NCBI GenBank assembly: GCA_001766825.1
Contig: LYOR01000002.1
Span: forward strand, 129,924 to 193,923
Length of the DNA stretch: 64,000 nt
Reading direction: 5' to 3'
DNA from: Candidatus Syntropharchaeum butanivorans
Lineage (GTDB): Archaea > Halobacteriota > Syntropharchaeia > Syntropharchaeales > Syntropharchaeaceae
Part shown: one piece after another, positions 1 through 64,000 of the stretch
How the letters are laid out: the number at the start of each line of letters is the position of its first letter
Position numbering within the stretch: the first letter of the stretch is position 1
Made by a program: the position numbers and the translations under genes
The notes under the pieces: generated by a model
What the model saw: the letters and a program-made list of their open reading frames with translations, nothing else
Told to the model about the DNA's origin: nothing
Databases searched by the model: none

Positions 1-3000
1 TTGACGAGAAGATAGAAGTCATTCTCATTTGGTGGTATCTTCACACTTATATCCGGGCCCATCTCTATCCCTTTTGCATTATTCCCCTCATCTGACTCTG
101 ATATATCATTCTCTGGATCACAGACGACGGTCAGATTATACACCTCATTCACAGCATCAAACGGCACAGCCCATCCCTTCACCTCACCTGCACTGAGGTT
201 TCCAAGTTTCTCATCGATCCCATACTCATACCTGTCGATGATAAAATATGCAGAACTCCAGTCAAGCCTGGTGCAGTTTCCCGTAATCCACGGGCTCCAG
301 AAATCTCTCCTGTCATAATCATATTCAAGATCCCCGACCTTGAGATAGCCATTGTATCCTTCTGTCACATTCAGCTCTTTAACATGCACCCGCATACACT
401 CCGCATCAGCCTCCTGAATGAGATAATCCTCCAGGCTCGTACCGCTCCTCTCAAGGAAATATTCGCGATCACGCAGGAAGCGTACCGTGACGTTCGAGGC
501 ATTCCCTATACCCACATTCTCGATCTTTGCAACCGTATCGGTTCCATTGTACTCAATCCCTGAGACCGTGAGATCTGGTCCATGGACCCAGAGCACCTTC
601 TCCCGCTCATTATTCTCCTCATTAACCTCATAGAGGATGTTATCCCGGTCAACAGATACATAGACCTTATAGGATGAGGTGCGGTTTCCAAGTGTGAGGT
701 TGTAAAGCTCTCCTGTGATATTACAGGATCCATTCGGGGGAAGTGTTAAATTTGTGCGGTTCAGGATGTACCTGTATCCGAGTCTATCGATCTTGAAGCC
801 GTAAACACCAACGTGATGAAATTCATCCTTCATCGTCTTTATCCTGATCTTATCATCACAGGCCCATGTCCATATATCACCCCCCTCAAAGAAGGTGAAG
901 TACCCGATCCGTCTGTCCTCTCCGTCATCAACAAATAGCGTGCGATAATGGTCGGGTTCCGCGGTGTCAATCCGCTTGAAGTGAGCGCCGATCCAGTCCG
1001 CATCCTGATAGCTCTTATTTACCTCCCATTCAAAGTACCCCTTCGGAAATTCATCTCCATGCCCTGATTCAATCGTATAATCCTCGATTAGCTCAGCCCA
1101 CATCTCTACCGTGAAGGTTGCATTCTCACATCCACTGTTTCTTATCGTTGCGCTTATCAGGACGTCATCTCCTTCAACCGGATTTGCTGGATTGAATGAT
1201 ATATCAAGAACCTCGGGGTCCCTTACCGGGGTTAGGTTCAGCACCTTCTCCATCCCATTGTTCATCTCATCGATCTCACCGACCACCCCATCAGGATCTG
1301 CAATAACCTTTACAGTTGGATTCCAGCTCACATTCCAGCTTGTATTGATATACCCTGTCGTATTTACAGGTAAATACAGGCTTGAACGGTTTACGAACCT
1401 GTACTGGTATCGGTCGATCACCGGGTTGATCCTACCATAAGGGTAATCCTGCCCGCTACCCAGCCTCTCAGCCCTGTAGATATAGATTTTATCGGTATCA
1501 AACCATGGTGTTGTGAGATCTGATGCACCGCCGTGGCATCGGCTCCAGAGTAGATGCCCATCATCATCCCTTGCTTCAACACACCCCCCATATCCAAGCG
1601 CAAGTTCATCGAGGTGAATCCTGATCCCATCACAACCTGGATGCGCTATAACGAGGGCGTATCCGGATGGTGTCAGGACCCATCCGGGTGTGATGTTTAT
1701 CCATTCACTCTCATATATTATATCAAAATCACAGGTTCCATCCCTTATTCCCTGATTTCTCACAGACGCACTGATAGTTACCCGTTCCCCATCTTCTATC
1801 GTATCATTCGCCCCTATCGCTCTCCCGTTTTTGATGAAGATGATCTCACCAACCGTAAAATCCCTGGAAGGTTCAACAGCCATCGTGGATTCTGCATAGT
1901 TGTTCTCCCTATCATTCTCAGGTATCCGCTCCTCAGGATCCACAAGGACCATGACCGTATGGTTACCTGTTGATACCGGCTGGATCATCGAGAGGTTTAT
2001 GGACTGGTTGGCATCAAGGCTCAGGCTCTCATATCGCTTAAAATTACCTGCATAGAATTCCATCCCGATACCAACCCCGCTAACTTTGTTGAAATAAACG
2101 TTTGCCTCATCTCCAAAGACAGTGATCCAGCCATCCCTGGAAGGTGCTGCAACACACACACCATCTTTATCAAAGACCATGACGTTTCCATCGATATTCC
2201 TGGAATAATATATCCTTAAGATTACACATCCTGCTCCCTCAAGGCTTCTATTTATCCAGATCCATCCAGATCCAACCGTCCCGTCTGCCTTGTTATACTC
2301 ACCCAGATCCTCGATCTCGTAGAATATAATGGCAGAGAAGTTATCTGCTCTATTCACCCCCTGATTCTCGATTCTGGCAGTTATATTCACGTCATCTCCA
2401 TCGAAAGGTTCTGTAAAGCTTATACCAGAGACATTAAGATCTGCTGCATCGACCCAGATCTCCCTTATCGCGATGTTATTCTCCTCATCTGTCTCTGTAA
2501 TCGCATCATCAGAATCTGCTATCACCTCTACTGTGTGGTTACCTGTAGCTGCCTTCCATGTGACAGAAATGTTTAACGATCTGGCTGGCGCTAAGGTTAA
2601 ATTATCCCGACTTAAAAGCGGAAAATCATCCACCAAGATCTCAAGACTGAAGTTTGATGCATCAAAGACACCGATGTTCCGGATCGTGGCTGTTATATTA
2701 ACATCTTCCCCGTGCCTGATCGCATCGGTCACAAGAGATACATCAGCCGCAAGGTCTGCCCCGCGCACAAGTATCTCTCTCCATTCAACGTTGTTTACCT
2801 CGTGCTGCTCTATGATCTCATCCTCCGGATCAAGTGCGATCCCGATAAGATGAACGCCGGCACGAGCTGTGATATTACAGGTTATATTCCTGACCTCGCC
2901 CTGAGAGAGGTTTAATTCCCCTCTCCAAACCTCATCACCCTCAAGCCATTCACACGTTGATGCACCCACCCCACCCCAGCTATGACCCTCTGCCTTCTGG

Positions 3001-5660
3001 AGCACACCCTTTATCGAATCACCCCATATCCATGGAGTCCATCCAACGAAGCTCTCGTTGTAGCTTATTACAAGGTTCCCCCTCTTATCATAGATGCGGA
3101 GTGTAGAATTATCATGAAGCTCGGAAGATATGTAGAGCCTTATCGCTACCGCACCATCTTTCTCCATCACCTCGCTATCCATGCTCCATTCAGGATCGTA
3201 CCAGCCACGAAACATGGAAAGATATGCTCCGTTCTCGGATCTCTTTCTGCAATCATAAACCGCTAAGTTCGCATTATAAACCCCCATATCCCCCCTATTC
3301 TCAATCGTTGCGTTGATCTGGATCGTATCTCCTGCATCAACCCTGGATGGAACGGTCAGATTATCCACAGCAAGATCAGATGCGTTTATGTAGATCCACT
3401 CGGTGAGTTCATTATTGCTCTCATCACGCTCGAATACCCTGTTATCAAAATCAGCCTTAACGGTTAAACGATGCCCACCTCCAGCATCAACCCTCCATGG
3501 AATCTCCACGACCTCTGTATCATCTGCATCGATTAAGATCGTGGTATTGTTGAGTGGCAGATCATACCCATCAAGAAATAGACCCAGATCAACCAGTCCC
3601 CCTCTCACACCCTGATTTTTCACTGTTATCCTGAAGACTGCATCCTCTCCTACTCCAAGAGGAGGAATCGTTACGTTTTCTACATGAAAATCCCTGGAAG
3701 GATTCACGGTGACAGATCTCATTATCTCATTATTCGTGAGATCGGACTCGGGGTTATCACCCGGGTCAATCAAAACCCTTATCGTATGGTTCAGGCTATG
3801 TTTCTCACCATCCCATGTTCTCGCGTTCCAGGTGGCATTGACGATAATGCTATGATTCGCATCAAGCCCGGTGATGTTCTGGATATGGAAGGGTTCAGCC
3901 CCTGAATCATTGAAGAAGAGCACAGAGAAAGCATCTGCATCTTTTATTCCTAAATTCGCTATTCTGGTTGTGATCTTCAATGCATCAGAATCCCATACCT
4001 CACCCTCCATCAGGATTTCATCCACAGCAAGATCCGTGCCCCCCGTGATGAGACCCCTCCCAATCGTCCGGTTATTTACCTCAGCCCAGATCGTGTGCTC
4101 ACCCCTTTCTGTCTTCCATCTGATCGTTGTACCCTCGATCATGCCCGGGAGGACGGAGATTCTCTTCTCGGCGAGAGGTGTTCTGTATCCCAGCGTGATT
4201 CCATCATATCGCTTCCATCGGATCATGATATTCTCCCCTTCATACCATCCTGTCCATAGATCCTCAAGCCTCCCGCTATACTCCTCTACCAATCTCCCCT
4301 CTCCATCATAGACCCTGAGATAGTCCCCCGGATAGTACTGGCTCACATTTGCACTCTCGATATGAACCTGAATCGCAGATGCACCTGGAGATGATACGTT
4401 AATCACACCGATACTGGCACATGGGGCATAATGACTGCTATTCTTCCCTAAATAAAACCAGACAGTGCAGTTTTCACTCCTGTTTCCAGTATTCTTAACC
4501 ATGGCGGTTATATTCACCTCCTCACCAACCTCTGGATGTGCTGGTAGCATGGTGAGGTTGAGAAGATCAAGATCCGATGAGAGTTTAACCTTTATCGCTC
4601 TGGAAAGGGAGTTGTTCATCTCATCACACTCCGGGATATCATTATCAGGATCAAGCTCAACCGTTATTGTGTGGGTTGCACCTCTATTGAAGAAGTTCGT
4701 CCATGCACCCCACGCCGCAGAAGCATATCCTGTGCCATTGATGGTGACATTCTTTCGCTCAAAGGGGATACCATCGACCCTGAACTCAACGGCAACATCC
4801 CCTTTTCCATCCGCACCCCCTTCTGTGCATCTTATCGTTGCATTTACAAGAACATTCTCTCCTTCCAGGGGGTCTTCAGGTACAAAGCTTATATCTGTAA
4901 CCGCAAAGTCGAGCGCCCCCTTAACATGTATTCCTTCTGTCAATTCGTTGTTATCCTCGTTTATCTCCTCTACAGCATCATCCGGGTCAGCAATCACGGT
5001 TATATTGTGCTTACCCCGCATCACCTCAATGCTGAGTGTCTCATTCTGAATTTGAAGAGGTGTTGCGTTCCAGGTGACCGTGATAGGCATCGTCTCGTTC
5101 GCGTCAAGGGATATGTTCTCATCTGCGATCACAGCCTCATACCGTGTGTTCCAGTATGCAACATAACCGGACGTCGACCCAACAAAAGCGTGCACCCTGA
5201 TCGTATCCCCCTCAACCCATCTGCTCCAGGTATCAGACGGATTGGTTTCATCGATCCTCTCAACGAGGTTGCCTTTTCCATCGTAGATTTCAATGTAGGA
5301 ATATGTGCCTATGGATATACCATTCTCGAAAAATATTCTTATTCTACGAGCACCCGGATAGATGAAGGTGTCATCTGAGGTTGAACCATAGCCTGTAAGA
5401 TATCTCCACCCCCATACCTCTGAGATATTCTTCTCATCCCGAAACTCGAGATCGCAGGATGCGCTTCCATTCCCGATATTTGAGATATAAGCAGTTATCC
5501 TGTTTGTGTGATTTTCCATCGGATATGGCGGATCAAACACGATATCTGTTACTGTGAGATCGGCTCTTTCGGTCAGGCTCTCTCCAAATGCAACTCCAGT
5601 ATTTGCCATCTGAAGCGAGAGAGATAAAACCATCCAGAGTGCAAGTAGCTTGAGGTTCAT
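1..5660 (-). CDS. Very large secreted cell-surface protein with multiple CARDB-like repeats (N-terminal >1880 aa; ORF continues past the left edge)
   Basis: The minus frame is open from ATG at 5660-5658 to position 1. I hand-translated both ends. It is not in the ORF track because its stop is outside the window. The N-terminus MNLKLLALWMVLSLSLQMANTGVAFG looks like a signal peptide. CARDB-type end motifs recur, e.g. VIADPDDAVEEINEDNNEL (~4940-5000), VELDPDNDIPECDEMNN (~4600-4660), EVIADSDDAITETDEENNIA (~2461-2530) and VDPEERIPENDRENNYA (~1890-1940). The listed + strand ORFs here are low-complexity antisense shadows. Confidence 0.8.
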   Translation of the reverse strand, partial: MNLKLLALWMVLSLSLQMANTGVAFGESLTERADLTVTDIVFDPPYPMENHTNRITAYISNIGNGSASCDLEFRDEKNISEVWGWRYLTGYGSTSDDTFIYPGARRIRIFFENGISIGTYSYIEIYDGKGNLVERIDETNPSDTWSRWVEGDTIRVHAFVGSTSGYVAYWNTRYEAVIADENISLDANETMPITVTWNATPLQIQNETLSIEVMRGKHNITVIADPDDAVEEINEDNNELTEGIHVKGALDFAVTDISFVPEDPLEGENVLVNATIRCTEGGADGKGDVAVEFRVDGIPFERKNVTINGTGYASAAWGAWTNFFNRGATHTITVELDPDNDIPECDEMNNSLSRAIKVKLSSDLDLLNLTMLPAHPEVGEEVNITAMVKNTGNRSENCTVWFYLGKNSSHYAPCASIGVINVSSPGASAIQVHIESANVSQYYPGDYLRVYDGEGRLVEEYSGRLEDLWTGWYEGENIMIRWKRYDGITLGYRTPLAEKRISVLPGMIEGTTIRWKTERGEHTIWAEVNNRTIGRGLITGGTDLAVDEILMEGEVWDSDALKITTRIANLGIKDADAFSVLFFNDSGAEPFHIQNITGLDANHSIIVNATWNARTWDGEKHSLNHTIRVLIDPGDNPESDLTNNEIMRSVTVNPSRDFHVENVTIPPLGVGEDAVFRITVKNQGVRGGLVDLGLFLDGYDLPLNNTTILIDADDTEVVEIPWRVDAGGGHRLTVKADFDNRVFERDESNNELTEWIYINASDLAVDNLTVPSRVDAGDTIQINATIENRGDMGVYNANLAVYDCRKRSENGAYLSMFRGWYDPEWSMDSEVMEKDGAVAIRLYISSELHDNSTLRIYDKRGNLVISYNESFVGWTPWIWGDSIKGVLQKAEGHSWGGVGASTCEWLEGDEVWRGELNLSQGEVRNITCNITARAGVHLIGIALDPEDEIIEQHEVNNVEWREILVRGADLAADVSLVTDAIRHGEDVNITATIRNIGVFDASNFSLEILVDDFPLLSRDNLTLAPARSLNISVTWKAATGNHTVEVIADSDDAITETDEENNIAIREIWVDAADLNVSGISFTEPFDGDDVNITARIENQGVNRADNFSAIIFYEIEDLGEYNKADGTVGSGWIWINRSLEGAGCVILRIYYSRNIDGNVMVFDKDGVCVAAPSRDGWITVFGDEANVYFNKVSGVGIGMEFYAGNFKRYESLSLDANQSINLSMIQPVSTGNHTVMVLVDPEERIPENDRENNYAESTMAVEPSRDFTVGEIIFIKNGRAIGANDTIEDGERVTISASVRNQGIRDGTCDFDIIYESEWINITPGWVLTPSGYALVIAHPGCDGIRIHLDELALGYGGCVEARDDDGHLLWSRCHGGASDLTTPWFDTDKIYIYRAERLGSGQDYPYGRINPVIDRYQYRFVNRSSLYLPVNTTGYINTSWNVSWNPTVKVIADPDGVVGEIDEMNNGMEKVLNLTPVRDPEVLDISFNPANPVEGDDVLISATIRNSGCENATFTVEMWAELIEDYTIESGHGDEFPKGYFEWEVNKSYQDADWIGAHFKRIDTAEPDHYRTLFVDDGEDRRIGYFTFFEGGDIWTWACDDKIRIKTMKDEFHHVGVYGFKIDRLGYRYILNRTNLTLPPNGSCNITGELYNLTLGNRTSSYKVYVSVDRDNILYEVNEENNEREKVLWVHGPDLTVSGIEYNGTDTVAKIENVGIGNASNVTVRFLRDREYFLERSGTSLEDYLIQEADAECMRVHVKELNVTEGYNGYLKVGDLEYDYDRRDFWSPWITGNCTRLDWSSAYFIIDRYEYGIDEKLGNLSAGEVKGWAVPFDAVNEVYNLTVVCDPENDISESDEGNNAKGIEMGPDISVKIPPNENDFYLLV

Positions 5661-5779
5661 TTTGCATCGTAATACGAAATAAGTTATATTTAAAATTTTA
5701 GATTTTTAAAACCAAAAAACTTATTACTAAAGAATATTAAAATTGGACATCTGACGAATTATAAAGAATGAGGTGAGAG
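5661..5779. promoter_or_regulatory. AT-rich divergent intergenic region with TATA-like boxes
   Basis: A 119-bp gap between divergently oriented genes is strongly A/T-rich (aagttatatttaaaattttagatttttaaaacc...). A GAGGTGA Shine-Dalgarno-like motif sits just before ATG 5780. Confidence 0.4.
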
Positions 5780-6331
5780 ATGGCTGGAAAAGATAAAAAA
5801 TGGATTAGAGGTATAGCGATAATAATATTACTTATTGGATCTGTATTGCCCGCATCAGGTGTAGACATCTCCCGAACGCTCTCGACAACAGCGCCACTTC
5901 CGGGCGAAGAGGTTGATGTCGTACTTCTTATCGATGGGATTGAGATAGGAGGAATCGTTGAGACGATACCGGAGGGGTTTGTATTTCTTGGTACAGCACA
6001 CCCCCAGGATCAGGTAAACGTATCAGGAAACAGGATTATCTTTTCTGTTATAAACGAGAGCAGGATAGAGTACAAGGTAAGAGCACCAGCACAGGGATCT
6101 GGGACCTTCAGCGGTGTGTGGATTGATGCCCTAAATAAGACAGAGGGAGTGATAGGGGATACAGTGGTTTCTGTGAGAGGAAGTGCACCCACTCAGGAAG
6201 CCACATCTGCAAAAACGACTGCACCGACCCCATCCAAAACATCAACACCAGAAACCGGGGGATTTATGATATCATCAACGATCCTTGCGTTTCTGACTGT
6301 GTACATTTTGGTAAGAGTAAGAGAGGTATAA
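5780..6331 (+). CDS. Small secreted Ig-like protein with Thr/Ser/Pro linker and C-terminal PGF-CTERM-like membrane anchor
   Basis: It has an N-terminal signal/TM segment (IRGIAIIILLIGSVLPASG). The C-terminus is APTQEATSAKTTAPTPSKTSTPE-TGGF-MISSTILAFLTVYILV-RVR. That is a T/S/P linker, a GF motif, a TM helix and a basic tail, as in archaeosortase-type sorting signals. An SD precedes the ATG. Confidence 0.6.
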   Translation: MAGKDKKWIRGIAIIILLIGSVLPASGVDISRTLSTTAPLPGEEVDVVLLIDGIEIGGIVETIPEGFVFLGTAHPQDQVNVSGNRIIFSVINESRIEYKVRAPAQGSGTFSGVWIDALNKTEGVIGDTVVSVRGSAPTQEATSAKTTAPTPSKTSTPETGGFMISSTILAFLTVYILVRVREV

Positions 6332-6333
6332 CC

Positions 6334-7116
6334 ATGAAGATCCTGATATGTGGTAAGGGCGGCAGTGGAAAGAGCACAATAGCTGCATTGCTCGCAAAAT
6401 CAATGGCAAAGAGGGGATATCAGGTTCTTGTAATGGACAGTGACGAGTCGAACTTTGGATTGCATCGCCAGTTGGGCGTGAAGCTGCCGGAGGGCTTCAT
6501 GAACTACTTTGGCGGAAAAAAGACGATGATTGAGAGGATGTTTGCATCGATGCAGAAGGGTGAAGGAGGCACGGTTAAAATCTTTGATAAAAGGTGGACG
6601 TTCAGTGATATTCCAGAGGAATACTTGATGGAAAAGAATGGAATAAAACTGCTTGCTATCGGGAAAATTCATGATTTCAGAGAGGGATGTGCCTGCCCGA
6701 TGGGTGCACTCTCGCGTGAGTTTCTCAAAAACCTTGAGCTTGAAGATGATGAGGTTGTGATCGTTGACACCGATGCCGGGATCGAGCATTTTGGGAGGGG
6801 TGTGGAGGATGGGTGTGACCTGATCATCGCTGTTGTGGATCCATCCTATGAATCGCTTATGCTCTCAAAGAAAATCAACGAATTAGGGGATAGCATTGAA
6901 AAACCCGTTTATTTCGTGCTCAACAAAGTTGACAATGAAAGTAAGCGAGTTATGCTTGCATCTCTGGAGAAAAACAAAATTGCGGGGATTATTCCTGCGA
7001 ATGATGAGGTTTTCAAGGCTTGCTTGGCCGGGGATGAGCTTGATTTAGAGTTGGTAGAGATCGAAGAACTTACTGAGTTTTTAGAAGGTGTTAAAAATGA
7101 TATTAGAGCCAAATAA
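6334..7116 (+). CDS. CooC-family (SIMIBI/MinD-type) P-loop NTPase, putative metallochaperone
   Basis: P-loop GKGGSGKST. It carries a CxC motif (EGCACPMG) and DTDAGIEHFGRG, both shared with the bona fide CooC at 46492-47244. It starts 2 nt after the upstream stop. Confidence 0.75.
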   Translation: MKILICGKGGSGKSTIAALLAKSMAKRGYQVLVMDSDESNFGLHRQLGVKLPEGFMNYFGGKKTMIERMFASMQKGEGGTVKIFDKRWTFSDIPEEYLMEKNGIKLLAIGKIHDFREGCACPMGALSREFLKNLELEDDEVVIVDTDAGIEHFGRGVEDGCDLIIAVVDPSYESLMLSKKINELGDSIEKPVYFVLNKVDNESKRVMLASLEKNKIAGIIPANDEVFKACLAGDELDLELVEIEELTEFLEGVKNDIRAK

Positions 7117-7179
7117 AAGGGAACAGGTTAAAAGGGGTAATCGGAAATACGCTGAGATGTTTATAAGGGGGTGTAAAGA

Positions 7180-8370
7180 ATGAGAAAGGTACTGATGCTC
7201 GTTTTCATCATCCTGATCGTATCGATCGTATCGGCAATTCCAGCAACGGCTCGTGAGATTCCCTTTGATACCAACGGAGACAGGATCATCTCAAAGGCAG
7301 AGCTATCAGGTGCGATCATATCCTATCTCAGGGCAGAATATCTTGGTGAAACCCTTGAAGCTCCGGATATCGATGGATTGAAGGAGATCGCATGGACATA
7401 CCTCCACTATCCCCGTACAGTCATGGACAGTGCTGGAAGAAATGTTACGGTCTATGCACCTGTTAAGCGGATCGTTGTTCTCAATGGTGACTGTGCAGAA
7501 GCTGTCAAGATACTTGGAGCAGATGAGAGGATCGTCGGGGTTGTGAAAGGCATAAAAACGAAGAAAGGGTATTACTTTCCAGAGCTGAATACCACACCAT
7601 CTGTTGGTAAATGGAATCGGCCAGATATAGAAGCAATCGTATCGCTTGATCCTGATCTTGTGATCGGCTATGTGAAATGGCCTGGCGCAGAGCTCGATGA
7701 GAAACTCGAAAAATTTGATATCCCCACTCTGAGGCTTGACTTTACAAATCAGAGGAAGTTGAAGGAGGAGGTTGAGAAACTGGGGTATCTCCTCGAGGAG
7801 GAGGAAAAAGCTGAGGAGTATATTGGATGGTATAGAGGATATGAAGAAGTTGTGAAGGAATTTGTTGAGAAACAGGATAAGAGACCCAGGGTCTTTCTTG
7901 AGCAGTCAAAAGATGTGGCAGATCTCAACGAGATAGGGACGTACGGTCCTGGTTCTGCATCAGATGAGTTATGCATGCTTGCAGGAGGAATCAATATCGC
8001 TCACAACCTATCAACAACCTTTCCACATGTTGAGGCAGAATGGGTACTCAAAGAGCATCCTGATATTGTTATAAAGCACAGGTATGTGGGCTGGGGCTGG
8101 AACAATACCGATGAACCCCGGGGGATCAAAGATGAGATCTTGAGCCGTCCCGGATGGAAAGACGTAATAGGTGAGGAAAACGTCTATGTCACAAGTTGTG
8201 AACCCCTCTATGGGCTGGATTCGGTGGTTGGACTCATATACTGGACAAAGATATTCCATCCAGCCTTTGATCTTGATCCAGAGGGTGTTTACAGGGAGTA
8301 CCTCGAGCGCTTCCTGGGCATAGAATATCCGGAAGGTCTGGTGGTCGTCTATCCACCTGTGGGGAGCTAA
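7180..8370 (+). CDS. ABC transporter substrate-binding protein, FecB/BtuF (siderophore/corrinoid) type, with N-terminal EF-hand-like extension
   Basis: Signal peptide is present. The core motif VKRIVVLNGDCAEAVKILGADERIVGV is typical of periplasmic binding protein class 8. The N-terminal DTNGDRIISKAE fits a DxNxDxxxxxxE Ca-loop. Confidence 0.75.
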   Translation: MRKVLMLVFIILIVSIVSAIPATAREIPFDTNGDRIISKAELSGAIISYLRAEYLGETLEAPDIDGLKEIAWTYLHYPRTVMDSAGRNVTVYAPVKRIVVLNGDCAEAVKILGADERIVGVVKGIKTKKGYYFPELNTTPSVGKWNRPDIEAIVSLDPDLVIGYVKWPGAELDEKLEKFDIPTLRLDFTNQRKLKEEVEKLGYLLEEEEKAEEYIGWYRGYEEVVKEFVEKQDKRPRVFLEQSKDVADLNEIGTYGPGSASDELCMLAGGINIAHNLSTTFPHVEAEWVLKEHPDIVIKHRYVGWGWNNTDEPRGIKDEILSRPGWKDVIGEENVYVTSCEPLYGLDSVVGLIYWTKIFHPAFDLDPEGVYREYLERFLGIEYPEGLVVVYPPVGS

Positions 8371-8395
8371 CCCCATCTTCTCTCGGTATTTGTTG

Positions 8396-9505
8396 ATGTC
8401 ACCAGAAACCATACCCAAAAAAGAAGCAGTAAAGGAAGAATACCGCAGGTTCATCAAAAAGAGAGCCGTATTCATAATTGCTCTCCTCATAATCACCCCC
8501 CTTCTCATAGGCTACTCTGCAACCCTTGGATCTGCAGACATCTCAGTAAAGGCTGCGTATGATGCGATTCTCCATAAGTTCTTCCCTGATCATTTCAATC
8601 CGGCTCCAACCTCGAAGCTTGATTCAGGTCAGATCGTAACAATTCTCTGGACACTGAGACTTCCCCGCATCGTTCTTGGGATCGTGGCAGGATGTGGACT
8701 TGCGATAGCAGGCGCGGTGATGCAGGCGATACTGAAGAACCCCCTGGCATCCCCATACACACTGGGTATCGCATCAGCTGCATCCTTTGGTGCATCACTT
8801 GCGATAATACTTGGGGTGGGGGTGGTTGGAGGGGAGCATCTCATCATCGCAAACGCCTTCGTATTCTCGATGATCGCAGCATCGCTCATCTATCTACTCT
8901 CAATAAGAAAGACGTCCCCTGAGACGATGGTGCTTGCAGGGATTGCGATCATGTACCTGTTTTCCGCGATGACATCGCTTCTCCAGTATGTGGGCGAGGC
9001 AGAGGAGGTTCAGGAGGTTGTTTACTGGATGTTTGGGTCACTTGGGAGGGCAAAGTGGAGCTCTGAGTTTCCATATGGAAATATAGGGATTGTTGGGATG
9101 ATACTTCTGATCACGATCCCCTATCTACTTTCAAAGTCATGGGACCTCAATGCGATGGGAAGCGGGGATGAGGCTGCTAAGAGCCTTGGTGTAAAGGTTG
9201 AACAGGTCAGGATCTCCTGCATGTTTGTTGCATCGCTTATAACAGCCTCGATCATATGCTTCACCGGCACAATCGGCTTCATAGGACTTGTCTGTCCACA
9301 TATCACAAGGATGGTGATCGGATCTGATCACAGGTTCCTTCTGCCCGGGACATGTCTGACCGGTGCGGTGCTTCTTCTTGCCGCAGATACACTTGCAAGA
9401 ACGATTGTTGCTCCGGTGATACTCCCTGTTGGAATCGTGACCGCTTTTATGGGTGTTCCATTGTTTGTGTATCTTTTGATGAGACAGAGGGGTGGTTACT
9501 GGTGA
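8396..9505 (+). CDS. ABC transporter permease, FecCD/BtuC family
   Basis: LRLPRIVLGIVAGCGLAIAGAVMQAILKNPLASPYTLGI is a FecCD signature, and the protein is polytopic. I chose the ATG at 8396; the track starts at TTG 8390. Confidence 0.85.
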   Translation: MSPETIPKKEAVKEEYRRFIKKRAVFIIALLIITPLLIGYSATLGSADISVKAAYDAILHKFFPDHFNPAPTSKLDSGQIVTILWTLRLPRIVLGIVAGCGLAIAGAVMQAILKNPLASPYTLGIASAASFGASLAIILGVGVVGGEHLIIANAFVFSMIAASLIYLLSIRKTSPETMVLAGIAIMYLFSAMTSLLQYVGEAEEVQEVVYWMFGSLGRAKWSSEFPYGNIGIVGMILLITIPYLLSKSWDLNAMGSGDEAAKSLGVKVEQVRISCMFVASLITASIICFTGTIGFIGLVCPHITRMVIGSDHRFLLPGTCLTGAVLLLAADTLARTIVAPVILPVGIVTAFMGVPLFVYLLMRQRGGYW

Positions 9506-10281
9506 AGCTTAGAATAAAGGATCTCACATTCAGCTATCCAAGCCGGGCAATCCTTGATGGCATCACGATCGAGATCGAGCCTTCAGAGTTCTTCGGCGTC
9601 CTGGGCCCAAATGGGACCGGTAAGACCACACTCATCAAGTGTATCGATACGATCCTGAAGCCCTATGGAGGATGCATCATGCTTGATGGGAAGGAGGTGA
9701 GGGAGTTTGATAAAAGAGAGCTTGCAAGAAGAATCGGGTATGTTCCGCAGAGTGCACCAAAGGGATTTCCAGCCACGGTCTTTGATACGATCCTCCTTGG
9801 TAGACGCCCTTACATCGGATGGAAGGTTACAGAGAGGGATATCGATAAGGTCCTTGAGATTGTGGAGCTTCTTCGGATAGAGGAGCTATCACTTCGTCCA
9901 TTCGATGAACTCAGTGGTGGGGAGAGGCAGAAGGTGCTTATTGCAAGGGCACTTGCCCAGGATCCTGAGGTACTCCTATTGGATGAACCCACCTCAAACC
10001 TTGATATAAAGCATCAGCTCGAGGTGATGGAGGTGATAAAGAGGATCACAAAGGACCATGGGATTCTTGCGATAATGGCAATACATGACCTTAATCTCGC
10101 GTCTCGCTATGCTGACCGGGTCGCAATGATGTACAGGGGAAGGATTGAAGCGGTTGGAGCTCCTGAGGAGGTGCTTACACCAGAAAATATAAGATCGGTC
10201 TATGGTGTTGAGGTCTCTGTGATGAACAATGGGGGAAGGCCCTACGTTCTTCCCCTAAGACCGGTGGAGGTTGAGGGATGA
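9502..10281 (+). CDS. ABC transporter ATP-binding protein (FepC/BtuD type)
   Basis: Walker A GPNGTGKTT, signature LSGGERQ and Walker B LLLDEP. The start is reassigned to GTG 9502, giving a GTGA overlap with the permease stop. The track's upstream extension (9352-9501) overlaps the permease and looks non-coding. Confidence 0.85.
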   Translation: MKLRIKDLTFSYPSRAILDGITIEIEPSEFFGVLGPNGTGKTTLIKCIDTILKPYGGCIMLDGKEVREFDKRELARRIGYVPQSAPKGFPATVFDTILLGRRPYIGWKVTERDIDKVLEIVELLRIEELSLRPFDELSGGERQKVLIARALAQDPEVLLLDEPTSNLDIKHQLEVMEVIKRITKDHGILAIMAIHDLNLASRYADRVAMMYRGRIEAVGAPEEVLTPENIRSVYGVEVSVMNNGGRPYVLPLRPVEVEG

Positions 10282-13200
10282 AGATTGGGTGTGTGATGTG
10301 GAGCGGATATATTGAGAGTATGGCAGAGGCAGCCTCTCAACTTGATTTTCTTGAGATGAACCTTAAATCCCTCAGGGATCTTGAGGATGAGCAAAAGAGA
10401 GAGGAGTTTCTTGATTATCTCAAGAGGGAGGCTGATGCGATTCTTGTGCTTCACTCAGGCTTTAATGGAACGCTTGATGAGATACTATCTCAGGTGAGAG
10501 ATAAACTCATAATAAGCTTTGGCTACACAGCCCCATTTCTCTCTCCCAGGATAAGCCCTGAGCAGGCAAGTACAGTCTATCGCTATCTCCGGCTTGGTGG
10601 GGTTGAGAATCTTAAAAATGCACTTCTTTACATAGCAAGGGAGTTTTTCGGTATTGATATAGAGGTTGAGCCTCCAGCAGAGACTCCATGGGAGGGGATA
10701 TACCATCCCAATAGCCCCACACCGTTCTACTCGATTGAGGATTACATCGAGTGGTATGGAAAAGAAAGGATAGAGAAAGCTCCCACGGTTGGGATAATCT
10801 TCTACAAGACGCACCTTGTTATAGACGATCTTGAGGTTGAGGATGCACTTATTGAGGCCTTAGAGGGGCGAGGGCTTGGAGTTATCCCGGTATTCTCATG
10901 GGGTTTTCCAAACAGGGAGTTTGAGATTGAGGGAAACGATGCAGTTATAGAGAAGTTCTTTATGAGGGATGGTAAGCCCCTTATAGATCTATTAATCGAT
11001 CTTCAGTCATCTTTTCTCATACATACAGGTGATAGGAGCATTCTCAGCAGGATGGACGTTCCGATCATAAAGGGAGTGATAGCATACCACAGATCAGAGG
11101 ATGAATGGCGAGAAGATGAGCATGGGCTTGGTGGGGAGCTTGTATGGTCTGTTGTCATGCCTGAGTTTGAGGGGATAATAGAGCCACTTGTTGCAGGTGC
11201 GAGGGTCAGGGAGAGAATAGAAGGTGCTACATCTGAGCGTTTCTCTCCAATCCCTGAAAGAATCTCTCATCTTGCAGATAGAGTTCTAAAATGGGTGAAT
11301 CTCAGGAAAAAACCGAAAAATAAGCGTAAAATCGTCTTTATACTCCACAACAACCCATGTGCCGGGGTTGAGGCGAATGTTGGTGCAGGATCGAACCTTG
11401 ATACGCTTGAAAGCCTTGCAAGGGTTCTCAAGCGGATGAGAGAGGAAGGCTACTCGATAGAAGATCTACCATCTGATGGAAAAGACCTTATAGACCGGAT
11501 AATGGATAAAAAAGCGATATCTGACTTCAGATGGACATCTGTTGATGAGATTGTGAGAAAAGGCGGTGCAATTTGCCTTGTTGATGAAAAAGAGTACAGG
11601 TCATGGTTTGATGAGCTTCCAGATGATGTAAGGGAGAGAATGATAGAGAGCTGGGGAGATCCTCCCGGAGATGCGATGGTGCACCAGGGCAGGATCGTTG
11701 TGACAGGGATCGATCTGGGGAATGTGATTGTATCTGTCCAGCCAAAGCGAGGGTGCGCTGGGGCAAGGTGTGATGGATCGGTCTGTAAGATCCTCCATGA
11801 TCCAGATATACCCCCAACGCATCAGTATATCGCATCATACAGGTTTTTTGAGAGAATATGGAAGGCAGATGCGATTGTGCATGTGGGAACCCATGGAAAC
11901 CTTGAGTTTCTGCCAGGAAAGTCTGTTGGGTTGTCTGAAGCTTGCTATCCAGATATAGCACTTGGAACCCTACCGAATCTCTACATCTACTCAGTTGACA
12001 ACCCATCTGAAGGTATCGTTGCAAAGAGAAGGTCGTATGCAGCTCTTGTGGATCACATGTTACCTGTAATGACTGCAAGCGGTACCTATGGAAGGCTAAA
12101 CGAGCTTGAACGACTTCTTGGAGAGTATGATCTTGCAAAGGTAGCAGATCACGCAAGAGCACATGCACTGGAGCATCTTATTCTCGAGGCGATCGATGAG
12201 GCGAATCTTGGGAAAGACATTGGACTCACAGAAGATATGACGTTTGACGAGGTTGTGAAGAGGGTGCATGACGTGATCTCGAGGATGAAGGGGTCTCTTA
12301 TAAATAAAGGGCTTCATATACTCGGAGAGGTCCCTGAAGGAGATAAAAGGGTTGAGCTCATAACCTCGATGATACGCTTCGATGAGGATGTAAAGAGGGC
12401 TTTTTCTGGAGACTGGGATCGCCTCAAGGCTTATGTTAGAGACGTTCTCGAGGGCAGGTGTGAAAATGATGAGATCACTCTCAAGGTTAAGGATCTCTCA
12501 GAAAGGATAGATCTCTGCAAGAATGAAATTGAGAGCCTTCTTCATGGATTTGATGGTGGATACATCGAGCCAGGTCCATCCGGGCTTCCAACCCGGGGTC
12601 GATGGGATGTGCTTCCCACAGGTAGAAACTTCTATACACTTGATCCAACAAGAATCCCGACCCGTGCTGCATGGAGAGTTGGCAGAAAGCTTGCAACAGA
12701 TCTTATAGAAAAATACGAACGTGAAACTGGTAGAATTCCTGAAAACTGCGGGATGATACTCTTCTCAACCGATATAACATGGGCAGATGGAGAAGAGCTT
12801 TCACAGATGCTTTACCTGATAGGGGTTGAACCTCGCTGGGATGAGGCCGGAAGGGTTAATGGATTCAGGATAATACCGCTTCATGAGCTTAAAAGACCAA
12901 GAATTGACATTACAGTGCGAATTAGTGGAATAATGAGAGATTCATTTATGGAGATAATCGAGCTTCTGGATGATGCGATAAGGGCAGTAGCTCAGCTTGA
13001 TGAACCACCTGAGATGAACTTCATAAGAAAGCATGCCTTGGAGCAGGTCAGTGAGGGATCGGACTGGGCAAGTGCTGCAACCCGGATATTTGGGTCAAAG
13101 CCTGGGACATACGGTGCCGGGGTTAACCTTGCAGTCTATGCATCGGCGTGGAAGGATGAGCACGATCTCTCAGATGTATTCGTTTATTGGAGCGGTTATG

Positions 13201-13907
13201 CATATGGAAAAGGGATTAAAGGAAAGGAATCACATGAAGAACTTCTGAATCAACTTAAGACTCTTGATCTATCCTTCAGATCCAATCCAACGGATGAGCA
13301 CGATCTCTTTGGATGCTGTTGCTACTTTGCATACCATGGCGGGATGACCGCTGCTGCACGCGCGCTTTCAGGAAGAGATGTCAGGGCTTACCACGGGGAT
13401 ACGAGAGATCCGGAGGATGTGCGAGTTACGGATCTTAAAGATGAGATAAGAAGGGTCGTGAGGACCAAGCTATTGAATCCAAAGTGGATCGAGGGGATGA
13501 AGGAACATGGATACAGAGGGGCATCTGAGATCTCAAAGCGAGTTACGAGGGTGTACGGTTGGCAGGCAACAACCCGGGAGGTTGATGACTGGATATTCGA
13601 TGATATAGCCAAGACATATATCCTTGATGATGATATGAGGGAGTTCTTTGAGGATAACAACCCATGGGCACTTGAGGAGATGGGAAGAAGGTTGCTTGAA
13701 GCCTGTGAGAGAGGATTGTGGGATCCTGATCCTGAGGTCCTTGATGAACTCAAGAAGCACTATCTTGAGATTGAGGGATGGATGGAGGAACGGATGGAGG
13801 GAATTGAGGGGGTTCAGGGTGGATCGATCGATATCTTTACGATGGAGGATGTTAAGGAGTGGAGGGAGAGGATGGAGAAGGTCAGGGGTAAGAGAAAAGA
13901 TTCATAA
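10278..13907 (+). CDS. cobN: CobN/ChlH-family chelatase large subunit
   Basis: 1209 aa. It contains VHVGTHGNLEFLPGK and overall CobN-like length and architecture. ATGA overlap with the ABC ATPase stop. Confidence 0.85.
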   Translation: MKIGCVMWSGYIESMAEAASQLDFLEMNLKSLRDLEDEQKREEFLDYLKREADAILVLHSGFNGTLDEILSQVRDKLIISFGYTAPFLSPRISPEQASTVYRYLRLGGVENLKNALLYIAREFFGIDIEVEPPAETPWEGIYHPNSPTPFYSIEDYIEWYGKERIEKAPTVGIIFYKTHLVIDDLEVEDALIEALEGRGLGVIPVFSWGFPNREFEIEGNDAVIEKFFMRDGKPLIDLLIDLQSSFLIHTGDRSILSRMDVPIIKGVIAYHRSEDEWREDEHGLGGELVWSVVMPEFEGIIEPLVAGARVRERIEGATSERFSPIPERISHLADRVLKWVNLRKKPKNKRKIVFILHNNPCAGVEANVGAGSNLDTLESLARVLKRMREEGYSIEDLPSDGKDLIDRIMDKKAISDFRWTSVDEIVRKGGAICLVDEKEYRSWFDELPDDVRERMIESWGDPPGDAMVHQGRIVVTGIDLGNVIVSVQPKRGCAGARCDGSVCKILHDPDIPPTHQYIASYRFFERIWKADAIVHVGTHGNLEFLPGKSVGLSEACYPDIALGTLPNLYIYSVDNPSEGIVAKRRSYAALVDHMLPVMTASGTYGRLNELERLLGEYDLAKVADHARAHALEHLILEAIDEANLGKDIGLTEDMTFDEVVKRVHDVISRMKGSLINKGLHILGEVPEGDKRVELITSMIRFDEDVKRAFSGDWDRLKAYVRDVLEGRCENDEITLKVKDLSERIDLCKNEIESLLHGFDGGYIEPGPSGLPTRGRWDVLPTGRNFYTLDPTRIPTRAAWRVGRKLATDLIEKYERETGRIPENCGMILFSTDITWADGEELSQMLYLIGVEPRWDEAGRVNGFRIIPLHELKRPRIDITVRISGIMRDSFMEIIELLDDAIRAVAQLDEPPEMNFIRKHALEQVSEGSDWASAATRIFGSKPGTYGAGVNLAVYASAWKDEHDLSDVFVYWSGYAYGKGIKGKESHEELLNQLKTLDLSFRSNPTDEHDLFGCCCYFAYHGGMTAAARALSGRDVRAYHGDTRDPEDVRVTDLKDEIRRVVRTKLLNPKWIEGMKEHGYRGASEISKRVTRVYGWQATTREVDDWIFDDIAKTYILDDDMREFFEDNNPWALEEMGRRLLEACERGLWDPDPEVLDELKKHYLEIEGWMEERMEGIEGVQGGSIDIFTMEDVKEWRERMEKVRGKRKDS

Positions 13908-14214
13908 TCTGGTTGGGGTTAACACAGGAGATTACTGGGATAAAACAGCCAGATATTACGGAGAAAAGCTCAGACAAGACAAAAAGATGGTTTTACTGCT
14001 CCTGTATCATGGTCTTGATCCACAATTGCTGTATAGAGCATATCACACTTTCTTCAAGGATGAAAAAGATACATGGGACTGCTGGCGTGCCATTGAGGTG
14101 TACTGGAATGCTGGAGGTTGCCTGGGTTATAACGAGGATCCAGATTATATCGTAACGAGTTGCAACCTGTGTATAGTCCCAAAAAATTTGACCTTAAATA
14201 CCCTCAACCAACTG

Positions 14215-14886
14215 ATGGGTTACGGCAGACTGACAGAGAAGAAGATAAGGTACATCGTGAGGCACAAGCAGAAGGGAAAGAGCTAAGCGAAAAGGAGAAG
14301 GAAATAATCAGGGAGGCCAAAGCCAGGTACAGGCTGGGAGCGAGAAGGCTTGAAAAGGTGATAGAACAGGTTTACGGCATCCACATCCCTCACAATCGCA
14401 TTCACAAATACTTGCTTGAAGAAGGATTGGCAAAGGAAGAACCAAGGAAGAAGAGAAGAAGGAAGCCATACATAAGGTATGAAAGGGAGTGTTCGATCTC
14501 AGCAGGGCATATTGACTGGTTCGATAAGGATGGGATAAAGTTCTGTGCCATTCTGGATGATGCTTCAAGGAAGATCCTTGCAGCAGGAGAATTCAAGAAT
14601 GCCAACACTGAAAACAGCATAGCTTTGGTAGATAAGCTTGTTGAGGATTACTGGGGCATCATGCCTTTAGAAGAGCTGATCTCAGACAACGGAAGTGAGT
14701 TCGGAGCTCACAGAAAGAATGGTAAAAAGGAATGGGACAGCAGATTCAAGCGTCACATTGGATCCCTGGGTATAAAGCTGATAACATCCAGGATAAAGCA
14801 TCCCCTAGACGAATGGTAAGATAGAGAAGCTCTTTGACTGCTACAACAGGTATAGAGATGATTTTGAGAGCTTACGCCTTTTATAA
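14215..14886 (+). mobile_element. Degraded IS transposase (rve/DDE integrase-core type) with at least two frameshifts
   Basis: Three frame pieces join. Piece 1 is MGYGRLTEKKIRYIVRHKQKGK (14215-14286). Piece 2 is ELSEKEKEIIREAK...SDNGSEF...IKHP (to 14819). Piece 3 is (Q)TNGKIEKLFDCYNRYRDDFESLRLL (14806-14886). The canonical HPQTNGK motif is broken by a 1-nt insertion (catcccc[t]agacgaatggtaag). Confidence 0.6.
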
Positions 14887-15040
14887 AAGGCGTTGCCAAA
14901 ATGTCCTGCCAAAGCTGGAAGACTCGCTCGAAAAGTGTAGTCCTACTGCAGGTAGGACGCAGGGGTAGAGGGGATGCAATCCCCCTTATGAGGCGGATGC
15001 GCCTCATTCTGGAGCAGGTTGCCTGTAGAAGCAAGGTTAG

Positions 15041-16392
15041 GTGTTGCATTCAAGCTTTTTGATGAGGTGGTTGGGAATGAGAGGTAGGGTTTATAAGGTC
15101 AAAAATTTCAGGACTATACACCATGATATCGAGGATGAAACGAATGATAGCGAGATAGTTCTTCATCTCATAGAGGAGTTGCATGAGGGATATGAAGGAG
15201 ATCTTCTCAAGGCCGTGCAATCAGCTCTAAATGTGATAAATGGGATGTACGTCTTTGCGGTCACCGATGGCAAAGAGATCTTTATCGCAAGGGATCCATT
15301 TGGCATAAAGCCGGTCTACTATGTAAGTGATGGTGAAACAAATTATTTTTCATCGGAGAAAAGAGCCATATCTCATATAGGAGAGGTAGAACGCTGCTGC
15401 CGGGCAGAATTCTGAAGATTGCTCGTGATGAATTCAAGATCTATACTGGTATTAGCATAGAGCGGCCCCCGATCGATGTTATGAGCTTTGATGAGGCTGT
15501 AAATCTTTACAAGGATGCTTTGATAAAGTCTGTTAAAAGGAGAGTCAGGGGTTTGAGAGAGAGTCAGGTAGGTGTGATATTTTCCGGTGGGGTTGATTCT
15601 GTTTTAATTGCAAAGATACTACAGGACATCGGCTTTGATCCTTTATGTTACTGCGTTGGGCACAAGGACTCGAAAGATGTCGAGAGTGCTTTAAGAGTGG
15701 CTCGTGATCTGAATCTCAAATTGAAGGTCACGGAAATCGATAAGAAAACCGTAAGAGATCTCTTACCTGAGATTATAGATACGATCGAGATGGAAGGACT
15801 CCTTCAGATAGAAGTAGCCGTTCCAATGTATCTTGCTGCCAGGAGTGCAAAAGAAGACGGGGTCAGAGTAATCTTCACAGGTCAGGGTGCAGATGAGCTT
15901 TTTGGAGGTTACTGGTGGTACAATGATGTGGTCGGTAAAGAAGGCTATCTAAAGCTTTATGATAAGTTATGGGAGGATCTCAACCTTTTGTATGATGATA
16001 CGCTTGAGAGAGAAGATAAGGTTACGATGACACATTCTGTTGAGATGAGGGTTCCATATCTTGATAGGGATGTAGTAAGAGTAGCAATGAGGATCTCCCC
16101 ACACTTGAAGATCAAAAATAAGAATGATTCGATGAGAAAGTGGGTTCATAGACGGGTTGCCAGTATCATTGGACTACCTGATTACATCGCCTATCGTGAT
16201 AAGGATCCGGCACAGTCTGGATGTGGCATCCATGAGATGATAGAGGAGATAGCAGAGGATTACTTTGAAGGAAAAAAGGTTGAAGAGGTTGAACTGGATG
16301 ACAAAGGCTCATTGTATCGTTATCTGGATGAAGATTATGGAACACCAGCCGCGTTGGCATATATCGAAGAGGTTGCCAAGAGCCTTGATTAA
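15041..16392 (+). pseudogene. Asparagine synthase (glutamine-hydrolysing)-like gene, 5'-truncated and frameshifted
   Basis: The 15041-15415 piece carries the end of a class-II glutamine amidotransferase domain (SEIVLHL, ARDPFGIKPVYY, FSSEKRAI) but lacks the N-terminal Cys region. The reading frame switches around 15385-15395 (...GEVE | LLPGRILKIARDEF...). The 15481-16392 piece has the PP-loop SGGVDS and an asparagine synthase C-domain. Confidence 0.6.
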
Positions 16393-16536
16393 GTAAAGTG
16401 ATAGAGTTGATACAAATAGAGGAATTTAAGTGGCTATCCACCACTGAAACAGAGGATATGAGATTCTCAGAGGTCTGATGAGGAAGAGATGATACCGAGT
16501 CTTTCAGACGATATAGAAGAATCTGGAGGATGATAG

Positions 16537-17337
16537 ATGAAGATAAATATTGCACAGATTGAGTATGATCCGATAGATATCGAGAAGCTCAAAGGTGTAT
16601 TGAGCGGATTGGATGGCATAACCTGTTTTCCGGAGTGTTTTGCACTCGGTAGGAGCGGCATTGAAACACTCCAGTATCTAAATAAGATCAGTCATGAATC
16701 TAAAACTATTATAGAAGAGATCAAAAAGACAGGGAAAACAGTTATACTCCCATTGATTGAGAGGCATCCTGTGATGCGAAACAGGTTTTATAACACCACT
16801 TATATAATCCATGACAAGGACCTGATAGGTTCATACCGAAGAGTGGTTGTGCACCCCATGGAAAGGGCATTCATCCAATCTGGAAAGGATTTTCCAGTAT
16901 TTGAGATCGACGATGTCACGTTTGGTCTACTTATATGTTTTGAGATTGCCTTTCCAGAACTTACACGGATCATTGCACTTAAAGGTGCCTCAATCATATT
17001 TGTACCAGCAAGCACACCAGAAGAGGCGGATTATTTATGGGAGGTGAGACTGAAAGCAAGAGCGATAGATAACCAGCTTTTTGTGGTGGGTGTAAATCGA
17101 TGTGGAAAGGTTGGGAATGAGACATATATTGGAAGGAGCATGGTTGTGTCGCCTTCAGGAGATATCATATATGAATGTAACGATAACGAAGAGATTAAGA
17201 CTATCGAGATAGATCTTGCTGAAATTATGAAAGAAAGGAGCAGAGAACCCACGTTCAGTGAGTTTGAAATTGAGGTTTATGATAAATTTTTAGAGCGTTT
17301 TGGAGATAGTAGTATCCAAAATATCAACAGATCATAA
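16537..17337 (+). CDS. Carbon-nitrogen hydrolase (nitrilase superfamily) protein
   Basis: It has the Glu motif (FPECFALG) and the Cys motif (LLICFEIAFPE). Arg sits where the catalytic Lys is expected (SYRRVVVH versus YRKIHLF). Confidence 0.75.
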   Translation: MKINIAQIEYDPIDIEKLKGVLSGLDGITCFPECFALGRSGIETLQYLNKISHESKTIIEEIKKTGKTVILPLIERHPVMRNRFYNTTYIIHDKDLIGSYRRVVVHPMERAFIQSGKDFPVFEIDDVTFGLLICFEIAFPELTRIIALKGASIIFVPASTPEEADYLWEVRLKARAIDNQLFVVGVNRCGKVGNETYIGRSMVVSPSGDIIYECNDNEEIKTIEIDLAEIMKERSREPTFSEFEIEVYDKFLERFGDSSIQNINRS

Positions 17338-17411
17338 GAAAGATAAGGCACAATAATATGAAACAAAAGCCGGGATTCGTATGGTTAAAAGCCTTATGTT
17401 TCCGGAGAAGT

Positions 17412-18239
17412 ATGAAGAAGATTTTGATTGCAGGCACACGGGAGAAAGATGCCGGTAAGACAACAATTGCATGTGGGTTGCTATCGTATCTCAAAGAGAT
17501 AGGGATTGGAGCATGTGGATTTAAACCAAGGGCTGGAAACAGTATCTGGTATGATTTTGAGATTATTTATGAGGCTTTCAGTGAGAGGCGGTGCTACGGG
17601 AAGGATGCCCGGTTGTTAAGGTTGCACTCCGGAGTTGATTTACAGGAGGAGATAATAAACCCGGTACATCGACTCTGGGCAGAGCCACCATCTTTCATTG
17701 ATCATTTACAGCTTCCCCCGTTCATCTGTGATAGAGTGCGAACACCAGAGGGGGAGGATGTTTTCATAGTGAACGCGACACTACCATTTGCCCATGGAGC
17801 TGAAGACCTGCTAAGAAGGGTGGATAAGAAAATATACGTCTCACAGATGGGCGAGTTTAATCAGATAATATCACAGCTTTATGACCGTGCAACACATGCA
17901 GCGCACGAGACTATCTCAAATGTATCGGATGTGATCGTATATGAGAGCTATAGCGATATTGCACTGCCGTGGAAGGGTATCAAGGATCTCGATTTAGTTC
18001 TTGTGGTTGAACCCGGCCACATCTCGACATACGATCCGGAGCGATATCTTACTGCAGTACGTCTTGTAAATCGGAGAGAAATATCCACAAGAAGTGTTGT
18101 TGAGCTTTTAAAGCCGATTGAGACGGTGAGGATCCCACCATCCAGATCCAGGGAGATGATAAAGGTTGTCCAGGATAGGATCGATCTCTTACTGAAGAAG
18201 ACAGAGAGAAAATTGGATGATTGTGTAACTTTAACTTGA
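17412..18239 (+). CDS. P-loop NTPase, dethiobiotin-synthetase/CobQ-N-like (uncharacterised)
   Basis: MKKILIAGTREKDAGKTTIACGLL has a DTBS-like P-loop. The start is moved to the ATG at 17412. Confidence 0.45.
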   Translation: MKKILIAGTREKDAGKTTIACGLLSYLKEIGIGACGFKPRAGNSIWYDFEIIYEAFSERRCYGKDARLLRLHSGVDLQEEIINPVHRLWAEPPSFIDHLQLPPFICDRVRTPEGEDVFIVNATLPFAHGAEDLLRRVDKKIYVSQMGEFNQIISQLYDRATHAAHETISNVSDVIVYESYSDIALPWKGIKDLDLVLVVEPGHISTYDPERYLTAVRLVNRREISTRSVVELLKPIETVRIPPSRSREMIKVVQDRIDLLLKKTERKLDDCVTLT

Positions 18240-18370
18240 CTGATGGAATCAAATGAAGAATGCAAATCTTTCAAGGGCTTTGAGATAAAGGCCACAATCA
18301 TATTGATAAACCTGATTCATCCTTTATAACCCCCCTCACTTACCATTCACCAATCCTCTGTAGCCCCTCC

Positions 18371-18779
18371 TTTGAGTTAACCCGGCGAAACAACCATCCC
18401 TGCCAGAAGTAAATGCAGACAGACGAATTTTTTGACTGAATCCACGATTATGCTCAAGAATCGGTAGATATCCTTCGCTTCTGGAATTTCTACCAGTTTT
18501 GCAGACCTCTTCAGTTCTTCTCTCTTTTGCAATTCGCTCACCTCCCTGAGTGATATACGCTGCTCTGACATTTCCTGCTTGACTCTCCGTGAACTGACAA
18601 TACTGAGTATTTTTCCCTAACAGCACCCATTTTGGGTCTTTCTCATTTCGGCTGGAATTGAATTTTATAGATTTTTTATGGTGTACTTTTAAAATTTGAG
18701 AGAAGAATGAGCGAAATACGCAAAATGCCAGTTCAGGTTTGTATAGTATAAGTCTGGTTAAGGAGGGGGTTAACTCAAA
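18371..18779. mobile_element. MITE-like / IS remnant bounded by 13-bp perfect inverted repeats
   Basis: TTTGAGTTAACCC at 18371-18383 is the exact reverse complement of GGGTTAACTCAAA at 18767-18779. The element lies in a 550-bp gap between convergent genes. The interior holds only short overlapping ORFs (64 and 96 aa). Confidence 0.45.
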
Positions 18780-18788
18780 ATACCCCCA

Positions 18789-19649
18789 TTATACCCCCAA
18801 ACCCGATCTTATCCCATCAAAGACTGCCAGAAACTGCTCGCGCCATTCATCAATTACTTTGACAAATGGAACACCCCGGGAGTAACTTATGGCAATCTCC
18901 TTCATGTACGGGATCTCAAGAAGGATCTCAATCCCCTCATCTTTGCAGTAATCATAAACCCCTCTGTCACCCATACCGGACCGGTTCACAACAACCCCAA
19001 AGGGGATTCCAAGCTCCCTCATCACCCCAACAGCAAGCTTAAGATCGTACAACCCAAAAGGTGTTGGCTCTGTGACAAGGATGCAGTAATTGCTACCATA
19101 CACAGAATGGATTACAGGACATGAAACACCAGGCGGAGCGTCGATTATGACCGTTTTATCACCATTTAACTCTCTCTTAACAGCCTTTATCAGAAGACTT
19201 GGCATTGGCTCACCGATTGCAAGCTCCCCATAGACCAGATCAATCTCACCACACCGCCCCTTTATAATCCTCCCTATCTCCTTCTCACCCTCCCTGATTG
19301 CACCCTCAGGACATACAAGCACACATCCACCGCATCCATGACAGAGATTGGGAAACAGGATCGTATCACCCTTAAGCCCCTTCTCTGGATGGGGGCCTAT
19401 CACAAAAAGTGCATTGTACGCACAGAACTCGGCACATTTTCTACAGAAGCTGCATCTGCCCTTCTCAATCAGAGGTATCATCGATGAGACGCTCTTTATC
19501 TCTTTTATATCTGGTTTGAGGAAGATATGAGCATCCGGCTCCTCAACATCACAGTCAAGAAGCTGGGCATCTTCGATTGAGAGTGCAAGGTTGACTGCAA
19601 CCGTCGTCTTCCCGGTTCCCCCTTTCCCGGATGCAACAGAGATTATCAT
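18789..19649 (-). CDS. MinD/Mrp-type P-loop ATPase with inserted 2x[4Fe-4S] ferredoxin domain
   Basis: P-loop SGKGGTGKTT. Two cysteine clusters are present: CSFCRKCAEFC and CHGCGGCVLVCP. Confidence 0.8.
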   Translation of the reverse strand: MIISVASGKGGTGKTTVAVNLALSIEDAQLLDCDVEEPDAHIFLKPDIKEIKSVSSMIPLIEKGRCSFCRKCAEFCAYNALFVIGPHPEKGLKGDTILFPNLCHGCGGCVLVCPEGAIREGEKEIGRIIKGRCGEIDLVYGELAIGEPMPSLLIKAVKRELNGDKTVIIDAPPGVSCPVIHSVYGSNYCILVTEPTPFGLYDLKLAVGVMRELGIPFGVVVNRSGMGDRGVYDYCKDEGIEILLEIPYMKEIAISYSRGVPFVKVIDEWREQFLAVFDGIRSGLGV

Positions 19650-19652
19650 GGT

Positions 19653-20198
19653 CTAAAATAGTGGATGAATCTCGTAATATGCATCATCCATACCCGGCCT
19701 TATCCAGGGGCTTATGAGCCCTGCACCCTTGAGCTCTGCGATAAGCGCGCCTGCATCCCTGATCCCAAAACCAGACGCGATATCAGCGATCCTGCTTGCA
19801 GATATCTTTCCCGAGTCAGCAGATCTTCTGATCCTATCGAAAAGAGCGGGCATTATCCCGGACAGAGGATCTTCTATCATTCTGAAGTACTCCCTTATCG
19901 CATACTCCCTATCCCACACACCTGTCTCTACTGCCCTCATCAGAGCAATCCTCACAACATTGGGGATGCTGTATCTACCCCCAAATGAGCGTTCACCACT
20001 CTTCCACGAGAGGCTTTCACCATCAGCCACGATGAGCCTTAAACCCTCTGCCTCGAGTATAACCTCATCTGTCTCCTCCCCAAAGATCTGCTCTATCTCC
20101 TCATGGGTGATTCCGTCCTCTATCGAGTGAAGAAGTGCAGAAATCTCCCTGAAGGACGCTGTAAATCCCCTTAATGCATCTTCAAGTCTGCCTGTCAT
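19653..20198 (-). CDS. Hypothetical protein (~181 aa), operon member
   Basis: The ORF is co-directional and its stop lies 3 nt before the MinD-Fd start. The start is uncertain: ATG at 20198, 20228 or 20273. I recognise no family. Confidence 0.4.
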   Translation of the reverse strand: MTGRLEDALRGFTASFREISALLHSIEDGITHEEIEQIFGEETDEVILEAEGLRLIVADGESLSWKSGERSFGGRYSIPNVVRIALMRAVETGVWDREYAIREYFRMIEDPLSGIMPALFDRIRRSADSGKISASRIADIASGFGIRDAGALIAELKGAGLISPWIRPGMDDAYYEIHPLF

Positions 20199-20469
20199 CA
20201 ATCCCCATCCTGACCCTGTATCCACCATCCTCACTGAAGCTGAGAATGAGGTATGCGCTCCTCCCTCTCCCAATCTCGTCTTCTATCATACTTCGGTATG
20301 CAGGAAGGTTCTCATCCTCAAGAAATCTAAGAAGAATCTCTATCTCCTCTTCTGACTCCCTATCTTCACACCCTGATACCATATACCTATCAACAGCCTT
20401 CCAGTACCGCCTTCTGGCAACAGTCTCGACACACAGGCCTCGTTCTGGCTTTATGATAAGTTCTTTCAT
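20182..20469 (-). CDS. Hypothetical protein (95 aa), operon member
   Basis: ATGA overlap with the upstream NifX-like stop (20466-20469). I recognise no family. Confidence 0.4.
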   Translation of the reverse strand: MKELIIKPERGLCVETVARRRYWKAVDRYMVSGCEDRESEEEIEILLRFLEDENLPAYRSMIEDEIGRGRSAYLILSFSEDGGYRVRMGIDDRQT

Positions 20470-20834
20470 ATCATACCGTGCCTGTGTTCCCTGCAGGCGT
20501 ACTCATAGCTTGCCGGCATGAGCCGCCCTTCCTGCCATGATCTTATCGCATCTCTCACTCTTCCAGACGCGCCGATATAGACCTCAATCCCAAACCTCTC
20601 AAACATACCTATCGCCCTTGGACCAAGCCCTGAACAGAGCATAACTTCAACCCCCTCTTTCGAGAGCATCTCTGGGGGATATCCGACACCTCCGAAGTGC
20701 TCGCTTGTATTTGATACCACCTTAACCTCTCCGCTCTCAAGATCAAGAATCGTGAACGTCGGCGCACGTCCAAAGTGCTCACATACTATATCATCCAGTC
20801 CGGCATCCCCATAGGTAGGCACACACACCTTCAT
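20466..20834 (-). CDS. NifX/NifB-C-terminal-like (dinitrogenase FeMo-cofactor biosynthesis fold) protein
   Basis: MKVCVPTYGDAGLDDIVCEHFGRAPTFTILDLESGEV...GVEVMLCSGLGPRAIGMFERFGIEVY matches the family pattern. A GGAGGTGA SD precedes the ATG at 20834. Confidence 0.75.
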   Translation of the reverse strand: MKVCVPTYGDAGLDDIVCEHFGRAPTFTILDLESGEVKVVSNTSEHFGGVGYPPEMLSKEGVEVMLCSGLGPRAIGMFERFGIEVYIGASGRVRDAIRSWQEGRLMPASYEYACREHRHGMI

Positions 20835-20839
20835 CAAGC

Positions 20840-21277
20840 TCACCTCCCAATCCTTCCTTCTAACCATCCGATCTTGACATCATCCACACCATCAAACGCA
20901 GGCACAAACGGCTTTATATCAATGAGTGGTGTTCCATCAACGAGATCTAACCCTCTAACCTTAAGTACATTATCCATCCTCTCAAGAAGCCTCACGATGG
21001 AGAGGCCTATGGGGTTTGGTCGATGTGGGGATCTTGTCGCAAAGACCCCATGCGGCCTTGCGTCCCATGGCGTTCTCACCATAAGTTTATACCCATCCGA
21101 TCTATCCAGCCAACAGAGAAGGATCAGATGCGAGAATCCCTCAACATCGGTTAACCCTTCCTCAAACTCCCTGAAGACCTCAACCTCACCTACCGTATCT
21201 GTGCCTGCACCCTGACGTGGACACTCAAGAACTGTCTTATAAGGGGTGTGGATTGTCCCGATCGGTTCAACCTCCAC
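20840..21277 (-). CDS. TsaA/TrmO-like (UPF0066) SAM-dependent methyltransferase-fold protein
   Basis: IGTIHTPYK...CPRQG...GFSHLILLCW...GVFATRSPHRPNPIGLSIVRLL...LDLVDGTPLIDIKP. Confidence 0.75.
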   Translation of the reverse strand: MEVEPIGTIHTPYKTVLECPRQGAGTDTVGEVEVFREFEEGLTDVEGFSHLILLCWLDRSDGYKLMVRTPWDARPHGVFATRSPHRPNPIGLSIVRLLERMDNVLKVRGLDLVDGTPLIDIKPFVPAFDGVDDVKIGWLEGRIGR

Positions 21278-21713
21278 CCTTTCTCCTCCTGTAATCTGCT
21301 ATCGCCTCTTTGAGTGTGTTTACCGCAAGCACAGGGCAGTGGAGATGTTCTTCTGGGAGATCACCAAGAACCGAGAGTATCTCCTCATCGTTGAGCCGGG
21401 ATGCCTCCTCGACCGTCTTACCCCTGATGAGCTCAGTCAGCACAGAGCCACATGCAATCGTGGGTCCACACCCATCTGTGAGAAACCTGGCCTCGATGAT
21501 CCTCTCATCCTCAATCTTGAGGTATATCTCCATCGTATCACCGCATGGACCTGTTATCCGCGAAGCCCCATCCGGATCTTCGATCATCCCCACATTCTTC
21601 GGGTTCAAAGCCTCCTCAACCACCCGTTCACTGAAAATCTCCAGCGCATCTCGGATTATTGCCTGCTGAATATCATCCACAAGCTCATCGAGAGTTGAGA
21701 CTTTCTCGGCCAT
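21267..21713 (-). CDS. NifU-N/IscU-like Fe-S cluster scaffold protein
   Basis: Conserved cysteines in GPCGD, GCGPTIACGS and HLHCPVLA. I chose the ATG at 21713 (MAEKVSTLDEL); the track starts at TTG 21752. Confidence 0.75.
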   Translation of the reverse strand: MAEKVSTLDELVDDIQQAIIRDALEIFSERVVEEALNPKNVGMIEDPDGASRITGPCGDTMEIYLKIEDERIIEARFLTDGCGPTIACGSVLTELIRGKTVEEASRLNDEEILSVLGDLPEEHLHCPVLAVNTLKEAIADYRRRKGGG

Positions 21714-21741
21714 CGCAACACCACGTGAAAGCTTCAACTCC

Positions 21742-22101
21742 CTACTTTCCAAGCTCCTCCAGCCGCTTTTTTATCTCTGCAAGCCGTTGCTCTATCATCC
21801 TCGCCTCTGCTTCGAGCATCTGGATCTCCTGCCCCTCTGTGAAAGTACCCGGGCCAAAGAACGGCGCAGAGAAAGCACCAAAACGAGGTCTAAAGTCCCT
21901 GCATGCCTCACTCATGGGATCTACCTCTTTATCCTTGAGAGAGCATCTGTTGGGTGGGACAAAGTATGCACAGGCACCGTGTGTGGCAGGAGGTACCTGT
22001 ACTCCTGGAGATACCCCTCCCCAGCCGGGAGAGTAACCAAATCTCATCCAGCCTGGGAGCCCTGTCATGTAGTACATATTTCTCCATCTGTATCCTGCCA
22101 T
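21742..22101 (-). CDS. DUF5320-like small protein, paralog a (aromatic/Gly/Pro-rich N-half, coiled-coil tail)
   Basis: MAGYRWRNMYYMTGLPGWMRFGYSPGW... and ...EIQMLEAEARMIEQRLAEIKKRLEEL. A GGAGGTGATGAGAAG SD is identical to that of paralog b. Confidence 0.7.
   Translation of the reverse strand: MAGYRWRNMYYMTGLPGWMRFGYSPGWGGVSPGVQVPPATHGACAYFVPPNRCSLKDKEVDPMSEACRDFRPRFGAFSAPFFGPGTFTEGQEIQMLEAEARMIEQRLAEIKKRLEELGK
21751..21832. repeat. 82-bp direct repeat copy A (coiled-coil coding tail)
   Basis: Identical to 22556-22637 except for one mismatch (21811 t versus 22616 c). Confidence 0.9.
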
Positions 22102-22117
22102 CTTCTCATCACCTCCT
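22074..22117. repeat. 44-bp direct repeat (SD + first 9 codons) copy A
   Basis: acatatttctccatctgtatcctgccatcttctcatcacctcct is identical to 22825-22868. Confidence 0.9.
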
Positions 22118-22123
22118 TTTTCT

Positions 22124-22291
22124 TTACGGTCTTACCATCCTTGATCCACACTTCGGACAGATCTCTTCATAGCACGGTACACCACGCTTGTGTGGAACGG
22201 TGGTTCCACAGCTTGGACACTTACACTCACCCCCGGGTCCAAGCCCTCTTCCACCCATTCTCCCCCGTCCTCCTCTACCCATTCCTGCCAT
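22124..22291 (-). CDS. Small (55 aa) Gly/Arg-rich zinc-ribbon protein, not in ORF track
   Basis: Hand translation codon by codon gives MAGMGRGGRGRMGGRGLGPGGECKCPSCGTTVPHKRGVPCYEEICPKCGSRMVRP*. It has two CxxC pairs. Its ATG (22291-22289) directly abuts the TGA (22294-22292) of the upstream ORF in the same frame. Its stop is 22 nt before the paralog a start. Confidence 0.65.
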   Translation of the reverse strand: MAGMGRGGRGRMGGRGLGPGGECKCPSCGTTVPHKRGVPCYEEICPKCGSRMVRP

Positions 22292-22468
22292 TCAGTACCA
22301 CCACCTGTACCAGTACAGGTGCCAGTATGGCAGGGGCATACCATACCAGGTGGTGCCGAACCCATAACCTCTCCACCACCACCTGGGAAGCCAGGGGAAT
22401 ACCCTGCAGAATGGATAGGGGTTGCCCCTCCACCCTCTTGCAGGCCACCAGAATCCTCTTCCAAACAC
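22292..22468 (-). CDS. Trp/Tyr/Arg/Gly/Pro-rich small protein (58 aa)
   Basis: VFGRGFWWPARGWRGNPYPFCRVFPWLPRWWWRGYGFGTTWYGMPLPYWHLYWYRWWY has 12 Trp in 58 residues. A GGAGGTGA SD lies 5 nt before GTG 22468. An alternative +1 frame (22132-22464) is also open, so the frame call is tentative. Confidence 0.4.
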   Translation of the reverse strand: MFGRGFWWPARGWRGNPYPFCRVFPWLPRWWWRGYGFGTTWYGMPLPYWHLYWYRWWY

Positions 22469-22546
22469 TTTTATCACCTCCTCAATCTACCAATACCAAA
22501 CCTCGTGTCAACCTCTCAGGATCGCCGGCCACCGCCGGAGAGATTC

Positions 22547-22852
22547 TCATCCTTTAAGCTCCTCCAGCCGCTTTTTTATCTCTGCAAGCCGTTGCTCTAT
22601 CATCCTCGCCTCTGCCTCGAGCATCTGGATCTCCTGCTCCTTTGTCACCCCTGCAGGCGCCATTGGTACCGCTGGTGGAGCCCACCCTGGAGCCTGCTGC
22701 TGCATCCACGCCATAAACCCGGGAATCTGCCCGGTCTGGCTCAGATACTGAGCCGCTGGAGGTAACCCTCCCCAGCCTGGAGAATAACCAAACCTCACCC
22801 ATCCAGGCAATCCTGTAAGGTAATACATATTTCTCCATCTGTATCCTGCCAT
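22547..22852 (-). CDS. DUF5320-like small protein, paralog b
   Basis: MAGYRWRNMYYLTGLPGWVRFGYSPGW...EIQMLEAEARMIEQRLAEIKKRLEELKG. Its 5' 44 nt and 3' 82 nt are (near-)identical to paralog a. Confidence 0.7.
   Translation of the reverse strand: MAGYRWRNMYYLTGLPGWVRFGYSPGWGGLPPAAQYLSQTGQIPGFMAWMQQQAPGWAPPAVPMAPAGVTKEQEIQMLEAEARMIEQRLAEIKKRLEELKG
22556..22637. repeat. 82-bp direct repeat copy B
   Basis: See copy A. Its first 28 nt recur at 23375-23402. Confidence 0.9.
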
Positions 22853-22868
22853 CTTCTCATCACCTCCT
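22825..22868. repeat. 44-bp direct repeat copy B
   Basis: Identical to 22074-22117. Confidence 0.9.
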
Positions 22869-23369
22869 GATCCTCTTTTTTATATCCTCAAGCTCATCTT
22901 CAAGCCTCTTTACCCGTTCAAGCAGATCATCCACATCTCTGCTTGCCATAGATGCCTGCTGCTCGATGTTAACCCTTCTACCCATCCCGCGCGTTCCAGG
23001 AGAGGTCCCCATCCCGAAGTGCCCCGGGACTGTTGCACCACCGGTCTCAAGAAGCTCCCCACGCTTATACATGTCGATTGCATCCCTGACCGTACCGTAG
23101 GCACCTGTTACAACCTTCACACCCGCAGCAGATAGTGTCTGGAACGCATTTGGTCCGATGTTCCCAGAGATGAGCACGTCCACACCTTTATTGACGATTG
23201 TCTGCGCTGCCTGAATCCCTGCACCACTTGCAGCCCCCACACTCTCATTGGGAACTGCCTCAAACGCCATGGTATCCGGATCAACGATCACAAAGTACCC
23301 GCATCTTCCAAACCTCGGGTCAACCTCTGCGTCAAGATCGCCGGCCACCGCGGTCACACATATCTTCAT
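22860..23369 (-). CDS. NifX/NifB-C-like protein fused to a Gly/Arg linker and DUF5320-like coiled-coil tail
   Basis: The N-terminal ~115 aa is MKICVTAVAGDLDAEVDPRFGRCGYFVIVD...GVDVLISGNIGPNAFQTLSAAGVKVV. The tail is GHFGMGTSPGTRGMGRR...DVDDLLERVKRLEDELEDIKKRIRR. ATGA overlap with the upstream stop. Confidence 0.75.
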   Translation of the reverse strand: MKICVTAVAGDLDAEVDPRFGRCGYFVIVDPDTMAFEAVPNESVGAASGAGIQAAQTIVNKGVDVLISGNIGPNAFQTLSAAGVKVVTGAYGTVRDAIDMYKRGELLETGGATVPGHFGMGTSPGTRGMGRRVNIEQQASMASRDVDDLLERVKRLEDELEDIKKRIRR

Positions 23370-23602
23370 CCTTTAAGCTCCTCCAGCCGCTTTTTTATCT
23401 CTCCAACCCGCTCTTCAAGGACCTTAAGCTCTCTCTCAAGAGCCTCTCTCTCATCCGACGGGCTTGGCCAGCCATATGGATATGGCATCACCTCATAGGG
23501 TTCTGGTATCCAGAGCCATGCATGAGGGCCAAACCCACACCTGCAAGGACCTCTTACCCAGACCACCCACATCACCTCAAGTGAATATACATTCATAATC
23601 AC
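23366..23602 (-). CDS. DUF5320-like small protein, paralog c (divergent aromatic N-half, same coiled-coil tail)
   Basis: ...MWVVWVRGPCRCGFGPHAWLWIPEPYEVMPYPYGWPSPSDEREALERELKVLEERVGEIKKRLEELKG. The last 28 nt of coding sequence are identical to paralogs a and b. The start may be the ATG at 23572 rather than 23602. Confidence 0.55.
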   Translation of the reverse strand: MIMNVYSLEVMWVVWVRGPCRCGFGPHAWLWIPEPYEVMPYPYGWPSPSDEREALERELKVLEERVGEIKKRLEELKG

Positions 23603-24010
23603 TTAAACCTTTCGGTGGGGTGGGCCTCTTCCCCCCTCCCGGGCCACGGAGGATACGCTTATACCACCACATATGGGACACCTCTCAAGAGGAGCTCCCC
23701 ACTCACTTCTGCAGTCATAACAGAGGTTTCTGAATCTGTAGTCCCCTCCACTCACCCGTATAGCCTTTCCATCAACAAGGGCCTCTGCTACCTTTCTTCG
23801 GGCCTCTTTCAGGATCCTGTGAAACGTCGGCTGGGAGATATCCATCAGCTTAGCTGCCTCGATCTGATCGAGTTGGAGAAGGTCCTTGAGCCTCAGACTC
23901 TCAAGCTCCTCTATCTTAAGCACGATCTCCCCCTTTGCCCTCCCCCCTGGCCTGAAGTACCTGAAATCAGGATGAAAGCCCACCCGTCTGCATCGCCTCG
24001 GTCTCGGCAT
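23603..24010 (-). CDS. DUF134 (UPF0251) putative DNA-binding protein with C-terminal zinc ribbon
   Basis: MPRPRRCRRVGFHPDFRYFRPGG is a DUF134 signature. An HTH-like segment is QIEAAKLMDISQPTFHRILKEARRKV. The C-terminus has CYDC...CPICGG. I chose the ATG at 24010. Confidence 0.75.
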   Translation of the reverse strand: MPRPRRCRRVGFHPDFRYFRPGGRAKGEIVLKIEELESLRLKDLLQLDQIEAAKLMDISQPTFHRILKEARRKVAEALVDGKAIRVSGGDYRFRNLCYDCRSEWGAPLERCPICGGISVSSVAREGGRGPPHRKV

Positions 24011-24133
24011 ATATGAATTTATATCCATAATAGCATTAAAGCTTGTCCCGGGTCTCTTCAGAAGCGTGTTTCAGGGTGAAGCCAGTAAACTTCTTAGGCT
24101 ACCATGCAGTAAGAAGATGGGGAGAGCTGGTCC
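24011..24133. promoter_or_regulatory. Divergent promoter region between the DUF134 operon and the PurM-like gene
   Basis: 123-bp gap. On the minus strand a TATA-like ttaatgctattat lies ~25-35 nt upstream of ATG 24010, which would give a short-leader or leaderless mRNA. Confidence 0.3.
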
Positions 24134-25474
24134 ATGGATCTTGAAGGGTATGCTAAAAGGATGCTCAGAGAGGGTATTGACCGGGAGGTTATCAAAGAAA
24201 AGCTTTTTCAGCGGGTTATTGAGGTAAAAAGAGATCGTATAGGTGAAGAAGAGGCGATAAATCTTGTTGAGGCCGTGATCAGGGAGGCATCCCTGACACT
24301 TGAACCCGGAGATGACCTGCTGAAATTCCCGGTCTCAGGCGTTACGATGGGGGAGCTTGGGGTTGGGTCAAGAGGCAGTGGAGATTTTTACTTCCATGAG
24401 AAGATAGGAGAGCTTCTGGGGGAGGGAGGGGCACTTATCGATTCGAGCATGCTTGATGATTCAGGTGTTGTTAAAGCCCGAGGTGAGCTGATTGTTCTCA
24501 CCGTTGATGGAATACACTCACGGCTCAGCGATTTTCCATTTATCGCAGGCTTTCACGTGGCCCGTGCAGCGCTCAGAGACATCTATGCTATGGGAGGGGT
24601 GCCGGTCGCTCTTGCATCAGATATACATCTCGCAGATGATGGTGATATCGGAAAGGTACTCGATCATATAGGGGGTATCGCGGCGGTATCAGAGCTTACG
24701 GGGGTCCCGCTCATAACAGGGAGTACGCTCAGAATCGGTGGTGATATGGTCATAGGAGATCGGATGACAGGTGCGGTTACAGCAGTCGGTATTGCAGATG
24801 TGATTACACCGAGAAAAGAGGCCAGAATCGGGGATCTGATCCTGATGAGTGAGGGTGCGGGTGGGGGGACGATTTCCACAGCGGCTCTCTACCATGGGGA
24901 GGAGGAGGTTGTCTGGGAGACGATGAATGTGAAGTTTATCGATGCATGCAGAACGCTCATCGATCATGGGCTTCTCAGTGAGATTCATTCGATGACCGAT
25001 GTTACAAATGGCGGAATAAGAGGGGATGCTGCTGAGATCGCAAAGGTTGCAGGGGTTAAGCTCCGCTTCTATGAGGATAAAATCAGATCGCTCGTAAACC
25101 CACGCGTTCTCAAACTTCTTGAAAAGTACGAGATAGACTATCTTGGGGTATCTCTTGATGCACTTCTTGTGATATGCCCTGAGGATGTTGCAGATCGCGT
25201 GCTTGGGACTGTGCGGGCTGCAGGTGTTAGAATGGACATTGTCGGAGAGGTTATCGAGGGCAAGGGATCAAGAATCGTTATAGACGGTGAGGAGCGGGAT
25301 TTTTCCCCAAAATTCAGGGAATCTGCCTACACACCCATCAAGAAGGTCGTTGGGGAAAGGGCATCTCGTGACTTTGAAGAGATGAAACGGAGTGTTGATC
25401 GGGTGGCAGGAGAAGTAAGAAGGAAGAAGGATTGGGTTGTTCGCAGGATCAGGGAGGCGAAAAATGGTTTATGA
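24134..25474 (+). CDS. AIR synthase-related protein (PurM/HypE/ThiL/SelD superfamily)
   Basis: LDDSGVV...DGIHS..., DIYAMGGVPVALASDI and MTDVTNGGIRGD are PurM-superfamily N- and C-domain motifs. Confidence 0.7.
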   Translation: MDLEGYAKRMLREGIDREVIKEKLFQRVIEVKRDRIGEEEAINLVEAVIREASLTLEPGDDLLKFPVSGVTMGELGVGSRGSGDFYFHEKIGELLGEGGALIDSSMLDDSGVVKARGELIVLTVDGIHSRLSDFPFIAGFHVARAALRDIYAMGGVPVALASDIHLADDGDIGKVLDHIGGIAAVSELTGVPLITGSTLRIGGDMVIGDRMTGAVTAVGIADVITPRKEARIGDLILMSEGAGGGTISTAALYHGEEEVVWETMNVKFIDACRTLIDHGLLSEIHSMTDVTNGGIRGDAAEIAKVAGVKLRFYEDKIRSLVNPRVLKLLEKYEIDYLGVSLDALLVICPEDVADRVLGTVRAAGVRMDIVGEVIEGKGSRIVIDGEERDFSPKFRESAYTPIKKVVGERASRDFEEMKRSVDRVAGEVRRKKDWVVRRIREAKNGL

Positions 25475-26374
25475 CCCCCTCATGGTCCCGAGAAATGCAG
25501 CCTCGCTGTCATGGTATTTAAATCTGGTCAGGGCCAGGCTTTTATTTGCATTTGCATAGCAGTAGATGCAGCCATGGGGGCATGTATCATAGGCACCTAT
25601 ATCCGTGCTCTCAGCACACCCGCATCCATCTCTTGTCGGCTTTATCCGGTACACAAATCCCCCTTCCCTGTAGAAGAGCTCTTTTATAATCTCACCGTCG
25701 ATACAATGCGCCTTCCTGATCCTCGAGCTCACAAGATAATCCCCACAGCATGTAAAAAGATCGATCCCATAACAATCTGCAATCCTTGCAAGCTCATCTG
25801 CAAGCTTTATCTTTAGCCTCTTATCCGGATCAAAGACGCTTATGCCACAATCCTCTTCAAGCTTCTCAAAGCGCCTTCTCACCTTCCCATACCATACAGC
25901 ATAGCTGAAGTAGCATCGCCTCACGTACCCTTCAAGCCGGGAGGCTATATCCTCGAAGTTTTCGATGTGAAAATCATAATCTGTGATCTCAGAGATGATG
26001 ATCGGGTCGTACCTCCAGTTTATATGCTCCGGTGACCAGATCGTACTCAGCTCTTTCAGCGTATCGATCGCAGCATCCTTGCTGATAACCCTTGGCTCAA
26101 AGACGCGTGGAAGGCCTGTTATGGTAAAGTTGAAGTAGAACCTGTAGCCCATCCTCTCCATATCCTCAAGCTTCTCGATGAATGGCCGGAAGTTCTTTGA
26201 CCAGAATACAAAGCATGTAACGTCATCCGGTCTCAGGGATACGATGTACCTCTGCCCACCAAATGGATTGATATAACCTGCAAACCCCTCCTCCAGCCTC
26301 TTCATGAACCAATCTCCGTAAAAGGCAGGGATATCAGTTCTACGAGATGCCGAGATGATCCGCGCCATGAACAA
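25469..26374 (-). CDS. DUF1848-family protein
   Basis: The N-terminus is IISASRRTDIPAFYGDWFMKRL. A C-terminal Cys cluster is DGCGCAES...CPHGCIYCYAN. Confidence 0.6.
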   Translation of the reverse strand: MFMARIISASRRTDIPAFYGDWFMKRLEEGFAGYINPFGGQRYIVSLRPDDVTCFVFWSKNFRPFIEKLEDMERMGYRFYFNFTITGLPRVFEPRVISKDAAIDTLKELSTIWSPEHINWRYDPIIISEITDYDFHIENFEDIASRLEGYVRRCYFSYAVWYGKVRRRFEKLEEDCGISVFDPDKRLKIKLADELARIADCYGIDLFTCCGDYLVSSRIRKAHCIDGEIIKELFYREGGFVYRIKPTRDGCGCAESTDIGAYDTCPHGCIYCYANANKSLALTRFKYHDSEAAFLGTMRGS

Positions 26375-26453
26375 TTGATATAACCCCTGAAGATATATGA
26401 GGCTTGCCTTCCATTGGGTATCTTTATGAAGGTTGGTGTGATATTAGGGGCGG

Positions 26454-26969
26454 ATGAGGGTGATCTATACACTCCCTGAGGAGCTTCGATCCAGGCTCAA
26501 AGAACCGTTCGGGATGCTGTACAGGGGGGAGGGGCTTGAGTGCATCGAGAATATAGCCCGGGATCTTGACCTTGAGTCCTCGTTTCTGATCACAGTTGGG
26601 GATGTTGTGACACATTACGTACTGGAGTTCGGGGTGCAACCACATCTTATCATCGTTGATGACAGGACAAAGAGGGGGAGGCTCTCCCCCGAGATTACGA
26701 CAGGTAAGGGAGACTTCAGGGAGGTTGAGGTTGAAAACCCGGCCGGGGTTATAACCGAGGAGCTTGATGAGGCGATAAAGGAGGCGATAGATGGAGAGCC
26801 CCCGGTCAGGCTTTGGGTCAATGGTGAAGAGGACCTTGCCACGCTTCCTGTTATAAAGTATGCACCCATATCCTCTATCGTTCTATATGGGCAGCCTGAT
26901 GAGGGGGTGGTTGCGGTTATCGTTGATGAGAAGACCAAGGAGATGGTGGGGGAGATATATGGGGTCTGA
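26454..26969 (+). CDS. GTP-dependent dephospho-CoA kinase (archaeal DUF359 family)
   Basis: LKEPFG...ITVGDVVT...IVDDRTKR...NPAGVIT...GEEDLATLP pattern, ~170 aa. Confidence 0.65.
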   Translation: MRVIYTLPEELRSRLKEPFGMLYRGEGLECIENIARDLDLESSFLITVGDVVTHYVLEFGVQPHLIIVDDRTKRGRLSPEITTGKGDFREVEVENPAGVITEELDEAIKEAIDGEPPVRLWVNGEEDLATLPVIKYAPISSIVLYGQPDEGVVAVIVDEKTKEMVGEIYGV

Positions 26970-27972
26970 TATTGGAGCGCTATTTCAGCGTGAGGAGGTT
27001 GCACTGAGTGAGCTTCGTGGGATGAGGATCGCAATTGACGGAAACAACATGATCTACCAGTTTCTCTCCAATATAAGGCAGGCTGATGGGACACCGCTCA
27101 TGGATCGTAACGGAAAGATCACCTCCCACCTTACAGGCCTGATCTACAGGCTGACCAATCTCATCGAGATCGGGATCAGGCCGATATTTGTATTTGATGG
27201 AAAACCTCCCGCTCTCAAAGCAAGAACGATCGAGAAGCGGAGAGAGATTCGAGAGGTTGCAGAGGAGAAGTGGGAGGATGCAAAGCTCAGGGGTGATAAG
27301 GAGGCAGCGATGAAATATGCAAAGGCATCTGCAAGGATCACGCCAGAGATCATCGCAGACTCGAAGAGACTGCTTGATATAATGGGTATCCCTTACATCG
27401 ATGCCCCATCAGAGGGTGAGGCTCAGGCTGCTTTTCTGATCAAAAATGGTGATGCAGACCTTGTCGGATCCCAGGACTTTGATTCACTCCTATTTGGAGC
27501 AGATCGACTTGTTAGAAACCTTGCGATCACTGGAAAACGGAAGGTGCCAGGGAAGAAGATTTATCTCGATGTCTCACCGGAGATAATTGATCTTGAGAGG
27601 AATCTTGAGAGACTGGGGATTACACATGAGCAGCTGATTGATATCGCGATACTCGTTGGGACGGACTTCAATGAGGGTGTGAAGGGGATCGGAGCAAAGA
27701 CCGCTCTGAAGCTGATAAAGAGGGAAGGGAGAATTGAAAAGGTTTTAGAGTCACTGAACCTTGAGATAGAGGGTCTTGAGGCTGTTAAATCGATATTCAT
27801 GAGGCCTGAGGTGAGAGATGACTACACGATTGGGTGGCGTGAGATGGACGAAGAGGCGCTGCTTCACTTCCTGTGTGATCTCCATGACTTCTCAGAGGAT
27901 CGGATAAAAAAGGCAATTTCAAGGCTTAAAAGCGCTGACCAGGGCCAGATGAGGCTTGATAAATGGTTCTGA
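26959..27972 (+). CDS. fen: Flap endonuclease 1
   Basis: MGSDIGALF...IAIDGNNMIYQFLS...FVFDGKPP...APSEGEAQAA...QDFDSLLFGA. The start is moved to the ATG at 26959; the track's 5' extension overlaps the upstream gene. Confidence 0.9.
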   Translation: MGSDIGALFQREEVALSELRGMRIAIDGNNMIYQFLSNIRQADGTPLMDRNGKITSHLTGLIYRLTNLIEIGIRPIFVFDGKPPALKARTIEKRREIREVAEEKWEDAKLRGDKEAAMKYAKASARITPEIIADSKRLLDIMGIPYIDAPSEGEAQAAFLIKNGDADLVGSQDFDSLLFGADRLVRNLAITGKRKVPGKKIYLDVSPEIIDLERNLERLGITHEQLIDIAILVGTDFNEGVKGIGAKTALKLIKREGRIEKVLESLNLEIEGLEAVKSIFMRPEVRDDYTIGWREMDEEALLHFLCDLHDFSEDRIKKAISRLKSADQGQMRLDKWF

Positions 27973-28604
27973 TGATTCCACTTCTGTTTGACCTCTCAGG
28001 CAGAAAGGTTCTGATATTCGGTGGTGGAAGGGTGGGGGAGCGTAAGGCAAGACTATTCTCAAGATACGGGGATGTTGAAGTTGTAAGCAGGGGATTCACA
28101 CCTTATCTTGAAGAGATGGCAGATCGGGGTGAGATCAGACTCAGACGGGCCGACCTTGCCGATGATACAATCGATCTTCATCGACTGATGCGCGATGCTT
28201 TCATCGTAATCCCTGCAACCGATAATGAAACGATAAACTCAAGGATCATCGAGGTTGCAGAAAGATCCGGAGTGCTTGTGAACCGTACGGATGATATTCC
28301 AGGGGACGTTATCGTCCCATCCATCATAAAAAGGGGGGATATCACGGTTTCAATCTCAACAGGAGGGATAAGCCCTGCAATGAGCAAGCTACTTCGGGAG
28401 CGGCTCGAGAATGAGATCACAGAGCTTGACGCTAAGATGGTCAGACTTCAGCAGAGACTTCGGGGGATACTCAAGAAAAGCATCCCTGATCAGCGGGAAA
28501 GGGAGAGTATCCTCTGGCGTGTTCTCAGGGATCGTGAAATCTGGGATCTGCTATCAGAGGATGAGGAGAAGGCCCTCAAACTTGCCTTAGAAAAGATTAG
28601 ATGA
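27963..28604 (+). CDS. Precorrin-2 dehydrogenase / sirohydrochlorin ferrochelatase (siroheme synthase N-domain type)
   Basis: Rossmann motif VLIFGGGRVGERKA and STGGISPAMSKLLRERL. Confidence 0.75.
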   Translation: MVLMIPLLFDLSGRKVLIFGGGRVGERKARLFSRYGDVEVVSRGFTPYLEEMADRGEIRLRRADLADDTIDLHRLMRDAFIVIPATDNETINSRIIEVAERSGVLVNRTDDIPGDVIVPSIIKRGDITVSISTGGISPAMSKLLRERLENEITELDAKMVRLQQRLRGILKKSIPDQRERESILWRVLRDREIWDLLSEDEEKALKLALEKIR

Positions 28605-29791
28605 AGGGGTGGGTGATGAGAGCGCGCGAGAATGAGGGGCTATTTTTTACCGTCCTCCTCTTTTCAATCGCGATATTTCTCTTCTGCCTCGCACAGGGGG
28701 CTGTGTCTGCTGTTTATCCATCCTACCTGAAGTCGTTCGTCCTGAAAGCGCACCTTGTAGGCCTTCTTGCAGCACTTGTGTACATCATCCAGCTGCCGGT
28801 GAGTGGACCGGTAGGCGCGCTCTCTGATACAACCGGGAGAAAAAAGCTTTTGATCGTGAGTTTAAGCGCATTTGCTGGCGTTGAAGTCCTTTACTTTATC
28901 AACCATCACCTTATCGCTCTGATCCTGCTGCAGCTTTTAGTTGGTCTCCTGATGGTCACAGTCTTTGTCAGCTCAGAAGCTTTTATACGAGATATCTCTC
29001 CTCCTGAAAAGAGGGGAGAGATTAGATCCTTCTTCGGAACATGGGTTACGGCAGGATACCTGATTGGTCCCGTGATTGGGGGATGGATCGGAAATACATA
29101 CTCTATCAGGATACCGTTCCTTTTATCAGCAGCTTTCATGCTCCTCTCACTGCTTCTTCTATCAGGCCTGCGGGATGATAGAAGCCATGGGAATAAAGCG
29201 TCGATGAGAGACAGGGTATCACTCCTGGGTCCGGTCAGGCGTTTTTTCTCACTGGGTGAGGAGATATGCTATCTCTCATTGAGTGCAATCGTGCTCTACT
29301 TCTGGTATGCGACAAAGTGGATATATGCCCCTCTTTACCTGCTTCATCTCGGATATGACCTCAGCATCGTTGGGATCTGGCTCGGTGCATCACTTCTCCC
29401 GCTTATCATCTTGCAGATACCCGCAGGGATACTCGGTGATCGAATCGGGAAGGATCGGGTAATAATGGGTGGAATTATCATCTCTTCGATCTTTATAGCA
29501 CCGCTTGGGTTTATATCAAGCCTTAATGGTCTCATACTGGCCATTCTCATCATTTCATCCGGATCTGCCATGATAGAACCGCTCATAAATGCCAGGATAA
29601 CCGATATTATCCCAAAGGAGAGTTATGGTGAGTATTCGGGCGTATTTGAGGGGACAAAGATCCTGGGGTGTATCCTGGGACCGGTTGTAACAGGATTTAT
29701 CGTGGAACTTGCGGGATTCAGATACGCATTTGTGCCCTCTGCCATCCTCTTCTTCCTACTGATCATGGGAAGAGGAAGAATCCGGGCTTAA
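28601..29791 (+). CDS. MFS transporter
   Basis: ~12 TM segments. It has MFS loop motifs (GALSDTTGRKK, GILGDRIGKDR). Confidence 0.75.
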   Translation: MKGWVMRARENEGLFFTVLLFSIAIFLFCLAQGAVSAVYPSYLKSFVLKAHLVGLLAALVYIIQLPVSGPVGALSDTTGRKKLLIVSLSAFAGVEVLYFINHHLIALILLQLLVGLLMVTVFVSSEAFIRDISPPEKRGEIRSFFGTWVTAGYLIGPVIGGWIGNTYSIRIPFLLSAAFMLLSLLLLSGLRDDRSHGNKASMRDRVSLLGPVRRFFSLGEEICYLSLSAIVLYFWYATKWIYAPLYLLHLGYDLSIVGIWLGASLLPLIILQIPAGILGDRIGKDRVIMGGIIISSIFIAPLGFISSLNGLILAILIISSGSAMIEPLINARITDIIPKESYGEYSGVFEGTKILGCILGPVVTGFIVELAGFRYAFVPSAILFFLLIMGRGRIRA

Positions 29792-30343
29792 AAGCTCTTT
29801 GATCGCGGCATCTGTCAGTGCTACCCGATAGTGAAGGCCACCAGAGCTACTTTCAAGCATCCTCTCCCGGATCTCCCCACATAGCTCATCGAGTGTGACC
29901 CATCTTGCATCCTCGATCTCCCTTCTATCCTTGGGATCAAGCTCCCCTGATACCCACCGCGTTTGAAAAACATGGGATATCCAGCGCTGATGATCATCAT
30001 TTGATGTGAAACACGCCTCGACCCTGAGGAGGTATCTCACAATCTCAATCCTCAGACCGGTCTCCTCATACGCCTCCCTGATGATACCCGCCTCAATCTC
30101 CTCCCCGGGTTCAACCCCACCACTCGGTATACGATATACCCCGGGTGGATGCATCGGCTTCCTGATCACGGCAATCTTGTCTCCTTTCTCGATGATAAAT
30201 GTCACATCATGCGCCCTGTTATGGTGCATACTCTCCCGCATGAGGTTGAACTCATCCTTATCCATCTCAAACTTAAGTTTGATGACCTTTGGGACGCCAT
30301 ACTTTCTCTCAACCTCTCTGAGAATCTCATCTGTGATGTACAT
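29756..30343 (-). CDS. NUDIX hydrolase
   Basis: Nudix box GGVEPGEEIEAGIIREAYEETGL. Confidence 0.8.
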   Translation of the reverse strand: MYITDEILREVERKYGVPKVIKLKFEMDKDEFNLMRESMHHNRAHDVTFIIEKGDKIAVIRKPMHPPGVYRIPSGGVEPGEEIEAGIIREAYEETGLRIEIVRYLLRVEACFTSNDDHQRWISHVFQTRWVSGELDPKDRREIEDARWVTLDELCGEIRERMLESSSGGLHYRVALTDAAIKELLSPDSSSSHDQ

Positions 30344-30352
30344 AGTATTTCC

Positions 30353-31945
30353 TCAAACATCTCCATAGCTATACCGATCCACAACCTCGCCTTCTCCATC
30401 AAGAAGGGTTGCGATATCCCCATCGTTATTCCATATCGGAACCCTCTCGTTCATATAAAGATCGGTCGACGTATCAGCACCACCTCCAACATGCACCCTG
30501 ACCCTGTGACCCGCCTGGAGCCTGAAACCGTCGGGGAAGACGTATGTGTGATTCTTCGCATCCATGAGTACCCATCCACCCATATCTACCCCGGATGTAC
30601 CATTGTTCAGGATCTCAACCCACTCGCCATTGAGGTTCTCACGGTCATTGCCCTCTGGATCGAAGCTGATCTCAGTTATCACAACACCGGTGGTGGGGGT
30701 TGTTTGAGCTGGTACAGGGGTTGGGTGGGGCGTGGGTACAGGTGTTAGCTCAGGGGTGTAACTATACTGGTCGATGATAACCCCCTCATCATCCAGAAGC
30801 AATGCTGTATCCCCCTCGTTGTTCCAGATCGGGGTTCTGGCCCGCATGTAAAGATCAGCTGATGTATCAGCACCCTCCCCGGTATGGACCCTGACCCTGT
30901 GACCTGGTGAGAGGAGGAAACCTTCCGGGAATGTGTACGTGTGGTTCTTCCCATCCATCAGGGTCCATCCGCCCATATAAACATCCTTCTCACCGCTATT
31001 AAATATCTCAACCCACTCGCCGTTGAGGTTCTCACGGTCATTCCCTGGCGGATCATACTCAATATCCAGAATTACGATATCAATCACGGGTACAGGTGCT
31101 GGTTCAAATGCAGGAGCTGAGATCTCTGGAGTATCTGGTGAAAAAGAGTTCCACCAGTCATAATCATCCACCAAAACCCCATCGCCTGCCTCATAGTGGT
31201 ATCTGAGAAGCTCACCGAGATCCTCAAAGCTCTGCCCACCGGGTACCACTCCATGGAGAAAGTGCCCTGAAGGATCTATCACAACCGACTCTCCACCCAC
31301 CTCAGCCCCAAGCAGCAATCCTCCATCCTCGATGAACCATGCATGTATACCGTGTGACTCAAGCCACCACTCAAGATAGGCAGAGATCTCAGCCTCACTG
31401 GATGAAGAATGATAGGTTACAATATCAGACACCTCACGCTCAACCCGGTCAGGTGATCCAATCTCATTCCATTGCTCGTATGCAGGTATCGCATCAAGCG
31501 CGGCTTTAAGCCGCAGGTAACGCTCACCCGCTGATACAGTGACAGCAGAGGAGGATGTGAGCGTAAAACCATCGCCTACAACGGTAAGCGTGAGGTTGTA
31601 CCTGCCGGGGTACGGGTATCCAAGCTCAATCCTGCTTCCATTGAGGGTCCTGCCATCTCCAAGATCCCACAGGTAGGATACAACCTTACCCGGCTCTGAT
31701 ATGTAGATCTCTCCATCAAGGGTGGAGAGGGTATCGGTTGTGAGGTTGAAAGAGGGGGGTAACATGAGATATGGGGTGTTATTCCCTTCCGCTGCTATTG
31801 GAAGAGATGCAACCACCCTGCCATCTCCTGTATCACTACCGCCAGGGGCATGAACATCCCCGGGTGAGACTGCCCGGAGACATCCTGATACCAGCAGAAG
31901 GGATAAAACAACCATAAACACGATCGAGCTTACACGCCTTTCCAT
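30353..31945 (-). CDS. Secreted/lipobox protein with one PKD-like domain and two tandem lamin-tail (LTD) domains
   Basis: Signal sequence plus LLVSGC. The PKD-like stretch is YLWDLGDGRTLNG...GRYNLTLTV. Two ~110-aa LTD units (30353-30685 and ~30746-31087) share NDRENLNGEWVEI...MGGW.LMD..NHTY.FP.GF...GHRVRVH.G.GADTS.DLYM...PIWNN.GD. Confidence 0.75.
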   Translation of the reverse strand: MERRVSSIVFMVVLSLLLVSGCLRAVSPGDVHAPGGSDTGDGRVVASLPIAAEGNNTPYLMLPPSFNLTTDTLSTLDGEIYISEPGKVVSYLWDLGDGRTLNGSRIELGYPYPGRYNLTLTVVGDGFTLTSSSAVTVSAGERYLRLKAALDAIPAYEQWNEIGSPDRVEREVSDIVTYHSSSSEAEISAYLEWWLESHGIHAWFIEDGGLLLGAEVGGESVVIDPSGHFLHGVVPGGQSFEDLGELLRYHYEAGDGVLVDDYDWWNSFSPDTPEISAPAFEPAPVPVIDIVILDIEYDPPGNDRENLNGEWVEIFNSGEKDVYMGGWTLMDGKNHTYTFPEGFLLSPGHRVRVHTGEGADTSADLYMRARTPIWNNEGDTALLLDDEGVIIDQYSYTPELTPVPTPHPTPVPAQTTPTTGVVITEISFDPEGNDRENLNGEWVEILNNGTSGVDMGGWVLMDAKNHTYVFPDGFRLQAGHRVRVHVGGGADTSTDLYMNERVPIWNNDGDIATLLDGEGEVVDRYSYGDV

Positions 31946-31974
31946 AACCCAATTCTTCTTCAAATGTATTGTAT

Positions 31975-33138
31975 TTAAATCTGCTCAATACGCCTCTTCA
32001 AATGCCCGAGCATGAGAAGCGAAACAGTGGTCAGCGCAATCCCATACACGAATGTCGCCTCAGGGCTTATCCTATCCCAGAGCAGCCCCGCGATCAGACC
32101 GCCGGGAAGGGCGGAGAGACCGATCGATGTATGGAACGCACCGAGTGCGGTTGCTTTGAGCTCCTCTGGTGCAAGATCTACGACAAATGCACGCTGCATA
32201 CCATCGATCATCGCATAGCAGACCCCATACAGGATGAATATAAGAAGTAACCCCGAAAAGTTTGAGATGAGGATCAGACCCAGTGATACCAGTCCGAATA
32301 AGAGGTATCCCCCGGCGACCAGGGGCCCTCTTCCCACCCTGTCTGATAGCGCGCCGGATGGGGTTGAGAAGATGGTGTAGACGATGTAAAAGATGAGATA
32401 CAGAAAGATTGCGGTCCCATCAGAAAGCCCGATATCCTTTGCGCGAAGGAGAAGAAATGCATACCCGAAATGTCCGAGTGCAAAGATCGAGGCCGCGATG
32501 ATGTAAAGCCTCAGGTTCCATGATAACTCCCTGAAGCTTCTCTTCATCGAGAGATTATGCTCGGGTTTTGAGGATGCTCTCTGCTCCCTGATGAGAAAGA
32601 TAACAGATACCGAGACTGCGCCCGGTAGGAGCGCGAGGAGGAATATCTCCCGGTAATGAATGCCTTTCGCAAGGAGGAGAAAAGCAAGAGCTGCCCCCAT
32701 GATCGAACCCGCACCGTCCATTGTCCGGTGAAATCCGTAGGCGATCCCTCTTGAAACTTCATCTGTTGACTCAGCAACGAGCGCATCCCTTGGTGACGTT
32801 CTGAGTCCTTTTCCAACCCTTTCAATCACCCTGATGAGAAGAACAGAGATCCATCCACCTGCAAATGCGAATAACGGCTTTGTAATCGTGGATAGAGAGT
32901 ATCCAAATAGTATGAACGGCTTGCGCCGCTTTACTTTATCAGACCAGTACCCGGATACAACCTTGAGAAGTGATGCGGTCGCCTCTGCTGCACCCTCAAC
33001 AAGCCCGACAGCAGCTGCACCTGCACCGATGACACTCGTTAAAAAAAGAGGGATGAGCGGGAAGACCATCTGACTTGAGAGGTCTGTGAAGAGGCTCACA
33101 ATCCCGAGTATGATGATGTTCCTCGTGATCCCGCGCAT
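31975..33138 (-). CDS. MFS transporter
   Basis: Polytopic, with the loop motif SGYWSDKVKRRKP. Confidence 0.7.
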   Translation of the reverse strand: MRGITRNIIILGIVSLFTDLSSQMVFPLIPLFLTSVIGAGAAAVGLVEGAAEATASLLKVVSGYWSDKVKRRKPFILFGYSLSTITKPLFAFAGGWISVLLIRVIERVGKGLRTSPRDALVAESTDEVSRGIAYGFHRTMDGAGSIMGAALAFLLLAKGIHYREIFLLALLPGAVSVSVIFLIREQRASSKPEHNLSMKRSFRELSWNLRLYIIAASIFALGHFGYAFLLLRAKDIGLSDGTAIFLYLIFYIVYTIFSTPSGALSDRVGRGPLVAGGYLLFGLVSLGLILISNFSGLLLIFILYGVCYAMIDGMQRAFVVDLAPEELKATALGAFHTSIGLSALPGGLIAGLLWDRISPEATFVYGIALTTVSLLMLGHLKRRIEQI

Positions 33139-33140
33139 GG

Positions 33141-33773
33141 TCAGATCCGGGATAGATCGATCGTATCGACACCAGGACCACGAGGCCTCAGTGACCTCAG
33201 GGCTTCAAGCACCATCTCCCTGTAGTACTCAAGGTCAATGAACTGGTAGTGATCCTTTGCCCGTTCTATATCCCTCAAAGTCTTCTCATCAAGATCTCCC
33301 GGGTATTTCATCCGCTTTATCCGTTCGAGAGTTGCCCTGGCGGTATCTATCACCCAGAGGTCCCGGGTGGTTGCATCCACCGGCTCAAGATACTCTGGTC
33401 TGAGAGAAGTATATATGGTGGTGATGCCATTGACCTCCCTCTCCCTCACACTCGGTTTTCCGATCACAGCAACCCATTTTGGCACCTCAATCGATGCAAG
33501 ACGCTCCATTGCTCTTTCCTGGTACTGCCCTGCAAAGATCGTAAAGCCCCCTGTGGGATCAACGACCCTGCCTCTCCAGAACTCAAAGTCGGTCCCTATG
33601 TCCTCCTTCTCTGTCAATGTCCCGACCACAAAGAGCCTGTTACACCTCGCTGCTGTGGGAGTCAGGAGGAACCTCGGGGCCCTCTCTCCTTCCCCCTCCC
33701 TGAATACACACGTACTATCGTTGAACTCCCTTGCATACACGCGTTCTGCTACTTCACGAAGAAGATCTGCCAT
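33141..33773 (-). CDS. Conserved archaeal OB-fold protein (RPA-associated-protein-like)
   Basis: RVYAREF...LTPTAARCNRLFVVGTLTEKE...FWRGRVVDPTGGFTIFAGQYQ. Recognised from memory only. Confidence 0.4.
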   Translation of the reverse strand: MADLLREVAERVYAREFNDSTCVFREGEGERAPRFLLTPTAARCNRLFVVGTLTEKEDIGTDFEFWRGRVVDPTGGFTIFAGQYQERAMERLASIEVPKWVAVIGKPSVREREVNGITTIYTSLRPEYLEPVDATTRDLWVIDTARATLERIKRMKYPGDLDEKTLRDIERAKDHYQFIDLEYYREMVLEALRSLRPRGPGVDTIDLSRI

Positions 33774-33799
33774 GAAGTTTAACCTCTTACTTAGCCCAC

Positions 33800-34837
33800 T
33801 TAAATGACAGCAAGCACCCCACCTGTTATCGCGATATTAAGGAGTGCAAGCGGTAGAAGCCACTTCCAGCCGATATCAAGCAGCTGATCGATCCTGAACC
33901 TTGGCAGGGTCGCACGGATCCACATAATCACCCATATCACTGCAAAGGTCTTTATCCCAAACCACAGCCATGATGGAAGCAGAGGCCCATTCCACCCCCC
34001 AAGATACAGCGTTGTGATTATACCTGCTGCAACGAATAACTCGAGGTACTCTGCAAGGAAGAAGAACGAGAACTTCATCCCTGAGTACTCAAGGTTGTAC
34101 CCTGCAACGAGCTCTGACTCTGACTCCGGGAAGTCAAACGGGATCCTCCCGAGATCTGCCAGAATCCCTATGAAGAATATCACAAACCCTAAGGGCTGGA
34201 GGATGATGTAAGGCAGCCCTCTCTGTGCCTCAACGATCCCGGGAAGGCTGAATGTTCCTGCAATGAGAACCACACCGACGGCAGCAAGTACCATCGAGAC
34301 CTCATAACTTATAATCTCTGCAGCCCTTCTCAAGCCTGCAAGAACTGCATACTTGTTATTCTGTGCCCATGAAGCCATCATGATGCCCAGCGTTGGGAGT
34401 GAGGATACAGCAAGCAGGAAGACAAGCCCTACCTTGAGATCGGTCATAACAAGCGTCCTGCCGAAGGGTACCAGCGCAAGGATCACAACAACAGGTACAA
34501 ACATCACGATCGGCGCGAGGAGGAAGACCCACCTATCGATCGCCTTTGGATGGATATCCTCCTTCACAAGGAGCTTGATACCATCCGCAATCGGTTGAAG
34601 AAGCCCATGATAACCTGTTCGCATCGGACCACATCGCTGCTGGATGTCACTCAGGACCTTCCGCTCAAGCCATGTGAGGTATGCGAGTATCAGTGAGCCT
34701 GCGGTTGCAACAAGCCCCGCGATCAGGAATATCAGGAGTATCCTGAGGAGGGGCTCTGGTATGAGCACCTGAAATGTCTGATATACCCCGAGATGCTCCA
34801 GTATCCCAACGAGTGAGTCGTACATTGTCCTCGTCAT
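33800..34837 (-). CDS. nuoH: Complex I-like subunit H (NuoH/FpoH)
   Basis: LERKVLSDIQQRCGPMRTGYHGLLQPIADGIKL, polytopic. ATGA overlap with nuoD. Confidence 0.9.
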   Translation of the reverse strand: MTRTMYDSLVGILEHLGVYQTFQVLIPEPLLRILLIFLIAGLVATAGSLILAYLTWLERKVLSDIQQRCGPMRTGYHGLLQPIADGIKLLVKEDIHPKAIDRWVFLLAPIVMFVPVVVILALVPFGRTLVMTDLKVGLVFLLAVSSLPTLGIMMASWAQNNKYAVLAGLRRAAEIISYEVSMVLAAVGVVLIAGTFSLPGIVEAQRGLPYIILQPLGFVIFFIGILADLGRIPFDFPESESELVAGYNLEYSGMKFSFFFLAEYLELFVAAGIITTLYLGGWNGPLLPSWLWFGIKTFAVIWVIMWIRATLPRFRIDQLLDIGWKWLLPLALLNIAITGGVLAVI

Positions 34838-35940
34838 CTATCCATCTCCCCCAGACATATATCTATGCTACCAACCGTTGCAACAAGATCTGCAATCTTT
34901 GCATCTTTACACATCGCAGGGAGGGCAGAAAGGTTAGAGTAAGCAGGAGAGCGAATCTTGATCCTGTATGGCTTATCTGAGCCGTCACTTATAATGAGAT
35001 ATCCAACCTCCCCCTTTGACCCCTCAACCCTGGAGTAGACAACCCCTGCGGGTGGCTTTATCTTCTTGGGAACCTTTGCCATGATATCCCCTTCCGGGAT
35101 CCCATCGAGTGCCTGCTGAACGATCCTTGTACTCTGTCTCATCTCCTCCATCCTTACAAGGTAACGTGAGTAGACATCACACCCATTCTCCACAGGTATC
35201 CTGAAGTCGAACCTATCATAGACTGAATACGGCTCAATCTTTCTGATATCATAGTTAAGCCCTGATGCTCTTGCAACAGGACCTGTAACGCCATAATCTA
35301 TCGCTTCCTCCCTGCTCAATCTGCCAATTCCGACGGTTCTTGCAAGAAAGATTTCATTCTCCGTAAGAAGCGCCTCATACTCATCGATCTTCTCCGGAAA
35401 GATGTCAAGGAACCTCTGGAGCCTTTCCGCAAACCCCTCAGGCATATCCTTCGAGACCCCTCCGATTCGCATATATGAGAATGTTATCCTCGCACCGCAT
35501 ATCATCTCAAAGAGGTTCAGGATTTCCTCTCGTTCCCTGAAGCAGTAGAAGAATGGCGCCATCGCGCCGAGATCAAGCCCCCATGCAGAGAGCCAGATGA
35601 GATGTGATGCAATCCTTGAGAGCTCTGCCATCATCACCCTCAGATACTCCGCGCGCTCTGGAACCTCAATCCCGAGAAGCTCCTCGACTCCCTTCACATA
35701 CCCATGGTTGTAGATCATGCTCCCCACATAGTCAAGCCGATCTGTGTAAGGGATGAACTGGGGGTACGTCTTTGTCTCTGCGATCTTCTCAATCCCACGG
35801 TGGAGATACCCTATCACAGGGGTGATCTCCTTCACGATCTCCCCATCAAGCTTGAGCTTTAGCCTGAGGACACCATGGGTCGCAGGATGAGCAGGACCCA
35901 TGTTGATCGGTATCTCCACAACCTTCCTTATATCTGACAT
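34834..35940 (-). CDS. nuoD: Complex I-like subunit D (NuoD/FpoD)
   Basis: NMGPAHPATHGVLRL...GYLHRGIEK... Confidence 0.9.
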   Translation of the reverse strand: MSDIRKVVEIPINMGPAHPATHGVLRLKLKLDGEIVKEITPVIGYLHRGIEKIAETKTYPQFIPYTDRLDYVGSMIYNHGYVKGVEELLGIEVPERAEYLRVMMAELSRIASHLIWLSAWGLDLGAMAPFFYCFREREEILNLFEMICGARITFSYMRIGGVSKDMPEGFAERLQRFLDIFPEKIDEYEALLTENEIFLARTVGIGRLSREEAIDYGVTGPVARASGLNYDIRKIEPYSVYDRFDFRIPVENGCDVYSRYLVRMEEMRQSTRIVQQALDGIPEGDIMAKVPKKIKPPAGVVYSRVEGSKGEVGYLIISDGSDKPYRIKIRSPAYSNLSALPAMCKDAKIADLVATVGSIDICLGEMDR

Positions 35941-36386
35941 ATCAACTCCCCTGTCTCATCCTCAAGCTTAACCTCCTGCTCCTTGTTCAACGGATAACTC
36001 TTCAGCAGGGGGTGTCCCTCCCAGGAATCTGGCAACAGGATCCGTGAGAGCTTAGGATGTCCCCTGAACTTTATGCCAAACATATCATAAGCCTCTCGCT
36101 CATGCCAGTTTGCGCCTTTCCAGACACCTGTGACCGATGGTAGCACCGGATTCTCCTTCGGGATTCGCACGGTAAGCATCAACCTCTCAGAGCTTGTGTA
36201 TGACGCGATGTTGTATATCACCTCCATCCGATCCTCGTAGTCAACCCCGGAGATCGCCTCAAGGAAATCAAACCCATTATTGCGAAGATATGAGCAGACG
36301 TCCACGATACGTTCAGGTTCAACAACTATGAGACCATCTTCCTCAGTCACTGCATCCGGGAACTTCTCAGTAAGCTTCTCTATCAT
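35928..36386 (-). CDS. nuoC: Complex I-like subunit C (NuoC/FpoC)
   Basis: [27 protein letters not shown]. The ATG at 36386 overlaps the nuoB stop. Confidence 0.85.
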
Positions 36387-37495
36387 GCCACAGCCTCCTT
36401 GCGCTTTAAGACCCACCTTTCAAACTTCTTGGTTGCAGTCCGCTCCTCCTTCACCCGCTCCTGAAGCTGGAGGAAAGCATGGAGGAGCGCCTCAGGTCTC
36501 GGAGGACAGCCAGGCACATAGATGTCAACAGGAACGATCTTGTCCACACCTTTGACAACGCTGTATGATTCAACAAAAGGTCCCCCGGTCATCGCACACG
36601 CACCCATCGCGATGACATATTTTGGCTCTGGCATCTGATCATATAATCTTCGGAGCCTCGGAGCCATCTTATGCGTGATCGTCCCGGAAACGATCATCAC
36701 ATCGGCCTGTCTGGGTGAGTTACGGAATATCATACCATATCGGTCCATATCATTGCGTGATGCAAATGTTGCCATCATCTCAGTCGCACAGCACGCGGTA
36801 CCGAACGCCATGGGCCAGAGCGAGCACCTCCTGCCCCAGTTAAAGAGCTTATCGATCGTCGTAAGGATGATGTTCTGATAGAAGTCTGGATCCACCTCCT
36901 CATCGATCTCAATCCCTGCCTCAGGCAATGAATCCTCAATCTTCCACTGCCCTCTAAAGTGTTCGTTTGAGTCTTTTATCAGAAGGTACGTCCAGTAAAT
37001 CCCGAACAGCCCAAGTGTCACGATTCCAAGCAGCACATAAGTCTTTGTCGGTCGTTCAGGAACTGTTCTCTCAATCTCCCTGCCGAGGTAGCATGAGAAG
37101 AAGCGCCGTTCCCGCTCTGCATGTCTCTCAAGATCGGTCGTAAGCCGCCACTCAATATATATACCGAGCGTGAGAATTCCCAGGACAATTCTCCAGAATG
37201 ACAGCTCCTTAAACTCCCCAGATTCATACCCTTCCCTGTGTATTCGCTTGAGATCGGCAAGCTTCTCTCTATCCTGAAGATCCTCACCCACAAGATCTAT
37301 GATCCGCTCTTCAAGATCCTTAACCCGCTTGAAGTGCTCATTTCTCCTGTGAATCAGCTTCAGATAGAGAAGAAGAAATAGAAGTCCAAGGGTGAGGATG
37401 CTGCCCAGAATCCACCAGGTTGAAACCTCCTCATCAGTGAGGATGCGCCTTCCTATCGCCCTTCTCATCCTGCTCACGATGTAATCACGATCCAT
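36383..37495 (-). CDS. nuoB: Complex I-like subunit B (NuoB/FpoB) with ~200-aa N-terminal membrane extension
   Basis: The C-terminal ~165 aa is canonical ([31 protein letters not shown]). The N-terminal ~205 aa has three hydrophobic repeats ([14 protein letters not shown]..., [17 protein letters not shown]..., [29 protein letters not shown]). The ATG overlaps the nuoA stop (TGATG). Confidence 0.85.
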
Positions 37496-37857
37496 CAACT
37501 ACCACCCACCCATTCAAGCGCGCCTATCTTCCATGCATAGGCATAGCCTGCGACAAGAATACCGATGAATAGCATCATCTCTATGAAACCAAATGCACCT
37601 AAGCTCCCAAATGATACCGCCCATGGATAGAGAAATATCGCCTCAACATCGAATATGACAAAGATTAATGCGTAAAAGTAGAACTGAATCCCGATATTCC
37701 TCCTTGCATCGCCCTCTGCGATCTCACCACACTCATAGATCGTGAACTTCTCCTCTTCCGGGATCTTTGGCCTGAAGAGCCATGAGGCTATGAACGCAAC
37801 CACAGGAAAGAGGATCCCCACGATCGTGATAAGGCATATCTCCATATAGCCGGTCAT
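37495..37857 (-). CDS. nuoA: Complex I-like subunit A (NuoA/FpoA)
   Basis: 120 aa, 3 TM, with YECGE and FDVE motifs. Confidence 0.85.
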
Positions 37858-37931
37858 CGATTACACCTCACTCAGACCAGCATTTTTTAGTATATAAAAA
37901 TTTCTAAATAAATGCCTGTGGAGGATATCCT
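37858..37931. promoter_or_regulatory. Divergent promoter region (nuoA / maoC-like) with TATA-like box
   Basis: ttttttagtatataaaaatttctaaataaa lies between divergent starts. Confidence 0.4.
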
Positions 37932-38345
37932 ATGGCTGAAGCAAAGGATGCGTATCTGCGTATAAAGGTTGGAGATCGCTATAGCTTTTCAAAGACAGTT
38001 ACAGAGGCTGATATCGTGGCGTTTGCCGGAATAACTGGAGATTTCAACCCCCTCCATATTGACGAGGTTTCTGCAGGAAAGACGCAATTTAAGGGTAGAA
38101 TCGCACATGGTATGCTCACAGCAGGATTTATATCTGCGACACTCTCAAACCTGCCGGGCATTGTTCTCTACATCTCCCAGACACTTCACTTCAGACTACC
38201 GGTTAGAATCGGTGACACAATCACAGCGATATCTGAGGTCATAGAGAAGAGGGATCGGAAGAATGAGATCCTTCTCAGTACTGTCTGCAAGAATCAGGAT
38301 GATGAGGTTGTGCTTGAGGGGGAGGCGGTCGTAAGGATCATCTGA
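37932..38345 (+). CDS. MaoC-like (R)-specific enoyl-CoA hydratase / hot-dog fold dehydratase
   Basis: FAGITGDFNPLHID...IAHGMLTAGFIS. Confidence 0.8.
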   Translation: MAEAKDAYLRIKVGDRYSFSKTVTEADIVAFAGITGDFNPLHIDEVSAGKTQFKGRIAHGMLTAGFISATLSNLPGIVLYISQTLHFRLPVRIGDTITAISEVIEKRDRKNEILLSTVCKNQDDEVVLEGEAVVRII

Positions 38346-38696
38346 TAAGGTTCTGTTGAAATGCTGGTCGCGTAACATCATTGGTTGAAAAACCCACCCA
38401 CTCTCAGATCCCATCAAATTAACAGGCAAATCAAAAATCCTATTGACCAAAACAGAGAGCTTTATTGACCTATTTTCAGCATAAAACAGCTATTTTGTTG
38501 AAAGAGGAATGTAAAATGGTTGACTTAGTGAGAGACTTGCAGAGGTGGATTCACTGTACGGACCAGAGAAGGAAAAACAGGAATAATGGATGGGGATTGA
38601 GGGAGGGGGTTTGGTTTGGCAGCTGTGGGAAGGGTAAATCAAAATGCTCGATAGTTTTATCACCAATGACTCAATTCTGATTTTGAGGTTATAGAT

Positions 38697-41196
38697 GTGG
38701 TATGGGCGCTTGAGGCTGAAAAGCTAAAGGACGATGGCATTGCAGGTTCTGTTCAGGTTGATTTCAGTAAATTATCGATGGATGAAGCTCTTAAAATCTT
38801 AAAAACCTCAAAAAAAAGGATTAACTGAGGATGAAGCACAGAAGAGAATGGCAGAGTTTGGATACAATGAGATTCCAGAAGAGAGAGTAAACCCTGTAGT
38901 AAGATTTCTCACTTACTTCTGGGGCCCAATCCCATGGATGATTGAAGCAGCAGCAGTAATTTCAGCCTTTATAAGGCACTGGGCAGATTTTGGCATTATC
39001 ATGGTGCTTCTTCTGTTGAACGGAGTTGTTGCCTTCTGGCAGGAAAATAAAGCACAGAATGTAATCGCTCTTTTAAAGCAGAAACTTGCGATAAATGCAA
39101 GAGTTCTGAGGAATGGAGCGTGGAGAACCATACCATCAAGAGAAGTTGTGCCCGGGGATATTATCAAATTGAGAATTGGAGATATAGTCCCAGCAGATGT
39201 GAAGTTCATCGATGGAGAGTACCTTTCTGCCGATGAATCTACTCTGACCGGAGAATCAATGCCAGTTGATAAAAAACCGGGGGATATCGCTTATTCTGGG
39301 TCAATTGCTGTGAAAGGAGAGATGGTAGGTGTTGTTACCGCAACTGGAATGAATACGTTTTTCGGTAAAACGGTTCAGCTTGTAGAAGAGGCTAAAACGA
39401 CAAGTTCATTCCAGAAAATGGTGATAAGAGTAGGAGATTACCTGATTTTAATGGCTTTGGCTTTAGTTTCACTGACTTTTCTGGTGGCAATTTATAGGGA
39501 GGAGAGCATTCTTGAGATGCTCAGGTTTGCTCTGGTACTAATTGTTGCTGCAATACCCGTAGCCATGCCGGCAGTTCTCGCAATAACAATGGCAATTGGG
39601 GCGTTGAATCTCGCTAAAAAAGAGGCAGTTGTTACAAAGCTCGTTGCAATTGAAGAGCTTGCAGGGGTGGATGTACTCTGTTCAGACAAGACAGGCACTT
39701 TAACAAAAAACGAGCTGACGGTAGGAGAGCCGCTACCTTTCAACAACCATGAAAAGGAGGAAGTTATATTTTATGCCGCTCTTGCCTCTGAAAGAGATGG
39801 GGATTCAATTGATAACGCGATTTTCAGTGCACTGAAAGAGGTTGCTGATAGGTTAGATGAATACAAAATTCTCGAATTCACCCCATTTGACCCTGTGATA
39901 AAAAGAGACTGAGGCTGAAGTATCAAATAATGAAACTTTTAAGGTTACCAAAGGTGCACCCCAGGTTATCCTGAGTCTTTGCAATGAGAACACCGAGGTA
40001 GAGCGGGCAGTTGAAGATCTTGCTGAGAAAGGATACAGAACTTTGGGAGTTGCGAGGACAAGGAACGATGAGTGGGAGTTTGTCGGTCTTATTCCCCTTT
40101 TTGATCCGCCAAGAGATGATGCGGTAAAAGCTGTTGAGACAATAAACCGGCTTAAAGTCAGGATTAAGATGGTAACAGGAGATAACACAGCCATCGCCAA
40201 GCATATTGCCCGTATTCTGGGGCTCGGTAATAAAATCTTCCCAATGAAGGAAGTTTTAAGGCTTGGTGGGGAGGAGGTCGGAAAGATCATAGAAGAGAGT
40301 GACGTATTCTCTGAGGTTCTTCCCGAACATAAGTACAGAATAGTTGAACACCTGTAGAAGAGGGGGCATCTGGTTGCAATGACGGGTGATGGTGTGAACG
40401 ATGCCCCGGCATTAAAAAAGCAAATTGTGGTATAGCAGTGTCATCCTCCACAGATGCTGCGAGAGCTGCTGCCGATGTGTTTTTACTCCAACCCGGCCTC
40501 TCGGTCATCGCCGATGCTATAAAAGAAGCAAGAAGGATCTTCCAGAGAATGGAGAGCTATGTGATTTACAGGATTGCTGAGACGATCAGGGTACTGTTCT
40601 TCATTGTACTATCAATTCTCATCTTCAACTTCTATCCCATAACTGCGGTCATGATTGTCCTTCTCGCTCTGCTAAACGATGCGCCCATTCTTGCAATTGC
40701 CTATGACAATGTTAGAGAGATGAAAGAACCTGCAAAATGGAACCTTGAAAGAGTCATGGTGCTATCACTCCTGCTCGGTTTTGTCGGGGTTATCAGTTCA
40801 TTTGTTATATTCTATATCGGGGATGTTGTTTTATCACTTCCTACCGGAGAATTACAGTCATTTATTTTCCTGAAACTCGCTGTTGCAGGCCATCTTACTA
40901 TTTTTGTAACGAGGGTGCCGGATAATCTTTGGAGAAGACCCTATCCGGGCAGGGTACTGTTCTGGTCTGCCGTGATGACAAAGGTTCTTGCCACGCTTGT
41001 TGTTGTATTTGGGGTTTTTGTCACCCCAGTTGGCTGGAAATTGGCCGGGATGATCTGGGCTTACGCTTTGATATGGATGTTTATCGCGGATCAGGTGAAG
41101 GTGGTGTTTTTAAGAAGATATGCTATATGGAGTGGAGATGAGATCTGGCTCACACCTCCTGTTATAATGCCCGCACCAACCCTCATATCATTATAA
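38697..41196 (+). pseudogene. P-type (plasma-membrane H+-ATPase-like, type III) ATPase, disrupted at four sites
   Basis: DKTGTLT (CSDKTGTLTKN) and TGDGVNDAPALKK are present. The lesions are: an extra A in the A8 run at 38810-38817; a frameshift near 39905-39912 (IKR|TEAEV); an in-frame TAG at 40355-40357 at a conserved Gln (EHL*KRGH); and a missing A in the A6 run at 40414-40419 (ALKKANCGIAV). Confidence 0.75.
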
Positions 41197-41253
41197 TCGG
41201 GGTGCTTTTATCACCTTTTTCATCAGGCATTCCACAACCCTTAAATACAGGCG

Positions 41254-41736
41254 GTGAGAGAATTAAGTATAGTGAGTAAATCTAACCATATAGGGGAAGT
41301 TATGAATAACGGGATTGATGATATATTAAGTAATCCGAATAGAAAAGTAATCCTTTCCATCCTTCTTCAGGATGGGAAAGGACACACAGCCTATAGTCTT
41401 GAGAAGTGTAGCGGACTCTCCATCTCGATCTCTGCGATAAGCCAGCACCTGAAGAAGATGGAGGAGTTTGGGCTTGTCTGTGGCAAGGTGCCCGAGGATA
41501 GTGTCGAGGAAGGAAGGTACAAAAAGATCTATACGATAAAGGATGAATGCAAGAAGGTACTGATGGAGCGAATAAAGGACGATATCAGGATGTTCATATC
41601 AAACATGCCACTGACTGATCGTATTTACTTCCTGAAGAGTATCGAATCGATACTGAATATACCAAGAGATCAGCTTTCACTCCATACCATGAACCGCATG
41701 TCCATAGACGATGAAGGGGGGGATGTGCATGATTGA
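41254..41736 (+). CDS. Winged-helix (ArsR-like) transcriptional regulator
   Basis: [52 protein letters not shown]. The start may be the ATG at 41302. Confidence 0.6.
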
Positions 41737-42745
41737 AGCGGATAAGAATGGAGAGGAGGAAAAGAAGGTATACAGGGCTACGACCAAGTGCCCTGAGTGT
41801 GACTCTCCACTGATAAGGCAGGACTATGAAAGGGGGGAGATCGTATGTGACTCATGTGGACTGGTCATTGAGGAGAACCTGATGGATCAGGGTGCCGAGT
41901 GGAGGGCGTTTGATTACGAGCAGATGGTCAAGCGGGCAAGGACAGGTGCACCCATGACGTACATGATCCATGACAAAGGCCTCAGTACGTTCATCGACTG
42001 GCGGGATGCAAACGTCCAGGGCAAGAGCGCATCCAACATCCAGCGGCTGAGAAAGTGGCAGAACCGGGTCAGGGTGAGTAGCTCCAGTGAGAGGAGTCTC
42101 ATATTTGCCATCTCAGAGATCGATCGAATGGGCTCTGCACTCGGGCTCTCAAAGGATGTCAGAGAAGCTGCAGCTCTCATGTACCGCAAGGCGATGGAGA
42201 AGGATCTGATCAGGGGAAGGAGTGTCGAGGGGCTTGCAACTGCAATTCTTTATGCAGTTTGCAGGCAAAAAGGTATCCCAAGGACCCTTGAAGAGGTTGG
42301 AAGTGTATCGAGGGTCAAGCAGAAGGAGATCGGGAGGACGTACCGCTTCCTCTCAAGAGAGCTCGACTTCAGGCTACAGCCCTCCTCCCCGAGCGAGTTT
42401 GTCTCGAGGTTCTGCTCACGGCTCAACCTGAAGGAAGATGTCCGTGCAAAGGCGATTGAGATCGTGAATCAGGCAGAGCAGCAGGAGCTCACCGTTGGGA
42501 AGGGGCCGATCTCAATTGCAGCGGCTGCGATATACATTGCAGCAAGACTCTGTGGGGATACAAGGACGCAGAAGGAGGTTGCGGCAGCGACAGGCGTCAC
42601 AGAGGTTACGATAAGAAACCGCTACAAGGATATCGTCGAGGCGCTTGGTATCGAGTTACCCCAGCTCCAACCCTCCTCGACCACAGCTTCAAACCTTACC
42701 TCCTCAAGTAGTCCCTTAAGTTCGGAAAAAGAGCTATCAGGATGA
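41711..42745 (+). CDS. tfb: Transcription initiation factor IIB (TFB)
   Basis: Zn ribbon CPECDS...CDSCG, a B-reader (GAEWRAF) and two cyclin folds. Alternative starts at 41723 and 41729. It overlaps the wHTH gene end. Confidence 0.9.
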
Positions 42746-43325
42746 GTGCAAGGACTAAGATGACCTTTTCAAGATCCTTACCGCCACGGCTGTCAGCTCT
42801 CTCTTCTCTCTGAGGTAGACTGAAGACCACCCGAATAACGGATCCCTTGGTGACATTATAGGACTCAAGGAGGTAGTAGTCCCCATCGCTCAGCGTTGTG
42901 AGACCTGCAGACTCAAAGTCCCCCTTATCAAGAAGTTTGATGCCCCCTCTCAACGGTACAAGCATGTTCATCGTTCCTGTATCATAAGCAACGGCTCTTG
43001 TCAGGTTCAGGACTCCAGAAGGGGGCCTGTTCAGATTGTATGAAAGCATAACCTGGTAGCTTTCATCTGGAGGTATCACAGCTGTGAGATTCTGAGGTTT
43101 GAGCTCGTACCATCCCTCAAAGGGCGATGGATCTATCGTCCCATTGAAGGTGGTATTACCGGTATTCTTCAGTATGAGAAGCTCATCCACCTGGATGTGG
43201 TCTTCTGCTGGGGTGATGAATATATGATGCATCGGGAGAAGGAGCTCACTCGCACCCAGAGATGGTGTAGCAAGAGTGGGTAAAAGCATCAGGATCAGGA
43301 GAATACATCTAACTCGCATTATCAT
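42696..43325 (-). CDS. Secreted beta-rich protein with C-terminal TM anchor, co-transcribed with ccmF
   Basis: Signal peptide ([19 protein letters not shown]) and a C-terminal TM helix ([13 protein letters not shown]). It overlaps the ccmF stop by 17 nt. Confidence 0.5.
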
Positions 43326-45231
43326 CCCTCCGCTTATCAGGTATCATCGCGACGATCGCACCAATCAGAAGCAGTATACCACCCCACCAGATGAGGCTCA
43401 CAAGCGGTATGACCCTCACCTCAAAGAGCGCATACCCCTTCTCAAAACCCTGGTAAATAATGTATAGATCCTCGGGCAGCGTTGAATGTATGTATACATG
43501 CTGGTAGGTCTCGTCGAATCTGAACGAGTAGAAGAGGTTTGGTACCCCTCGATCGATAAACCTCCCATTCTTGTAGATATCAACGATAGCACAATAATAA
43601 ATCCCATTTTCTCGCTGGATCGGCTCTGTGCCAAGATATTTGATCGTGTAATCCTCGATCTCATGGGCGGATCCAGGCTGTATCGTGAAAGTATCCCGCT
43701 TCTCATAGAGTGAGGAGCCTGCAACACCAATAACCATCACGATCAGCGCTATATGCACGATGTAACCGCCGAATCTACGATGATCACGCTCTATAGCGTG
43801 CCAGAGGTTCGAGAGGGATTTACCATCTCCGGATCCTGAGGCCTCGTAGAACTCCCTCAGGTGGGTTGTGAATGCAAGTGTACAGACGAGAATGGAGGAT
43901 ACCCCGATCGGGTCTCTGACGCCTGTAAGAAACCCAAGAATAACCGCCGTAATCGAGGCAAGCGCAGGTATCATGATCTTTCCCTTGAGCTCATCAAAGG
44001 TGTACCTCCGCCACCGTATATAGGGACAGAGACCAAGAAGCAGGAGGAGTGCGAGTGCAACAGGCACATTCAGCGTGTTGTAGTACCCAGGTTGAACCAT
44101 CTGCTGGTATCCGTGTATAAGCTCTAAAAGGAGTGGGTAAAAACTCCCAATGATGATCGTTCCCCCAGACACAAGAAGGAGAATCGCTGTGAGAAGGATC
44201 AACCCGGGTCTTGATAGCTCGATCCTGACAGGATCACCTCTGAGATAATCCCACCGCCTGATAAACAACCTGAGTGATGCTGCCATGATGAGAATCAGGA
44301 AAGAAATGAGGATACCGCCAAGCCCGGAATTTGCAAATGCGTGAACAGACTGGAGAATGCCACTTCTTGTTAGAAACGTCCCGTAGAGAACGAGCAGAAA
44401 TGTCACTGTGATGAGGATGAAGTTCCATGCCCGCATACGCCCCTCCCTCTCCTCAACCATCACCGAGTGCAGGAGTGCAGATGCTGTGAGCCATGGAAGC
44501 AGTGATGAGTTCTCAACCGGATCCCACCCCCAGTAGCCACCCCATCCAAGCACATGAAACGCCCACCATGCACCGATGATGTTTCCCATCGAAAGCGCTG
44601 CCCATGCAAAGATGAGCCATCTCCTTGCATCTCTGATCCACTCCCGCCTCATTATGACTCCTGCAATCGCAAACGCAAAGGGAACAGCCATCCCAGCGTA
44701 TCCCAGGAACAGTACAGGAGGGTGTAGAATCATCCCGGGATCTTGTAATAGTGGATTGAGCCCGTTGCCATCAAGTGGGATGAAATCAAGCCGCTTGAAC
44801 GGGTTTGAGGATGTTACAATGATGTATAGAAATCCAACTGTTATCGCACCGAGCATACCTGATGCATAAGCCATGAACTGCCCATCGTTCCCTGGCTTTT
44901 CTCCAAGAATCACCACCGAAGAAAGGATCGAGATGAGCCAGACCCACAGAAGTAGGGAACCTTCCTGACCCGCCCAGAACGCTGATATGCGATAAAACAA
45001 AGGGAGATCTCGGCTTGTGTAGCTTGCAACATAGACGTTCTGGAAATCATGCGTGATCAGGAGATAAAATAGCCGCAGTGATGCGAGCGTGATGAATACG
45101 AGGGTAAGATGAGTTGAGAGTTTCCCCCAGTCGATAAACCCCTGTTTCTTAAGCTCTGCTCCAGCTACATTGAGAAAGACGGAAGCTATCCCGGTTAGAA
45201 GGGCTGCCTGAAGTATCAGAGAGTCGTTCAT
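43309..45231 (-). CDS. ccmF: Cytochrome c-type biogenesis protein CcmF (heme lyase)
   Basis: WWD motif WGGYWGWDPVENSSLLPWL. 640 aa, polytopic. Confidence 0.9.
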   Translation of the reverse strand: MNDSLILQAALLTGIASVFLNVAGAELKKQGFIDWGKLSTHLTLVFITLASLRLFYLLITHDFQNVYVASYTSRDLPLFYRISAFWAGQEGSLLLWVWLISILSSVVILGEKPGNDGQFMAYASGMLGAITVGFLYIIVTSSNPFKRLDFIPLDGNGLNPLLQDPGMILHPPVLFLGYAGMAVPFAFAIAGVIMRREWIRDARRWLIFAWAALSMGNIIGAWWAFHVLGWGGYWGWDPVENSSLLPWLTASALLHSVMVEEREGRMRAWNFILITVTFLLVLYGTFLTRSGILQSVHAFANSGLGGILISFLILIMAASLRLFIRRWDYLRGDPVRIELSRPGLILLTAILLLVSGGTIIIGSFYPLLLELIHGYQQMVQPGYYNTLNVPVALALLLLLGLCPYIRWRRYTFDELKGKIMIPALASITAVILGFLTGVRDPIGVSSILVCTLAFTTHLREFYEASGSGDGKSLSNLWHAIERDHRRFGGYIVHIALIVMVIGVAGSSLYEKRDTFTIQPGSAHEIEDYTIKYLGTEPIQRENGIYYCAIVDIYKNGRFIDRGVPNLFYSFRFDETYQHVYIHSTLPEDLYIIYQGFEKGYALFEVRVIPLVSLIWWGGILLLIGAIVAMIPDKRRDDNAS

Positions 45232-45608
45232 TCAACCTCCCCTGCATACTTTGAGGGGCACTTGACAAGAATCTCATCAGCTTTAAACAAACCATCCTCG
45301 TACGTCCCCCCCACAACGACCATCTTACCTTCCTGGAAGTTGTTAGGTATGCTGCCATTATACGAGACATTTACCGTCTCTTTTCCATCTGTAAGCCTGA
45401 ATATCAAAAGTACATCCTTCGGATGCCATTCAACAGATCCTTCAACCACGGTTCCGTTGACCTGGATGTACTTTCCCATATAATCACCTGATTTTAGCTC
45501 ACTGACCGTGATATACGGTACAACAGAGCCCTTCAATGTCAGTCCCAGCACGAGCAGACAGACAAGGATAATACCGACCCCGATAGCAATCCGGGTTTCT
45601 TTCTTCAT
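45228..45608 (-). CDS. ccmE: Heme chaperone CcmE, variant CxxxY type
   Basis: N-terminal TM helix, an OB-like body and the C-terminus EILVKCPSKYAGE, where Cys replaces the heme-binding His. I chose the ATG at 45608. ATGA overlap with ccmF. Confidence 0.85.
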   Translation of the reverse strand: MKKETRIAIGVGIILVCLLVLGLTLKGSVVPYITVSELKSGDYMGKYIQVNGTVVEGSVEWHPKDVLLIFRLTDGKETVNVSYNGSIPNNFQEGKMVVVGGTYEDGLFKADEILVKCPSKYAGEVE

Positions 45609-45756
45609 CAATCCAAATCTTTGGGGGTTGCTTAAATAGGTTTCGTAGGACTTCCTCCCTTTGAACAGATCCTGAGGCTGACACAGTTTTTGGGGGATGG
45701 TCTCACTGATCCAGTTCTGCAAATAAGAAAAGGAGGTGTAATGGGGTTAAACCTCT

Positions 45757-46026
45757 TTAATACATCGTCAAATTGTACCGATTCTTCACCCTGATATAAC
45801 TCTCACGATCACTGATACCAAGCTTCTCAGTGAGATCTCGCATTATGTCCTCCCAACCAGCCTGCCAGACCTCAGCTGCAACCTTCAGCCTGCCAAGATC
45901 ACTGTCCCAGTATATATTCTCCTTGTGCCGCTTTAAGCACCTGATTACAGCAGCAGCACCATCTGCACCGCCCCCTTTATGCTCCATTTCCTCAAGACAT
46001 TCATCGATCATCGATCTTACCTCCAT
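45757..46026 (-). CDS. Hypothetical protein (89 aa)
   Basis: The ORF lies 35-150 nt upstream of ccmE on the same strand. I recognise no family. Confidence 0.35.
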   Translation of the reverse strand: MEVRSMIDECLEEMEHKGGGADGAAAVIRCLKRHKENIYWDSDLGRLKVAAEVWQAGWEDIMRDLTEKLGISDRESYIRVKNRYNLTMY

Positions 46027-46491
46027 TCCCTCCTTTTATCTCAACTTTTATATCTTTTTATCTTTTTTTAGACTATCAGAACACGACTGTCACAGGATGG
46101 TGAGTGCAGGGATGTAAGAAATTGATCCCGTAACAGTTGTGGTGGAAACTTTTAGGGGCAGGGATACAGCCCCACCCTCTGTGAAGCTAAATACCGACGA
46201 TGGAATACAGCAAAAAGATCCCTCTTTGTGCCATTGTTGCAATTATCTATGAGATATCAAAGCAATATCGGTTGACTCAACTTGCAAAGATGAGATACAC
46301 GTCTTCAGAAAAGTGAGCTACAAGCTCTGGGAACACAAGAGGGGAATATGTTATGGGATGAAGAAATGGGAGGAATAAGCAGGCAGGCGTATGAAGAACA
46401 GGTGGATGAGCTGGGATGTTAAGGGGGCTGAAATCTTGTAGGTCTTGTAATGAAGAATTACTGAATGGGGGTGAACGCGATGGGTGCAGAC

Positions 46492-47244
46492 CTAACCAAA
46501 CATCTCAAGAAGTTTATCCTTGATACCCTTGATTGCATCTATCGCCTCTCCTCCTGCATCAAGCGGAGACTTGCCCTCGAGGTCTGCCCTTACAAAGCTC
46601 ACATCATAGGGTATCGACCCAAGGATTGGGACTCCCATCTCTTCTATCTTCTCCCTCACCATATCATCCCCTCCAATGTCCTTGTTGATCACCACGGCGA
46701 CGTTCACAACCCCGATATCAGCCGCAAGCTTCCTGATCCGTGATAGTGTCTCAACGGATCGCATCCCCGGTTCAACAACAACGATCATCAGATCCACGTT
46801 CCTGGTTGTACCTCTCCCGAGATGCTCAATTCCTGCCTCCATATCGAGTATCACAACCCGCTCCTTGAAGATGATGTGTCGAAGAAGCGCCCGTAGAAAC
46901 GCGGATGCAGGACAGACACACCCACTCCCACCAAGTTCGATCGTTCCCATCGTGAGAAGCCTGACCCCATCCTCGTTCTTAACCCCATACTTGTCGAGGA
47001 TGTCATTCACCTTGGGGTTTAGCTTGAATATCCCCCCGGGCTCGCCTGCACGCTCTGCTATGAGATCTTCAAGCTTTGAGATTGGCGTTGGATTCTCCTT
47101 AAGGCCAAGAGCTGATGCGAGATTCATGTCAGGATCTGCATCGATCGCAACAACATCTTCTCCTTCCTGTGCAAGGAGCCTTGCAAGCGTTCCTGCCAGG
47201 GTTGTCTTACCCACTCCCCCTTTTCCGGTTATCGCGATCTTCAT
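46492..47244 (-). CDS. cooC: CooC-type nickel-insertion accessory ATPase
   Basis: GKGGVGKTT, GGSGCVCPASAFLRALL and DMEAGIEHLGRG. Confidence 0.85.
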   Translation of the reverse strand: MKIAITGKGGVGKTTLAGTLARLLAQEGEDVVAIDADPDMNLASALGLKENPTPISKLEDLIAERAGEPGGIFKLNPKVNDILDKYGVKNEDGVRLLTMGTIELGGSGCVCPASAFLRALLRHIIFKERVVILDMEAGIEHLGRGTTRNVDLMIVVVEPGMRSVETLSRIRKLAADIGVVNVAVVINKDIGGDDMVREKIEEMGVPILGSIPYDVSFVRADLEGKSPLDAGGEAIDAIKGIKDKLLEMFG

Positions 47245-47310
47245 GGGAATAGTATATGAAGGCGGATGGATAAAAAAGAGATGGTTCAGGGAGGGGAGCG
47301 AGAGATACCC

Positions 47311-47670
47311 TCACTTTACGAGAAGGGGGGTTATAACGATCTTTGCCATCATTACCATCGCACCGAGCATGCCGACATGGTGTATGATCCGCGTTGTCTC
47401 ACCTCCACCCATTGTCCCGAGTATCTGGGCGTCGATCGCGACAGATAGACAGATGAACGTCAGCCCTAAGTAGAGGAGCGTGATGTGCCTGGTCTTATCA
47501 TACGCGAGAAAACTTGCACCGACAACGACAATGCAGATTGCAAGCTCAAGCGCACTCGACCACAGCTCCCACATCGATGCTTCATCCTCTGCAGCAGATG
47601 CTACCCCTGCAAGCAGGAGCAACCCTAAAAGCACCATGGCCGGAACAATCTGTTTCCCGATCCTGATCAC
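47311..47670 (-). CDS. Small membrane protein (signal peptide + 3 TM)
   Basis: Hydrophobic profile. It starts 15 nt downstream of the 441-aa gene. Confidence 0.45.
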   Translation of the reverse strand: MIRIGKQIVPAMVLLGLLLLAGVASAAEDEASMWELWSSALELAICIVVVGASFLAYDKTRHITLLYLGLTFICLSVAIDAQILGTMGGGETTRIIHHVGMLGAMVMMAKIVITPLLVK

Positions 47671-47685
47671 CTCCTTTTAATTAGT

Positions 47686-49011
47686 TCAGAAATCAAATGC
47701 ATCCGCGAGCTTATCCTCAAATCTCTTCTTCTTTCCCTTTACCCCCATATTCATAACGACATTCAATGGGAGTGTGATCTTGATGCCATTAGAATCTAAT
47801 TCTTCTGTGATCTCCCTTTCAAGCAGGGCTGCAAGCTCAGCATCGTTCAGATGCTTGAGCTTTGAGAGAAGTCCAAATTCATACCAGACATAGACATTTA
47901 TCGCCTCATTTATCACAACAGATGTGCTCAGGATCTTGATCCGGTTCTTTTTTCCAAAGACCTGTATCTCCCGGCTTATAAGTCCACCGAGCCTCTCATG
48001 ATCATCCTCTTCTGTGTTATCCTGAGATCTTGAGGTCCCCTCCTCAACGCCGGGGGCATCAGAATCCGGCTTATCCATCAGCATGTGGCCTAAACCTTCA
48101 CTCTCAATCACATCTTTGAGCGAGTCGATATCAAGATCCAGCTTCAGATCCTGGAAGACGTCAACGATCTCAGGGGATTCATCCTCCCTCATTTCCTCTA
48201 TTTTGAACCTCTCCCGGTACTCGTGCTTGTTCTCAGATCCTATTGGGGATGCAATTACTAAAATCTCTCCTTCTCCAGGCTTTTCAGGTACAAACTCAAT
48301 TTCCTGGAACTTTCCAACCTCAATCATGCGTATAAATGATTTCTGCTCTTCACCATCGATTGAGATTTTTATGTCAAGGTCGAATATCTCACCATCATCC
48401 TCGCACTCTACCTGGATGAGAAATGAAATAACATCTCCAACAAAGCACCTGGACTCTCCGATATCTATCTTTATCCTGAACTCCTCCTCCGGGGTCTCTT
48501 CCTGCTGGACCTCATCATCTTGGGGGGTATCATCAGAGGCGGCCCTGTCATCGCGATCCCAGTCAAGGAGAAGATATGGCCTGCCTTTTGAGTCTATGGC
48601 AAGTACACCGTCCCCCCACGTATCGATGATTGTACCTTTCCCCTCCTCAAGCTCGGTTATGATACTGATCATATCTTCCATTAGGGTGAAGAGTGAGTCC
48701 TTGTTCCACTTCTTCACGAGTGACATCTCATGTGGCTGGAGTGCGCATATATCAAACCATCCCTTCTTACACCTGAGGAAGTTCTTGCATGCATCCCAGC
48801 CATTTATCGTCGAATCACTGGATTCCTCTGATGATCCAATGATTTTTCCGTTCTCTATGAGGAGGTACTTATCCACAAAACCATCATCTGCGGTGGATAT
48901 CCTCACGTAACCGGTGAAATCATCCATTATCAGGTCATAAATGATTTTTCCAAGGTCGTAATCCTCTATTCTTGCATTTTTCTTTATGAATTCACCAGTT
49001 AAAAGGTCCAA
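47686..49011 (-). CDS. 441-aa acidic protein with PATAN/DUF4388-like N-domain and Ig-like middle domain
   Basis: The N-terminus is IEDYDLGKIIYDLIMDDFTGYVRISTADDG...LLIENGKIIGS...INGWDACKNFL. This fits the pattern of PATAN domains that accompany Roadblock/MglB proteins. The TTG start lies 3 nt after the upstream stop. Confidence 0.5.
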   Translation of the reverse strand: MDLLTGEFIKKNARIEDYDLGKIIYDLIMDDFTGYVRISTADDGFVDKYLLIENGKIIGSSEESSDSTINGWDACKNFLRCKKGWFDICALQPHEMSLVKKWNKDSLFTLMEDMISIITELEEGKGTIIDTWGDGVLAIDSKGRPYLLLDWDRDDRAASDDTPQDDEVQQEETPEEEFRIKIDIGESRCFVGDVISFLIQVECEDDGEIFDLDIKISIDGEEQKSFIRMIEVGKFQEIEFVPEKPGEGEILVIASPIGSENKHEYRERFKIEEMREDESPEIVDVFQDLKLDLDIDSLKDVIESEGLGHMLMDKPDSDAPGVEEGTSRSQDNTEEDDHERLGGLISREIQVFGKKNRIKILSTSVVINEAINVYVWYEFGLLSKLKHLNDAELAALLEREITEELDSNGIKITLPLNVVMNMGVKGKKKRFEDKLADAFDF

Positions 49012-49014
49012 CGC

Positions 49015-49359
49015 TCAGCCCCCCATAAGATAGGATCTAAGCTCAGGTATTGCACCTTTCACAGCCATCCTGACCATTCCAAGATTCACATCTTTATCTG
49101 TCAGCACAGCCACACCCCCTTCCTCCAGTGGAAGGGCTATCATCTTCCTGTTGTCCATCTCAAGCATGACAAACTCACATTTTGAATTGAGCCCATCTGA
49201 TACCTTCTGTGAATAGTTTATGAGATCCTGAGCGTAGGCATACAGCTCCTCTTCATCCAGACTCGTTGACGTGAGTGTATCGATAGGGATTCCATGCAGA
49301 AAGAGCCCGCAGGCGAGAACCCCATCAATCTTTATCAGGTCCTCGAGCCTCTTGATGAT
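49015..49359 (-). CDS. Roadblock/LC7 (MglB-like) domain protein 2, no canonical start codon, not in ORF track
   Basis: Hand translation gives IIKRLEDLIKIDGVLACGLFLHGIPIDTLTSTSLDEEELYAYAQDLINYSQKVSDGLNSKCEFVMLEMDNRKMIALPLEEGGVAVLTDKDVNLGMVRMAVKGAIPELRSYLMGG*. The frame is open 49018-49365. A GAGAGGTGAT SD lies 5 nt before ATC 49359. There is no ATG, GTG or TTG until the middle of the domain. Confidence 0.6.
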   Translation of the reverse strand: MIKRLEDLIKIDGVLACGLFLHGIPIDTLTSTSLDEEELYAYAQDLINYSQKVSDGLNSKCEFVMLEMDNRKMIALPLEEGGVAVLTDKDVNLGMVRMAVKGAIPELRSYLMGG

Positions 49360-49423
49360 ATTTGATCACCTCTCTCAGCTTAAAGTAAGAGAGATGGGTA
49401 CTATCCCACCCCCTCCCATCTTT

Positions 49424-49783
49424 TTAGTGAAGCTCCTTCTGCACAAGTGGTAGTGCTTTCTTCATCTCAAGTCGGGCCTTCCCCAGGTTACCGTTCGCAG
49501 CAAGTGCAATCCCTATCCAGTACTCCTCATCAAGAGGCCTCATGAAGAAGATCGCGGCATCTGCCATCGTCATCGACTCTTTAACCTTCCCGGCACCGGC
49601 ATCCTCCATCATCTTCTTGGCATAGGTGAGACCCATTGCCGCTGAGGCAACCGACTCCTCCATCGGGAAGTTCGGGTCGGTCTGAGCTGTTGCAACCGGC
49701 ATACCGTCAAACCCTGCAACAGCGATTCCTATTGAGCCATCTACATTCTTCAGCACATCATTCAGTATTCGCTCTAAAGCCAT
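49424..49783 (-). CDS. Roadblock/LC7 (MglB-like) domain protein 1
   Basis: MALERILNDVLKNVDGSIGIAVAGFDGMPVA... The ATG at 49783 has a G-rich SD. Confidence 0.7.
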   Translation of the reverse strand: MALERILNDVLKNVDGSIGIAVAGFDGMPVATAQTDPNFPMEESVASAAMGLTYAKKMMEDAGAGKVKESMTMADAAIFFMRPLDEEYWIGIALAANGNLGKARLEMKKALPLVQKELH

Positions 49784-49936
49784 TTCAACCCCCCCCTTCC
49801 GGTTCTTGGTTGGTGTATATTTATTACTAAATTTATCTATAAAAGCCTTTTGCAAGTAGTTAAAAACCTTTAGACAACAAAAAATAACATTAAAACACTT
49901 CAAATAACATCAAATTAAAATCGAGAAAAAATTGTG

Positions 49937-50395
49937 TTAGCTCTCATCCTTGTAAGATTTACCCAGTAACCATACCTCCACGTCCCTGATCCCCGGGACC
50001 TCCATGATCAGATCATAAAGACGTCTCAGGTCCTCGTAGCTTCTGAACCTGCACTGGAGGAGGATGCGAAACGTTCCTGTGGTTACATCCCAGATATCAG
50101 ATACAATCTCTTCATCTTTAAGCCTCGTGATCAGGGTGTTGAGAGCATTGGTCGGGCATGCTATCCCTATGAATCCAAAAAACTCATATCCGAGCTTTTT
50201 CCAGTCTATTCTCGGTACATACCTCGATATAACGCCCCTCTCCTCCAGTTTGGTAACCCTCAGGTTGGCTGTGCTCCTCGGAATCCCAAGCTCATTCGCA
50301 AGCTGGGTAAGCCGTGCCCCCACACCCTTTCCCTCAAGCATCTTCTGAAGAACCTGTCTGTCAAGCTCATCGATATTGCCCTTCATCCAACCCAC
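49937..50395 (-). CDS. Lrp/AsnC-family transcriptional regulator
   Basis: HTH segment RLTQLANELGIPRSTANLRVTKLEERGVI, plus a RAM-like C-domain. Confidence 0.8.
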   Translation of the reverse strand: MGWMKGNIDELDRQVLQKMLEGKGVGARLTQLANELGIPRSTANLRVTKLEERGVISRYVPRIDWKKLGYEFFGFIGIACPTNALNTLITRLKDEEIVSDIWDVTTGTFRILLQCRFRSYEDLRRLYDLIMEVPGIRDVEVWLLGKSYKDES

Positions 50396-50430
50396 CTGTT
50401 ATTCTTCTAAAAAGTAGATGTAATCAACGT

Positions 50431-50730
50431 TTATTTACTTTTCTTATTCGAGCGCATCAGGACCGCAAGGTCCACATCAAAATCTTCAATTTTGCTTTCT
50501 ATTGTGATATCTACCATATCTCCTTTCTTGAGCTTGAGAATCTCTCTAATCTCGATCGGGATAGTGATTCTATTATTTGCGATCACGGGTTTGATGAAGG
50601 TGTGATTCTTTATCGCGCACTTTAACTTGTCATTCTGGCGTATATCAAACCTCTTGATAATATCCTTTGGTATTGTGATCTTGCCCCCCTCAAGGATCTT
50701 TTTTGTGATCACCCTATTTATCTCGATCAT
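50431..50730 (-). CDS. Tandem AbrB/SpoVT-type (looped-hinge helix) DNA-binding protein
   Basis: Two repeats: GKITIPKDIIKRFDIRQNDKL and NRITIPIEIREILKLKKGDMV. Confidence 0.6.
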   Translation of the reverse strand: MIEINRVITKKILEGGKITIPKDIIKRFDIRQNDKLKCAIKNHTFIKPVIANNRITIPIEIREILKLKKGDMVDITIESKIEDFDVDLAVLMRSNKKSK

Positions 50731-50804
50731 GATCCTACCTTCTCGCCGTGGTATATTTAAGCTTTTTGTATCATAAAGAAGGCCCCTGTTTGAAGTAGGT
50801 TATT

Positions 50805-51989
50805 CTAAACACCATACATCCTGTAGTATCCTATGTAGTCTGCAATGATTGGCATCAGATCAACACCTCGTATCCTACCAAGCCCCCCTTCACCACAGGA
50901 GACCTCATCGAAGCGTTCAACACGATCCACCCTCACCCCTTCACCATGGATTAAGACCGGTACAGGATCGCTGCTGTGGCGCCTGATTGAGACCGGGGTT
51001 GAGTGGTCTGCGGTCAGGATAATATAACCGTCAAGACCGATAAGCTTTCCGATGAGCTCCTCATCGATCCGCTCGATGAATACTTTCTTGCCCTCCCAGT
51101 CACCATCGTGTCCCCTGCTGTCAGCTGCTTTTACATGCACGAATCCAAGATCGTATCCTTCGATTCTTGAGAGTAAAGCATCTGCCTTTGCTCCGAGGTC
51201 TGTATCCACGCTGCCTGTCGCACCCTCAACCTCGATCACATCCATCCCCAAAAACTTTGCAACACCCTTATAGAGCGCGGACCCCGCCACACAGAATGAT
51301 CTGAAGCCATACCTCTCTTTCAGGGATGGAACTCTTCTGAACATGCCCGCACCCCGTGTGAGAAGGATATTTGCAGGAGTCTGGTACTCGCTCAATATCT
51401 CATAAGATCTCTTCACAAACTTATTGAGTAAATCTGCAGTCCTCCTCGCCTCCTCTGATTCATCAAGTGGTTTTGACTCAAGAACACGACCTGGTCCATG
51501 GGGATCAACATCAGATATCGCACTTGATAGTCCTCTACCACGCATGACGAGCGCGCAGCGATGCTCTGTTGTATGCTTCACGATGAACCTCACACCATCG
51601 ATCTCCATCCCAAGTGCCTCTGCAAGCTCTCGTGAACCAGACCTGCGAGCTCTTCTATCAAGGATGGTCCAGTCCCTGTCCACAGTTGCAAAGTTCGCTC
51701 TGAATGCAATATCCCCCTCCTCAAGCTCGATGCCTCCTCCAAGAGCCTCGAATGGCCCTCTACCAGGGTAATCATTATATGGATCCCCCCCAAGAATTGC
51801 AAGGTGGGCTGTATCACTCCCGGGGACCACACCAGGGGATATCGCATCCATCAGCCCACATATCCCATTTCTGGCCAGATAATCCATATTCGGTGTTTCG
51901 GCCGCTGAAAGTGGTGTTAATTTTCCCCGATCTGAGAGTCCATCACAGATTACAAGCACCGCCCTCTTATGCTCGTCCATCTCAGCCAT
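50805..51989 (-). CDS. apgM: 2,3-bisphosphoglycerate-independent phosphoglycerate mutase, archaeal type
   Basis: VLVICDGLSD..., VHVKAADSRGHDG and TADHSTP. I chose the ATG at 51989. Confidence 0.85.
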   Translation of the reverse strand: MAEMDEHKRAVLVICDGLSDRGKLTPLSAAETPNMDYLARNGICGLMDAISPGVVPGSDTAHLAILGGDPYNDYPGRGPFEALGGGIELEEGDIAFRANFATVDRDWTILDRRARRSGSRELAEALGMEIDGVRFIVKHTTEHRCALVMRGRGLSSAISDVDPHGPGRVLESKPLDESEEARRTADLLNKFVKRSYEILSEYQTPANILLTRGAGMFRRVPSLKERYGFRSFCVAGSALYKGVAKFLGMDVIEVEGATGSVDTDLGAKADALLSRIEGYDLGFVHVKAADSRGHDGDWEGKKVFIERIDEELIGKLIGLDGYIILTADHSTPVSIRRHSSDPVPVLIHGEGVRVDRVERFDEVSCGEGGLGRIRGVDLMPIIADYIGYYRMYGV

Positions 51990-52000
51990 AAAGATCACAA

Positions 52001-52074
52001 CGGGCCGGAAGGGATTTGAACCCCTGACCTACGGGTTAAGAGCCCGTCGCTCTGCCTAACTAAGCTACCGGCCC
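52001..52074 (-). tRNA. tRNA-Lys (anticodon CTT)
   Basis: The minus-strand sequence is GGGCCGGTAGCTTAGTTAGGCAGAGCGACGGGCTCTTAACCCGTAGGTCAGGGGTTCAAATCCCTTCCGGCCCG. It has a 7-bp acceptor stem, anticodon stem ACGGG/CCCGT with loop CTCTTAA, and T-loop GTTCAAATC. No CCA is encoded. A TATA-like agatatataagg lies ~35 nt upstream. Confidence 0.9.
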
Positions 52075-52147
52075 AGTTACTCCTATCAACCTCACCCCAC
52101 CTTATATATCTTGCTGTTAGCAGATAGAGTATCATCTCATTACCCGC

Positions 52148-53203
52148 TCAGGTTTTCTCCTTACTGTACCTCTCCCATGCTTCCTTCATGGGCTCTGTCA
52201 TGATCGGCTCCTCTTCAATCAACCCTTGGGGTCTGAAGAGGAGTATGAGAAGCATGAGGATCCCGAATATGATATATTCGAGCCATACGGTCTCAAATGG
52301 TAGATTGAAGAGATCCTTTATCTCGTACTTGTATGTCATAAGAAGTATCTTGATGAGGACGAAGGAGATTGTTCCGGCCACAACTCCTTTCTTGTTTCCA
52401 GCCCCGCCAAGAAGAACCATGAGAAAAGGATAGAAGGTCCACTCAACCCTGCCAAATCCAGTTGCGATAACATTCAGGGTATACAGCGAATATAAAGCTC
52501 CTGCGACCGCCGCAATCGATGAACCGAGTGCAACAGTTCTTATCCTGATCCACATTACGTCCCTCCCACATGCCCTTACAACCTCTTCATCCTCTCTCAT
52601 GGCTTTAAGGAGCCTGCCGTAAGGGGAACTCAGGATTCGATCTGTGATAAAATAGATTACAGTAGCTGTAAAGATGAGAAGAAGAGCAAAAAGAGGCTCT
52701 CTCCATTCTCCCGGTGCCCATGCAAATATATCGGGGACCGAAACCCCGTAGTACCCCCCGATTATACGAGGATTGCAGTATGAGACCATGAAAAGAACTT
52801 CACTTATCGCAAGCAGTGTTATTGCAAGATAGTCTTCAGAGAGCCTTGCGCTTGGAAGGATGAAGAGTGCACCGGTGAGAGCGCCGAGGGCTGCTGCAAG
52901 AAGGATGACAAGAAGAAAAAGGGCAACTCCGATGAGGGGGTCTTTTGATATAAGCTCATTCATGAGGCTCTTAACCTCCCCACTTGCATAAATTATATCC
53001 CCGTTTATTCCGAGCACCAGCATAATCACCCTGTTTACAAATGCACCAACTGCAATTGCCCCTACCAGAACTGCAAGTGCCCTTCCAAAGTTGGGTATAC
53101 CCCCAAACCCATACTCGATATTGAGGCTCAGGGATACGATAAGATAAAGGGCGAACCAGATGAGGATGCTTAAGGCGATATGCTCAAGCGAGATGCTACC
53201 CAC
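52148..53203 (-). CDS. livM: Branched-chain amino acid ABC transporter permease (LivM type)
   Basis: Polytopic, with LivM-like motifs. It overlaps livH by 8 nt. Confidence 0.8.
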   Translation of the reverse strand: MGSISLEHIALSILIWFALYLIVSLSLNIEYGFGGIPNFGRALAVLVGAIAVGAFVNRVIMLVLGINGDIIYASGEVKSLMNELISKDPLIGVALFLLVILLAAALGALTGALFILPSARLSEDYLAITLLAISEVLFMVSYCNPRIIGGYYGVSVPDIFAWAPGEWREPLFALLLIFTATVIYFITDRILSSPYGRLLKAMREDEEVVRACGRDVMWIRIRTVALGSSIAAVAGALYSLYTLNVIATGFGRVEWTFYPFLMVLLGGAGNKKGVVAGTISFVLIKILLMTYKYEIKDLFNLPFETVWLEYIIFGILMLLILLFRPQGLIEEEPIMTEPMKEAWERYSKEKT

Positions 53204-54119
53204 CTCCCTCCTTTACTCCCCTTGCCCTCCTCCATTTGACCCCCACAAGACCTTCTGGAGCTATAAGAAGCATTATTGTAAGGATCAGAAGTGATACAAC
53301 CTTTCCATAGAGGAGTATTCCAGATCCAAAGATCGTTGAAAGCCCGTATGTTATGAGCGATTCTGAAAGCCCGATAACATATCCACCAATGATGGCACCG
53401 AAGATGCTCGATAGGCCTCCGACGATGCTTGCTGCAAAGATCGATACAATGATTATGGCCCCTGTTGCAGGGACGATCTCCTGTCTGAATGGAAGAAGTG
53501 ACCCAGCAATGGCAGCAAGCGATCCTGAGAGTGCCCATGAGAAGGCCCTCGTGTACTCGAGGTTGATTCCCATTATCTCGGCAAGTGAGGGATTCTCCAT
53601 AGAAGCCCTGAGTGCGATCCCAAATTTTGTCCTGTAGAGAAGAATAAGGAGTGATGATATCAAAAGGAGGATAACAAGGGTAGAGGTTGCAAATATCCCG
53701 GAAATCCCGAGTACATCACGATCAAGTGGTGTGAAGATGAACTTTGATGCACCTCTTCCGCTTATACTTCCAAGAATCCCTGAGTATGCCCCAATTAGCC
53801 CGAGAAGTACAAGATCAAGGGCAAGGGTTGCGATCATGAGGATGACGGTGGTTGCACCCCTTCTTATGAGAGGTCTCAGAATAACCGCATACGTCCCAAC
53901 TCCAAGAAGAGACCCTGCCATGAAGGTGAGGGGGATTGAGTAATAAGGATGAAGCCCAGTGAGTCTCAGAAGGGTGAGAGAGATGTATGAACCAAAGACC
54001 GCAAATGTGCCCTGGGCAAAGTTTGGGACACCTGTTGTTATATAAGTAAGTGTAAGGCCGAGTGCAAGAAGGACGAGGAGGTTTGAGTAGACGAGGGCGC
54101 CTTCGACCACTGTCATCAT
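53196..54119 (-). CDS. livH: Branched-chain amino acid ABC transporter permease (LivH type)
   Basis: GVPNFAQGTFAVFGSY and a polytopic profile. Confidence 0.8.
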   Translation of the reverse strand: MMTVVEGALVYSNLLVLLALGLTLTYITTGVPNFAQGTFAVFGSYISLTLLRLTGLHPYYSIPLTFMAGSLLGVGTYAVILRPLIRRGATTVILMIATLALDLVLLGLIGAYSGILGSISGRGASKFIFTPLDRDVLGISGIFATSTLVILLLISSLLILLYRTKFGIALRASMENPSLAEIMGINLEYTRAFSWALSGSLAAIAGSLLPFRQEIVPATGAIIIVSIFAASIVGGLSSIFGAIIGGYVIGLSESLITYGLSTIFGSGILLYGKVVSLLILTIMLLIAPEGLVGVKWRRARGVKEGGG

Positions 54120-54174
54120 ACCTCTGGATATAACCTGAAAATCTTTTTAAAGCTTGGCATTATATCGAAATAAC

Positions 54175-55434
54175 ATGCAAAAAGCTGGGATTATACTGGT
54201 ATGTTTGGTGGTGATATCCGCCCTTTCTGGGTGTGTCGGTGAAGAAAAAATGGGCGAGAATGGGGCCAAGGAGATCCCGATCGGGCTTCTTGTAGACCTC
54301 TCTGGACCGCTTATGACATATGGTGAGGACATAAAGAATGCTGTTACGATCGCATCAGAGGACATAAACAGCTACTTCGAGGAGAACGGCAGACCATACC
54401 GGGTGAAGGTGTATGTCGAGGATACGAAGGTCGATCCAAAGATCGCACTTGACAAGGTTATGACCCTCCATGGAAAAGGTATCAAGCTCATAGTAGGTCC
54501 CATGGGGAGCGGTGAGGTTAAGCAGATCGCAGAGTATGTCATAGCGAACGATATCATCATCGTCTCTCCTTCGTCGACCGCAGCACCTGAGCTTCTCGGC
54601 ATCACAAAACCTGAGGAGAAGAGGTACATATTCAGGTTCGTCGCGCTCGATACATTCCAGACAAAGGCAATTGCAAAGGAGCTTGATGAGCTTGGGATAA
54701 AGGCGGTTTGCATCGTTAACATCGGAAACGGATGGGGAAAGGGGCTTAAGGATTATATTATCCCCGAGCTTGAGGGCTATGGAATAGAGGTCAAGGACAC
54801 GATCGAATATCCAGATCCCGCGCCTGCAGACTTCACACCGTACATAGCAACACTTGAGAACGATATCAGCGACCTTACAGAGAGCTATGAACTGAGCGAG
54901 ATCGGTGTTGTTGTCTTCAGCTATGAGGAGGCATACACCATGCTCTCACAGGTTAAGGACGACTCAATCCTGCTTGATGTGAGGTGGATCGGGTGTGATG
55001 GAACCGCAAAGAGCGATAAGGTGATGGATGTATGTGATAAGGCAGATGCTGTTGGCTTCTACAGTACGGTATTTGAGTCAAAGGGCGAGGCATATGATAA
55101 CCTGAATGAGACGTTCTATGAAAGATACGGGAAGACACCATACCAGTACGGTCTGAATGCCTACGATGCAACGTGGGTTCTTGCACTTGCATATGCAGAG
55201 CTTTCTGAGAGCGGCAGGGAGTACTCGGCCTCTGAGATGAGCAGAACCATAAAGGATGTTACAGAGAAGTACAGCAAAGGAGAATATGGCCAAGAGACCG
55301 TGAGCGGTTATATCACTCTCGATGAGTACAATGACAGAGCGTCCGGTGATTATGCAATCTTCAAGGTCGAGAACTGTACCTGGAAGGAGGTGGGTATCTG
55401 GAGGTATGAGACCGGCGAGATACGCTGGAAATGA
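54175..55434 (+). CDS. Branched-chain amino acid ABC transporter substrate-binding lipoprotein (LivK/LivJ type)
   Basis: Lipobox LSGCVG and a type I periplasmic binding fold pattern (IGLLVDLSGP...). I chose the ATG at 54175. Confidence 0.75.
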   Translation: MQKAGIILVCLVVISALSGCVGEEKMGENGAKEIPIGLLVDLSGPLMTYGEDIKNAVTIASEDINSYFEENGRPYRVKVYVEDTKVDPKIALDKVMTLHGKGIKLIVGPMGSGEVKQIAEYVIANDIIIVSPSSTAAPELLGITKPEEKRYIFRFVALDTFQTKAIAKELDELGIKAVCIVNIGNGWGKGLKDYIIPELEGYGIEVKDTIEYPDPAPADFTPYIATLENDISDLTESYELSEIGVVVFSYEEAYTMLSQVKDDSILLDVRWIGCDGTAKSDKVMDVCDKADAVGFYSTVFESKGEAYDNLNETFYERYGKTPYQYGLNAYDATWVLALAYAELSESGREYSASEMSRTIKDVTEKYSKGEYGQETVSGYITLDEYNDRASGDYAIFKVENCTWKEVGIWRYETGEIRWK

Positions 55435-56176
55435 GCTTCTGAAGGTTGATAAAGTCTCAAAACAGTTTGAGGGGGTCAGAGCCCTTGATGAGGTGACACT
55501 CTCGCTTAAGAGGGGTGATATCACCCTTCTCATCGGACCCAATGGGAGTGGTAAGAGCACGCTTATCGGGGTGATAACCGGGTTTCACAGGGCAGATAGC
55601 GGGAGAGTACTCTTTAGAGGGGAGGATATAACCGCTCTACCCCCTCATGCTATATATGGTCTCGGGATTGCAAGGACATTCCAGATACCAAGGCCATTGA
55701 AGAGGCTCACACTCCTTGAGAACCTCATGATAGCCAGGGCCACACCTGGTGAGGGTATCCTGAGGGGTTTTATGGGAGGGTGGTTTGAAAAGGAGGGTGA
55801 AATTGCAGAGAGGGCATTCAAGCTTCTCGAGTTTCTAAACCTGGAGCATTTATGGGACCATCCTGCTTCGGATCTCAGTGGAGGACAGCTTAAGCTTCTT
55901 GAGGTTGGAAGGGCACTTATGAGCGGTGTAGAACTTTTAATAATGGATGAACCCTTTGCAGGGGTTGCGCCAGGGCTTTCAGGTAGGCTGCTTGATCGGC
56001 TAAGAGAGCTTAAGAGACTTGGCCTCACGATTCTTCTCATTGAACACAGGCTCGATCTTGTTGTAAGCTATGTGGATAGGGTCTATGTGCTCGCTGATGG
56101 GAAGGTAATCGCAGAGGGGAGTGCAGGTGATGTACTCAAAAATCCGGATGTTGCGGAGGTGTACTTAGGTGCTTAG
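55406..56176 (+). CDS. livG: Branched-chain amino acid ABC transporter ATP-binding protein (LivG type)
   Basis: [16 protein letters not shown] and LIMDEP. The start is reassigned to the ATG at 55406. Confidence 0.85.
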
Positions 56177-56888
56177 AACGAGGTCGCTTAACGGTGGATA
56201 CGGTGAACTTCAGGTCATATTTGATATTAACGCAGCGATTAAAGCAGGAAAGATCACAGCGGTTCTTGGACCCAATGGAAGTGGTAAAAGCACGTTTTTA
56301 AAGGCGATATCAGGACTTGCAACGGTATACAGGGGAGAAATACGCTATGATGGGAGGGATATCACAAGAATGCCATCCCACAGGCGTGCAAGGCTCGGAA
56401 TCGCCTATTTACCCCAGACGGATAACCTTTTCTCCAATCTCACGGTGGCAGAGAACCTCAGGATCGCGGGTTATACGCTGGGAGAGGACAAGATAAAGGA
56501 GCGCATAGATGCGGTACTTGATATCTTCCCTGAGCTTGGAAGGTTCATGAAAAGAAAGGCGGGGAGCTTGAGTGGAGGCGAGAGACAGTTTCTTGCGATT
56601 GGATCAGCCCTTATAAGAGAAGCTAAGATGCTTTTACTCGATGAACCAACCGCACATCTCTCACCAAAGCTTTCAGAGGTTATATTCAACCGAATACTCG
56701 AGCTAAATGATAGGTATGGTCTGACGATCGCCCTCGTTGAACAGAACGTGAAAGGAGCACTTCAGATAAGTGATGAGGCATATGTCCTTGTAAATGGGCA
56801 GGTTGCCTTTGAGGGAAGGGGCGATGAACTACTTGAGGGAGGGATGGAGCGCTACTTCATCGGTTCTTTAACAGAACCGCGTTTATAA
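56169..56888 (+). CDS. livF: Branched-chain amino acid ABC transporter ATP-binding protein (LivF type)
   Basis: [16 protein letters not shown] and LLLDEP. Confidence 0.85.
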
Positions 56889-57240
56889 CTCCGTGCTGCC
56901 CTGGTCTGGCGGTTACAAGAGCCTCACCGATCTCCGTCTTGATCACTGCACCCTTTGTTATGATGTTACGCCGCACGTAGTGCTGGTTTGCCCTGTTCTC
57001 AAGAACCGTCTCGATCTTGACCTTCTGTGTTTTACCACTCTCACGGTCTGTCACATTCGCAAAGAGAGTCCTGAAAAGCTTGATCTTCTTGTTTCCACCA
57101 CGAACCCTCAGAACTTTCCTCCTCTCCTCCCCAATATGGGTCGTGGTACTGGGCCTTCCAATCTCATACTTCTTCTTACCTGAGCTACGCTTGTATCTCC
57201 CACCTGTTGGCTTTCGTCGTGATCTACCCTGCCATTTCAT
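56857..57240 (-). CDS. rps8e: 30S ribosomal protein S8e
   Basis: [17 protein letters not shown]... is the typical S8e N-terminus. Confidence 0.9.
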
Positions 57241-57293
57241 GGTAACTCTCCGTTCATATCCATTGCGATGGTATATTTAACACTTTGCTCGAT

Positions 57294-58754
57294 TCAAACC
57301 CAGACAACCTCAACCTGCCCTTTCTCAATATCACCAATATAACCCTTCCACTCCTGCTCACATGCGATTATAAACCGAACATCCGGGTTTAGCTCAATAA
57401 GACGGCGAACATTGGATCCTGCAACAACCATCGCCTCGTGATCAGGGGTTTTTGGGATCTCCGAGGGCCCCACCGGATATGTCTCGGATAACTCGACCGG
57501 ATAAGGACCAAAAGGTGGTTTCAGGAGAAATAGATGATCATGCTCGATATTAAGCTGCTTTAGCACCCTCTCTGTGGTTATGAGGACGGTTCCCCCAAGC
57601 TCAAACCGATCGAGCCGGTTTGAGTACCTTATAACCTCGGGCCTTCTGGATGATTCAGGTCCACTGTAAAAGAATGAGGTCTTTGAGATCGGGTCGAACC
57701 TCTCAATGAGATCCGCAAAACTCACGGCAGATTTGAGCCCCTCAAGAAGGCTTGGATGCGATCGCACACGCATCTGGACAAGTTCCCATAATCGTTTCTC
57801 CCTTATTGCCTCTTTTATCCGCCTGATCTCCTCAAAACTCGTGTACAGGTTGTGATCTGCGAGAAGATCCTTATCTGATCTCAGATCCTCAGGGGATCTC
57901 TCTGAACAGACAGGGCATGAGCATGGGAGGTATTCCATCTTCTCGATGAAATATGTCCCGCTGGGTGAGAGGTAGCGACCATCGCTTGCGTAAAGTGCGT
58001 ATGCCGCAGAATCAAAGAGGTCACATCCAAGTGCAACTGCAAGTGCGAAGACCATCGGATGCCCGGCACCAAAGAGGTGGATCGGTGCTGAAGGCTCAAG
58101 ATTGATCTTGGAGTGGAGGATTACCCGGACAAGATCTCCGTACCTGTATTGCTCCATGAGCGGCACGACACCGCCGATAGGATACAGATCAAACCCAATT
58201 CTGGAAGCCTCACGTGCTGCGTATTCCCTCAGATCAGGGTAAATTGATCCCTGTATCGTTCCAGCAAGTATCATCCCGTCCCGTTCATCATCTATAAGCT
58301 CTCGAGCCTCCCTGAGTCGATTGAGAGTTCTATCAAGCTCAGCCCTGGCACGGGAATGACTGATGTAGATCGATGAGGGTATATCAAGTGGAACACCTAT
58401 GTCACTCCCTATCTCCTGCTGAAAGCGCACAATCTCACTGTTTTCAACCTCGATAGCCCGATACTCATAGAGCTGATATGAACCAGAGTCTGTCATAAGT
58501 GCCCCATCCCAGCCGAGTAACCTGTGAACCCCAAGATCTCTTGCCTGATTTCTGAGTTCAGGGGATCTATATATGAGATAGGCGTTTGTTATGATGATCT
58601 GGGCACCAAACTTCCTGAGCCTTGAGGCATCCGCCCCGGGTCGCACGACCGGTAAGATCGCCGGGGTCTCAATCACCCCATGTGCGGTCTTAAGCCTTCC
58701 AATTCTACCCATCACATCCTTATCCTTGAGCTCAAAGACCTCTCGCATCCTCAA
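57294..58754 (-). CDS. tgtA: Archaeosine tRNA-guanine transglycosylase (ArcTGT), short form
   Basis: GRIGRLKTAHGVIETPAILPVV, TDSGSYQ, HLFGAGHP and the zinc site CSCPVC. At 486 aa it apparently lacks a PUA domain. Confidence 0.85.
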   Translation of the reverse strand: MRMREVFELKDKDVMGRIGRLKTAHGVIETPAILPVVRPGADASRLRKFGAQIIITNAYLIYRSPELRNQARDLGVHRLLGWDGALMTDSGSYQLYEYRAIEVENSEIVRFQQEIGSDIGVPLDIPSSIYISHSRARAELDRTLNRLREARELIDDERDGMILAGTIQGSIYPDLREYAAREASRIGFDLYPIGGVVPLMEQYRYGDLVRVILHSKINLEPSAPIHLFGAGHPMVFALAVALGCDLFDSAAYALYASDGRYLSPSGTYFIEKMEYLPCSCPVCSERSPEDLRSDKDLLADHNLYTSFEEIRRIKEAIREKRLWELVQMRVRSHPSLLEGLKSAVSFADLIERFDPISKTSFFYSGPESSRRPEVIRYSNRLDRFELGGTVLITTERVLKQLNIEHDHLFLLKPPFGPYPVELSETYPVGPSEIPKTPDHEAMVVAGSNVRRLIELNPDVRFIIACEQEWKGYIGDIEKGQVEVVWV

Positions 58755-59941
58755 TCACCTCCCAGGATCTCAGATGCCCGAAGCACATATCCGCCTGTGA
58801 AGACGTCTCCCCTCCCAACAGCCTGAACAAGCGAGGGTAAAGGGTAGACCCCGGTGGTAACACACACAAAGCCATCTCTCTTCTCGATTACCCTTTCAGA
58901 GGTGGGTCTACAACCGCCAAGAACCGCTGAAATCTCTCTTATATCTGGAAATTTCCCCTTCATGATGTATGCTGCTGCAACCCTCGCGCCAAAGTCAAGC
59001 GAATCGGCAAACGCGTCTGGATCATACCCCTCATCCCTCATCACTCCAGCCATGAATCGCTCTGTATGAACCACAACAAGCCCCGGCTCATAGAGTCCAA
59101 GAAGCTCCTGTGCTTTTTCAAAGATCGTATCTGGGTTAACATCAGGGCTGTGCATTCCTGAAAGCCCTAAAAGCTCCTCTCCGTTCATTCCCACACTCTC
59201 AAGCATCCCCCTAAACTCTTCCAGAAGCCTATGAGCCAGCCTGAAGTTCCTGAATGCACCAAGCTCACAGTGTGTGAAGAGATCAGGATTCTCCCTTTTC
59301 CATGCTTCAAGAAGCCTCGCAACCTCACTGATCTTATCCTCACATATCTCATCAGGCAGGAGGTGAAAGCCTGATATGACAGCACCCTTCATCCTCTTTG
59401 CCTCTCTGGTTGAGATCTCAGCAAATGCGGGATCTATCTCAACCTCACGCTCAAGCCCTCCATTTACGATGAACCGCTCTCTTCCACCTTTTTCTGTCTC
59501 AAACTCAAATACAAAATGGATAAGCTCATCAGAGCCTCCGCGCGTTGAAAGTGCACTCACAGGATCAAGAAGCTCTATCCCATGGGAAGACCGCAGGGGT
59601 ATCATTATCCCATCGCTGTTAAGCTGCTCCACCACCCGAGCAGATAGATGGGGGGCGTTGAGGATGACAGGGGACTCGCCAAGTGTGGCGATCGTGTTTG
59701 CAATGATACCCCCGTTTCCACCAAGCCTGAATCTCGCGTTATACGCCTCGAATACGCGCGATAGCAGGAAGATCGTCGCTTCTGATGCGGAGATCTCATG
59801 CCCCACCCCCTCATTGATTGAGCGGCAAAGATCCTCATAGATCTCACTGCCCTTGAGCTCATCCAGAAGCTCGTTGTTCACATGGACTATCGCATCTAAA
59901 TTGAGGTTAAACCCCACAATAAAGCCTTTCCGCTTTTTCAT
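58751..59941 (-). CDS. ADP-dependent sugar kinase-like (ribokinase-fold) protein
   Basis: GFNLNLDAIVHV, GGNGGIIAN, MNGEEL and GRGDVFTGGY. An alternative start is the ATG at 59965. Confidence 0.55.
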   Translation of the reverse strand: MKKRKGFIVGFNLNLDAIVHVNNELLDELKGSEIYEDLCRSINEGVGHEISASEATIFLLSRVFEAYNARFRLGGNGGIIANTIATLGESPVILNAPHLSARVVEQLNSDGIMIPLRSSHGIELLDPVSALSTRGGSDELIHFVFEFETEKGGRERFIVNGGLEREVEIDPAFAEISTREAKRMKGAVISGFHLLPDEICEDKISEVARLLEAWKRENPDLFTHCELGAFRNFRLAHRLLEEFRGMLESVGMNGEELLGLSGMHSPDVNPDTIFEKAQELLGLYEPGLVVVHTERFMAGVMRDEGYDPDAFADSLDFGARVAAAYIMKGKFPDIREISAVLGGCRPTSERVIEKRDGFVCVTTGVYPLPSLVQAVGRGDVFTGGYVLRASEILGGD

Positions 59942-59943
59942 CG

Positions 59944-61230
59944 CTATTTCTGCTTCTTCTCCCATTTATACAGCTCAATCACCTGAGATAGTGTCTTACC
60001 ACGCCTTATCTCTTCGCGCACCCGATCCTCGTTCTTCTTAACCTCCATCGCACGTCTTGCAATCTCGTAGGCCCGCTCCTTCGGTATCACCATCACCCCA
60101 TTATCATCGCCAACAATGTAATCACCTGGCCTCACCTTCACCCCGCCACATGTGATCTCTGCATTTATCTCACCAAATCCCTTCGGATCTCCTGCGTTTG
60201 GCACAATTCCGCTTGCAAAGACCGGAAATCCTATCTTTCTGATCTCATCAATGTCTCTCACAGGACCATCGATCACAAGCGCCTTTATCCCTCGATTCTG
60301 GGCACTGTGGGATGCAAGCTCGCCCCATGGTGTTATGTAATCACTGCCGTTGAATATAACGAGTATATCACCTGGATTTGCAACATCGATCGCCTCAACG
60401 GTCTTTGCCCAGTCTCCCCCGAAGGTCTGTACCGTCACCGCTCTACCCACAACCTTGATCCCCTCGAATAACGGGCGTATTCCACGCATTCCAGGCTCCC
60501 TGTGCATTGCATCTGAGATATTTGGCGTTGAAACCTGCATAAGAAGGCGTATCGTCTCTTCTTCGAGTGTTTCACGCTTTCTTTCCTTTACTTCTGCCTT
60601 ATCTATCGCTTCACGGATCAGTCTCGTCGATCCGGTCACGTCTGCCGATCGTATGATGTTTCCCCCCACGATTACGATATCAGCACCTGATGCAACTGCA
60701 CGGGCTGCGCTTTCAGCGTCAAGACCCCCTCCAACGGCAAGTGGAGTTTTAACATCCTTCACAATCGTCTCAAGAAGATCTATTGTATCGACACCCACCA
60801 TCTGTTGATCTATCCCGACATGAACACAGATATAATCAACCCCGATCTCCTCAAGCTCCTTTGACTTTGCGACAGGATCAGGGACATTCATGATATCCAC
60901 CATCAGCTCAACACCATACTCTCTTGCGGATCTCAGTGCATCCTCGATCGTTGAGTTATCTGCAACGGCAAGGATTGAAACGATATTCGCACCCGCCTTT
61001 GCCGCCATCTCAACCTCAATCGCGCCTGTGTCCATCGTCTTCATGTCTGCAACGATTTTCTGCTCAGGGAACTTCTCACGCATCGTACGGATGGCATCCA
61101 TCCCTTCACTCTTGATGAGTGGTGTTCCGACCTCTATCCAGTCAGCACCCCCCTCTAATGACTCCTTTGCTATCTGAACAGCTCGATCAAGCTCTAAGAG
61201 ATCGAGGGCAACCTGAAGTTTGGGTCTCAT
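59944..61230 (-). CDS. Bifunctional 3-hexulose-6-phosphate synthase / RraA-like (DlpA-type) fusion protein
   Basis: The N-half is [13 protein letters not shown]...ADMKTMDTG...VGGG (HPS/OMPDC fold). The C-half is SDAM...GGDWAK...[14 protein letters not shown]...DGPVRD (RraA fold). Confidence 0.75.
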
Positions 61231-61327
61231 CACTATATACTCGTGCACATTGCATTTAGAGTTTTTGGGTGATCCAATAGATATTTATGCTTCAAAAACA
61301 AGACCAAAATGAAGATGGAGGAAGTTT

Positions 61328-61738
61328 ATGAGTATACGACTTGGATTTGTTGTATCTGAGTTCAACAGGGATATAACCTATCAGATGGAACTCCTGGGGA
61401 GGGAGCATGCAAGCTTCCTGGGCGCGGAGGTCGTGGAAACGATTTACGTCCCGGGAGTCTATGACATGCCGCTTGCAGTGAAGCGACTGGCTGAGAAGGC
61501 GGATATCGACGGGGTTGTCACGATCGGGTGTGTGATCGAGGGTGCGACAGAGCATGATGAGATCGTTCTGCAGCATGCAGCACGTAAGATCATCGATATC
61601 TCGCTTGAGGTCGGAAAACCCGTGGCGCTTGGTATCTCTGGCCCCGGTATGACAAGGATGGAGGCACACGCGCGGGTTGACTATGCGAAGAGGGCGGTTG
61701 AATCTGCTGTGAAGATGGTTAAGCGGCTGAGGGAGTAG
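61328..61738 (+). CDS. ribH: 6,7-dimethyl-8-ribityllumazine synthase
   Basis: LGFVVSEFNRDIT...VPGVYDMPLA...GCVIEGATEHDEIV. Confidence 0.85.
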   Translation: MSIRLGFVVSEFNRDITYQMELLGREHASFLGAEVVETIYVPGVYDMPLAVKRLAEKADIDGVVTIGCVIEGATEHDEIVLQHAARKIIDISLEVGKPVALGISGPGMTRMEAHARVDYAKRAVESAVKMVKRLRE

Positions 61739-61741
61739 GAT

Positions 61742-61867
61742 ATGTGTGAAATAGACCAGAACAAGGTCTACTTCAAGTGCATAACCTGCGAGTATGTCTT
61801 CCAGGAGGATCCAATGATAGTCGTCCGATGCCCGATGTGCGGGAGTGAGGATGTGGTGCGAGTATAG
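61742..61867 (+). CDS. Small (41 aa) zinc-ribbon protein, not in ORF track
   Basis: MCEIDQNKVYFKCITCEYVFQEDPMIVVRCPMCGSEDVVRV*. It has CxxC...CxxC. The ATG lies 3 nt after the ribH stop. Confidence 0.5.
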   Translation: MCEIDQNKVYFKCITCEYVFQEDPMIVVRCPMCGSEDVVRV

Positions 61868-61920
61868 CTTATCTGTGGAAGTAAGACTTAAGTAGGATCG
61901 GATGTAATTTGATCAGAGAT

Positions 61921-61993
61921 AGCCCGGTGGTGTAGTGGTCAATCATGTAAGGCTCTGGACCTTACGACCGCGGTTCGAATCCGTGCCGGGCTA
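61921..61993 (+). tRNA. tRNA-Gln (anticodon CTG)
   Basis: AGCCCGGTGGTGTAGTGGTCAATCATGTAAGGCTCTGGACCTTACGACCGCGGTTCGAATCCGTGCCGGGCTA. It has a 7-bp acceptor stem, anticodon loop CTCTGGA and T-loop GTTCGAATC. Confidence 0.9.
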
Positions 61994-62028
61994 TTTTGCA
62001 GGATCATAATGTCATTGAGGAGATATTG

Positions 62029-62421
62029 ATGGTTAACTTCAGGGTCGTTGTCTCAGATCCAAAGGATGGAAAAGCATATCAGCTTGAGCTTGATGATAAA
62101 ACCTCAAGAAAGCTCTTTGGGCTGGGTATAGGTGACACCTTCGATGGGTCGATTATAGGGCTTGATGGATACCGCCTTCTCATAACAGGAGGAACGGACA
62201 GGGATGGTTTCCCCCAGCGAAGGGACCTCCCGGGAACCGGTAAGAAGAGGATCCTCCTTGCAGGTGGTGTCGGTTACAGGCCAAAGGAGCGGGGTAAACG
62301 GGTCAGGAAGATGATAAGGGGGCGGGTCATATCAGAGGAAATAAGCCAGATAAACACGAAGATCGTATCCTATGGATCAAAACCCCTTGCTGAGATCGCT
62401 GGAAAGGAAGACTCAGGATGA
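62029..62421 (+). CDS. rps6e: 30S ribosomal protein S6e
   Basis: MVNFRVVVSDPKDGKAYQLE...ITGGTDRDGFP. I chose the ATG at 62029; the track's TTG at 61996 abuts the tRNA. Confidence 0.9.
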   Translation: MVNFRVVVSDPKDGKAYQLELDDKTSRKLFGLGIGDTFDGSIIGLDGYRLLITGGTDRDGFPQRRDLPGTGKKRILLAGGVGYRPKERGKRVRKMIRGRVISEEISQINTKIVSYGSKPLAEIAGKEDSG

Positions 62422-62973
62422 GTTCAGCGCCCACTTAACCCTTCTACCTTCACACCTTGCAGATATAACAACCTCAGAGAGATCGATCTTCTTCGGAACC
62501 TCAAAGCATACCCATCCTTCTTTCGTCACATCCGGGTATATCTTATCTGTTGTAAGGGGATCGTAGTGTCTCCTTCCATCCGGAACACGCCAGCTCTTCT
62601 TCGGGCGAATCACTTCATCGAGGTAGTGGAGTCGCATATCTATGAGAAGTGGAGGGGTGGCTGGCACCTTCCCGATGTTCCTCACCTTAACATGCACGAG
62701 GAGATATGCCGCTCCCTCCTCTGCAAAGCTACTCTCAAGAAGCTCACACTCAGAGATGGTCATCTGGAGATCTCCCGTCTCAACGTACTTCCCCATCATA
62801 ACAGGTCTTGAGATGAGCGGGGATGCGAGATCTGCGAAACCATCCACAAGGAGCTTGACGTAGTATAAACCTTCCTGAATGGATGACTGAAACTGGGGGT
62901 TATCAAGATTGACATATACAATCCCGACTGTGGCAAGGATTACCAGCACAATGACAATCTTTTCAGGCTTCAT
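62413..62973 (-). CDS. Membrane-anchored DUF4352-like (Ig-fold) protein
   Basis: N-terminal TM helix; LLVHVKVRNIGKVPA...GWVCFEVPKKIDL. Confidence 0.5.
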   Translation of the reverse strand: MKPEKIVIVLVILATVGIVYVNLDNPQFQSSIQEGLYYVKLLVDGFADLASPLISRPVMMGKYVETGDLQMTISECELLESSFAEEGAAYLLVHVKVRNIGKVPATPPLLIDMRLHYLDEVIRPKKSWRVPDGRRHYDPLTTDKIYPDVTKEGWVCFEVPKKIDLSEVVISARCEGRRVKWALNSS

Positions 62974-63078
62974 ATATCTGTATCAGCTCTTATTCATATC
63001 TTTGAGGCTCATCTATCTAACATATCCACAGGGCATAACCCTCTCTCCGGTGTTATGAGTGTATTCCCCTCCAGTATG

Positions 63079-63089
63079 AAAAAATAAAA
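63079..63089 (-). terminator. Oligo-T archaeal terminator downstream of the histone gene
   Basis: The minus strand reads ttttatttttt about 17 nt after the histone stop. Confidence 0.45.
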
Positions 63090-63105
63090 GCTGGCAGGTT
63101 GAGGA

Positions 63106-63312
63106 TCACATCCTCGCTGCTGCCAGCTCGATATCCTCAACCTTCACCGTCTTTCGGCCTGCATGCTCCGCGAGTTTGATCGCCTCCTTGGCGATCTTCA
63201 TCCCTTCCTCCTCAAGGATCTTTGCGAGAGCTTCACGGGCACCTTCACTAACCCTCTCTGCTCCAGCTTCCCTCACAAGCCTATCTACAGGTGCAATTGG
63301 GAGGATTCCCAT
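63106..63312 (-). CDS. Archaeal histone (HMf family)
   Basis: [75 protein letters not shown]. Confidence 0.9.
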
Positions 63313-63549
63313 CTTCACTCACCTCCTTCATTCTTTATTGACACAGCAATGAGCCTCCATCTATCGATGATCGGATGACTTTTCATTCACCATGTCAAAT
63401 CCGATCATCATCCCCTGACCAAAACTCATTGCTGTATCGGAAGTATAGCCCCAATAGAGGCCATTTCTACGGTTTATTAGAAAACAAATCATATATATAG
63501 TTTTCGCTGGTTCTGGCTTTTTTCGCTCCTTGATATCGGCAATCAAAAC

Positions 63550-64000
63550 CTATAACTCGATGAAACTTCGTATCAATCGGTCTCCTTCAACCAATCCAAA
63601 AAAACCATTTTTGACAGCGTGTTCGTCAAAAGAAACAACGTCATCCGTTTTTTCAAAATCACGTTCCTTCGACCAGATGCAGAACGGGACAGGATCTCGC
63701 GTATGGGTTCGCACCTTGAGCGGGGTGGGATGATCCGGCATAAGAAGGATACGAAGCTGCTCTATCTCCTGAGCCTCATCCAAGACCGTGCCAAGCACCT
63801 CATGATCAAATGCCTCCACCGCCTTGAGTTTCTCCTCAAGACTGCCAGCATGCCCCGCCTCATCGGGTGCCTCGACATGCAGGAAGACGAGATCACAGCT
63901 ATCACCGCGAAGTGCCTCGATCGCGTATTCAGCCTTCCCCCTGTAGTTGGTGTCAAAGTAGCCGGTTGCACCGGGCACATCGATCAGATCAAACCCGATG
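63550..64000 (-). CDS. Second cofactor-independent phosphoglycerate mutase (ApgM-like) paralog, C-terminal part (start beyond right edge)
   Basis: FLHVEAPDEAGHAG and LLMPDHPTP. The frame is open to the window end. Confidence 0.7.
   Translation of the reverse strand, partial: IGFDLIDVPGATGYFDTNYRGKAEYAIEALRGDSCDLVFLHVEAPDEAGHAGSLEEKLKAVEAFDHEVLGTVLDEAQEIEQLRILLMPDHPTPLKVRTHTRDPVPFCIWSKERDFEKTDDVVSFDEHAVKNGFFGLVEGDRLIRSFIEL

Follow-up and report, generated by a model that had tools for sequence, protein, structure and literature searches.

The stretch of DNA analysed here (the window, 64,000 nucleotides) comes from Ca. Syntrophoarchaeum butanivorans, a butane-oxidising archaeon. Between positions 18789 and 24010/24028 it holds 13 ORFs, all on the minus strand. 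Recomputing the run reproduced the 13 minus-strand genes from 18789 to 24010 of the original prediction together with their junctions, which range from -28 to +78 nt. Two of these are ATGA start/stop overlaps (23366-23369 and 20466-20469), one is a TGA/ATG abutment (22291/22292), and the genes of the AF_2379 and AF_2141 families overlap by 17 nt. The gap 5' of the IscU gene is 28 nt, given a start at ATG 21713. The gap 5' of the gene for a W-rich tiny protein is 78 nt, given a start at GTG 22468, which GAGGAGGTGA precedes. Many internal genes have a Shine-Dalgarno-like GGAGGTGA upstream. Window positions 23546-22087 are matched collinearly, at 98.9% identity, by an independent JGI metagenome contig (L018). 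Hence, the arrangement is not an assembly artefact.

Upstream of the first gene, the last ~35 nt are nearly invariant between this genome and loci L004 and L005, while sequence farther upstream is not conserved. The aligned upstream regions delimit a putative promoter footprint (24011..24045, minus strand). It contains a TATA-like TTTAATGC at 24033-24040 (-30 to -23 relative to the ATG) and a near-palindrome TGGATATAAATTCA at 24014-24027, immediately 5' of the start codon; this points to a start of the leaderless type and to a candidate operator. The original prediction had named independent promoters or terminators between the genes as evidence against a single operon. Bacterial prediction tools, applied to this archaeal host, return signals at chance level: 5 promoter-like matches where 5.4 are expected and 4 terminator-like matches where 3.4 are expected. 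No T5 runs were found between the 13 genes. Because a single promoter footprint is kept in three genomes, internal terminator signals are absent and the junctions on the one strand are tight, the 13 genes look like one transcription unit, as had been proposed.

The first gene (23603..24010, minus strand) encodes a DUF134 (UPF0251) protein of 135 aa (PF02001, 90.4 bits) with the N-terminus MPRPRRCRRV, a sigma-70 region-4-like HTH and a C-terminal CxxC...CxxC ribbon. This protein is a putative regulator. It has 872 homologues, and DUF134 genes adjoin NifX/MinD genes in archaea and bacteria.

Two genes encode NifX-fold proteins. The first, NifX169 (22860..23369, minus strand; PF02579, 91.5 bits), is of the ORP/MTH1175 type and has a NifX-fold domain (residues 1-109) followed by a short Gly/Arg/Met linker and then a coiled coil, DLLERVKRLEDELEDIKKRIRR. 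By sequence it matches TM1290 (1rdu, 1e-21), D. gigas ORP (2wfb, 1.3e-21) and MTH1175 (1eo1, 3e-17) in the PDB. Its orthologues have longer GMGRG tails, which are annotated as DUF5320. The second NifX-fold protein (20466..20834, minus strand; PF02579, 79.5 bits) is of the TM1816/PH0822 type and matches 1o13/1t3v (2e-16). The ORF reaches 20867, and the gene call from ATG 20834 gives 122 aa; CEHFGRAP lies near the N-terminus, and the C-terminus has ACREHRHG. The last gene of the run (18789..19649, minus strand) encodes a MinD-type P-loop ATPase of 286 aa with Pfam matches to CbiA, ParA and Fer4. Its translation reads a deviant Walker A motif, GKGGTGKT, and, within an inserted ferredoxin domain, two CxxCxxCxxxC motifs. 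Orthologues are found in L004, L005, L008, L015 and L016.

By homology, the DUF134 regulator, the two NifX-fold proteins and the MinD ATPase with its 2x[4Fe-4S] insert form an operon core whose counterpart in Desulfovibrio is the ORP ("orange protein") cluster. We draw this correspondence because NifX169 matches D. gigas ORP, the best NCBIfam match of both NifX domains is the MrpORP Di-Nase domain, and the MinD protein carries a pair of ferredoxin motifs like those described for Orp3 and Orp4 (PMC6345978). The core is also related, at the level of protein family, to IssA, an iron-sulfur storage protein; the NifX domain family includes IssA, which stores thioferrate (PMC5524996). A complex of the Desulfovibrio proteins has been purified, and they have been shown to receive Fe-S by transfer (PMC6345978, PMC8359166). 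Thus the original prediction's 'undescribed system' with 'no experimentally defined function' has a described core. Two absences count against an ORP/IssA-type reading: the 13-gene cluster has no Mrp gene, and a single MinD-Fd gene, instead of two, lies in the window.

Five tiny proteins and a gene relic lie among these genes. DUF5320a (23366..23602, minus strand; 66-78 aa depending on the start codon) scores 26.0 bits against PF17253, just under the cut-off of 27. It joins an aromatic/Pro-rich N-terminus to a shared coiled coil, ...EIKKRLEELKG, and its relatives match the coiled coil only. Present in L018 and absent from L004 and L005, it is, on this distribution, specific to this genome lineage. 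DUF5320b (22547..22852, minus strand; 101 aa, 'YRW' type; PF17253, 29.5 bits, cut-off 27) runs from MAGYRWRNMYYLTGLPGWVRFGYSPGWGG... through a Pro/Gln-rich stretch to the coiled coil KEQEIQMLE...IKKRLEELKG; it has orthologues in L004, L005 and L014-L017, with a dN/dS of ~0.14. DUF5320c (21742..22101, minus strand; 119 aa; PF17253, 24.0 bits, under the cut-off of 27) is chimeric: DUF5320b copies make up its 5' 113 nt and 3' 90 nt (repeat families D1, 97%, and D2, 88%), and the Cys-containing core between them is a separate gene (an ORF of 80 aa) in L004.

The gene relic predicted within the 78-nt gap is real. It derives from a duplicated NifX 5' end (22484..22550, minus strand; repeat families D8 and D9; alignment A7): ~60 nt past the DUF5320b stop can be aligned, over one 3-nt and one 4-nt indel, with the NifX169 gene's 5' end. 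The relic reads MRISPAVAGDPERLTRGLVLVD*, loses its frame after ~11 codons and is also present in the independent contig L018.

The W-rich protein (22292..22468, minus strand; 58 aa from GTG 22468, ORF to 22477) is recognised by its homologue family and by selection. Trp makes up 21% of its residues and aromatic residues 41%; acidic residues are absent and the pI is 10.4. Its core motif GNPYPFCRVFPWLPRWWW belongs to a sharply conserved family motif, GNPYPFCRxFPWLPRWWW, with invariant N, P, Y, R, W, P, R, W and W positions. The family comprises at least 44 clusters and at least 209 metagenome relatives. The protein is predicted to be disordered (pLDDT 51). Next to it lies a Gly/Arg-rich six-Cys ribbon protein of 55 aa (22124..22291, minus strand), recognised by conservation and homologues, which occur in a Calescamantes bacterium and in ANME-1. 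Its dN/dS against L004 and L005 is 0.03-0.08. The small genes are real and under purifying selection, with dN/dS values of 0.03-0.14 and, for the W-rich gene against L004, a pN of 0.20 versus a pS of 0.74. We found no description of the W/R/G-rich set in the searchable literature. The new part of the operon is these widely conserved tiny Trp/Arg/Gly-rich proteins.

Neighbourhood conservation, when checked, extends across archaea and bacteria. Another Syntrophoarchaeum has the same gene order at 46-70% identity, and related clusters occur in Methanosarcinales, Theionarchaea, Archaeoglobi, ANME-1, Calescamantes and Caldicellulosiruptor; some enclose CoA-disulfide-reductase-like and DtxR-type genes. 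The count covered 36 metagenome loci, each 5 kb or longer and anchored on the W-rich gene. NifX, DUF5320 and MinD-Fd/Mrp genes are each present in 31 of them, nearly all on the same strand, and the six-Cys ribbon gene is present in 21. The modules are tied together by domain fusions: NifX is joined to a GMGRG tail and coiled coil, the W-motif to a coiled coil (P0221, P0231), YRW to the W-motif and coiled coil, and, in five loci, a 2x[4Fe-4S] ferredoxin to the W-motif.

These fusions, the order and strand kept across phyla and the purifying selection on the tiny ORFs all speak against there being no functional unit at all, that is, genes merely packed on one strand with small ORFs that are not all real. 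DUF5320a, the relic and the chimeric DUF5320c are signs of recent rearrangement, and the accessory genes differ between lineages, as such a scenario would have it. Nevertheless it is already disfavoured, and we consider it highly improbable.

Four genes are such accessories. The first encodes an IscU/NifU-N Fe-S scaffold (21267..21713, minus strand; PF01592, NifU_N, 117 bits) of 148 aa from ATG 21713 (ORF to 21752), as long as its orthologue in L004. It has the motifs PCGD, GCGPTIAC and HLHCP and scores 125 bits against TIGR03419, under the equivalog cut-off of 187.9. The second encodes a single-domain TrmO/TsaA-like beta-barrel of the archaeal AF_0241 type (20840..21277, minus strand; 145 aa; PF01980, TrmO_N, 130 bits; TIGR00104, 152.6 bits, over the cut-off of 93.25; PDB 2nv4, 1e-36), whose gene adjoins NifX in L004 and L005. 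The other two proteins had been said to match nothing, but precomputed Pfam assignments place them in PF27306 (AF_2379; 20182..20469, minus strand; 95 aa) and PF27374 (AF_2141; 19653..20198, minus strand; 181 aa). AF_2379 has no match in PDB, NCBIfam, PHROGs or PADLOC and one homologue, in L006, which adjoins an MGS/IMP-cyclohydrolase-like gene. Among the 36 loci, IscU occurs in 7, TrmO in 3, AF_2141 in 1 and AF_2379 in none. On these counts the four are lineage-specific add-ons. Overall, the original interpretation stands for a single operon and for the families, since profile searches return DUF134, Nitro_FeMo-Co twice, NifU_N, TrmO_N, CbiA/ParA with Fer4, and DUF5320. It falls for the novelty of the system, the match-nothing genes and the implied unity of all 13 genes, as only the core recurs widely.

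With IscU and a SAM-binding TrmO_N domain in one operon, the cluster could be a maturation line for one complex metallocofactor or target enzyme, like a split NifB/NifX pathway. In it, transient carriage would fall to the NifX-fold proteins, with MinD-Fd as an insertase like NifH, CfbC or HypB-type NTPases and TrmO_N as a SAM-binding helper. The NifX fold is the carrier fold of NifB-co and FeMo-co (PMC5524996), and orthologous clusters enclose radical SAM genes that adjoin NifX and MinD-Fd. However, radical SAM genes are found in only 5 of the 36 loci (TrmO in 3) and not in the window's cluster, and those of the orthologous clusters match no NifB model. Neither a nitrogenase nor another obvious client enzyme is adjacent; among window ORFs of at least 400 aa we found no nitrogenase subunit, in agreement with the original prediction. 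The abundant low-complexity cationic proteins are also left without explanation. We judge a maturation line to be unlikely.

AF_2141 bears on a different possibility. It is predicted to be a tandem winged-helix protein (AlphaFold2 pLDDT 93.7; PDB winged-helix matches weak and partial) with the conserved motif LIAELKGAGLISP, and it has 80 representatives among 1.84 billion proteins. In every locus examined its gene lies beside or within ~1.3 kb of a MinD/ParA/Mrp ATPase gene, and the closest solved relatives of the MinD ATPase are MinD cell-division proteins. Hence MinD-Fd and its partner AF_2141 might place cargo in a positioning or cell-division-related system, with the small proteins, disordered and bearing coiled coils, as adaptors like those of ParA-type cargo-positioning systems, and the metal clusters as redox sensors only. 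A cell-division role has been suggested for the ORP complex (PMC8359166); MrpORP is polar, and MinD-like amphipathic helices are present in Orp3 and Orp4 (PMC6345978, PMC8359166). The ORP link, though, rests indirectly on the morphology of an orpR mutant. The cluster lacks MinC, MinE, FtsZ and CdvB genes, a Foldseek search with the whole AF_2141 model gave no match to a known ParA or MinD partner, and the presence of IscU, of NifX folds and of ferredoxin fusions indicates cluster chemistry. This explanation, too, seems rather improbable to us.

From the gene content and order, conservation, purifying selection, domain fusions and predicted folds described here, we propose that the operon is an archaeal form of an anaerobe-specific ORP/IssA-type module with lineage-specific accessories, transcribed as one unit. 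Its most likely function would be the handling, storage or trafficking of inorganic iron-sulfur (metal-sulfide) species. The binding, transfer and regulatory steps that we infer are these. IscU would build Fe-S units. The two NifX-fold proteins would hold an inorganic anionic metal-sulfide non-covalently, most likely Fe-S, possibly Mo/W-S. NifX169 and three DUF5320 proteins, which have in common a C-terminal heptad segment, ...L..L.EIKKRLEEL, may form a hetero-oligomer through it. A cationic aromatic matrix around the anionic species would come from the Gly/Arg/Met linker, the W-rich protein with its predicted disorder and the six-Cys protein; the IssA tail has been proposed to play this part. 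The MinD ATPase, with its two [4Fe-4S] clusters, would use ATP, and perhaps electrons, for loading, releasing or passing on the cluster, with AF_2141 as its partner. Through the conserved palindrome at its own start, DUF134 would control the operon. We give this proposal, mechanism included, about an even chance.

The ligand of D. gigas ORP is a Mo-Cu sulfide cluster, [S2MoS2CuS2MoS2], not Fe-S, which counts against an Fe-S reading. It suggests instead that thiomolybdate/thiotungstate or copper is handled, stored or detoxified, with Met/Gly-rich tails binding Cu(I). NifX169 resembles this ORP as closely as it does any solved structure, Met-Gly repeats are abundant in the orthologue tails, and Dde_3197 and Dde_3198 responded to copper-surface exposure (PMC10533852). 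Yet, because the ORP Mo-Cu cluster can form in vitro, the physiological ligand may be a different one, and the gene cluster is devoid of pterin genes and of transporters for Mo or W. Iron is indicated by IscU, the ferredoxin fusions, the DtxR-type regulator and feoA co-regulation (Dde_3197 to Dde_3199 shift together with feoA and flavodoxin; PMC10533852). A Mo, W or Cu role is decidedly unlikely in our view.

For the iron-sulfur module that we favour, the likeness of the small proteins to IssA, Orp5, Orp7 and Dde_3197 is one of composition and architecture only. With a pI of 5.2 and 2% Gly in its last 40 residues, NifX169 lies outside the published operational definition of the IssA clade. The W-rich protein has 14% Gly, 12% Pro, 41% aromatic and 12% cationic residues, a pI of 10.4 and one Cys; the published IssA tail has 21% Gly, 16% Pro, 20% aromatic and 10% cationic residues, a pI of 10.7 and one Cys (PMC5524996). 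In FeS2-grown M. voltae, two clustered IssA homologues go up (PMC8516115).

Thirteen consecutive open reading frames occupy the minus strand from 18789 to 24028. Start and stop codons overlap as ATGA at 23366-23369 and again at 20466-20469, TGA abuts ATG at 22291/22292, and AF_2379 and AF_2141 share a 17-nt overlap (all junctions recomputed). If the IscU gene starts at the ATG at 21713, then a 28-nt gap precedes it; its orthologue is likewise 148 aa long. The W-rich gene is preceded by a 78-nt gap, given a start at the GTG at 22468, directly before which stands GAGGAGGTGA. This gap contains a gene relic: about 60 nt past the stop codon of DUF5320b align with the first codons of NifX169, with indels of 3 and 4 nt. 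The arrangement is not an assembly artefact, because an independent JGI metagenome contig (L018) is collinear with window positions 23546-22087 at 98.9% identity. The ORF map, the recomputed junctions and the relic alignment thus bear out the original prediction of a 13-gene operon on one strand.

The prediction also held that the genes form one transcription unit. Throughout the operon the gaps are too short for a promoter. The sole exception, the gap with the relic, lacks an AT-rich box. There is only one run of five Ts on the coding strand, and it lies within the MinD-Fd ORF. Scans of the operon with promoter and terminator consensus models returned matches at chance level; the models are bacterial and the host is archaeal, so these scans are uninformative. 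The tight junctions, the lack of a T run between genes and the single conserved footprint upstream all support a single operon for the 13 genes.

The upstream footprint comprises the 35 nt before the ATG of DUF134 at 24010 (24011-24045). It is nearly invariant in three genomes in which synonymous sites are saturated, and the sequence farther upstream is not conserved. The footprint carries a TATA-like element, TTTAAT(G/A)C, centred at about -27, and a palindrome, TGRAT-N4-ATTCA, that abuts the ATG. It fits a leaderless-type start combined with a candidate binding site for a regulator. DUF134 is the only regulator-like gene of the operon (PF02001, 90.4 bits at a cut-off of 27), and the N-terminal MPRPxxCRR motif can be read in its translation. 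In the 80 metagenome loci, 19 of the 39 DUF134 genes share their strand with the W-rich gene, and the others are divergent. In the searchable literature we found no characterised member of the DUF134 or DUF5320 families, which are essentially unstudied there. Divergent from the DUF134 promoter region lies an AIR-synthase-family gene (24134-25474), distantly similar to ThiL, SelD and HypE and below all equivalog cut-offs. It is not conserved at either of two related loci, L004 and L005.

To what extent is this gene set shared? In another Syntrophoarchaeum (L004) the proteins are 46-70% identical and the locus has 15 genes, in the order DUF134, NifX with a tail, W-rich, six-Cys, an 80-aa gene, YRW-DUF5320 (named after its YRW motif), a CoA-disulfide-reductase-like gene, IscU, TrmO_N, NifX, radical SAM, AF_2141, MinD-Fd, radical SAM and a second MinD-Fd. 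Related sets also occur in a Methanosarcinales MAG, Theionarchaea, Archaeoglobi, ANME-1, a Calescamantes bacterium and Caldicellulosiruptor. When metagenomes were scanned with the W-rich motif as anchor, at least 209 relatives came up; 80 loci were retained and annotated locally with phmmer. Counts were taken from the 36 loci that span 5 kb or more. NifX genes, DUF5320 coiled-coil genes and MinD-Fd/Mrp genes are each present at 31 of the 36, the six-Cys protein at 21 and DUF134 at 19. IscU is found at 7, TrmO at 3, AF_2141 at 1 and AF_2379 at 0. Hence the recurrent core consists of DUF134, the NifX genes, the small proteins and MinD-Fd/Mrp. Judging from these loci, IscU, TrmO, AF_2379 and AF_2141 are lineage-specific add-ons.

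Several related clusters contain the CoA-disulfide-reductase-like flavoprotein gene (L004 8326-9660; L014 6431-7789; L041; L088), of which no homologue was found in the window. We take this flavoprotein and the sulfur-reducing NSR of Pyrococcus to be members of one family. Its presence hints at a supply of sulfide. In an Archaeoglobi cluster (L016), a gene for a DtxR-type iron-dependent repressor (7731-8099) is flanked by both MinD-Fd genes.

Pfam and NCBIfam searches confirm the families named at the outset: DUF134, two NifX, NifU_N, TrmO_N, MinD-ferredoxin and DUF5320 (PF17253; 29.5, 26.0 and 24.0 bits for DUF5320b, DUF5320a and DUF5320c at a gathering threshold of 27). The two NifX-fold (Nitro_FeMo-Co) proteins are NifX169 (22860..23369; PF02579, 91.5 bits) and NifX133 (20466..20834). 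Residues 2-107 of NifX169 match the orange protein (ORP) of D. gigas (2wfb) with E = 1.3e-21, a similarity equal to that with any solved structure, and MTH1175, the model for the IssA domain, with E = 3.4e-17. In a sequence search of the PDB, NifX133 resembles TM1816/PH0822. The best NCBIfam match of both NifX domains is the Di-Nase part of MrpORP; NF041136 aligns over this part only, with 50.5 and 30.7 bits at a cut-off of 450.

These matches lead to the ORP system, which has reportedly been under study since 2011. In D. vulgaris, the ORP complex is built from Orp3 and Orp4 (MinD-like, with two [4Fe-4S] motifs each), Orp5, Orp8 (ORP itself) and Orp9, the Mrp-NifX fusion MrpORP; in vitro, Orp9 passes Fe-S to Orp3, Orp4 and Orp8 (PMC6345978, PMC8359166). 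As in D. vulgaris Hildenborough and D. alaskensis G20, the operon encodes an ORP-type NifX (NifX169), a second NifX (MrpORP Di-Nase type) carrying a Cys/His motif, a MinD-type ATPase that contains two [4Fe-4S] ferredoxin motifs and a small Cys-rich protein, and both systems occur in anaerobes only. There are also differences. The window has one MinD-Fd gene where ORP has two paralogues (Orp3 and Orp4). Its operon cluster contains no Mrp gene and no Mrp/NBP35 domain, so that the NifX domain is free-standing, whereas ORP has the fusion Orp9. A DUF134 gene heads one co-directional operon, in contrast to the sigma-54/OrpR-controlled divergent operons of ORP. The window further adds IscU, TrmO_N, AF_2379 and AF_2141. 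Finally, W-rich, YRW-DUF5320 and Gly/Arg-rich six-Cys proteins do not appear in the published descriptions of ORP that were consulted, although they are set apart from Orp5 and Orp7 by description only.

The role of the ORP complex is described as "still unclear", cell division is a hypothesis and an archaeal origin has been suggested (PMC6345978, PMC8359166). For the operon studied here, a MinD-type role in positioning or division would draw on the ATPase, which is a MinD/ParA P-loop protein and at the same time carries two CxxCxxCxxxC motifs (18789-19649). We consider such a role improbable.

The second relative is IssA (SipA, PF2025) of P. furiosus, in which an IPR003731 domain is followed by a cationic, aromatic, Gly-rich tail that has been proposed to wrap anionic thioferrate (PMC5524996). 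Here, too, a tail rich in Gly and Arg comes after an IPR003731/PF02579 domain. The tails of NifX169 orthologues contain 17-26% Gly over their whole length and end in a coiled coil; the NifX proteins of relatives have a GMGRG-rich tail and, in addition, the coiled coil of DUF5320. By the published criteria (Vaccaro et al. 2017), a member of the IssA clade has a pI of 9 or higher and fewer than 5 Cys, and Gly makes up 20% or more of its last 40 residues. NifX169 has a pI of 5.2, 2 Cys and 2% Gly across its last 40 residues. Being acidic and ending in a coiled coil, unlike IssA, it falls outside that clade by these criteria. The small proteins share the chemistry of the IssA tail (Trp, Gly, Arg, Pro, high pI, one Cys) together with predicted disorder, a likeness based on composition and not on a sequence alignment. 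The W-rich protein parallels the tail closely in composition. Tail-like chemistry lies mostly on separate gene products here, in contrast to IssA.

The original prediction regarded the operon as the best candidate in the window for an undescribed system. Undescribed is the wrong word for it, since its core represents an archaeal version of the ORP/IssA-type module. We also reject a defence or phage-derived module, as we found no PADLOC or PHROGs matches.

Is the operon linked to nitrogenase? The NifX-fold proteins belong to the same Pfam fold family (Nitro_FeMo-Co) as the nitrogenase cofactor carriers NifX and NafY and the C-terminal domain of NifB. Their closest solved relatives, however, are not Nif proteins (TM1290, ORP, MTH1175, TM1816), and they lack a radical SAM fusion. 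There is no nitrogenase subunit among the window ORFs of at least 400 aa and no radical SAM gene in the window's cluster; on these grounds we reject a nitrogenase-linked reading for the window. A dedicated cofactor maturase line would suit the carrier fold and the scaffold protein IscU, and L004 has two radical SAM genes where the window's cluster has none. We regard such a maturase as improbable. IscU itself (PF01592, 117 bits) shows PCGD, GCGPTIAC and HLHCP in translation, which are all of the scaffold ligands (three Cys, the Asp that follows the first of them and a His-Cys pair). It does not reach the equivalog cut-off of TIGR03419, TIGR01999 or TIGR02000, and we therefore treat it as a scaffold-type protein and not as a named orthologue. 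The TrmO_N protein (TIGR00104, 152.6 bits at a cut-off of 93.25; PDB 2nv4, 1e-36) is of the single-domain archaeal AF_0241 type (145 aa) with a SAM-binding beta-barrel domain. The C-terminal domain of bacterial TrmO, a tRNA m6t6A methyltransferase, is absent, since the alignment covers only residues ~1-150 of bacterial proteins that are 237-247 aa long.

The W-rich and six-Cys proteins match neither PF17253 nor any other model in the Pfam copy used. Compared with the orthologues in L004 and L005, the six-Cys protein has a dN/dS of 0.03-0.08 and DUF5320b one of 0.14; in the W-rich gene a pN of 0.20 stands beside a pS of 0.74, which is saturated. By this constraint the tiny ORFs are real genes. 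Proteins of the W-rich family are 49-102 aa long and read MPRGFGRG...GRGMGNPYPFCRxFPWLPRWWW, with GNPYPFCRxFPWLPRWWW as the nearly invariant core, and end in a stretch rich in Tyr and Pro. Nine positions of the motif are invariant and its Cys is conserved in at least 90%. The monomer is predicted to be disordered (pLDDT 51). The family extends over many archaeal lineages and one Calescamantes bacterium (loci L014-L097). At 5 of 58 strict-motif loci (L040, L058, L074, L078, L093) the W-motif stands behind a 2x[4Fe-4S] ferredoxin. Only fusion proteins connect the W-rich and six-Cys families with DUF5320; among them are fusions of the W-motif with the DUF5320 coiled coil (proteins P0221 and P0231), and other members add the YRW motif. 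Within the window, NifX169 and DUF5320a, b and c have a C-terminal heptad segment in common, visible in the DNA as well (repeat families D1 and D3). We also considered the N-terminus of DUF5320a as a W-rich motif and rejected it for lack of a match.

The six-Cys motif, GPGGxCxCPxCGxxxPHxxGVxCYxxxCPxCGxxMxR, is common to archaea and bacteria (window 22124-22291; L014 7810-8028; L017 5239-5433). Going by description only, the protein might be Dde_3197, a small [2Fe-2S] protein that has been reported for the ORP operon of Desulfovibrio. DUF5320c (window 21742-22101 and 22005-22868) is chimeric: the first 113 nt and the last 90 nt were copied from DUF5320b (88% and 97%), and the Cys-containing core between them corresponds to an 80-aa gene that stands by itself in L004. 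Short-read contigs of the organism break inside the DUF5320 repeats; one of them, L002, begins at window position 21780.

What could such a module do? Alkane-making or -oxidising anaerobic archaea have a very large demand for Fe-S clusters. On the most likely general reading, to which we give an even chance, the operon would serve to assemble and hold inorganic Fe-S (metal-sulfide) species and to hand them over, driven by ATP, or store them. The small cationic and aromatic proteins would provide a trans-encoded matrix for these metal-sulfide species. Physiological observations on other organisms lend support: in M. voltae grown on FeS2 two clustered IssA homologues rise (PMC8516115), in D. alaskensis Dde_3197-3199 move together with feoA and flavodoxin (PMC10533852), and some related clusters contain the DtxR-type and CoA-disulfide-reductase-like genes. 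A rival reading, the handling of Mo, W or Cu sulfides, we consider highly improbable.

The Fe-S reading can be made more specific, at the price of becoming an unlikely proposal. The tailed NifX and the W-rich, six-Cys and YRW-DUF5320 proteins, joined through their coiled coils, would form a body that templates and stores an inorganic iron-sulfide polymer, similar to the thioferrate store of IssA but with the "tail" supplied in trans. The MinD-ferredoxin ATPase and AF_2141 would load, mobilise or position this body. If this were true, the ORP-type clusters that are widespread in anaerobes would amount to machines for storing and mobilising Fe-S mineral. To our knowledge IssA is known from a single organism. 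Three observations jointly connect the ORP and IssA lines of research and offer concrete proteins to test: a constant set of tiny Trp/Arg/Gly-rich proteins, predicted to be disordered, accompanies the ORP-type NifX and MinD-ferredoxin genes; one of these proteins has an almost invariant 18-residue motif and occasionally a ferredoxin fusion; and their chemistry mirrors the tail of IssA. The tiny proteins come from real genes of fewer than 100 codons without a model in the Pfam copy used, mostly nameless or domainless in public records. In the searchable literature we found no description of the small-protein set and its motif, of the W-motif/ferredoxin fusions or of AF_2141 paired with MinD/ParA-type ATPases; judged against that literature, these three are what is new here.

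The ATPase pairing concerns one of two proteins, AF_2379 (20182-20469) and AF_2141 (19653-20198), that were initially thought to match nothing. Both do have a family: precomputed matches assign them to the newer Pfam families PF27306 and PF27374, respectively. Profile and sequence searches against PDB sequences return nothing for either, and a profile comparison finds the two unrelated. An exhaustive search of 1.84 billion proteins yields 80 representatives of the AF_2141 family at E <= 0.001. A word-indexed protein search finds only a near-identical (99%) protein of the same organism, and a contig scan with a narrow AF_2141 alignment finds five loci, all from close relatives. In its AlphaFold2 model (pLDDT 93.7, from a 35-sequence alignment) AF_2141 looks like two tandem winged-helix domains. 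Foldseek gives partial matches of the ArsR/MarR/Fur/CodY winged-helix type only, none with E < 0.001 and none over the whole protein.

At every locus examined, AF_2141 adjoins a MinD/ParA/Mrp-type ATPase gene or lies within ~1.3 kb of one. MinD-Fd directly follows AF_2141 in the window and in L004. At four ANME-1/Methanosarcinales loci a ParA/CbiA gene precedes AF_2141 and DUF2284 follows it. At L050 it lies within a NifX/Mrp cluster, ~1.3 kb from the nearest ATPase gene. MinD-Fd is present once in the window and twice in L004, L008, L015 and L016. The remaining MinD/ParA-like genes of the window (6334-7116 and 46492-47244) have no Fer4 match in Pfam, and the 183-aa and 293-aa neighbours of the other P-loop genes are not AF_2141-like.

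Elsewhere in the window there are genes for the cytochrome c maturation proteins CcmF and CcmE (43309-45722), and, at 7180-13907, for an ABC transporter of the FecCD type and a periplasmic binding protein, with a 1209-aa CobN/Mg-chelatase-like protein after them. The order ParA/CbiA ATPase, AF_2141 and DUF2284 (predicted metal-binding) is a fixed triad in the ANME-1/Methanosarcinales MAGs (L010 3753-5788; L011; L012; L013). A search of the window turned up no homologue of DUF2284; the gene at 6334-7116 is a close homologue of the triad ATPase (E = 5e-91), with AF_2141 not adjacent. In one protein, P0124, an AF_2141 relative is fused behind an MGS/IMP-cyclohydrolase-like domain. The same domain is free-standing at locus L006 (9988-10787), followed by an AF_2379 gene, and hence both AF_2141 and AF_2379 are tied to a purH-N-like domain.

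Follow-up and report, generated by a model that had tools for sequence, protein, structure and literature searches.

Evidence for gene conversion between the ends of three DUF5320-type small-protein genes in an operon of Ca. Syntrophoarchaeum butanivorans

The window analysed here is a 64-kb stretch of DNA from Ca. Syntrophoarchaeum butanivorans, a butane-oxidising archaeon. It carries a minus-strand operon with three genes for small proteins, called paralogs a, b and c below. The initial annotation had described them as a tandem family with a common coiled-coil tail, and that observation was confirmed as a whole, coordinates included. The genes are as follows, in operon order:

23603..24028, minus strand: DUF134 (UPF0251-type HTH) gene, the operon's opening gene (Pfam PF02001, 90.4 bits)
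23602-23366, minus strand: paralog c, a small DUF5320 protein of the c type, which bears the motif RGPCRCGFGPHAW and ends in a coiled-coil tail
22860..23369, minus strand: NifX-like (Nitro_FeMo-Co) gene whose product has a Gly/Met/Arg linker of its own and a coiled-coil tail like that of DUF5320 (PF02579, 91.5 bits)
22852-22547, minus strand: paralog b, a b-type DUF5320 protein of 101 aa that lacks Cys
22489..22557, minus strand: frameshifted remnant of a NifX-like 5' end (MRISPAVAGDPERLTRGLVLVD, then stop), following b; a 4-nt deletion breaks the frame
22292..22468, minus strand: Trp-rich small ORF, 58 aa with 12 Trp (41% aromatic), motif NPYPFCRxFPWLPRWWW
22124..22291, minus strand: small ORF, 55 aa with 6 Cys, Gly/Arg-rich and then Cys-rich and zinc-ribbon-like (weak zinc-ribbon Pfam matches)
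22101-21742, minus strand: paralog a, an a-type DUF5320 protein of 119 aa with a head motif, a His-Cys3 insert (H41, C44, C53, C67) and a coiled-coil tail
18789..21752, minus strand: remainder of the operon, from NifU_N to the MinD/CbiA ATPase, comprising the next five lines
21752-21267, minus strand: NifU_N gene
21277-20840, minus strand: TrmO-like gene
20867-20466, minus strand: second NifX-like gene (PF02579, 79.5 bits)
between the second NifX-like gene and the ATPase gene, minus strand: AF_2379 and AF_2141 family genes, in that order
19649-18789, minus strand: MinD/CbiA ATPase gene with a 2x[4Fe-4S] insert (MinD-Fer4)

The stop codon of paralog c lies partly within the start codon of the following gene (ATGA). 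Its start is uncertain, as the ORF has 78 aa and gene callers give 66 or 76 aa; the true start probably lies downstream, for a protein of 66-76 aa. A scan of the locus for promoters and terminators found nothing beyond shuffle expectation.

All three paralogs end in the same amphipathic helix of roughly four heptads, as does the adjacent NifX-like protein. Hydrophobic residues occupy 88-100% of the heptad a and d positions against 5-17% of the others, and AlphaFold2 predicts a single long C-terminal helix in a (residues 89-118) and in b (residues 71-100). Outside the helix the models are of low confidence (pLDDT 62-64), with the insert of a at about 70-78. A profile search through all ORFs of the window recovered the three paralogs, the tail of the NifX-like protein and no further copies. 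Solved structures gave generic coiled-coil matches only (best E = 0.0013), and the single match of the a model to the PDB in Foldseek, a HiPIP, was not significant (E = 7.4) and is not counted as evidence.

The head motif GYRWRNMYYxTGLPGWxRFGYSPGW, common to a and b, is covered by no Pfam model. The initial annotation had likened it to the core of DUF5320; the family guess was reasonable, but the equation of the motif with that core was not supported. Against a gathering cut-off of 27 bits, Pfam DUF5320 (PF17253) scores 29.5 bits in b, and 24.0 (E = 9e-5) in a and 26.0 (E = 2e-5) in c, both below it. The profile aligns to the tails of the three proteins only (profile positions 45/46-99), its Gly/Met/Arg-rich N-terminal half (positions 1-44) finding no alignment in any of them. 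A weak match to the same profile lies in residues 117-168 of the NifX-like protein encoded at 22860..23369. NCBIfam has no family for a, b or c; their orthologs are named "DUF5320 domain-containing protein" by NCBI in the cases of a and b, and many of the 177 homologs of b bear that name. Paralog a is 100% identical to a protein recorded under Ca. S. butanivorans. The literature on DUF5320, PF17253 or IPR035205 that we found consists of two incidental mentions.

Between head and tail, each paralog carries a signature of its own that recurs far beyond this genome. The four ligand-type residues of the a insert (H41/C44/C53/C67) are invariant in 21 cluster representatives, other Syntropharchaeia included. 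The core of b, AQYLxQTGQxPQF, recurs at about 350 loci among GTDB species genomes, in ANME-1, GoM-Arc1, Bipolaricaulota, Thermotogae and others. Paralog c bears GPCRCGFGPHAW with a CxC...H motif, and GPCRCGxGPHA is common to 12 representatives of its relatives. The comparisons show that a, b and c represent three distinct subtypes within the uncharacterised DUF5320 family, and that these parted long ago. The label DUF5320 thus covers at least three conserved subtypes, two of them with candidate metal ligands. Since b has neither Cys nor His, a ligand role cannot hold for every member of the family.

A canonical DUF5320 protein such as P0192 (MPRGDGTGPMGxGPMTGRxAGYCAGYG... followed by a coiled coil) has the same C-terminal heptad helix. 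It differs in matching the profile over its full length (111 bits, positions 1-99), whereas a and b have their own strongly conserved head motif, a the His-Cys3 insert and c the CxC..H motif. The genomic company of canonical DUF5320 genes is that of the present locus, where DUF134, NifX-like and MinD-Fer4 genes all lie near a, b and c. At 80 loci with b-type genes, a DUF134 gene was found within 5 kb in 46, a NifX-like gene in 73 and a MinD/ParA-type ATPase gene in 63 (24 of the 25 with complete flanks). The locus is not a new kind of system. This neighbourhood (DUF5320, DUF134, NifX-like/MinD-Fer4) is among the most widespread uncharacterised ones of strict anaerobes, ranging over ANME-1, alkane-oxidising archaea, Bipolaricaulota, Thermotogae and sulfate reducers.

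The genes a and b are joined by two pairs of DNA repeats:

21751-21840 (a) and 22556-22645 (b): tail repeat, the putative tail conversion tract, 87/90 nt identical (blastn E about 1e-38)
22005-22117 (a) and 22756-22868 (b): head repeat, 88% identical over 113 nt

Two counts of the initial annotation were reproduced: 81 of the 82 nt that it had compared in the tails are identical, and so are all 44 nt spanning the Shine-Dalgarno sequence and codons 1-9 (22074-22117 versus 22825-22868). It had limited the match of c to the last 28 nt. The end of the c tail does match, but over a longer span: 34/36 nt with a (c 23375-23410) and 37 identical nt with b (23366-23402 versus 22547-22583). A likeness between b and c that continues about 60 nt further downstream had been missed (22496-22591 versus 23308-23410, 85% identical); on the c side this stretch comprises the c tail and the beginning of the NifX-like gene. 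Paralog b is a mosaic: its first 44 nt and 82-nt tail match a, its core is b-type, and its last 9 nt and the downstream sequence match the c/NifX junction. None of these repeats occurs elsewhere in the 64-kb window.

The near identity of the a and b ends reaches into synonymous sites, and it is uneven. In the tail, 1 of 27 codons differs synonymously between a and b; in the head it is 8 of 18 (Fisher p=0.0014), all eight within codons 10-29. Nucleotide identity between the a and b tails is 0.99, while every other ortholog or paralog pair falls between 0.46 and 0.80. In genome Yes46-13, where both types are present, a and b share 73% of their DNA in the head and 65% in the tail. The resulting groupings are incongruent, the tract uniting paralogs and the core uniting orthologs. 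Because the cores are conserved subtype signatures, and because the identity of the a/b tails falls to 65% in another genome, the nearly identical ends are best read as ectopic gene-conversion tracts, as is the shorter stretch that matches c, and not as the residue of a recent duplication. This case is built on the synonymous-site and ortholog comparisons; the frameshifted NifX 5' fragment behind b also speaks for it. Strain comparison adds that a GAA/GAG site in the tail, at 21811 and 22616, and an AAT/AAC site in the head, at 22078 and 22829, are polymorphic in both a and b. Two more variants in a and one in c agree with what the paralog has, and a T/G polymorphism of the NifX remnant recurs at the corresponding position near the 5' end of the intact NifX gene. 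The binomial probabilities for such sharing range from 2e-4 to 5e-3, in short-read metagenome assemblies in which mis-phasing is possible inside the 82-nt repeat. On these data, exchange between the tracts seems to continue in the population.

Gene conversion was one of two options in the initial annotation, whose interpretation was supported to that extent. The other was a recent tandem duplication that gave rise to a and b, followed by rapid diversification of the centre while the ends stayed conserved. It would fit ends that are nearly identical around middles that cannot be aligned, but both central parts are signatures that other lineages conserve as well, the b core in hundreds of genomes and the a insert, with its invariant H/C3, in 21 representatives that include other Syntropharchaeia; the synonymous differences are concentrated in the head; and in the closest orthologs of b the tail is a different and shorter one. 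We regard a recent duplication as very improbable. Slightly better, though still improbable, is purifying selection with no DNA exchange, acting either on the protein, if a heteromeric coiled coil requires identical tails, or on an element of the RNA or of translation initiation. The tail is indeed well conserved as protein across the family, and the 44-nt head tract does span the Shine-Dalgarno sequence and start codon. Such selection is at odds with the identity of synonymous sites, with orthologs whose similar protein tails retain only 46-80% DNA identity, and with the polymorphisms common to paralogs. An RNA element in the repeat tracts was rejected, as no Rfam match was found and folding equalled that of shuffles (z = 0.26 and 0.34 in the tail, where no excess structure was seen, and -0.76 and -0.81). 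That the repeats were duplicated or chimeric products of the metagenome assembler is scarcely credible. The source assembly is of the MAG type and the repeats are shorter than read length, both of which speak for it; yet six independent assemblies (L001-L003 and L007-L009, from NCBI, JGI and ENA samples) have the same locus with the same order and repeats at 97-99% identity, and unique sequence lies beside every repeat copy. The repeats are therefore not an assembly artefact, and the objection raised with the initial annotation does not apply.

Under gene conversion, the tail tract would have passed from a to b, because the tail of b's nearest orthologs is shorter by one heptad, while that of the a-type ortholog L006_a is of the long ARMIEQ kind; few relatives bear on this direction. 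Paralog b and the NifX 5' fragment may be what an internal deletion left behind after a unit made of a DUF5320 gene and then a NifX+tail gene had been duplicated in tandem, a history that likewise draws on few relatives. Paralogs that are in part closer to each other than to their orthologs, as here, are known from prokaryotic gene conversion, for example in the duplicated mtrA of methanogens (PMC4632066; survey in PMC6053082). In contrast to such cases, the present tracts are very short (44 and 82 nt), lie only at the termini of small genes that belong to different subtypes, and take in a third paralog as well as a pseudogene fragment. For an uncultured archaeon, the locus offers a clean natural case of gene conversion over short tracts.

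The tail is the element common to the subtypes and is fused to a NifX-like protein as well. Such fusions, matching both Pfam families, are the rule at related loci (L004, L010-L013, L023), and the link to NifX-like proteins proposed at the outset was thus a reasonable one. We infer that the tails tether small putative metal-ligand modules to a tailed NifX-like carrier. As coiled-coil docking modules they would join the small proteins to each other and to the carrier, and would bring the Cys/His ligand modules of a and c and the aromatic/Gly/Pro module of a and b into an ORP-like machine, which we propose handles Fe-S or metalloclusters and is driven by MinD-type ATPases. Identical tails would preserve compatibility with partners. 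Taken as a whole, an explanation in which ancient DUF5320 subtypes exchanged their ends by gene conversion and dock through their tails onto a NifX-like carrier in an ORP-like setting is, in our judgement, probably correct. Two concrete hypotheses can be tested here, that the tails dock on one another and that proteins of the a and c types bind Fe-S clusters.

The only studied relative of this neighbourhood is the ORange Protein (ORP) complex of Desulfovibrio, with the MinD-like Fe-S ATPases Orp3 and Orp4, the NifX-like orange protein Orp8, and, also in its operons, Orp9 (MrpORP) and the small [2Fe-2S] protein Orp5 (PMC6345978, PMC8359166). Both operons are anaerobe-specific and bring together NifX-like domains (PF02579, in two copies here), MinD-type ATPases with two [4Fe-4S] motifs and small Cys-containing proteins. 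They differ in that ORP has a pair of MinD-like ATPases and the window one such gene (18789-19649; two or three in relatives), in that the Mrp/NBP35-NifX fusion of MrpORP has no counterpart in the present operon (NCBIfam MrpORP gave partial weak matches only, which score 30.7 and 41.3 bits where the cut-off is 450), and in the regulator, sigma54/OrpR there and DUF134 here. DUF5320-type proteins are not mentioned for the ORP complex (PMC6345978, PMC8359166). The parallel with ORP draws on the partial MrpORP matches and on PMC6345978, and it is incomplete, since the present operon has a single MinD-Fer4 ATPase and lacks an Mrp-NifX fusion.

The DUF5320 small proteins could instead be partners or activators of the MinD/ParA-type Fe-S ATPases, analogous to MinE, the ParB N-peptide or McdB, and not metal-ligand subunits of a NifX-like protein. 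McdB and MinE are small proteins encoded beside a ParA/MinD-type ATPase; their N-terminus is flexible and basic, and they oligomerise through a coiled-coil helix. The frequent proximity of such ATPase genes would suit this reading, as would an Arg-rich, low-confidence N-terminus ahead of the C-terminal coiled coil. So would the putative link of ORP proteins to cell division and the polar location of MrpORP in Desulfovibrio (PMC6345978). The likeness to McdB and MinE is confined to architecture and gene neighbourhood; no sequence similarity to known ParA partners and no structural match was found, the fusion to NifX indicates the NifX-like protein as direct partner, and the His/Cys motifs of a and c are left unexplained. 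We consider an ATPase-partner role unlikely. Docking on a NifX-like carrier, the preferred reading, may also be extended. DUF5320 would then be a modular plug-in whose common tail, which conversion keeps interchangeable, docks alternative heads (the His-Cys3 insert, the CxC-His motif and the aromatic GYRWRNMYY...GYSPGW motif) on the NifX-like carrier or on MinD-type ATPases. Together with the Trp-rich and zinc-ribbon micro-proteins it would form an unrecognised micro-protein layer of an anaerobe-wide, ORP-like machine for metallocluster assembly or positioning. This extension is speculative, and we would give it only a small chance.

The two further micro-ORFs between b and a are conserved and routinely overlooked by annotation. 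The Trp-rich ORF has no Pfam match and no NCBIfam family, is uncalled in two of the assemblies of the locus (L001 and L007), and gave no candidates in a homolog search of protein databases, probably because it is rarely called as a gene. Among six-frame ORFs it has syntenic counterparts in L004, L006, L010, L011, L012 and L023, and its motif is present at 32 of the 80 loci. The zinc-ribbon-like ORF is kept in L006, L011, L012 and L023, and its motif at 38 of the 80 loci.

Three small DUF5320-type paralogs, here called a, b and c, are encoded within a run of minus-strand genes that are closely packed or overlapping throughout. The gene order is as follows, with Pfam assignments where marked.

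24028-23603, minus: DUF134 gene (Pfam), first in order
23602-23366, minus: c, second in order
23369-22860, minus: 169-aa NifX-like protein (Pfam) ending in a coiled coil; its ATG overlaps the c stop
22852-22547, minus: b, followed by a short non-coding gap
22489-22557, minus: frameshifted 5' fragment of a NifX-like gene, directly after b, recognized by similarity to 23308-23410
22468-22292, minus: Trp-rich ORF (58 aa), after the non-coding gap downstream of b
22291-22124, minus: Gly/Arg-rich and Cys-rich, zinc-ribbon-like ORF (55 aa), between the Trp-rich ORF and a
22101-21742, minus: a, after the zinc-ribbon-like ORF
Downstream of a, minus, in this order: NifU_N, TrmO-like and second NifX-like genes (Pfam)
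19653-20469, minus: AF_2379 (95 aa) and AF_2141 (181-206 aa) family proteins, flanked by the second NifX-like gene and the MinD-Fer4 ATPase
19649-18789, minus: MinD/CbiA ATPase with a 2x[4Fe-4S] insert (Pfam), last of the listed genes

AF_2379 and AF_2141 are Pfam families of recent definition. The start of c is ambiguous (23566-23602, minus), with a GTG immediately downstream of the stop of DUF134, an ATG 6 nt further on, and an ATG/GTG behind a GAGGTGA Shine-Dalgarno sequence; its length is given as 66, 76 or 78 aa depending on the annotation.

The common tail reported in the initial annotation is real. The tails of a (21751-21840) and b (22556-22645) are identical at 87 of 90 nt, and the single mismatch originally described over 82 bp was recovered (81/82). 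Over the heads (22005-22117 in a, 22756-22868 in b) identity is 88%, and the 44 identical nt said to cover the Shine-Dalgarno sequence and first nine codons match exactly. The sharing with c proved longer than first described, with 34/36 nt identical to a and 37 identical nt shared with b at the extreme end (ending AAAGGATGA), a similarity that continues ~60 nt beyond the stop; neither of these b/c features had been noticed before. Across this stretch, 22496-22591 aligns at 85% identity and with four gaps to 23308-23410, an interval made up of the c tail and the first ~20 codons of the NifX-like gene. The piece downstream of b reads MRISPAVAGDPERLTRGLVLVD up to a stop, the intact gene MKICVTAVAGDLDAEVDPRFG; since a 4-nt deletion disrupts its frame, this piece is a pseudogene fragment of the NifX-like gene. 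No further copies of the repeats were found elsewhere in the 64-kb window. At the protein level, the tails show clean 3-4 hydrophobic spacing (a/d positions 88-100% hydrophobic versus 5-17% elsewhere) and AlphaFold2 models them as single long helices (residues 89-118 in a, 71-100 in b), in agreement with the proposed coiled coil.

An assembly artefact was ruled out, as the same arrangement and the same repeats are present at 97-99% identity in six independent assemblies. Of these, L001 and L007 are NCBI MAGs that span the locus in full, L002 and L008 are contigs from a single JGI metagenome, and L003 and L009 are ENA assemblies. Protein a is also 100% identical to a database entry named from Candidatus Syntrophoarchaeum butanivorans.

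The initial annotation had explained the conserved ends and variable centers by recent duplication or gene conversion together with diversification of the core; the gene-conversion half is well supported, but the diversifying core is not borne out. The database holds 177 homologs of b, many full length at 55-76% identity and several named "DUF5320 domain-containing protein," from Methanophagales (ANME-1), Syntropharchaeia, Methanocellales, Bipolaricaulota, Desulfobacteria, and Anaerolineae, and a scan of GTDB species genomes gave about 350 b-type loci. A 126-sequence alignment shows next to no variation in the head (NMYYLTGLPGWMRFGYSPGW) or in the middle (AQYLxQTGQxPQFxSW). The Cys-containing middle of a is present in 20 other cluster representatives, including another Syntropharchaeia MAG (P0092) and archaeon Yes46-13 (P0122), and H41, C44, C53, and C67 are invariant in 21/21 sequences. 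The rarer c subtype, with 12 representatives at E<1e-3, carries GPCRCG[FLYM]GPHA[WFY] ahead of the tail. Judged from these alignments, the cores are conserved subtypes and not diversifying segments. It is rare for a locus to hold two head-motif genes (1/80 GTDB loci). Archaeon Yes46-13 has a-type and b-type genes in one operon with DNA identities of only 73% (head) and 65% (tail), which is the divergence that would be expected of old paralogs. Several ANME-1 genomes have two or three separate b-type loci, for instance AG-394-G06, with two about 13 kb apart on the same contig (L022, L024), and Methanophagales CSMAG_2436 (L018, L026, L037).

Several lines of sequence evidence indicate that the near-identical ends are gene-conversion tracts, a reading we regard as well supported. 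Among codons for the same amino acid, a and b differ synonymously at 8/18 in head codons 10-29 versus 1/27 in the tail (Fisher p=0.0014) and at none of the first nine codons, and tail nucleotide identity is 0.99 for a/b, while every other ortholog or paralog pair in five genomes falls at 0.46-0.80. In the strain comparison, a single tail site differs, GAA/GAG; it varies among strains in a as well as in b, and its state is swapped (a=GAA and b=GAG in the window, a=GAG and b=GAA in L001). The AAT/AAC site of codon 8 is likewise polymorphic in a and in b, two further strain variants in the a head match b, L003 has one c-tail variant that matches a and b, and an identical T/G polymorphism occurs in the NifX remnant (22489-22557) and at the homologous site in the 5' end of the intact NifX gene. 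All 5 variable sites in the a region lie within repeated parts, and 3 of them fall on the 17/203 sites that differ between a and b, with the paralog's allele (binomial p 2e-4 to 5e-3). A caveat is that these variants derive from short-read assemblies; mis-phasing is nevertheless unlikely, given that paralog-specific sites are only 6-21 nt away from them. The b orthologs nearest by core (P0003-5, P0008, P0014, P0021, those of the sister species, L023, and that of L013) end in a tail that is shorter by one heptad (KEQEIQxLEAQLDxIKRRLEELK), and the a-type ortholog in L006 has the long form with ...ARMIEQ...; on this basis, the most likely direction of transfer for the tail tract is from a into b. 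Precedents for gene conversion exist in archaea (PMC4632066, PMC6053082).

The usual order in relatives is DUF134, (ParA/Mrp), NifX-like with DUF5320 tail, Trp-rich ORF, zinc-ribbon ORF, b-type gene, NifU, NifX-like, 1-3 MinD-Fer4 ATPases, and radical SAM. In Ca. Syntrophoarchaeum sp. 12019_3, the sister species (L023), c is absent and there is a single, shorter-tailed b-type gene; the a-type ORF (L023 4731-4973) is decayed, keeping the His-Cys3 insert with a degraded head motif and no coiled-coil tail. In S. butanivorans, b and the NifX fragment separate the tailed NifX gene from the Trp-rich ORF, and the sequence past the fragment (...TTGAGGAGGTGATAAAAGTG) resembles the 3' end and Shine-Dalgarno junction that L004 and L006 have downstream of their tailed NifX gene. 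The simplest account would be a tandem duplication of a unit made of a DUF5320 gene followed by NifX with its tail, then loss of the second NifX gene by internal deletion, leaving b and the fragment, and later conversion among the tails.

The N-terminal motif had been likened to the DUF5320 core, wrongly, since the Pfam model aligns to the tail alone (profile 45-99) in all three proteins. With a cut-off of 27 bits, b passes (29.5 bits) and a and c fall just below (24.0 and 26.0 bits), whereas P0192, a canonical member, matches the entire model with 111 bits. No Pfam or NCBIfam model covering the a/b head was found, the structure search returned no related solved structure, and the literature search on the family gave nothing beyond incidental mention. 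The paralogs are members and variants of a known uncharacterised family in a known conserved neighborhood and not a new kind of system; the value of the locus lies in the subtype definitions, a Rosetta-stone link to NifX-like proteins, and overlooked micro-ORFs.

The DUF5320 tail is fused to a NifX-like domain in this genome and in all related loci examined. Of 80 loci with b-type genes, 73 have a NifX-like gene no more than 5 kb away (25/25 where both flanks are complete), 63 have a MinD/ParA-type ATPase at that distance, and 46 have DUF134. This neighborhood partially resembles that of the Desulfovibrio ORP complex, which comprises MinD-like Fe-S ATPases (Orp3/4), the NifX-like orange protein (Orp8), MrpORP, and a small [2Fe-2S] protein, with a possibly division-related function (PMC6345978; PMC8359166). 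Unlike the Desulfovibrio system, the locus has no Mrp-NifX fusion, one ATPase, and another regulator. The fusion, the conserved neighborhood, and the ORP likeness led us to propose that the tails probably act as tethers: they would form homo- or heteromeric coiled coils linking the small proteins to one another and to the tailed NifX-like carrier, supplying sets of candidate ligands, His-Cys3 from a and CxC-His from c, together with the aromatic/Gly/Pro head of a and b, with a putative binding role. By analogy with McdB or MinE, the small proteins could instead be partners or activators of the MinD-type ATPases, which we consider improbable compared with tethering to the NifX-like carrier. Outside the helix, AlphaFold2 confidence is low (pLDDT 62-64; about 70-78 in the a insert), and the sole match in the fold search was a non-significant one to HiPIP.

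The NCBI gene calls for L001 and L007 include neither micro-ORF. The Trp-rich ORF has 12 Trp in 58 aa (41% aromatic) and the motif NPYPFCRxFPWLPRWWW, present in 32/80 related loci; it keeps its syntenic position in archaea and Bipolaricaulota (L004, L006, L010, L011, L012, L023) and has no match in Pfam, NCBIfam, or the protein database. The zinc-ribbon-like ORF, whose Gly/Arg-rich N-terminus precedes CxCPxCG...H..G.PC....CPxCG (6 Cys), is kept in L006, L011, L012, and L023, with the motif in 38/80 related loci, and may be a counterpart of the "small Fe-S protein" type that ORP operons encode. Long stop-free antisense ORFs of 256 and 191 aa face the small-gene cluster (21787-22557 and 22190-22765, plus strand), and gene callers in other assemblies annotated such ORFs instead of the real micro-ORFs (L002 990-1460; L013 5528-5962).

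What the first reader, a model, noticed from the sequence alone, without database searches (positions are those of the whole stretch)
22124..22291. Hidden 55-aa Gly/Arg-rich zinc-ribbon ORF, in frame with and abutting the upstream ORF across a single TGA
This ORF is below the 60-aa track threshold. Its translation is MAGMGRGGRGRMGGRGLGPGGECKCPSCGTTVPHKRGVPCYEEICPKCGSRMVRP. It combines a disordered RG/GG-type N-terminus with a 4-Cys ribbon. Its ATG (22291-22289) follows the TGA (22294-22292) of the Trp-rich ORF with zero spacing and in the same reading frame. Stop-codon readthrough would therefore give one 114-aa Trp-rich + RG-rich + ribbon protein. Termination-reinitiation would give two peptides in fixed stoichiometry. 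Either way, standard gene callers could easily miss it.
Basis: seen in the sequence. Interest (0 to 1): 0.65.

Follow-up and report, generated by a model that had tools for sequence, protein, structure and literature searches.

The report
Small Cys6-His metal-binding protein gene
The 55-residue ORF is a real, conserved small metal-binding protein that sits almost everywhere beside NifX-like iron-sulfur genes, and it is made as its own protein, coupled to the Trp-rich gene upstream, with no sign of stop-codon readthrough.

Summary
ORF 22124-22291(-) exists, and its ATG directly follows the TGA of a Trp-rich ORF.

Both ORFs are genuine genes. The ribbon has 65 close homologues and 2,235 representative clusters. 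The Trp-rich peptide has 481 homologues. pN/pS against the nearest relative is 0.10 and 0.27.

Three parts of the interpretation need correcting:
- The module has six invariant Cys plus one invariant His (C-x-C-x2-C-x5-H-x5-C-x4-C-x2-C), not four Cys.
- "In frame" follows automatically from zero spacing.
- The ORF is not hidden: its exact sequence is already in the public protein collection, and NCBI annotates the Syntropharchaeales orthologue pair as two genes.

Readthrough is not supported. The sister lineage uses TAA. Ten other archaeal loci have a 1-nt spacer and two a 4-nt spacer, which changes the frame. No fused protein was found among 334 relatives. TGA ends 20 of the 47 long ORFs in the window.

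A NifX-like gene lies within 1.5 kb in 68 of 80 loci. The module is fused elsewhere to NifX-like, DUF134, CDF-transporter, rhodanese and ferredoxin domains. Pfam and NCBIfam have no model for it.

Most likely it is an accessory metal or Fe-S-binding subunit of an IssA/ORP-like system. The Trp-rich peptide would then act as a free-standing version of the IssA tail. That function is inferred, not shown.

The parts
22124..22291 (-). Gene for the 55-aa RG-leader + Cys6-His small protein (stop TAA at 22124-22126)
   Evidence: sequence; 65 homologues; pN/pS 0.10 against L006; 2,235 representative clusters at E<=1e-3.
22229..22291 (-). Codons 1-21: Gly/Arg-rich cationic leader (11 Gly, 4 Arg, 0 acidic, pI 12)
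   Evidence: composition; pLDDT about 51 for residues 1-20; many homologues begin MPRGDGTGP...GRG, and 6 of 65 members hit PF17253 (DUF5320).
22127..22228 (-). Codons 22-55: Cys6-His module, C-x-C-P-x-C-G-x4-H-x5-C-x4-C-P-K-C-G, with two CPxCG knuckles plus C23, H34 and C40
   Evidence: invariant columns G18 C23 C25 C28 H34 P39 C40 C45 P46 C48; pLDDT 83-90; only generic zinc-ribbon or rubredoxin-knuckle fold matches.
22292..22294 (-). TGA stop codon of the Trp-rich gene, directly abutting the ATG of the ribbon gene
   Evidence: the orthologous junction in L006 and L081 uses TAA.
22298..22306 (-). AGGTGGTGG, a Shine-Dalgarno-like sequence for the ribbon gene, lying inside the last codons (R-W-W) of the Trp-rich gene
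   Evidence: AGGTGG or GGTGG sits about 6-12 nt before the ribbon ATG in nearly all Trp-rich-to-ribbon junctions; spaced genes of the operon carry GGAGGTGAT.
22292..22477 (-). Gene for the Trp-rich cationic peptide (61 aa from GTG 22477; more likely 58 aa from GTG 22468). Conserved core GNPYPFCRxFPWLPRWWW
   Evidence: orthologues in 15 loci; 481 family members; pN/pS 0.27; pI 10.4, 41% aromatic, 0 acidic; mean pLDDT 49, predicted mostly disordered.
22474..22481 (-). GGAGGTGA Shine-Dalgarno sequence of the Trp-rich gene, 5 nt before GTG 22468
   Evidence: sequence; same motif before the other spaced genes of the operon.
22547..22852 (-). Upstream DUF5320 paralogue (aromatic/Gly N-terminus plus coiled coil)
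   Evidence: PF17253, 29.5 bits; its ends form direct repeats with 21742-22101.
21742..22101 (-). Downstream DUF5320 paralogue carrying an inserted Cys3 motif
   Evidence: PF17253, E 9e-5; the Cys motif is 46% identical (E 4e-6) to the N-terminal module of the ribbon-fused protein P0229.
22860..23369 (-). NifX-like (Nitro_FeMo-Co) protein with a DUF5320-type coiled-coil tail; the likely functional partner
   Evidence: PF02579, E 4e-26; a NifX-like gene lies within 1.5 kb of the ribbon in 68 of 80 loci, and on the same strand in 70 of 71.
23603..24028 (-). DUF134 (predicted HTH) protein, first gene of the operon, with its own CxxC...CxxC tail
   Evidence: PF02001, E 1e-25; the ribbon module is fused to the C-terminus of DUF134 in 10 of 80 loci.
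18789..19649 (-). MinD/ParA-type P-loop ATPase with an inserted 2x[4Fe-4S] ferredoxin domain (same architecture as Orp3/Orp4)
   Evidence: PF01656, PF10609 and Fer4 families; present in 61 of 80 loci, on the same strand in 60.
20466..21752 (-). Rest of the operon: NifU_N scaffold (21267-21752), TrmO-like (20840-21277) and a second NifX-like gene (20466-20867), with 11- and 28-nt overlaps
   Evidence: Pfam; junction spacings.

Best explanation
**What it is (shown).** Two separate small genes lie in a tightly packed operon with this order: DUF134, DUF5320, NifX-like, DUF5320, Trp-rich peptide, Cys6-His protein, DUF5320, NifU, TrmO-like, NifX-like, two ORFs without a Pfam family (20182-20469, 19653-20273), MinD/[4Fe-4S] ATPase. 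The window comes from an archaeon related to Ca. Syntrophoarchaeum.

**How the ribbon gene is translated (inferred).** It is translated from its own ATG. Initiation is helped by an AGGTGG Shine-Dalgarno-like sequence inside the last codons of the Trp-rich gene, and by ribosomes terminating at the abutting stop codon. This is ordinary translational coupling and would give roughly matched amounts of the two peptides.

**The product (shown).** It belongs to a widespread family with no Pfam or NCBIfam model. It has a cationic, disordered Gly/Arg leader followed by a compact module with six invariant Cys and one invariant His.

**How it most likely works (inferred).**
- The two CPxCG knuckles (C25, C28, C45, C48) form a rubredoxin- or zinc-ribbon-type M(Cys)4 site.
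- C23, H34 and C40 form a second, coordinatively incomplete site. A site like that suits holding or passing on a metal ion or a small Fe-S unit.
- The protein acts as an accessory subunit of the neighbouring NifX-like, MinD-type Fe-S system. That system is related in gene content to the IssA thioferrate store and to the Desulfovibrio ORP complex.
- The Trp-rich peptide and the RG leader provide in trans the cationic, aromatic, glycine-rich and disordered chemistry that the IssA C-terminal tail provides in cis to wrap anionic iron-sulfide.
For: **Real genes.**
- Ribbon: 65 homologues with invariant Cys6-His.
- Ribbon: 2,235 representative clusters at E<=1e-3, 761 of them at E<=1e-10.
- Ribbon: 273 species-level genomes matched by one peptide pattern alone.
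- Trp-rich family: 481 members.
- Both show purifying selection, with pN/pS 0.10 and 0.27 at pS about 0.7.

**Separate genes, coupled.**
- NCBI calls them as two genes.
- Junction spacing is 0, 1 or 4 nt in 15 archaeal loci, with AGGTGG upstream of the ATG.
- Other junctions in the operon are -28, -11, -11, -4, -4, 0, +3 and +7 nt.

**Link to NifX and Fe-S genes.**
- A NifX-like gene lies within 1.5 kb in 68 of 80 loci, on the same strand in 70 of 71.
- MinD/Fer4 occurs in 61 loci, DUF134 in 38, DUF5320 in 31, CDF in 14 and NifU in 11.

**Natural fusions of the module.**
- NifX-like domains (P0252, P0280, P0311, P0318).
- Rhodanese plus NifX (P0189).
- PDZ plus NifX (P0186, P0187).
- Cation_efflux plus ZT_dimer (P0306).
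- DUF134 (10 loci).
- 4Fe-4S ferredoxins (P0239, P0287, P0250, P0310).
- An RnfB-type FeS domain (P0274).

**IssA analogy.**
- The IssA tail is cationic, aromatic (Trp) and Gly-rich, unstructured, has pI 10.7, and is proposed to wrap thioferrate (PMC5524996).
- The Trp-rich peptide has pI 10.4, 41% aromatic residues, 0 acidic residues and mean pLDDT 49.
- The Trp-rich family is itself fused to DUF5320 coiled coils and to 2x[4Fe-4S] ferredoxins.

**ORP analogy.** The ORP complex is described as a NifX-like orange protein, two ATPases carrying [4Fe-4S] motifs, and a small [2Fe-2S]-binding protein (PMC6345978). One search confirms the same ATPase architecture in the window.
Against: - No biochemical or expression data exist for any member. 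The bound metal (Zn, Fe or an Fe-S cluster) is unknown.
- The two-site reading of the seven ligands comes from motif logic only. I had no model coordinates.
- The IssA parallel rests on composition and context, not homology. The window's own NifX-like protein has a coiled-coil tail, not a Trp-rich one.
- Fusions to DUF134 (a predicted DNA binder), and signal-peptide proteins with tandem modules (P0192, P0196, P0216, P0222), show the module is used in several settings. A purely structural or sensing role would fit equally well.
- The AGGTGG motif is confounded with conservation of the C-terminal Arg-Trp codons.
- Only two independent lineages have the exact zero-gap junction. L081 is about 98% identical to L006.
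Confidence: 0.6

Rival explanations
1. Regulatory module. The Cys6-His protein is a metal- or Fe-S-sensing (or DNA/RNA-binding) partner of the DUF134 helix-turn-helix protein. It would work in trans here and in cis where the two are fused, and would tune transcription of the operon to iron-sulfur status.
For: - The module is fused to the C-terminus of DUF134 in 10 of 80 loci and in several representatives (P0218, P0221, P0230, P0231, P0282, P0288).
- DUF134 is in the neighbourhood in 38 of 80 loci, always on the same strand.
- The window's DUF134 protein has its own CxxC...CxxC tail.
- RG-rich leaders and zinc ribbons often bind nucleic acids (general knowledge).
Against: - Linkage to NifX-like genes (71 of 80 loci) is much stronger than to DUF134 (38 of 80).
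- Fusions to a CDF transporter, rhodanese+NifX, PDZ+NifX and ferredoxins, and secreted tandem-repeat forms, are hard to explain by DNA binding.
- The function of DUF134 is itself untested.
Confidence: 0.2
2. A generic structural zinc-ribbon micro-protein of the archaeal C(P)XCG type. It would bind one Zn and serve as a small adaptor, for example with the ribosome or RNA polymerase, with no specific role in Fe-S handling. The extra Cys and His would only stabilise the fold.
For: - It is 55 aa with two CPxCG motifs.
- The best fold and sequence resemblances are to RpoP/Rpb12, the adenylate-kinase lid, rubredoxin and HVO_2753-like proteins.
- C(P)XCG micro-proteins are numerous in archaea (PMC11241148, PMC10716476).
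Against: - All those matches are non-significant (Foldseek E>=0.47; PDB hmmsearch E>=0.02; NCBIfam RpoP 23.9 bits against a cut-off of 63).
- Three further ligand-type residues are invariant across bacteria and archaea.
- The gene neighbourhood is extremely specific.
- The module occurs in many fusions with metal and Fe-S proteins.
Confidence: 0.12
3. Programmed readthrough or recoding of the TGA, producing a single Trp-rich + RG + ribbon protein of 114-117 aa.
For: - The two ORFs abut in frame in the window and in the sister lineage L006/L081.
- TGA is generally the leakiest stop codon (general knowledge).
Against: - The sister lineage has TAA.
- Ten other archaeal loci have a 1-nt spacer and two a 4-nt spacer, so the frames differ.
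- No fused orthologue was found among the 334 relatives retrieved.
- TGA terminates 20 of the 47 long ORFs in the window.
- An SD-like motif precedes the ATG.
- No Rfam element was found in 20000-24500. The only fold I ran, on the spacer upstream of the Trp-rich gene (22465-22560), was unremarkable. The TGA-ATG junction itself was not folded.
Confidence: 0.03

Closest known systems
IssA (PF2025) iron-sulfur storage protein of Pyrococcus furiosus and its 'IssA clade' (PMC5524996)
   Same: - A NifX-like (IPR003731 / PF02579) protein lies next door.
- Cationic, Trp/aromatic- and Gly-rich, disordered sequence is present, with pI about 10.5 (Trp-rich peptide) against 10.7 (IssA tail).
- It occurs in anaerobes.
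- The proposed role is in holding anionic iron-sulfide and supplying Fe-S clusters.
   Different: - Here the tail-like chemistry sits on separate small polypeptides (the Trp-rich peptide and the RG leader), not on the NifX-domain protein.
- No sequence homology to the IssA tail was tested or shown.
- IssA has one Cys in its tail, whereas this protein has a Cys6-His module that IssA lacks.
- No thioferrate data exist.
ORP (orange protein) complex and orp gene cluster of Desulfovibrio (Orp3/4/5/8/9; PMC6345978)
   Same: - The gene content matches: a NifX-like 'Di-Nase' protein, MinD/Mrp-type ATPases with two [4Fe-4S] motifs, and a small Cys-containing partner reported to bind [2Fe-2S].
- It is specific to anaerobes.
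   Different: - Homology between this protein and Orp5/Dde_3197 could not be tested, because no sequence was available to me. From memory, Orp5 may instead be the DUF134 component.
- No sigma-54 regulator is present here.
- This operon adds DUF5320 paralogues, NifU and TrmO.
Archaeal C(P)XCG zinc-finger micro-proteins (Haloferax volcanii HVO_2753, HVO_0758 and others; PMC11241148, PMC10716476)
   Same: - It is under 70 aa.
- It has two CPxCG knuckles.
- It has a predicted zinc-ribbon or rubredoxin-knuckle fold.
   Different: - There is no significant sequence relationship (E 0.047 to an HVO_2753-like chain).
- It has three additional invariant ligands (C-x-C, His, Cys).
- It has an RG leader.
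- It is distributed in bacteria as well as archaea.
- It has a fixed Fe-S gene neighbourhood.
DUF5320 (PF17253)
   Same: - Many homologues of both small proteins start with the MPRGDGTGP...GRG-type N-terminus. Six of 65 ribbon homologues hit PF17253.
- Several Trp-rich family members hit PF17253.
- Three DUF5320 paralogues sit in the same operon.
   Different: - The window's two peptides do not reach the Pfam threshold.
- They lack the C-terminal coiled coil that gives the window's DUF5320 paralogues their Pfam match.

Membership tests
Programmed stop-codon readthrough / Sec recoding site | The identity of the recoded stop codon is conserved in orthologues | tested here: not met
   TGA in the window, TAA in L006 and L081, and TAA or TGA elsewhere.
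Programmed stop-codon readthrough / Sec recoding site | The downstream ORF stays in frame with the upstream ORF across orthologues | tested here: not met
   It is in frame only in the Syntrophoarchaeum lineage. Spacing is 1 nt in L007, L008, L019, L021, L040, L044, L045, L049, L071 and L073 (L007, and L045 which lies outside the core-motif table, were read by eye), and 4 nt in L030 and L059.
Programmed stop-codon readthrough / Sec recoding site | Some orthologues encode the fused product with a sense codon | tested here: not met
   No protein contains both motifs among the 334 retrieved relatives or the 80 loci.
Programmed stop-codon readthrough / Sec recoding site | A stimulatory RNA element (SECIS or readthrough structure) | tested here: inconclusive
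   There are no Rfam hits in 20000-24500. No dedicated archaeal SECIS search was made, and the junction itself was not folded.
C(P)XCG zinc-finger micro-proteins | [quoted passage not shown] | tested here: met
   55 aa, with CPSCG (25-29) and CPKCG (45-49).
C(P)XCG zinc-finger micro-proteins | Binds one zinc ion | not testable with these tools
   Needs metal analysis of purified protein.
C(P)XCG zinc-finger micro-proteins | Sequence or structural homology to a characterised member | tested here: inconclusive
   PDB hmmsearch E 0.047 to an HVO_2753-like chain. Foldseek E 1.6 to 6ydh.
DUF5320 (PF17253) | Pfam profile match above the gathering score (27 bits) | tested here: not met
   Neither the 55-aa nor the 61-aa protein hits PF17253. 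Only 6 of 65 ribbon homologues hit it at E<=0.01.
IssA-type thioferrate storage protein | NifX-like IPR003731 / PF02579 domain in the polypeptide | tested here: not met
   It is absent from both small proteins. It is present in the neighbouring genes 22860-23369 and 20466-20867.
IssA-type thioferrate storage protein | Cationic, aromatic (Trp), Gly-rich, unstructured tail with high pI | tested here: met
   Trp-rich peptide: pI 10.4, 24 of 58 residues aromatic, 8 Gly, 7 Arg, 0 acidic; pLDDT 49. RG leader: pI 12. The criteria come from PMC5524996. The feature is on a separate polypeptide.
IssA-type thioferrate storage protein | Binds thioferrate and forms Fe-S nanoparticles | not testable with these tools
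   Needs XAS, TEM or Moessbauer on native or reconstituted protein.
ORP (orange protein) cluster | NifX-like protein plus MinD/Mrp ATPase(s) with [4Fe-4S] motifs in one cluster | tested here: met
   PF02579 twice. PF01656/PF10609 plus Fer4 in 18789-19649.
ORP (orange protein) cluster | The small protein is homologous to Orp5/Dde_3197 ([2Fe-2S] binding) | not tested
   The sequence was not obtainable. PMC3133258 is not held, and no text hit for Dde_3197 was found.

The most novel reading that the evidence does not exclude
The Cys6-His module, its RG leader and the free-standing Trp-rich peptide are the dispersed parts of a modular iron-sulfide storage and hand-over system that is widespread in anaerobic bacteria and archaea, including alkane- and methane-oxidising archaea. 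In this reading, disordered cationic and aromatic micro-proteins wrap anionic Fe-S polymer made on NifX-like domains, as the IssA tail is proposed to do in cis. The Cys6-His module nucleates or extracts clusters through a coordinatively incomplete Cys2-His site, and passes them to MinD-type carriers, CDF exporters or DUF134 regulators.
Probability: 0.25. Interest if true: 0.7.

Novelty: new variant of a known kind. Interest (0 to 1): 0.42.

Why it matters
How strict anaerobes store and traffic iron and sulfur is poorly understood. This includes methanogens and alkane- or methane-oxidising archaea, which have very high Fe-S demand. IssA and the ORP complex are the only characterised entry points.

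This analysis defines two small-protein families that have no Pfam or NCBIfam model and no matching solved structure:
- a Cys6-His module with an RG leader, with 2,235 representative clusters;
- a Trp-rich cationic peptide, with 481 members.

Both are locked into that gene neighbourhood and repeatedly fused to its domains. They are concrete, cheap targets, at 55 and 58 residues, for anaerobic metal-binding and interaction experiments.

The analysis also removes a tempting but unsupported recoding story. It flags a real annotation problem too: ribbon ORFs that are over-extended through an alternative frame of the Trp-rich gene.

Tried and rejected
- **Genome scan with the full alignment A1:** Solved with the 37-column core alignment A2.
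- **Single-sequence search with the Trp-rich peptide:** no candidates in the word index. Solved by using a 14-sequence alignment built from the related loci.
- **The look-up of encoding contigs for the window's own protein:** not on record. I used the orthologue P0002 instead.
- **Fold search against PDB and profile search of PDB sequences:** only generic, non-significant zinc-ribbon or rubredoxin-knuckle matches, so neither gives a functional assignment.
- **Pfam and NCBIfam on both peptides:** only sub-threshold generic zinc-ribbon hits. The NCBIfam RpoP hit scored 23.9 bits against a cut-off of 63 and was rejected.
- **RNA explanations:** Rfam found nothing in 20000-24500. The 69-nt spacer upstream of the Trp-rich gene folds no better than shuffled sequence (z = +1.04).
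- **Orp5/Dde_3197 homology:** I could not get the sequence or the original papers, so this is left untested.
- **Literature on DUF5320 and DUF134:** no functional studies.
- **RiPP-precursor idea:** considered and dropped. No maturase is conserved nearby, and the module occurs inside large multidomain proteins.
- **Sec recoding:** dropped because the orthologue has TAA.
- **Long antisense ORFs on the + strand (21787-22557 and 22190-22765):** treated as spurious, because the minus-strand frames show purifying selection and homology.
- **L081 as a third zero-gap case:** rejected as independent evidence, because it is about 98% identical to L006.
Full report
**1. The observation**

- On the minus strand, 22124-22291 encodes MAGMGRGGRGRMGGRGLGPGGECKCPSCGTTVPHKRGVPCYEEICPKCGSRMVRP.
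- The upstream ORF (22292-22477) ends ...YWYRWWY-TGA. The ATG follows with no spacer.
- Two points need qualifying. An ATG that abuts a stop codon is automatically in frame, so 'in frame' adds nothing to 'zero spacing'. The peptide also has six cysteines, not four.
- The Trp-rich ORF most probably starts at the second GTG (22468), giving 58 aa. That GTG has a GGAGGTGA Shine-Dalgarno sequence 5 nt upstream. The same motif precedes the other spaced genes of the operon.

**2. Both ORFs are real genes**

A 55-aa ORF alone is not evidence. One search lists 110 ORFs of at least 30 aa in 11 kb.

- Ribbon peptide:
  - It has 65 homologues of 53-89 aa (E down to 1e-20), including its own exact sequence.
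  - Their alignment has invariant G18, C23, C25, C28, H34, P39, C40, C45, P46 and C48.
  - The family consensus is GRGR..GGFGLGPGGxCxCPxCGxxxPHQRGVPCYxxKCPKCGSxMTR.
  - An exhaustive profile search found 2,235 representative clusters at E<=1e-3, 761 of them at E<=1e-10.
  - One peptide pattern alone recovered the module in 273 species-level genomes of anaerobic bacteria and archaea.
- Trp-rich ORF:
  - It has a conserved core, GNPYPFCRxFPWLPRWWW.
  - Its family has 481 members.
- Comparison with the nearest relative (L006, Ca. Syntrophoarchaeum; about 73-76% nucleotide identity, measured against the ~98% identical L081):
  - pN/pS is 0.10 for the ribbon and 0.27 for the Trp-rich gene.
  - Synonymous divergence is nearly saturated, at pS about 0.7.
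- No Pfam or NCBIfam model covers either peptide. No solved structure is related.

**3. Readthrough or two proteins?**

The junction was compared across every locus that has both genes.

| Loci | Junction | Frame |
|---|---|---|
| Window | TGA + 0 nt | in frame |
| L006, L081 (same lineage as each other, 98% identical) | TAA + 0 nt | in frame |
| L007, L008, L019, L021, L040, L044, L045, L049, L071, L073 (ANME-1/Methanophagales, Methanosarcinales and related MAGs) | TAA + 1 nt + ATG | ribbon in +1 frame |
| L030, L059 | TGA + 4 nt | out of frame |

- L007 was read by eye, because the script picked an upstream ATG there. L045 lies outside the core-motif table and was read.
- Neither the stop codon nor the frame relationship is conserved. 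What is conserved is very tight spacing, and an AGGTGG or GGTGG motif about 6-12 nt before the ribbon ATG.
- No protein among the 334 retrieved relatives of either family contains both motifs.
- TGA ends 20 of the 47 long ORFs in the window, so it is an ordinary stop codon there.
- NCBI annotates the orthologous pair as two genes, of 60 aa and 58 aa.
- The other junctions in the operon are -28, -11, -11, -4, -4, 0, +3 and +7 nt. Zero spacing is therefore typical packing in this operon.
- Conclusion: these are two proteins with ordinary translational coupling. Conserved programmed readthrough is rejected. Low-level leakiness at this TGA cannot be excluded, and nothing supports it.

**4. Anatomy of the ribbon protein**

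- Residues 1-21 are a Gly/Arg leader with 11 Gly, 4 Arg, no acidic residue and pI 12. It is predicted to be disordered, with pLDDT about 51.
- Many homologues carry a longer leader that begins MPRGDGTGP...GRG. Six of the 65 family members hit the DUF5320 profile.
- Residues 22-55 fold confidently (pLDDT 83-90) into a short beta-rich knuckle domain.
- Foldseek returns only generic zinc-ribbon or rubredoxin-knuckle folds: the adenylate-kinase lid, rubredoxin, RpoP/Rpb12 and desulforedoxin. None is significant, with the best E at 0.47.
- The two CPxCG knuckles (C25, C28, C45, C48) account for one M(Cys)4 site.
- C23, H34 and C40 are equally invariant and are left over. I infer that they form a second, incomplete site.

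**5. Context**

*In the window.* The minus-strand operon runs in this order:
- DUF134 (23603-24028)
- DUF5320-like (23366-23602)
- NifX-like with a coiled-coil tail (22860-23369)
- DUF5320 (22547-22852)
- Trp-rich peptide
- ribbon
- DUF5320 with a Cys3 insert (21742-22101)
- NifU_N (21267-21752)
- TrmO-like (20840-21277)
- NifX-like (20466-20867)
- two unknown ORFs
- MinD/ParA ATPase with a 2x[4Fe-4S] insert (18789-19649)

*Across the 80 related loci.*

| Neighbour | Loci with it (of 80) | Same strand as the ribbon |
|---|---|---|
| NifX-like | 71 (68 within 1.5 kb; median distance 363 nt) | 70 |
| MinD/Fer4 | 61 | 60 |
| DUF134 | 38 | 38 |
| DUF5320 | 31 | 31 |
| Trp-rich gene | 15 | 15 |
| CDF transporter | 14 | 14 |
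| NifU | 11 | 11 |

*Natural fusions of the module.*
- NifX-like domains.
- Rhodanese plus NifX.
- PDZ plus NifX, with up to five module copies.
- Cation_efflux plus ZT_dimer.
- The C-terminus of DUF134 (10 loci).
- 4Fe-4S ferredoxins.
- An RnfB-type Fe-S domain, which explains the stray 'RnfB' names given in JGI.
- Signal-peptide proteins with two or three tandem modules.

The Trp-rich family is itself fused to DUF5320 coiled coils or to N-terminal 2x[4Fe-4S] ferredoxins.

**6. Mechanism**

*Shown:* two conserved, co-oriented, tightly coupled small genes. One encodes a Cys6-His module that is nearly always next to, and often fused with, NifX-like and other metal or Fe-S domains.

*From the literature:*
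- IssA is a NifX-domain protein whose C-terminal tail is cationic, aromatic (Trp) and Gly-rich, and unstructured. It has pI 10.7 and is proposed to wrap anionic thioferrate. IssA can rebuild [4Fe-4S] ferredoxin (PMC5524996).
- IssA homologues are common in Methanosarcinales and their relatives (PMC8351635).
- The Desulfovibrio ORP complex combines a NifX-like orange protein, MinD-like ATPases with [4Fe-4S] motifs, an Mrp-NifX fusion, and a small protein whose homologue binds [2Fe-2S] (PMC6345978).

*Inferred:*
- The Trp-rich peptide has pI 10.4, 41% aromatic residues, 0 acidic residues and pLDDT 49. Together with the RG leader, it would supply IssA-tail chemistry in trans.
- The Cys6-His module would bind a metal in the knuckle site, and would use C23/H34/C40 to hold or pass on Fe or Fe-S units in complex with the NifX-like and MinD-type proteins.
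- Coupled translation would keep the two peptides in step.

*Confidence by level:*
- About 0.9: these are separate, real genes whose products belong to this Fe-S-type neighbourhood.
- About 0.5: the function is metal or Fe-S handling rather than regulation or structure.
- About 0.25: the specific IssA-tail and thioferrate picture is right.

**7. Rivals**

- A DUF134-linked sensor or regulator (0.2) is supported by the DUF134 fusions. It is weakened by the stronger NifX linkage and by the transporter, rhodanese and secreted fusions.
- A generic structural C(P)XCG zinc micro-protein (0.12) fits the size and motifs. It does not explain the three extra invariant ligands or the fixed neighbourhood.
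- Readthrough fusion (0.03): see section 3.
- A spurious ORF is excluded.

**8. Comparison with what is known, and novelty**

- The protein works like, and looks like, a C(P)XCG zinc-ribbon micro-protein. It has no significant sequence relationship to any characterised member of that group.
- Its context matches IssA and ORP-type systems. It lacks the NifX domain that defines IssA. Its relationship to Orp5/Dde_3197 could not be tested.
- Pfam and NCBIfam have no model for it, and public annotations of its homologues are 'hypothetical protein' or a stray 'RnfB' name.
- I therefore rate it a new variant of a known kind: a widespread, undescribed Cys6-His small-protein and domain family tied to NifX-like genes.
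- The eye-catching feature that prompted the finding, the in-frame TGA junction, is ordinary operon packing.

**9. Verdict**

The ORF is a real ribbon micro-protein and coupling is plausible. Readthrough is not supported, and the ligand count was wrong.
- Interest is moderate (0.42). The recoding angle has gone. What remains are two uncharacterised, very widespread small-protein families in an under-studied anaerobic Fe-S system, which are worthwhile experimental targets.

Noticed in passing
window 21751-21840 / 22556-22645 and 22005-22117 / 22756-22868: The Trp-rich/ribbon gene pair is bracketed by two DUF5320 paralogues whose 3' and 5' ends form direct repeats. One is 90 nt at 97% identity and the other 113 nt at 88%. 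This suggests a recent duplication or gene conversion around the pair.
   Followed up: partly
window 21742-22101 (-), residues 39-73: The downstream DUF5320 paralogue carries a Cys3 insert (ATHGACAYFVPPNRCSLKDKEVDPMSEACRDF). It is 46% identical (E 4e-6) to the N-terminal module of P0229. That module is fused to a ribbon in P0229, P0234 and P0269. It may be a second unnamed Cys module of the same system.
   Followed up: partly
L007 ~1400-1750; L059 ~3700-4110; protein P0325: In several ANME-1 and Methanosarcinales loci the ribbon frame stays open far upstream, across the Trp-rich gene in an alternative frame. Gene callers can therefore produce over-long 'proteins' of 127-137 aa and may lose the Trp-rich gene.
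   Followed up: partly
proteins P0192, P0196, P0216, P0222: These proteins have an N-terminal signal-peptide-like segment followed by two or three tandem copies of the Cys6-His module. That implies some versions act outside the cytoplasm.
   Followed up: no
L003 ~3509; L035 ~3385; L072; L074 ~4016; protein P0306: CDF-type cation-efflux transporters (Cation_efflux + ZT_dimer) carry the module at their cytoplasmic C-terminus. They often sit next to a DUF134-ribbon fusion in DPANN-type archaeal MAGs.
   Followed up: partly
window 23603-24028 (-): The DUF134 protein has its own C-terminal CxxC...CxxC tail (CYDCRSEWGAPLERCPICGG). In other genomes the Cys6-His module occupies that position.
   Followed up: no
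window 21787-22557 (+) and 22190-22765 (+): Long antisense ORFs of 256 and 191 aa run opposite the operon. They have no homology support and are probably artefacts of the Gly/Arg/Trp codon bias on the coding strand.
   Followed up: no
window 20840-21277 (-): A TrmO-like (tRNA methyltransferase O N-terminal domain) gene is embedded in the Fe-S operon, with 11- and 28-nt overlaps to its neighbours. A TrmO-like gene is also present in 5 of 80 related loci, on the same strand in 3 and at a median distance of about 3.4 kb.
   Followed up: no
window 19653-20273 (-), 20182-20469 (-), 17358-18239 (+): Three ORFs near or in the operon have no Pfam family and no counterpart in the 80 related loci. Two of them (19653-20273 and 20182-20469) overlap each other by 92 nt, so at least one start or one ORF is doubtful.
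   Followed up: no
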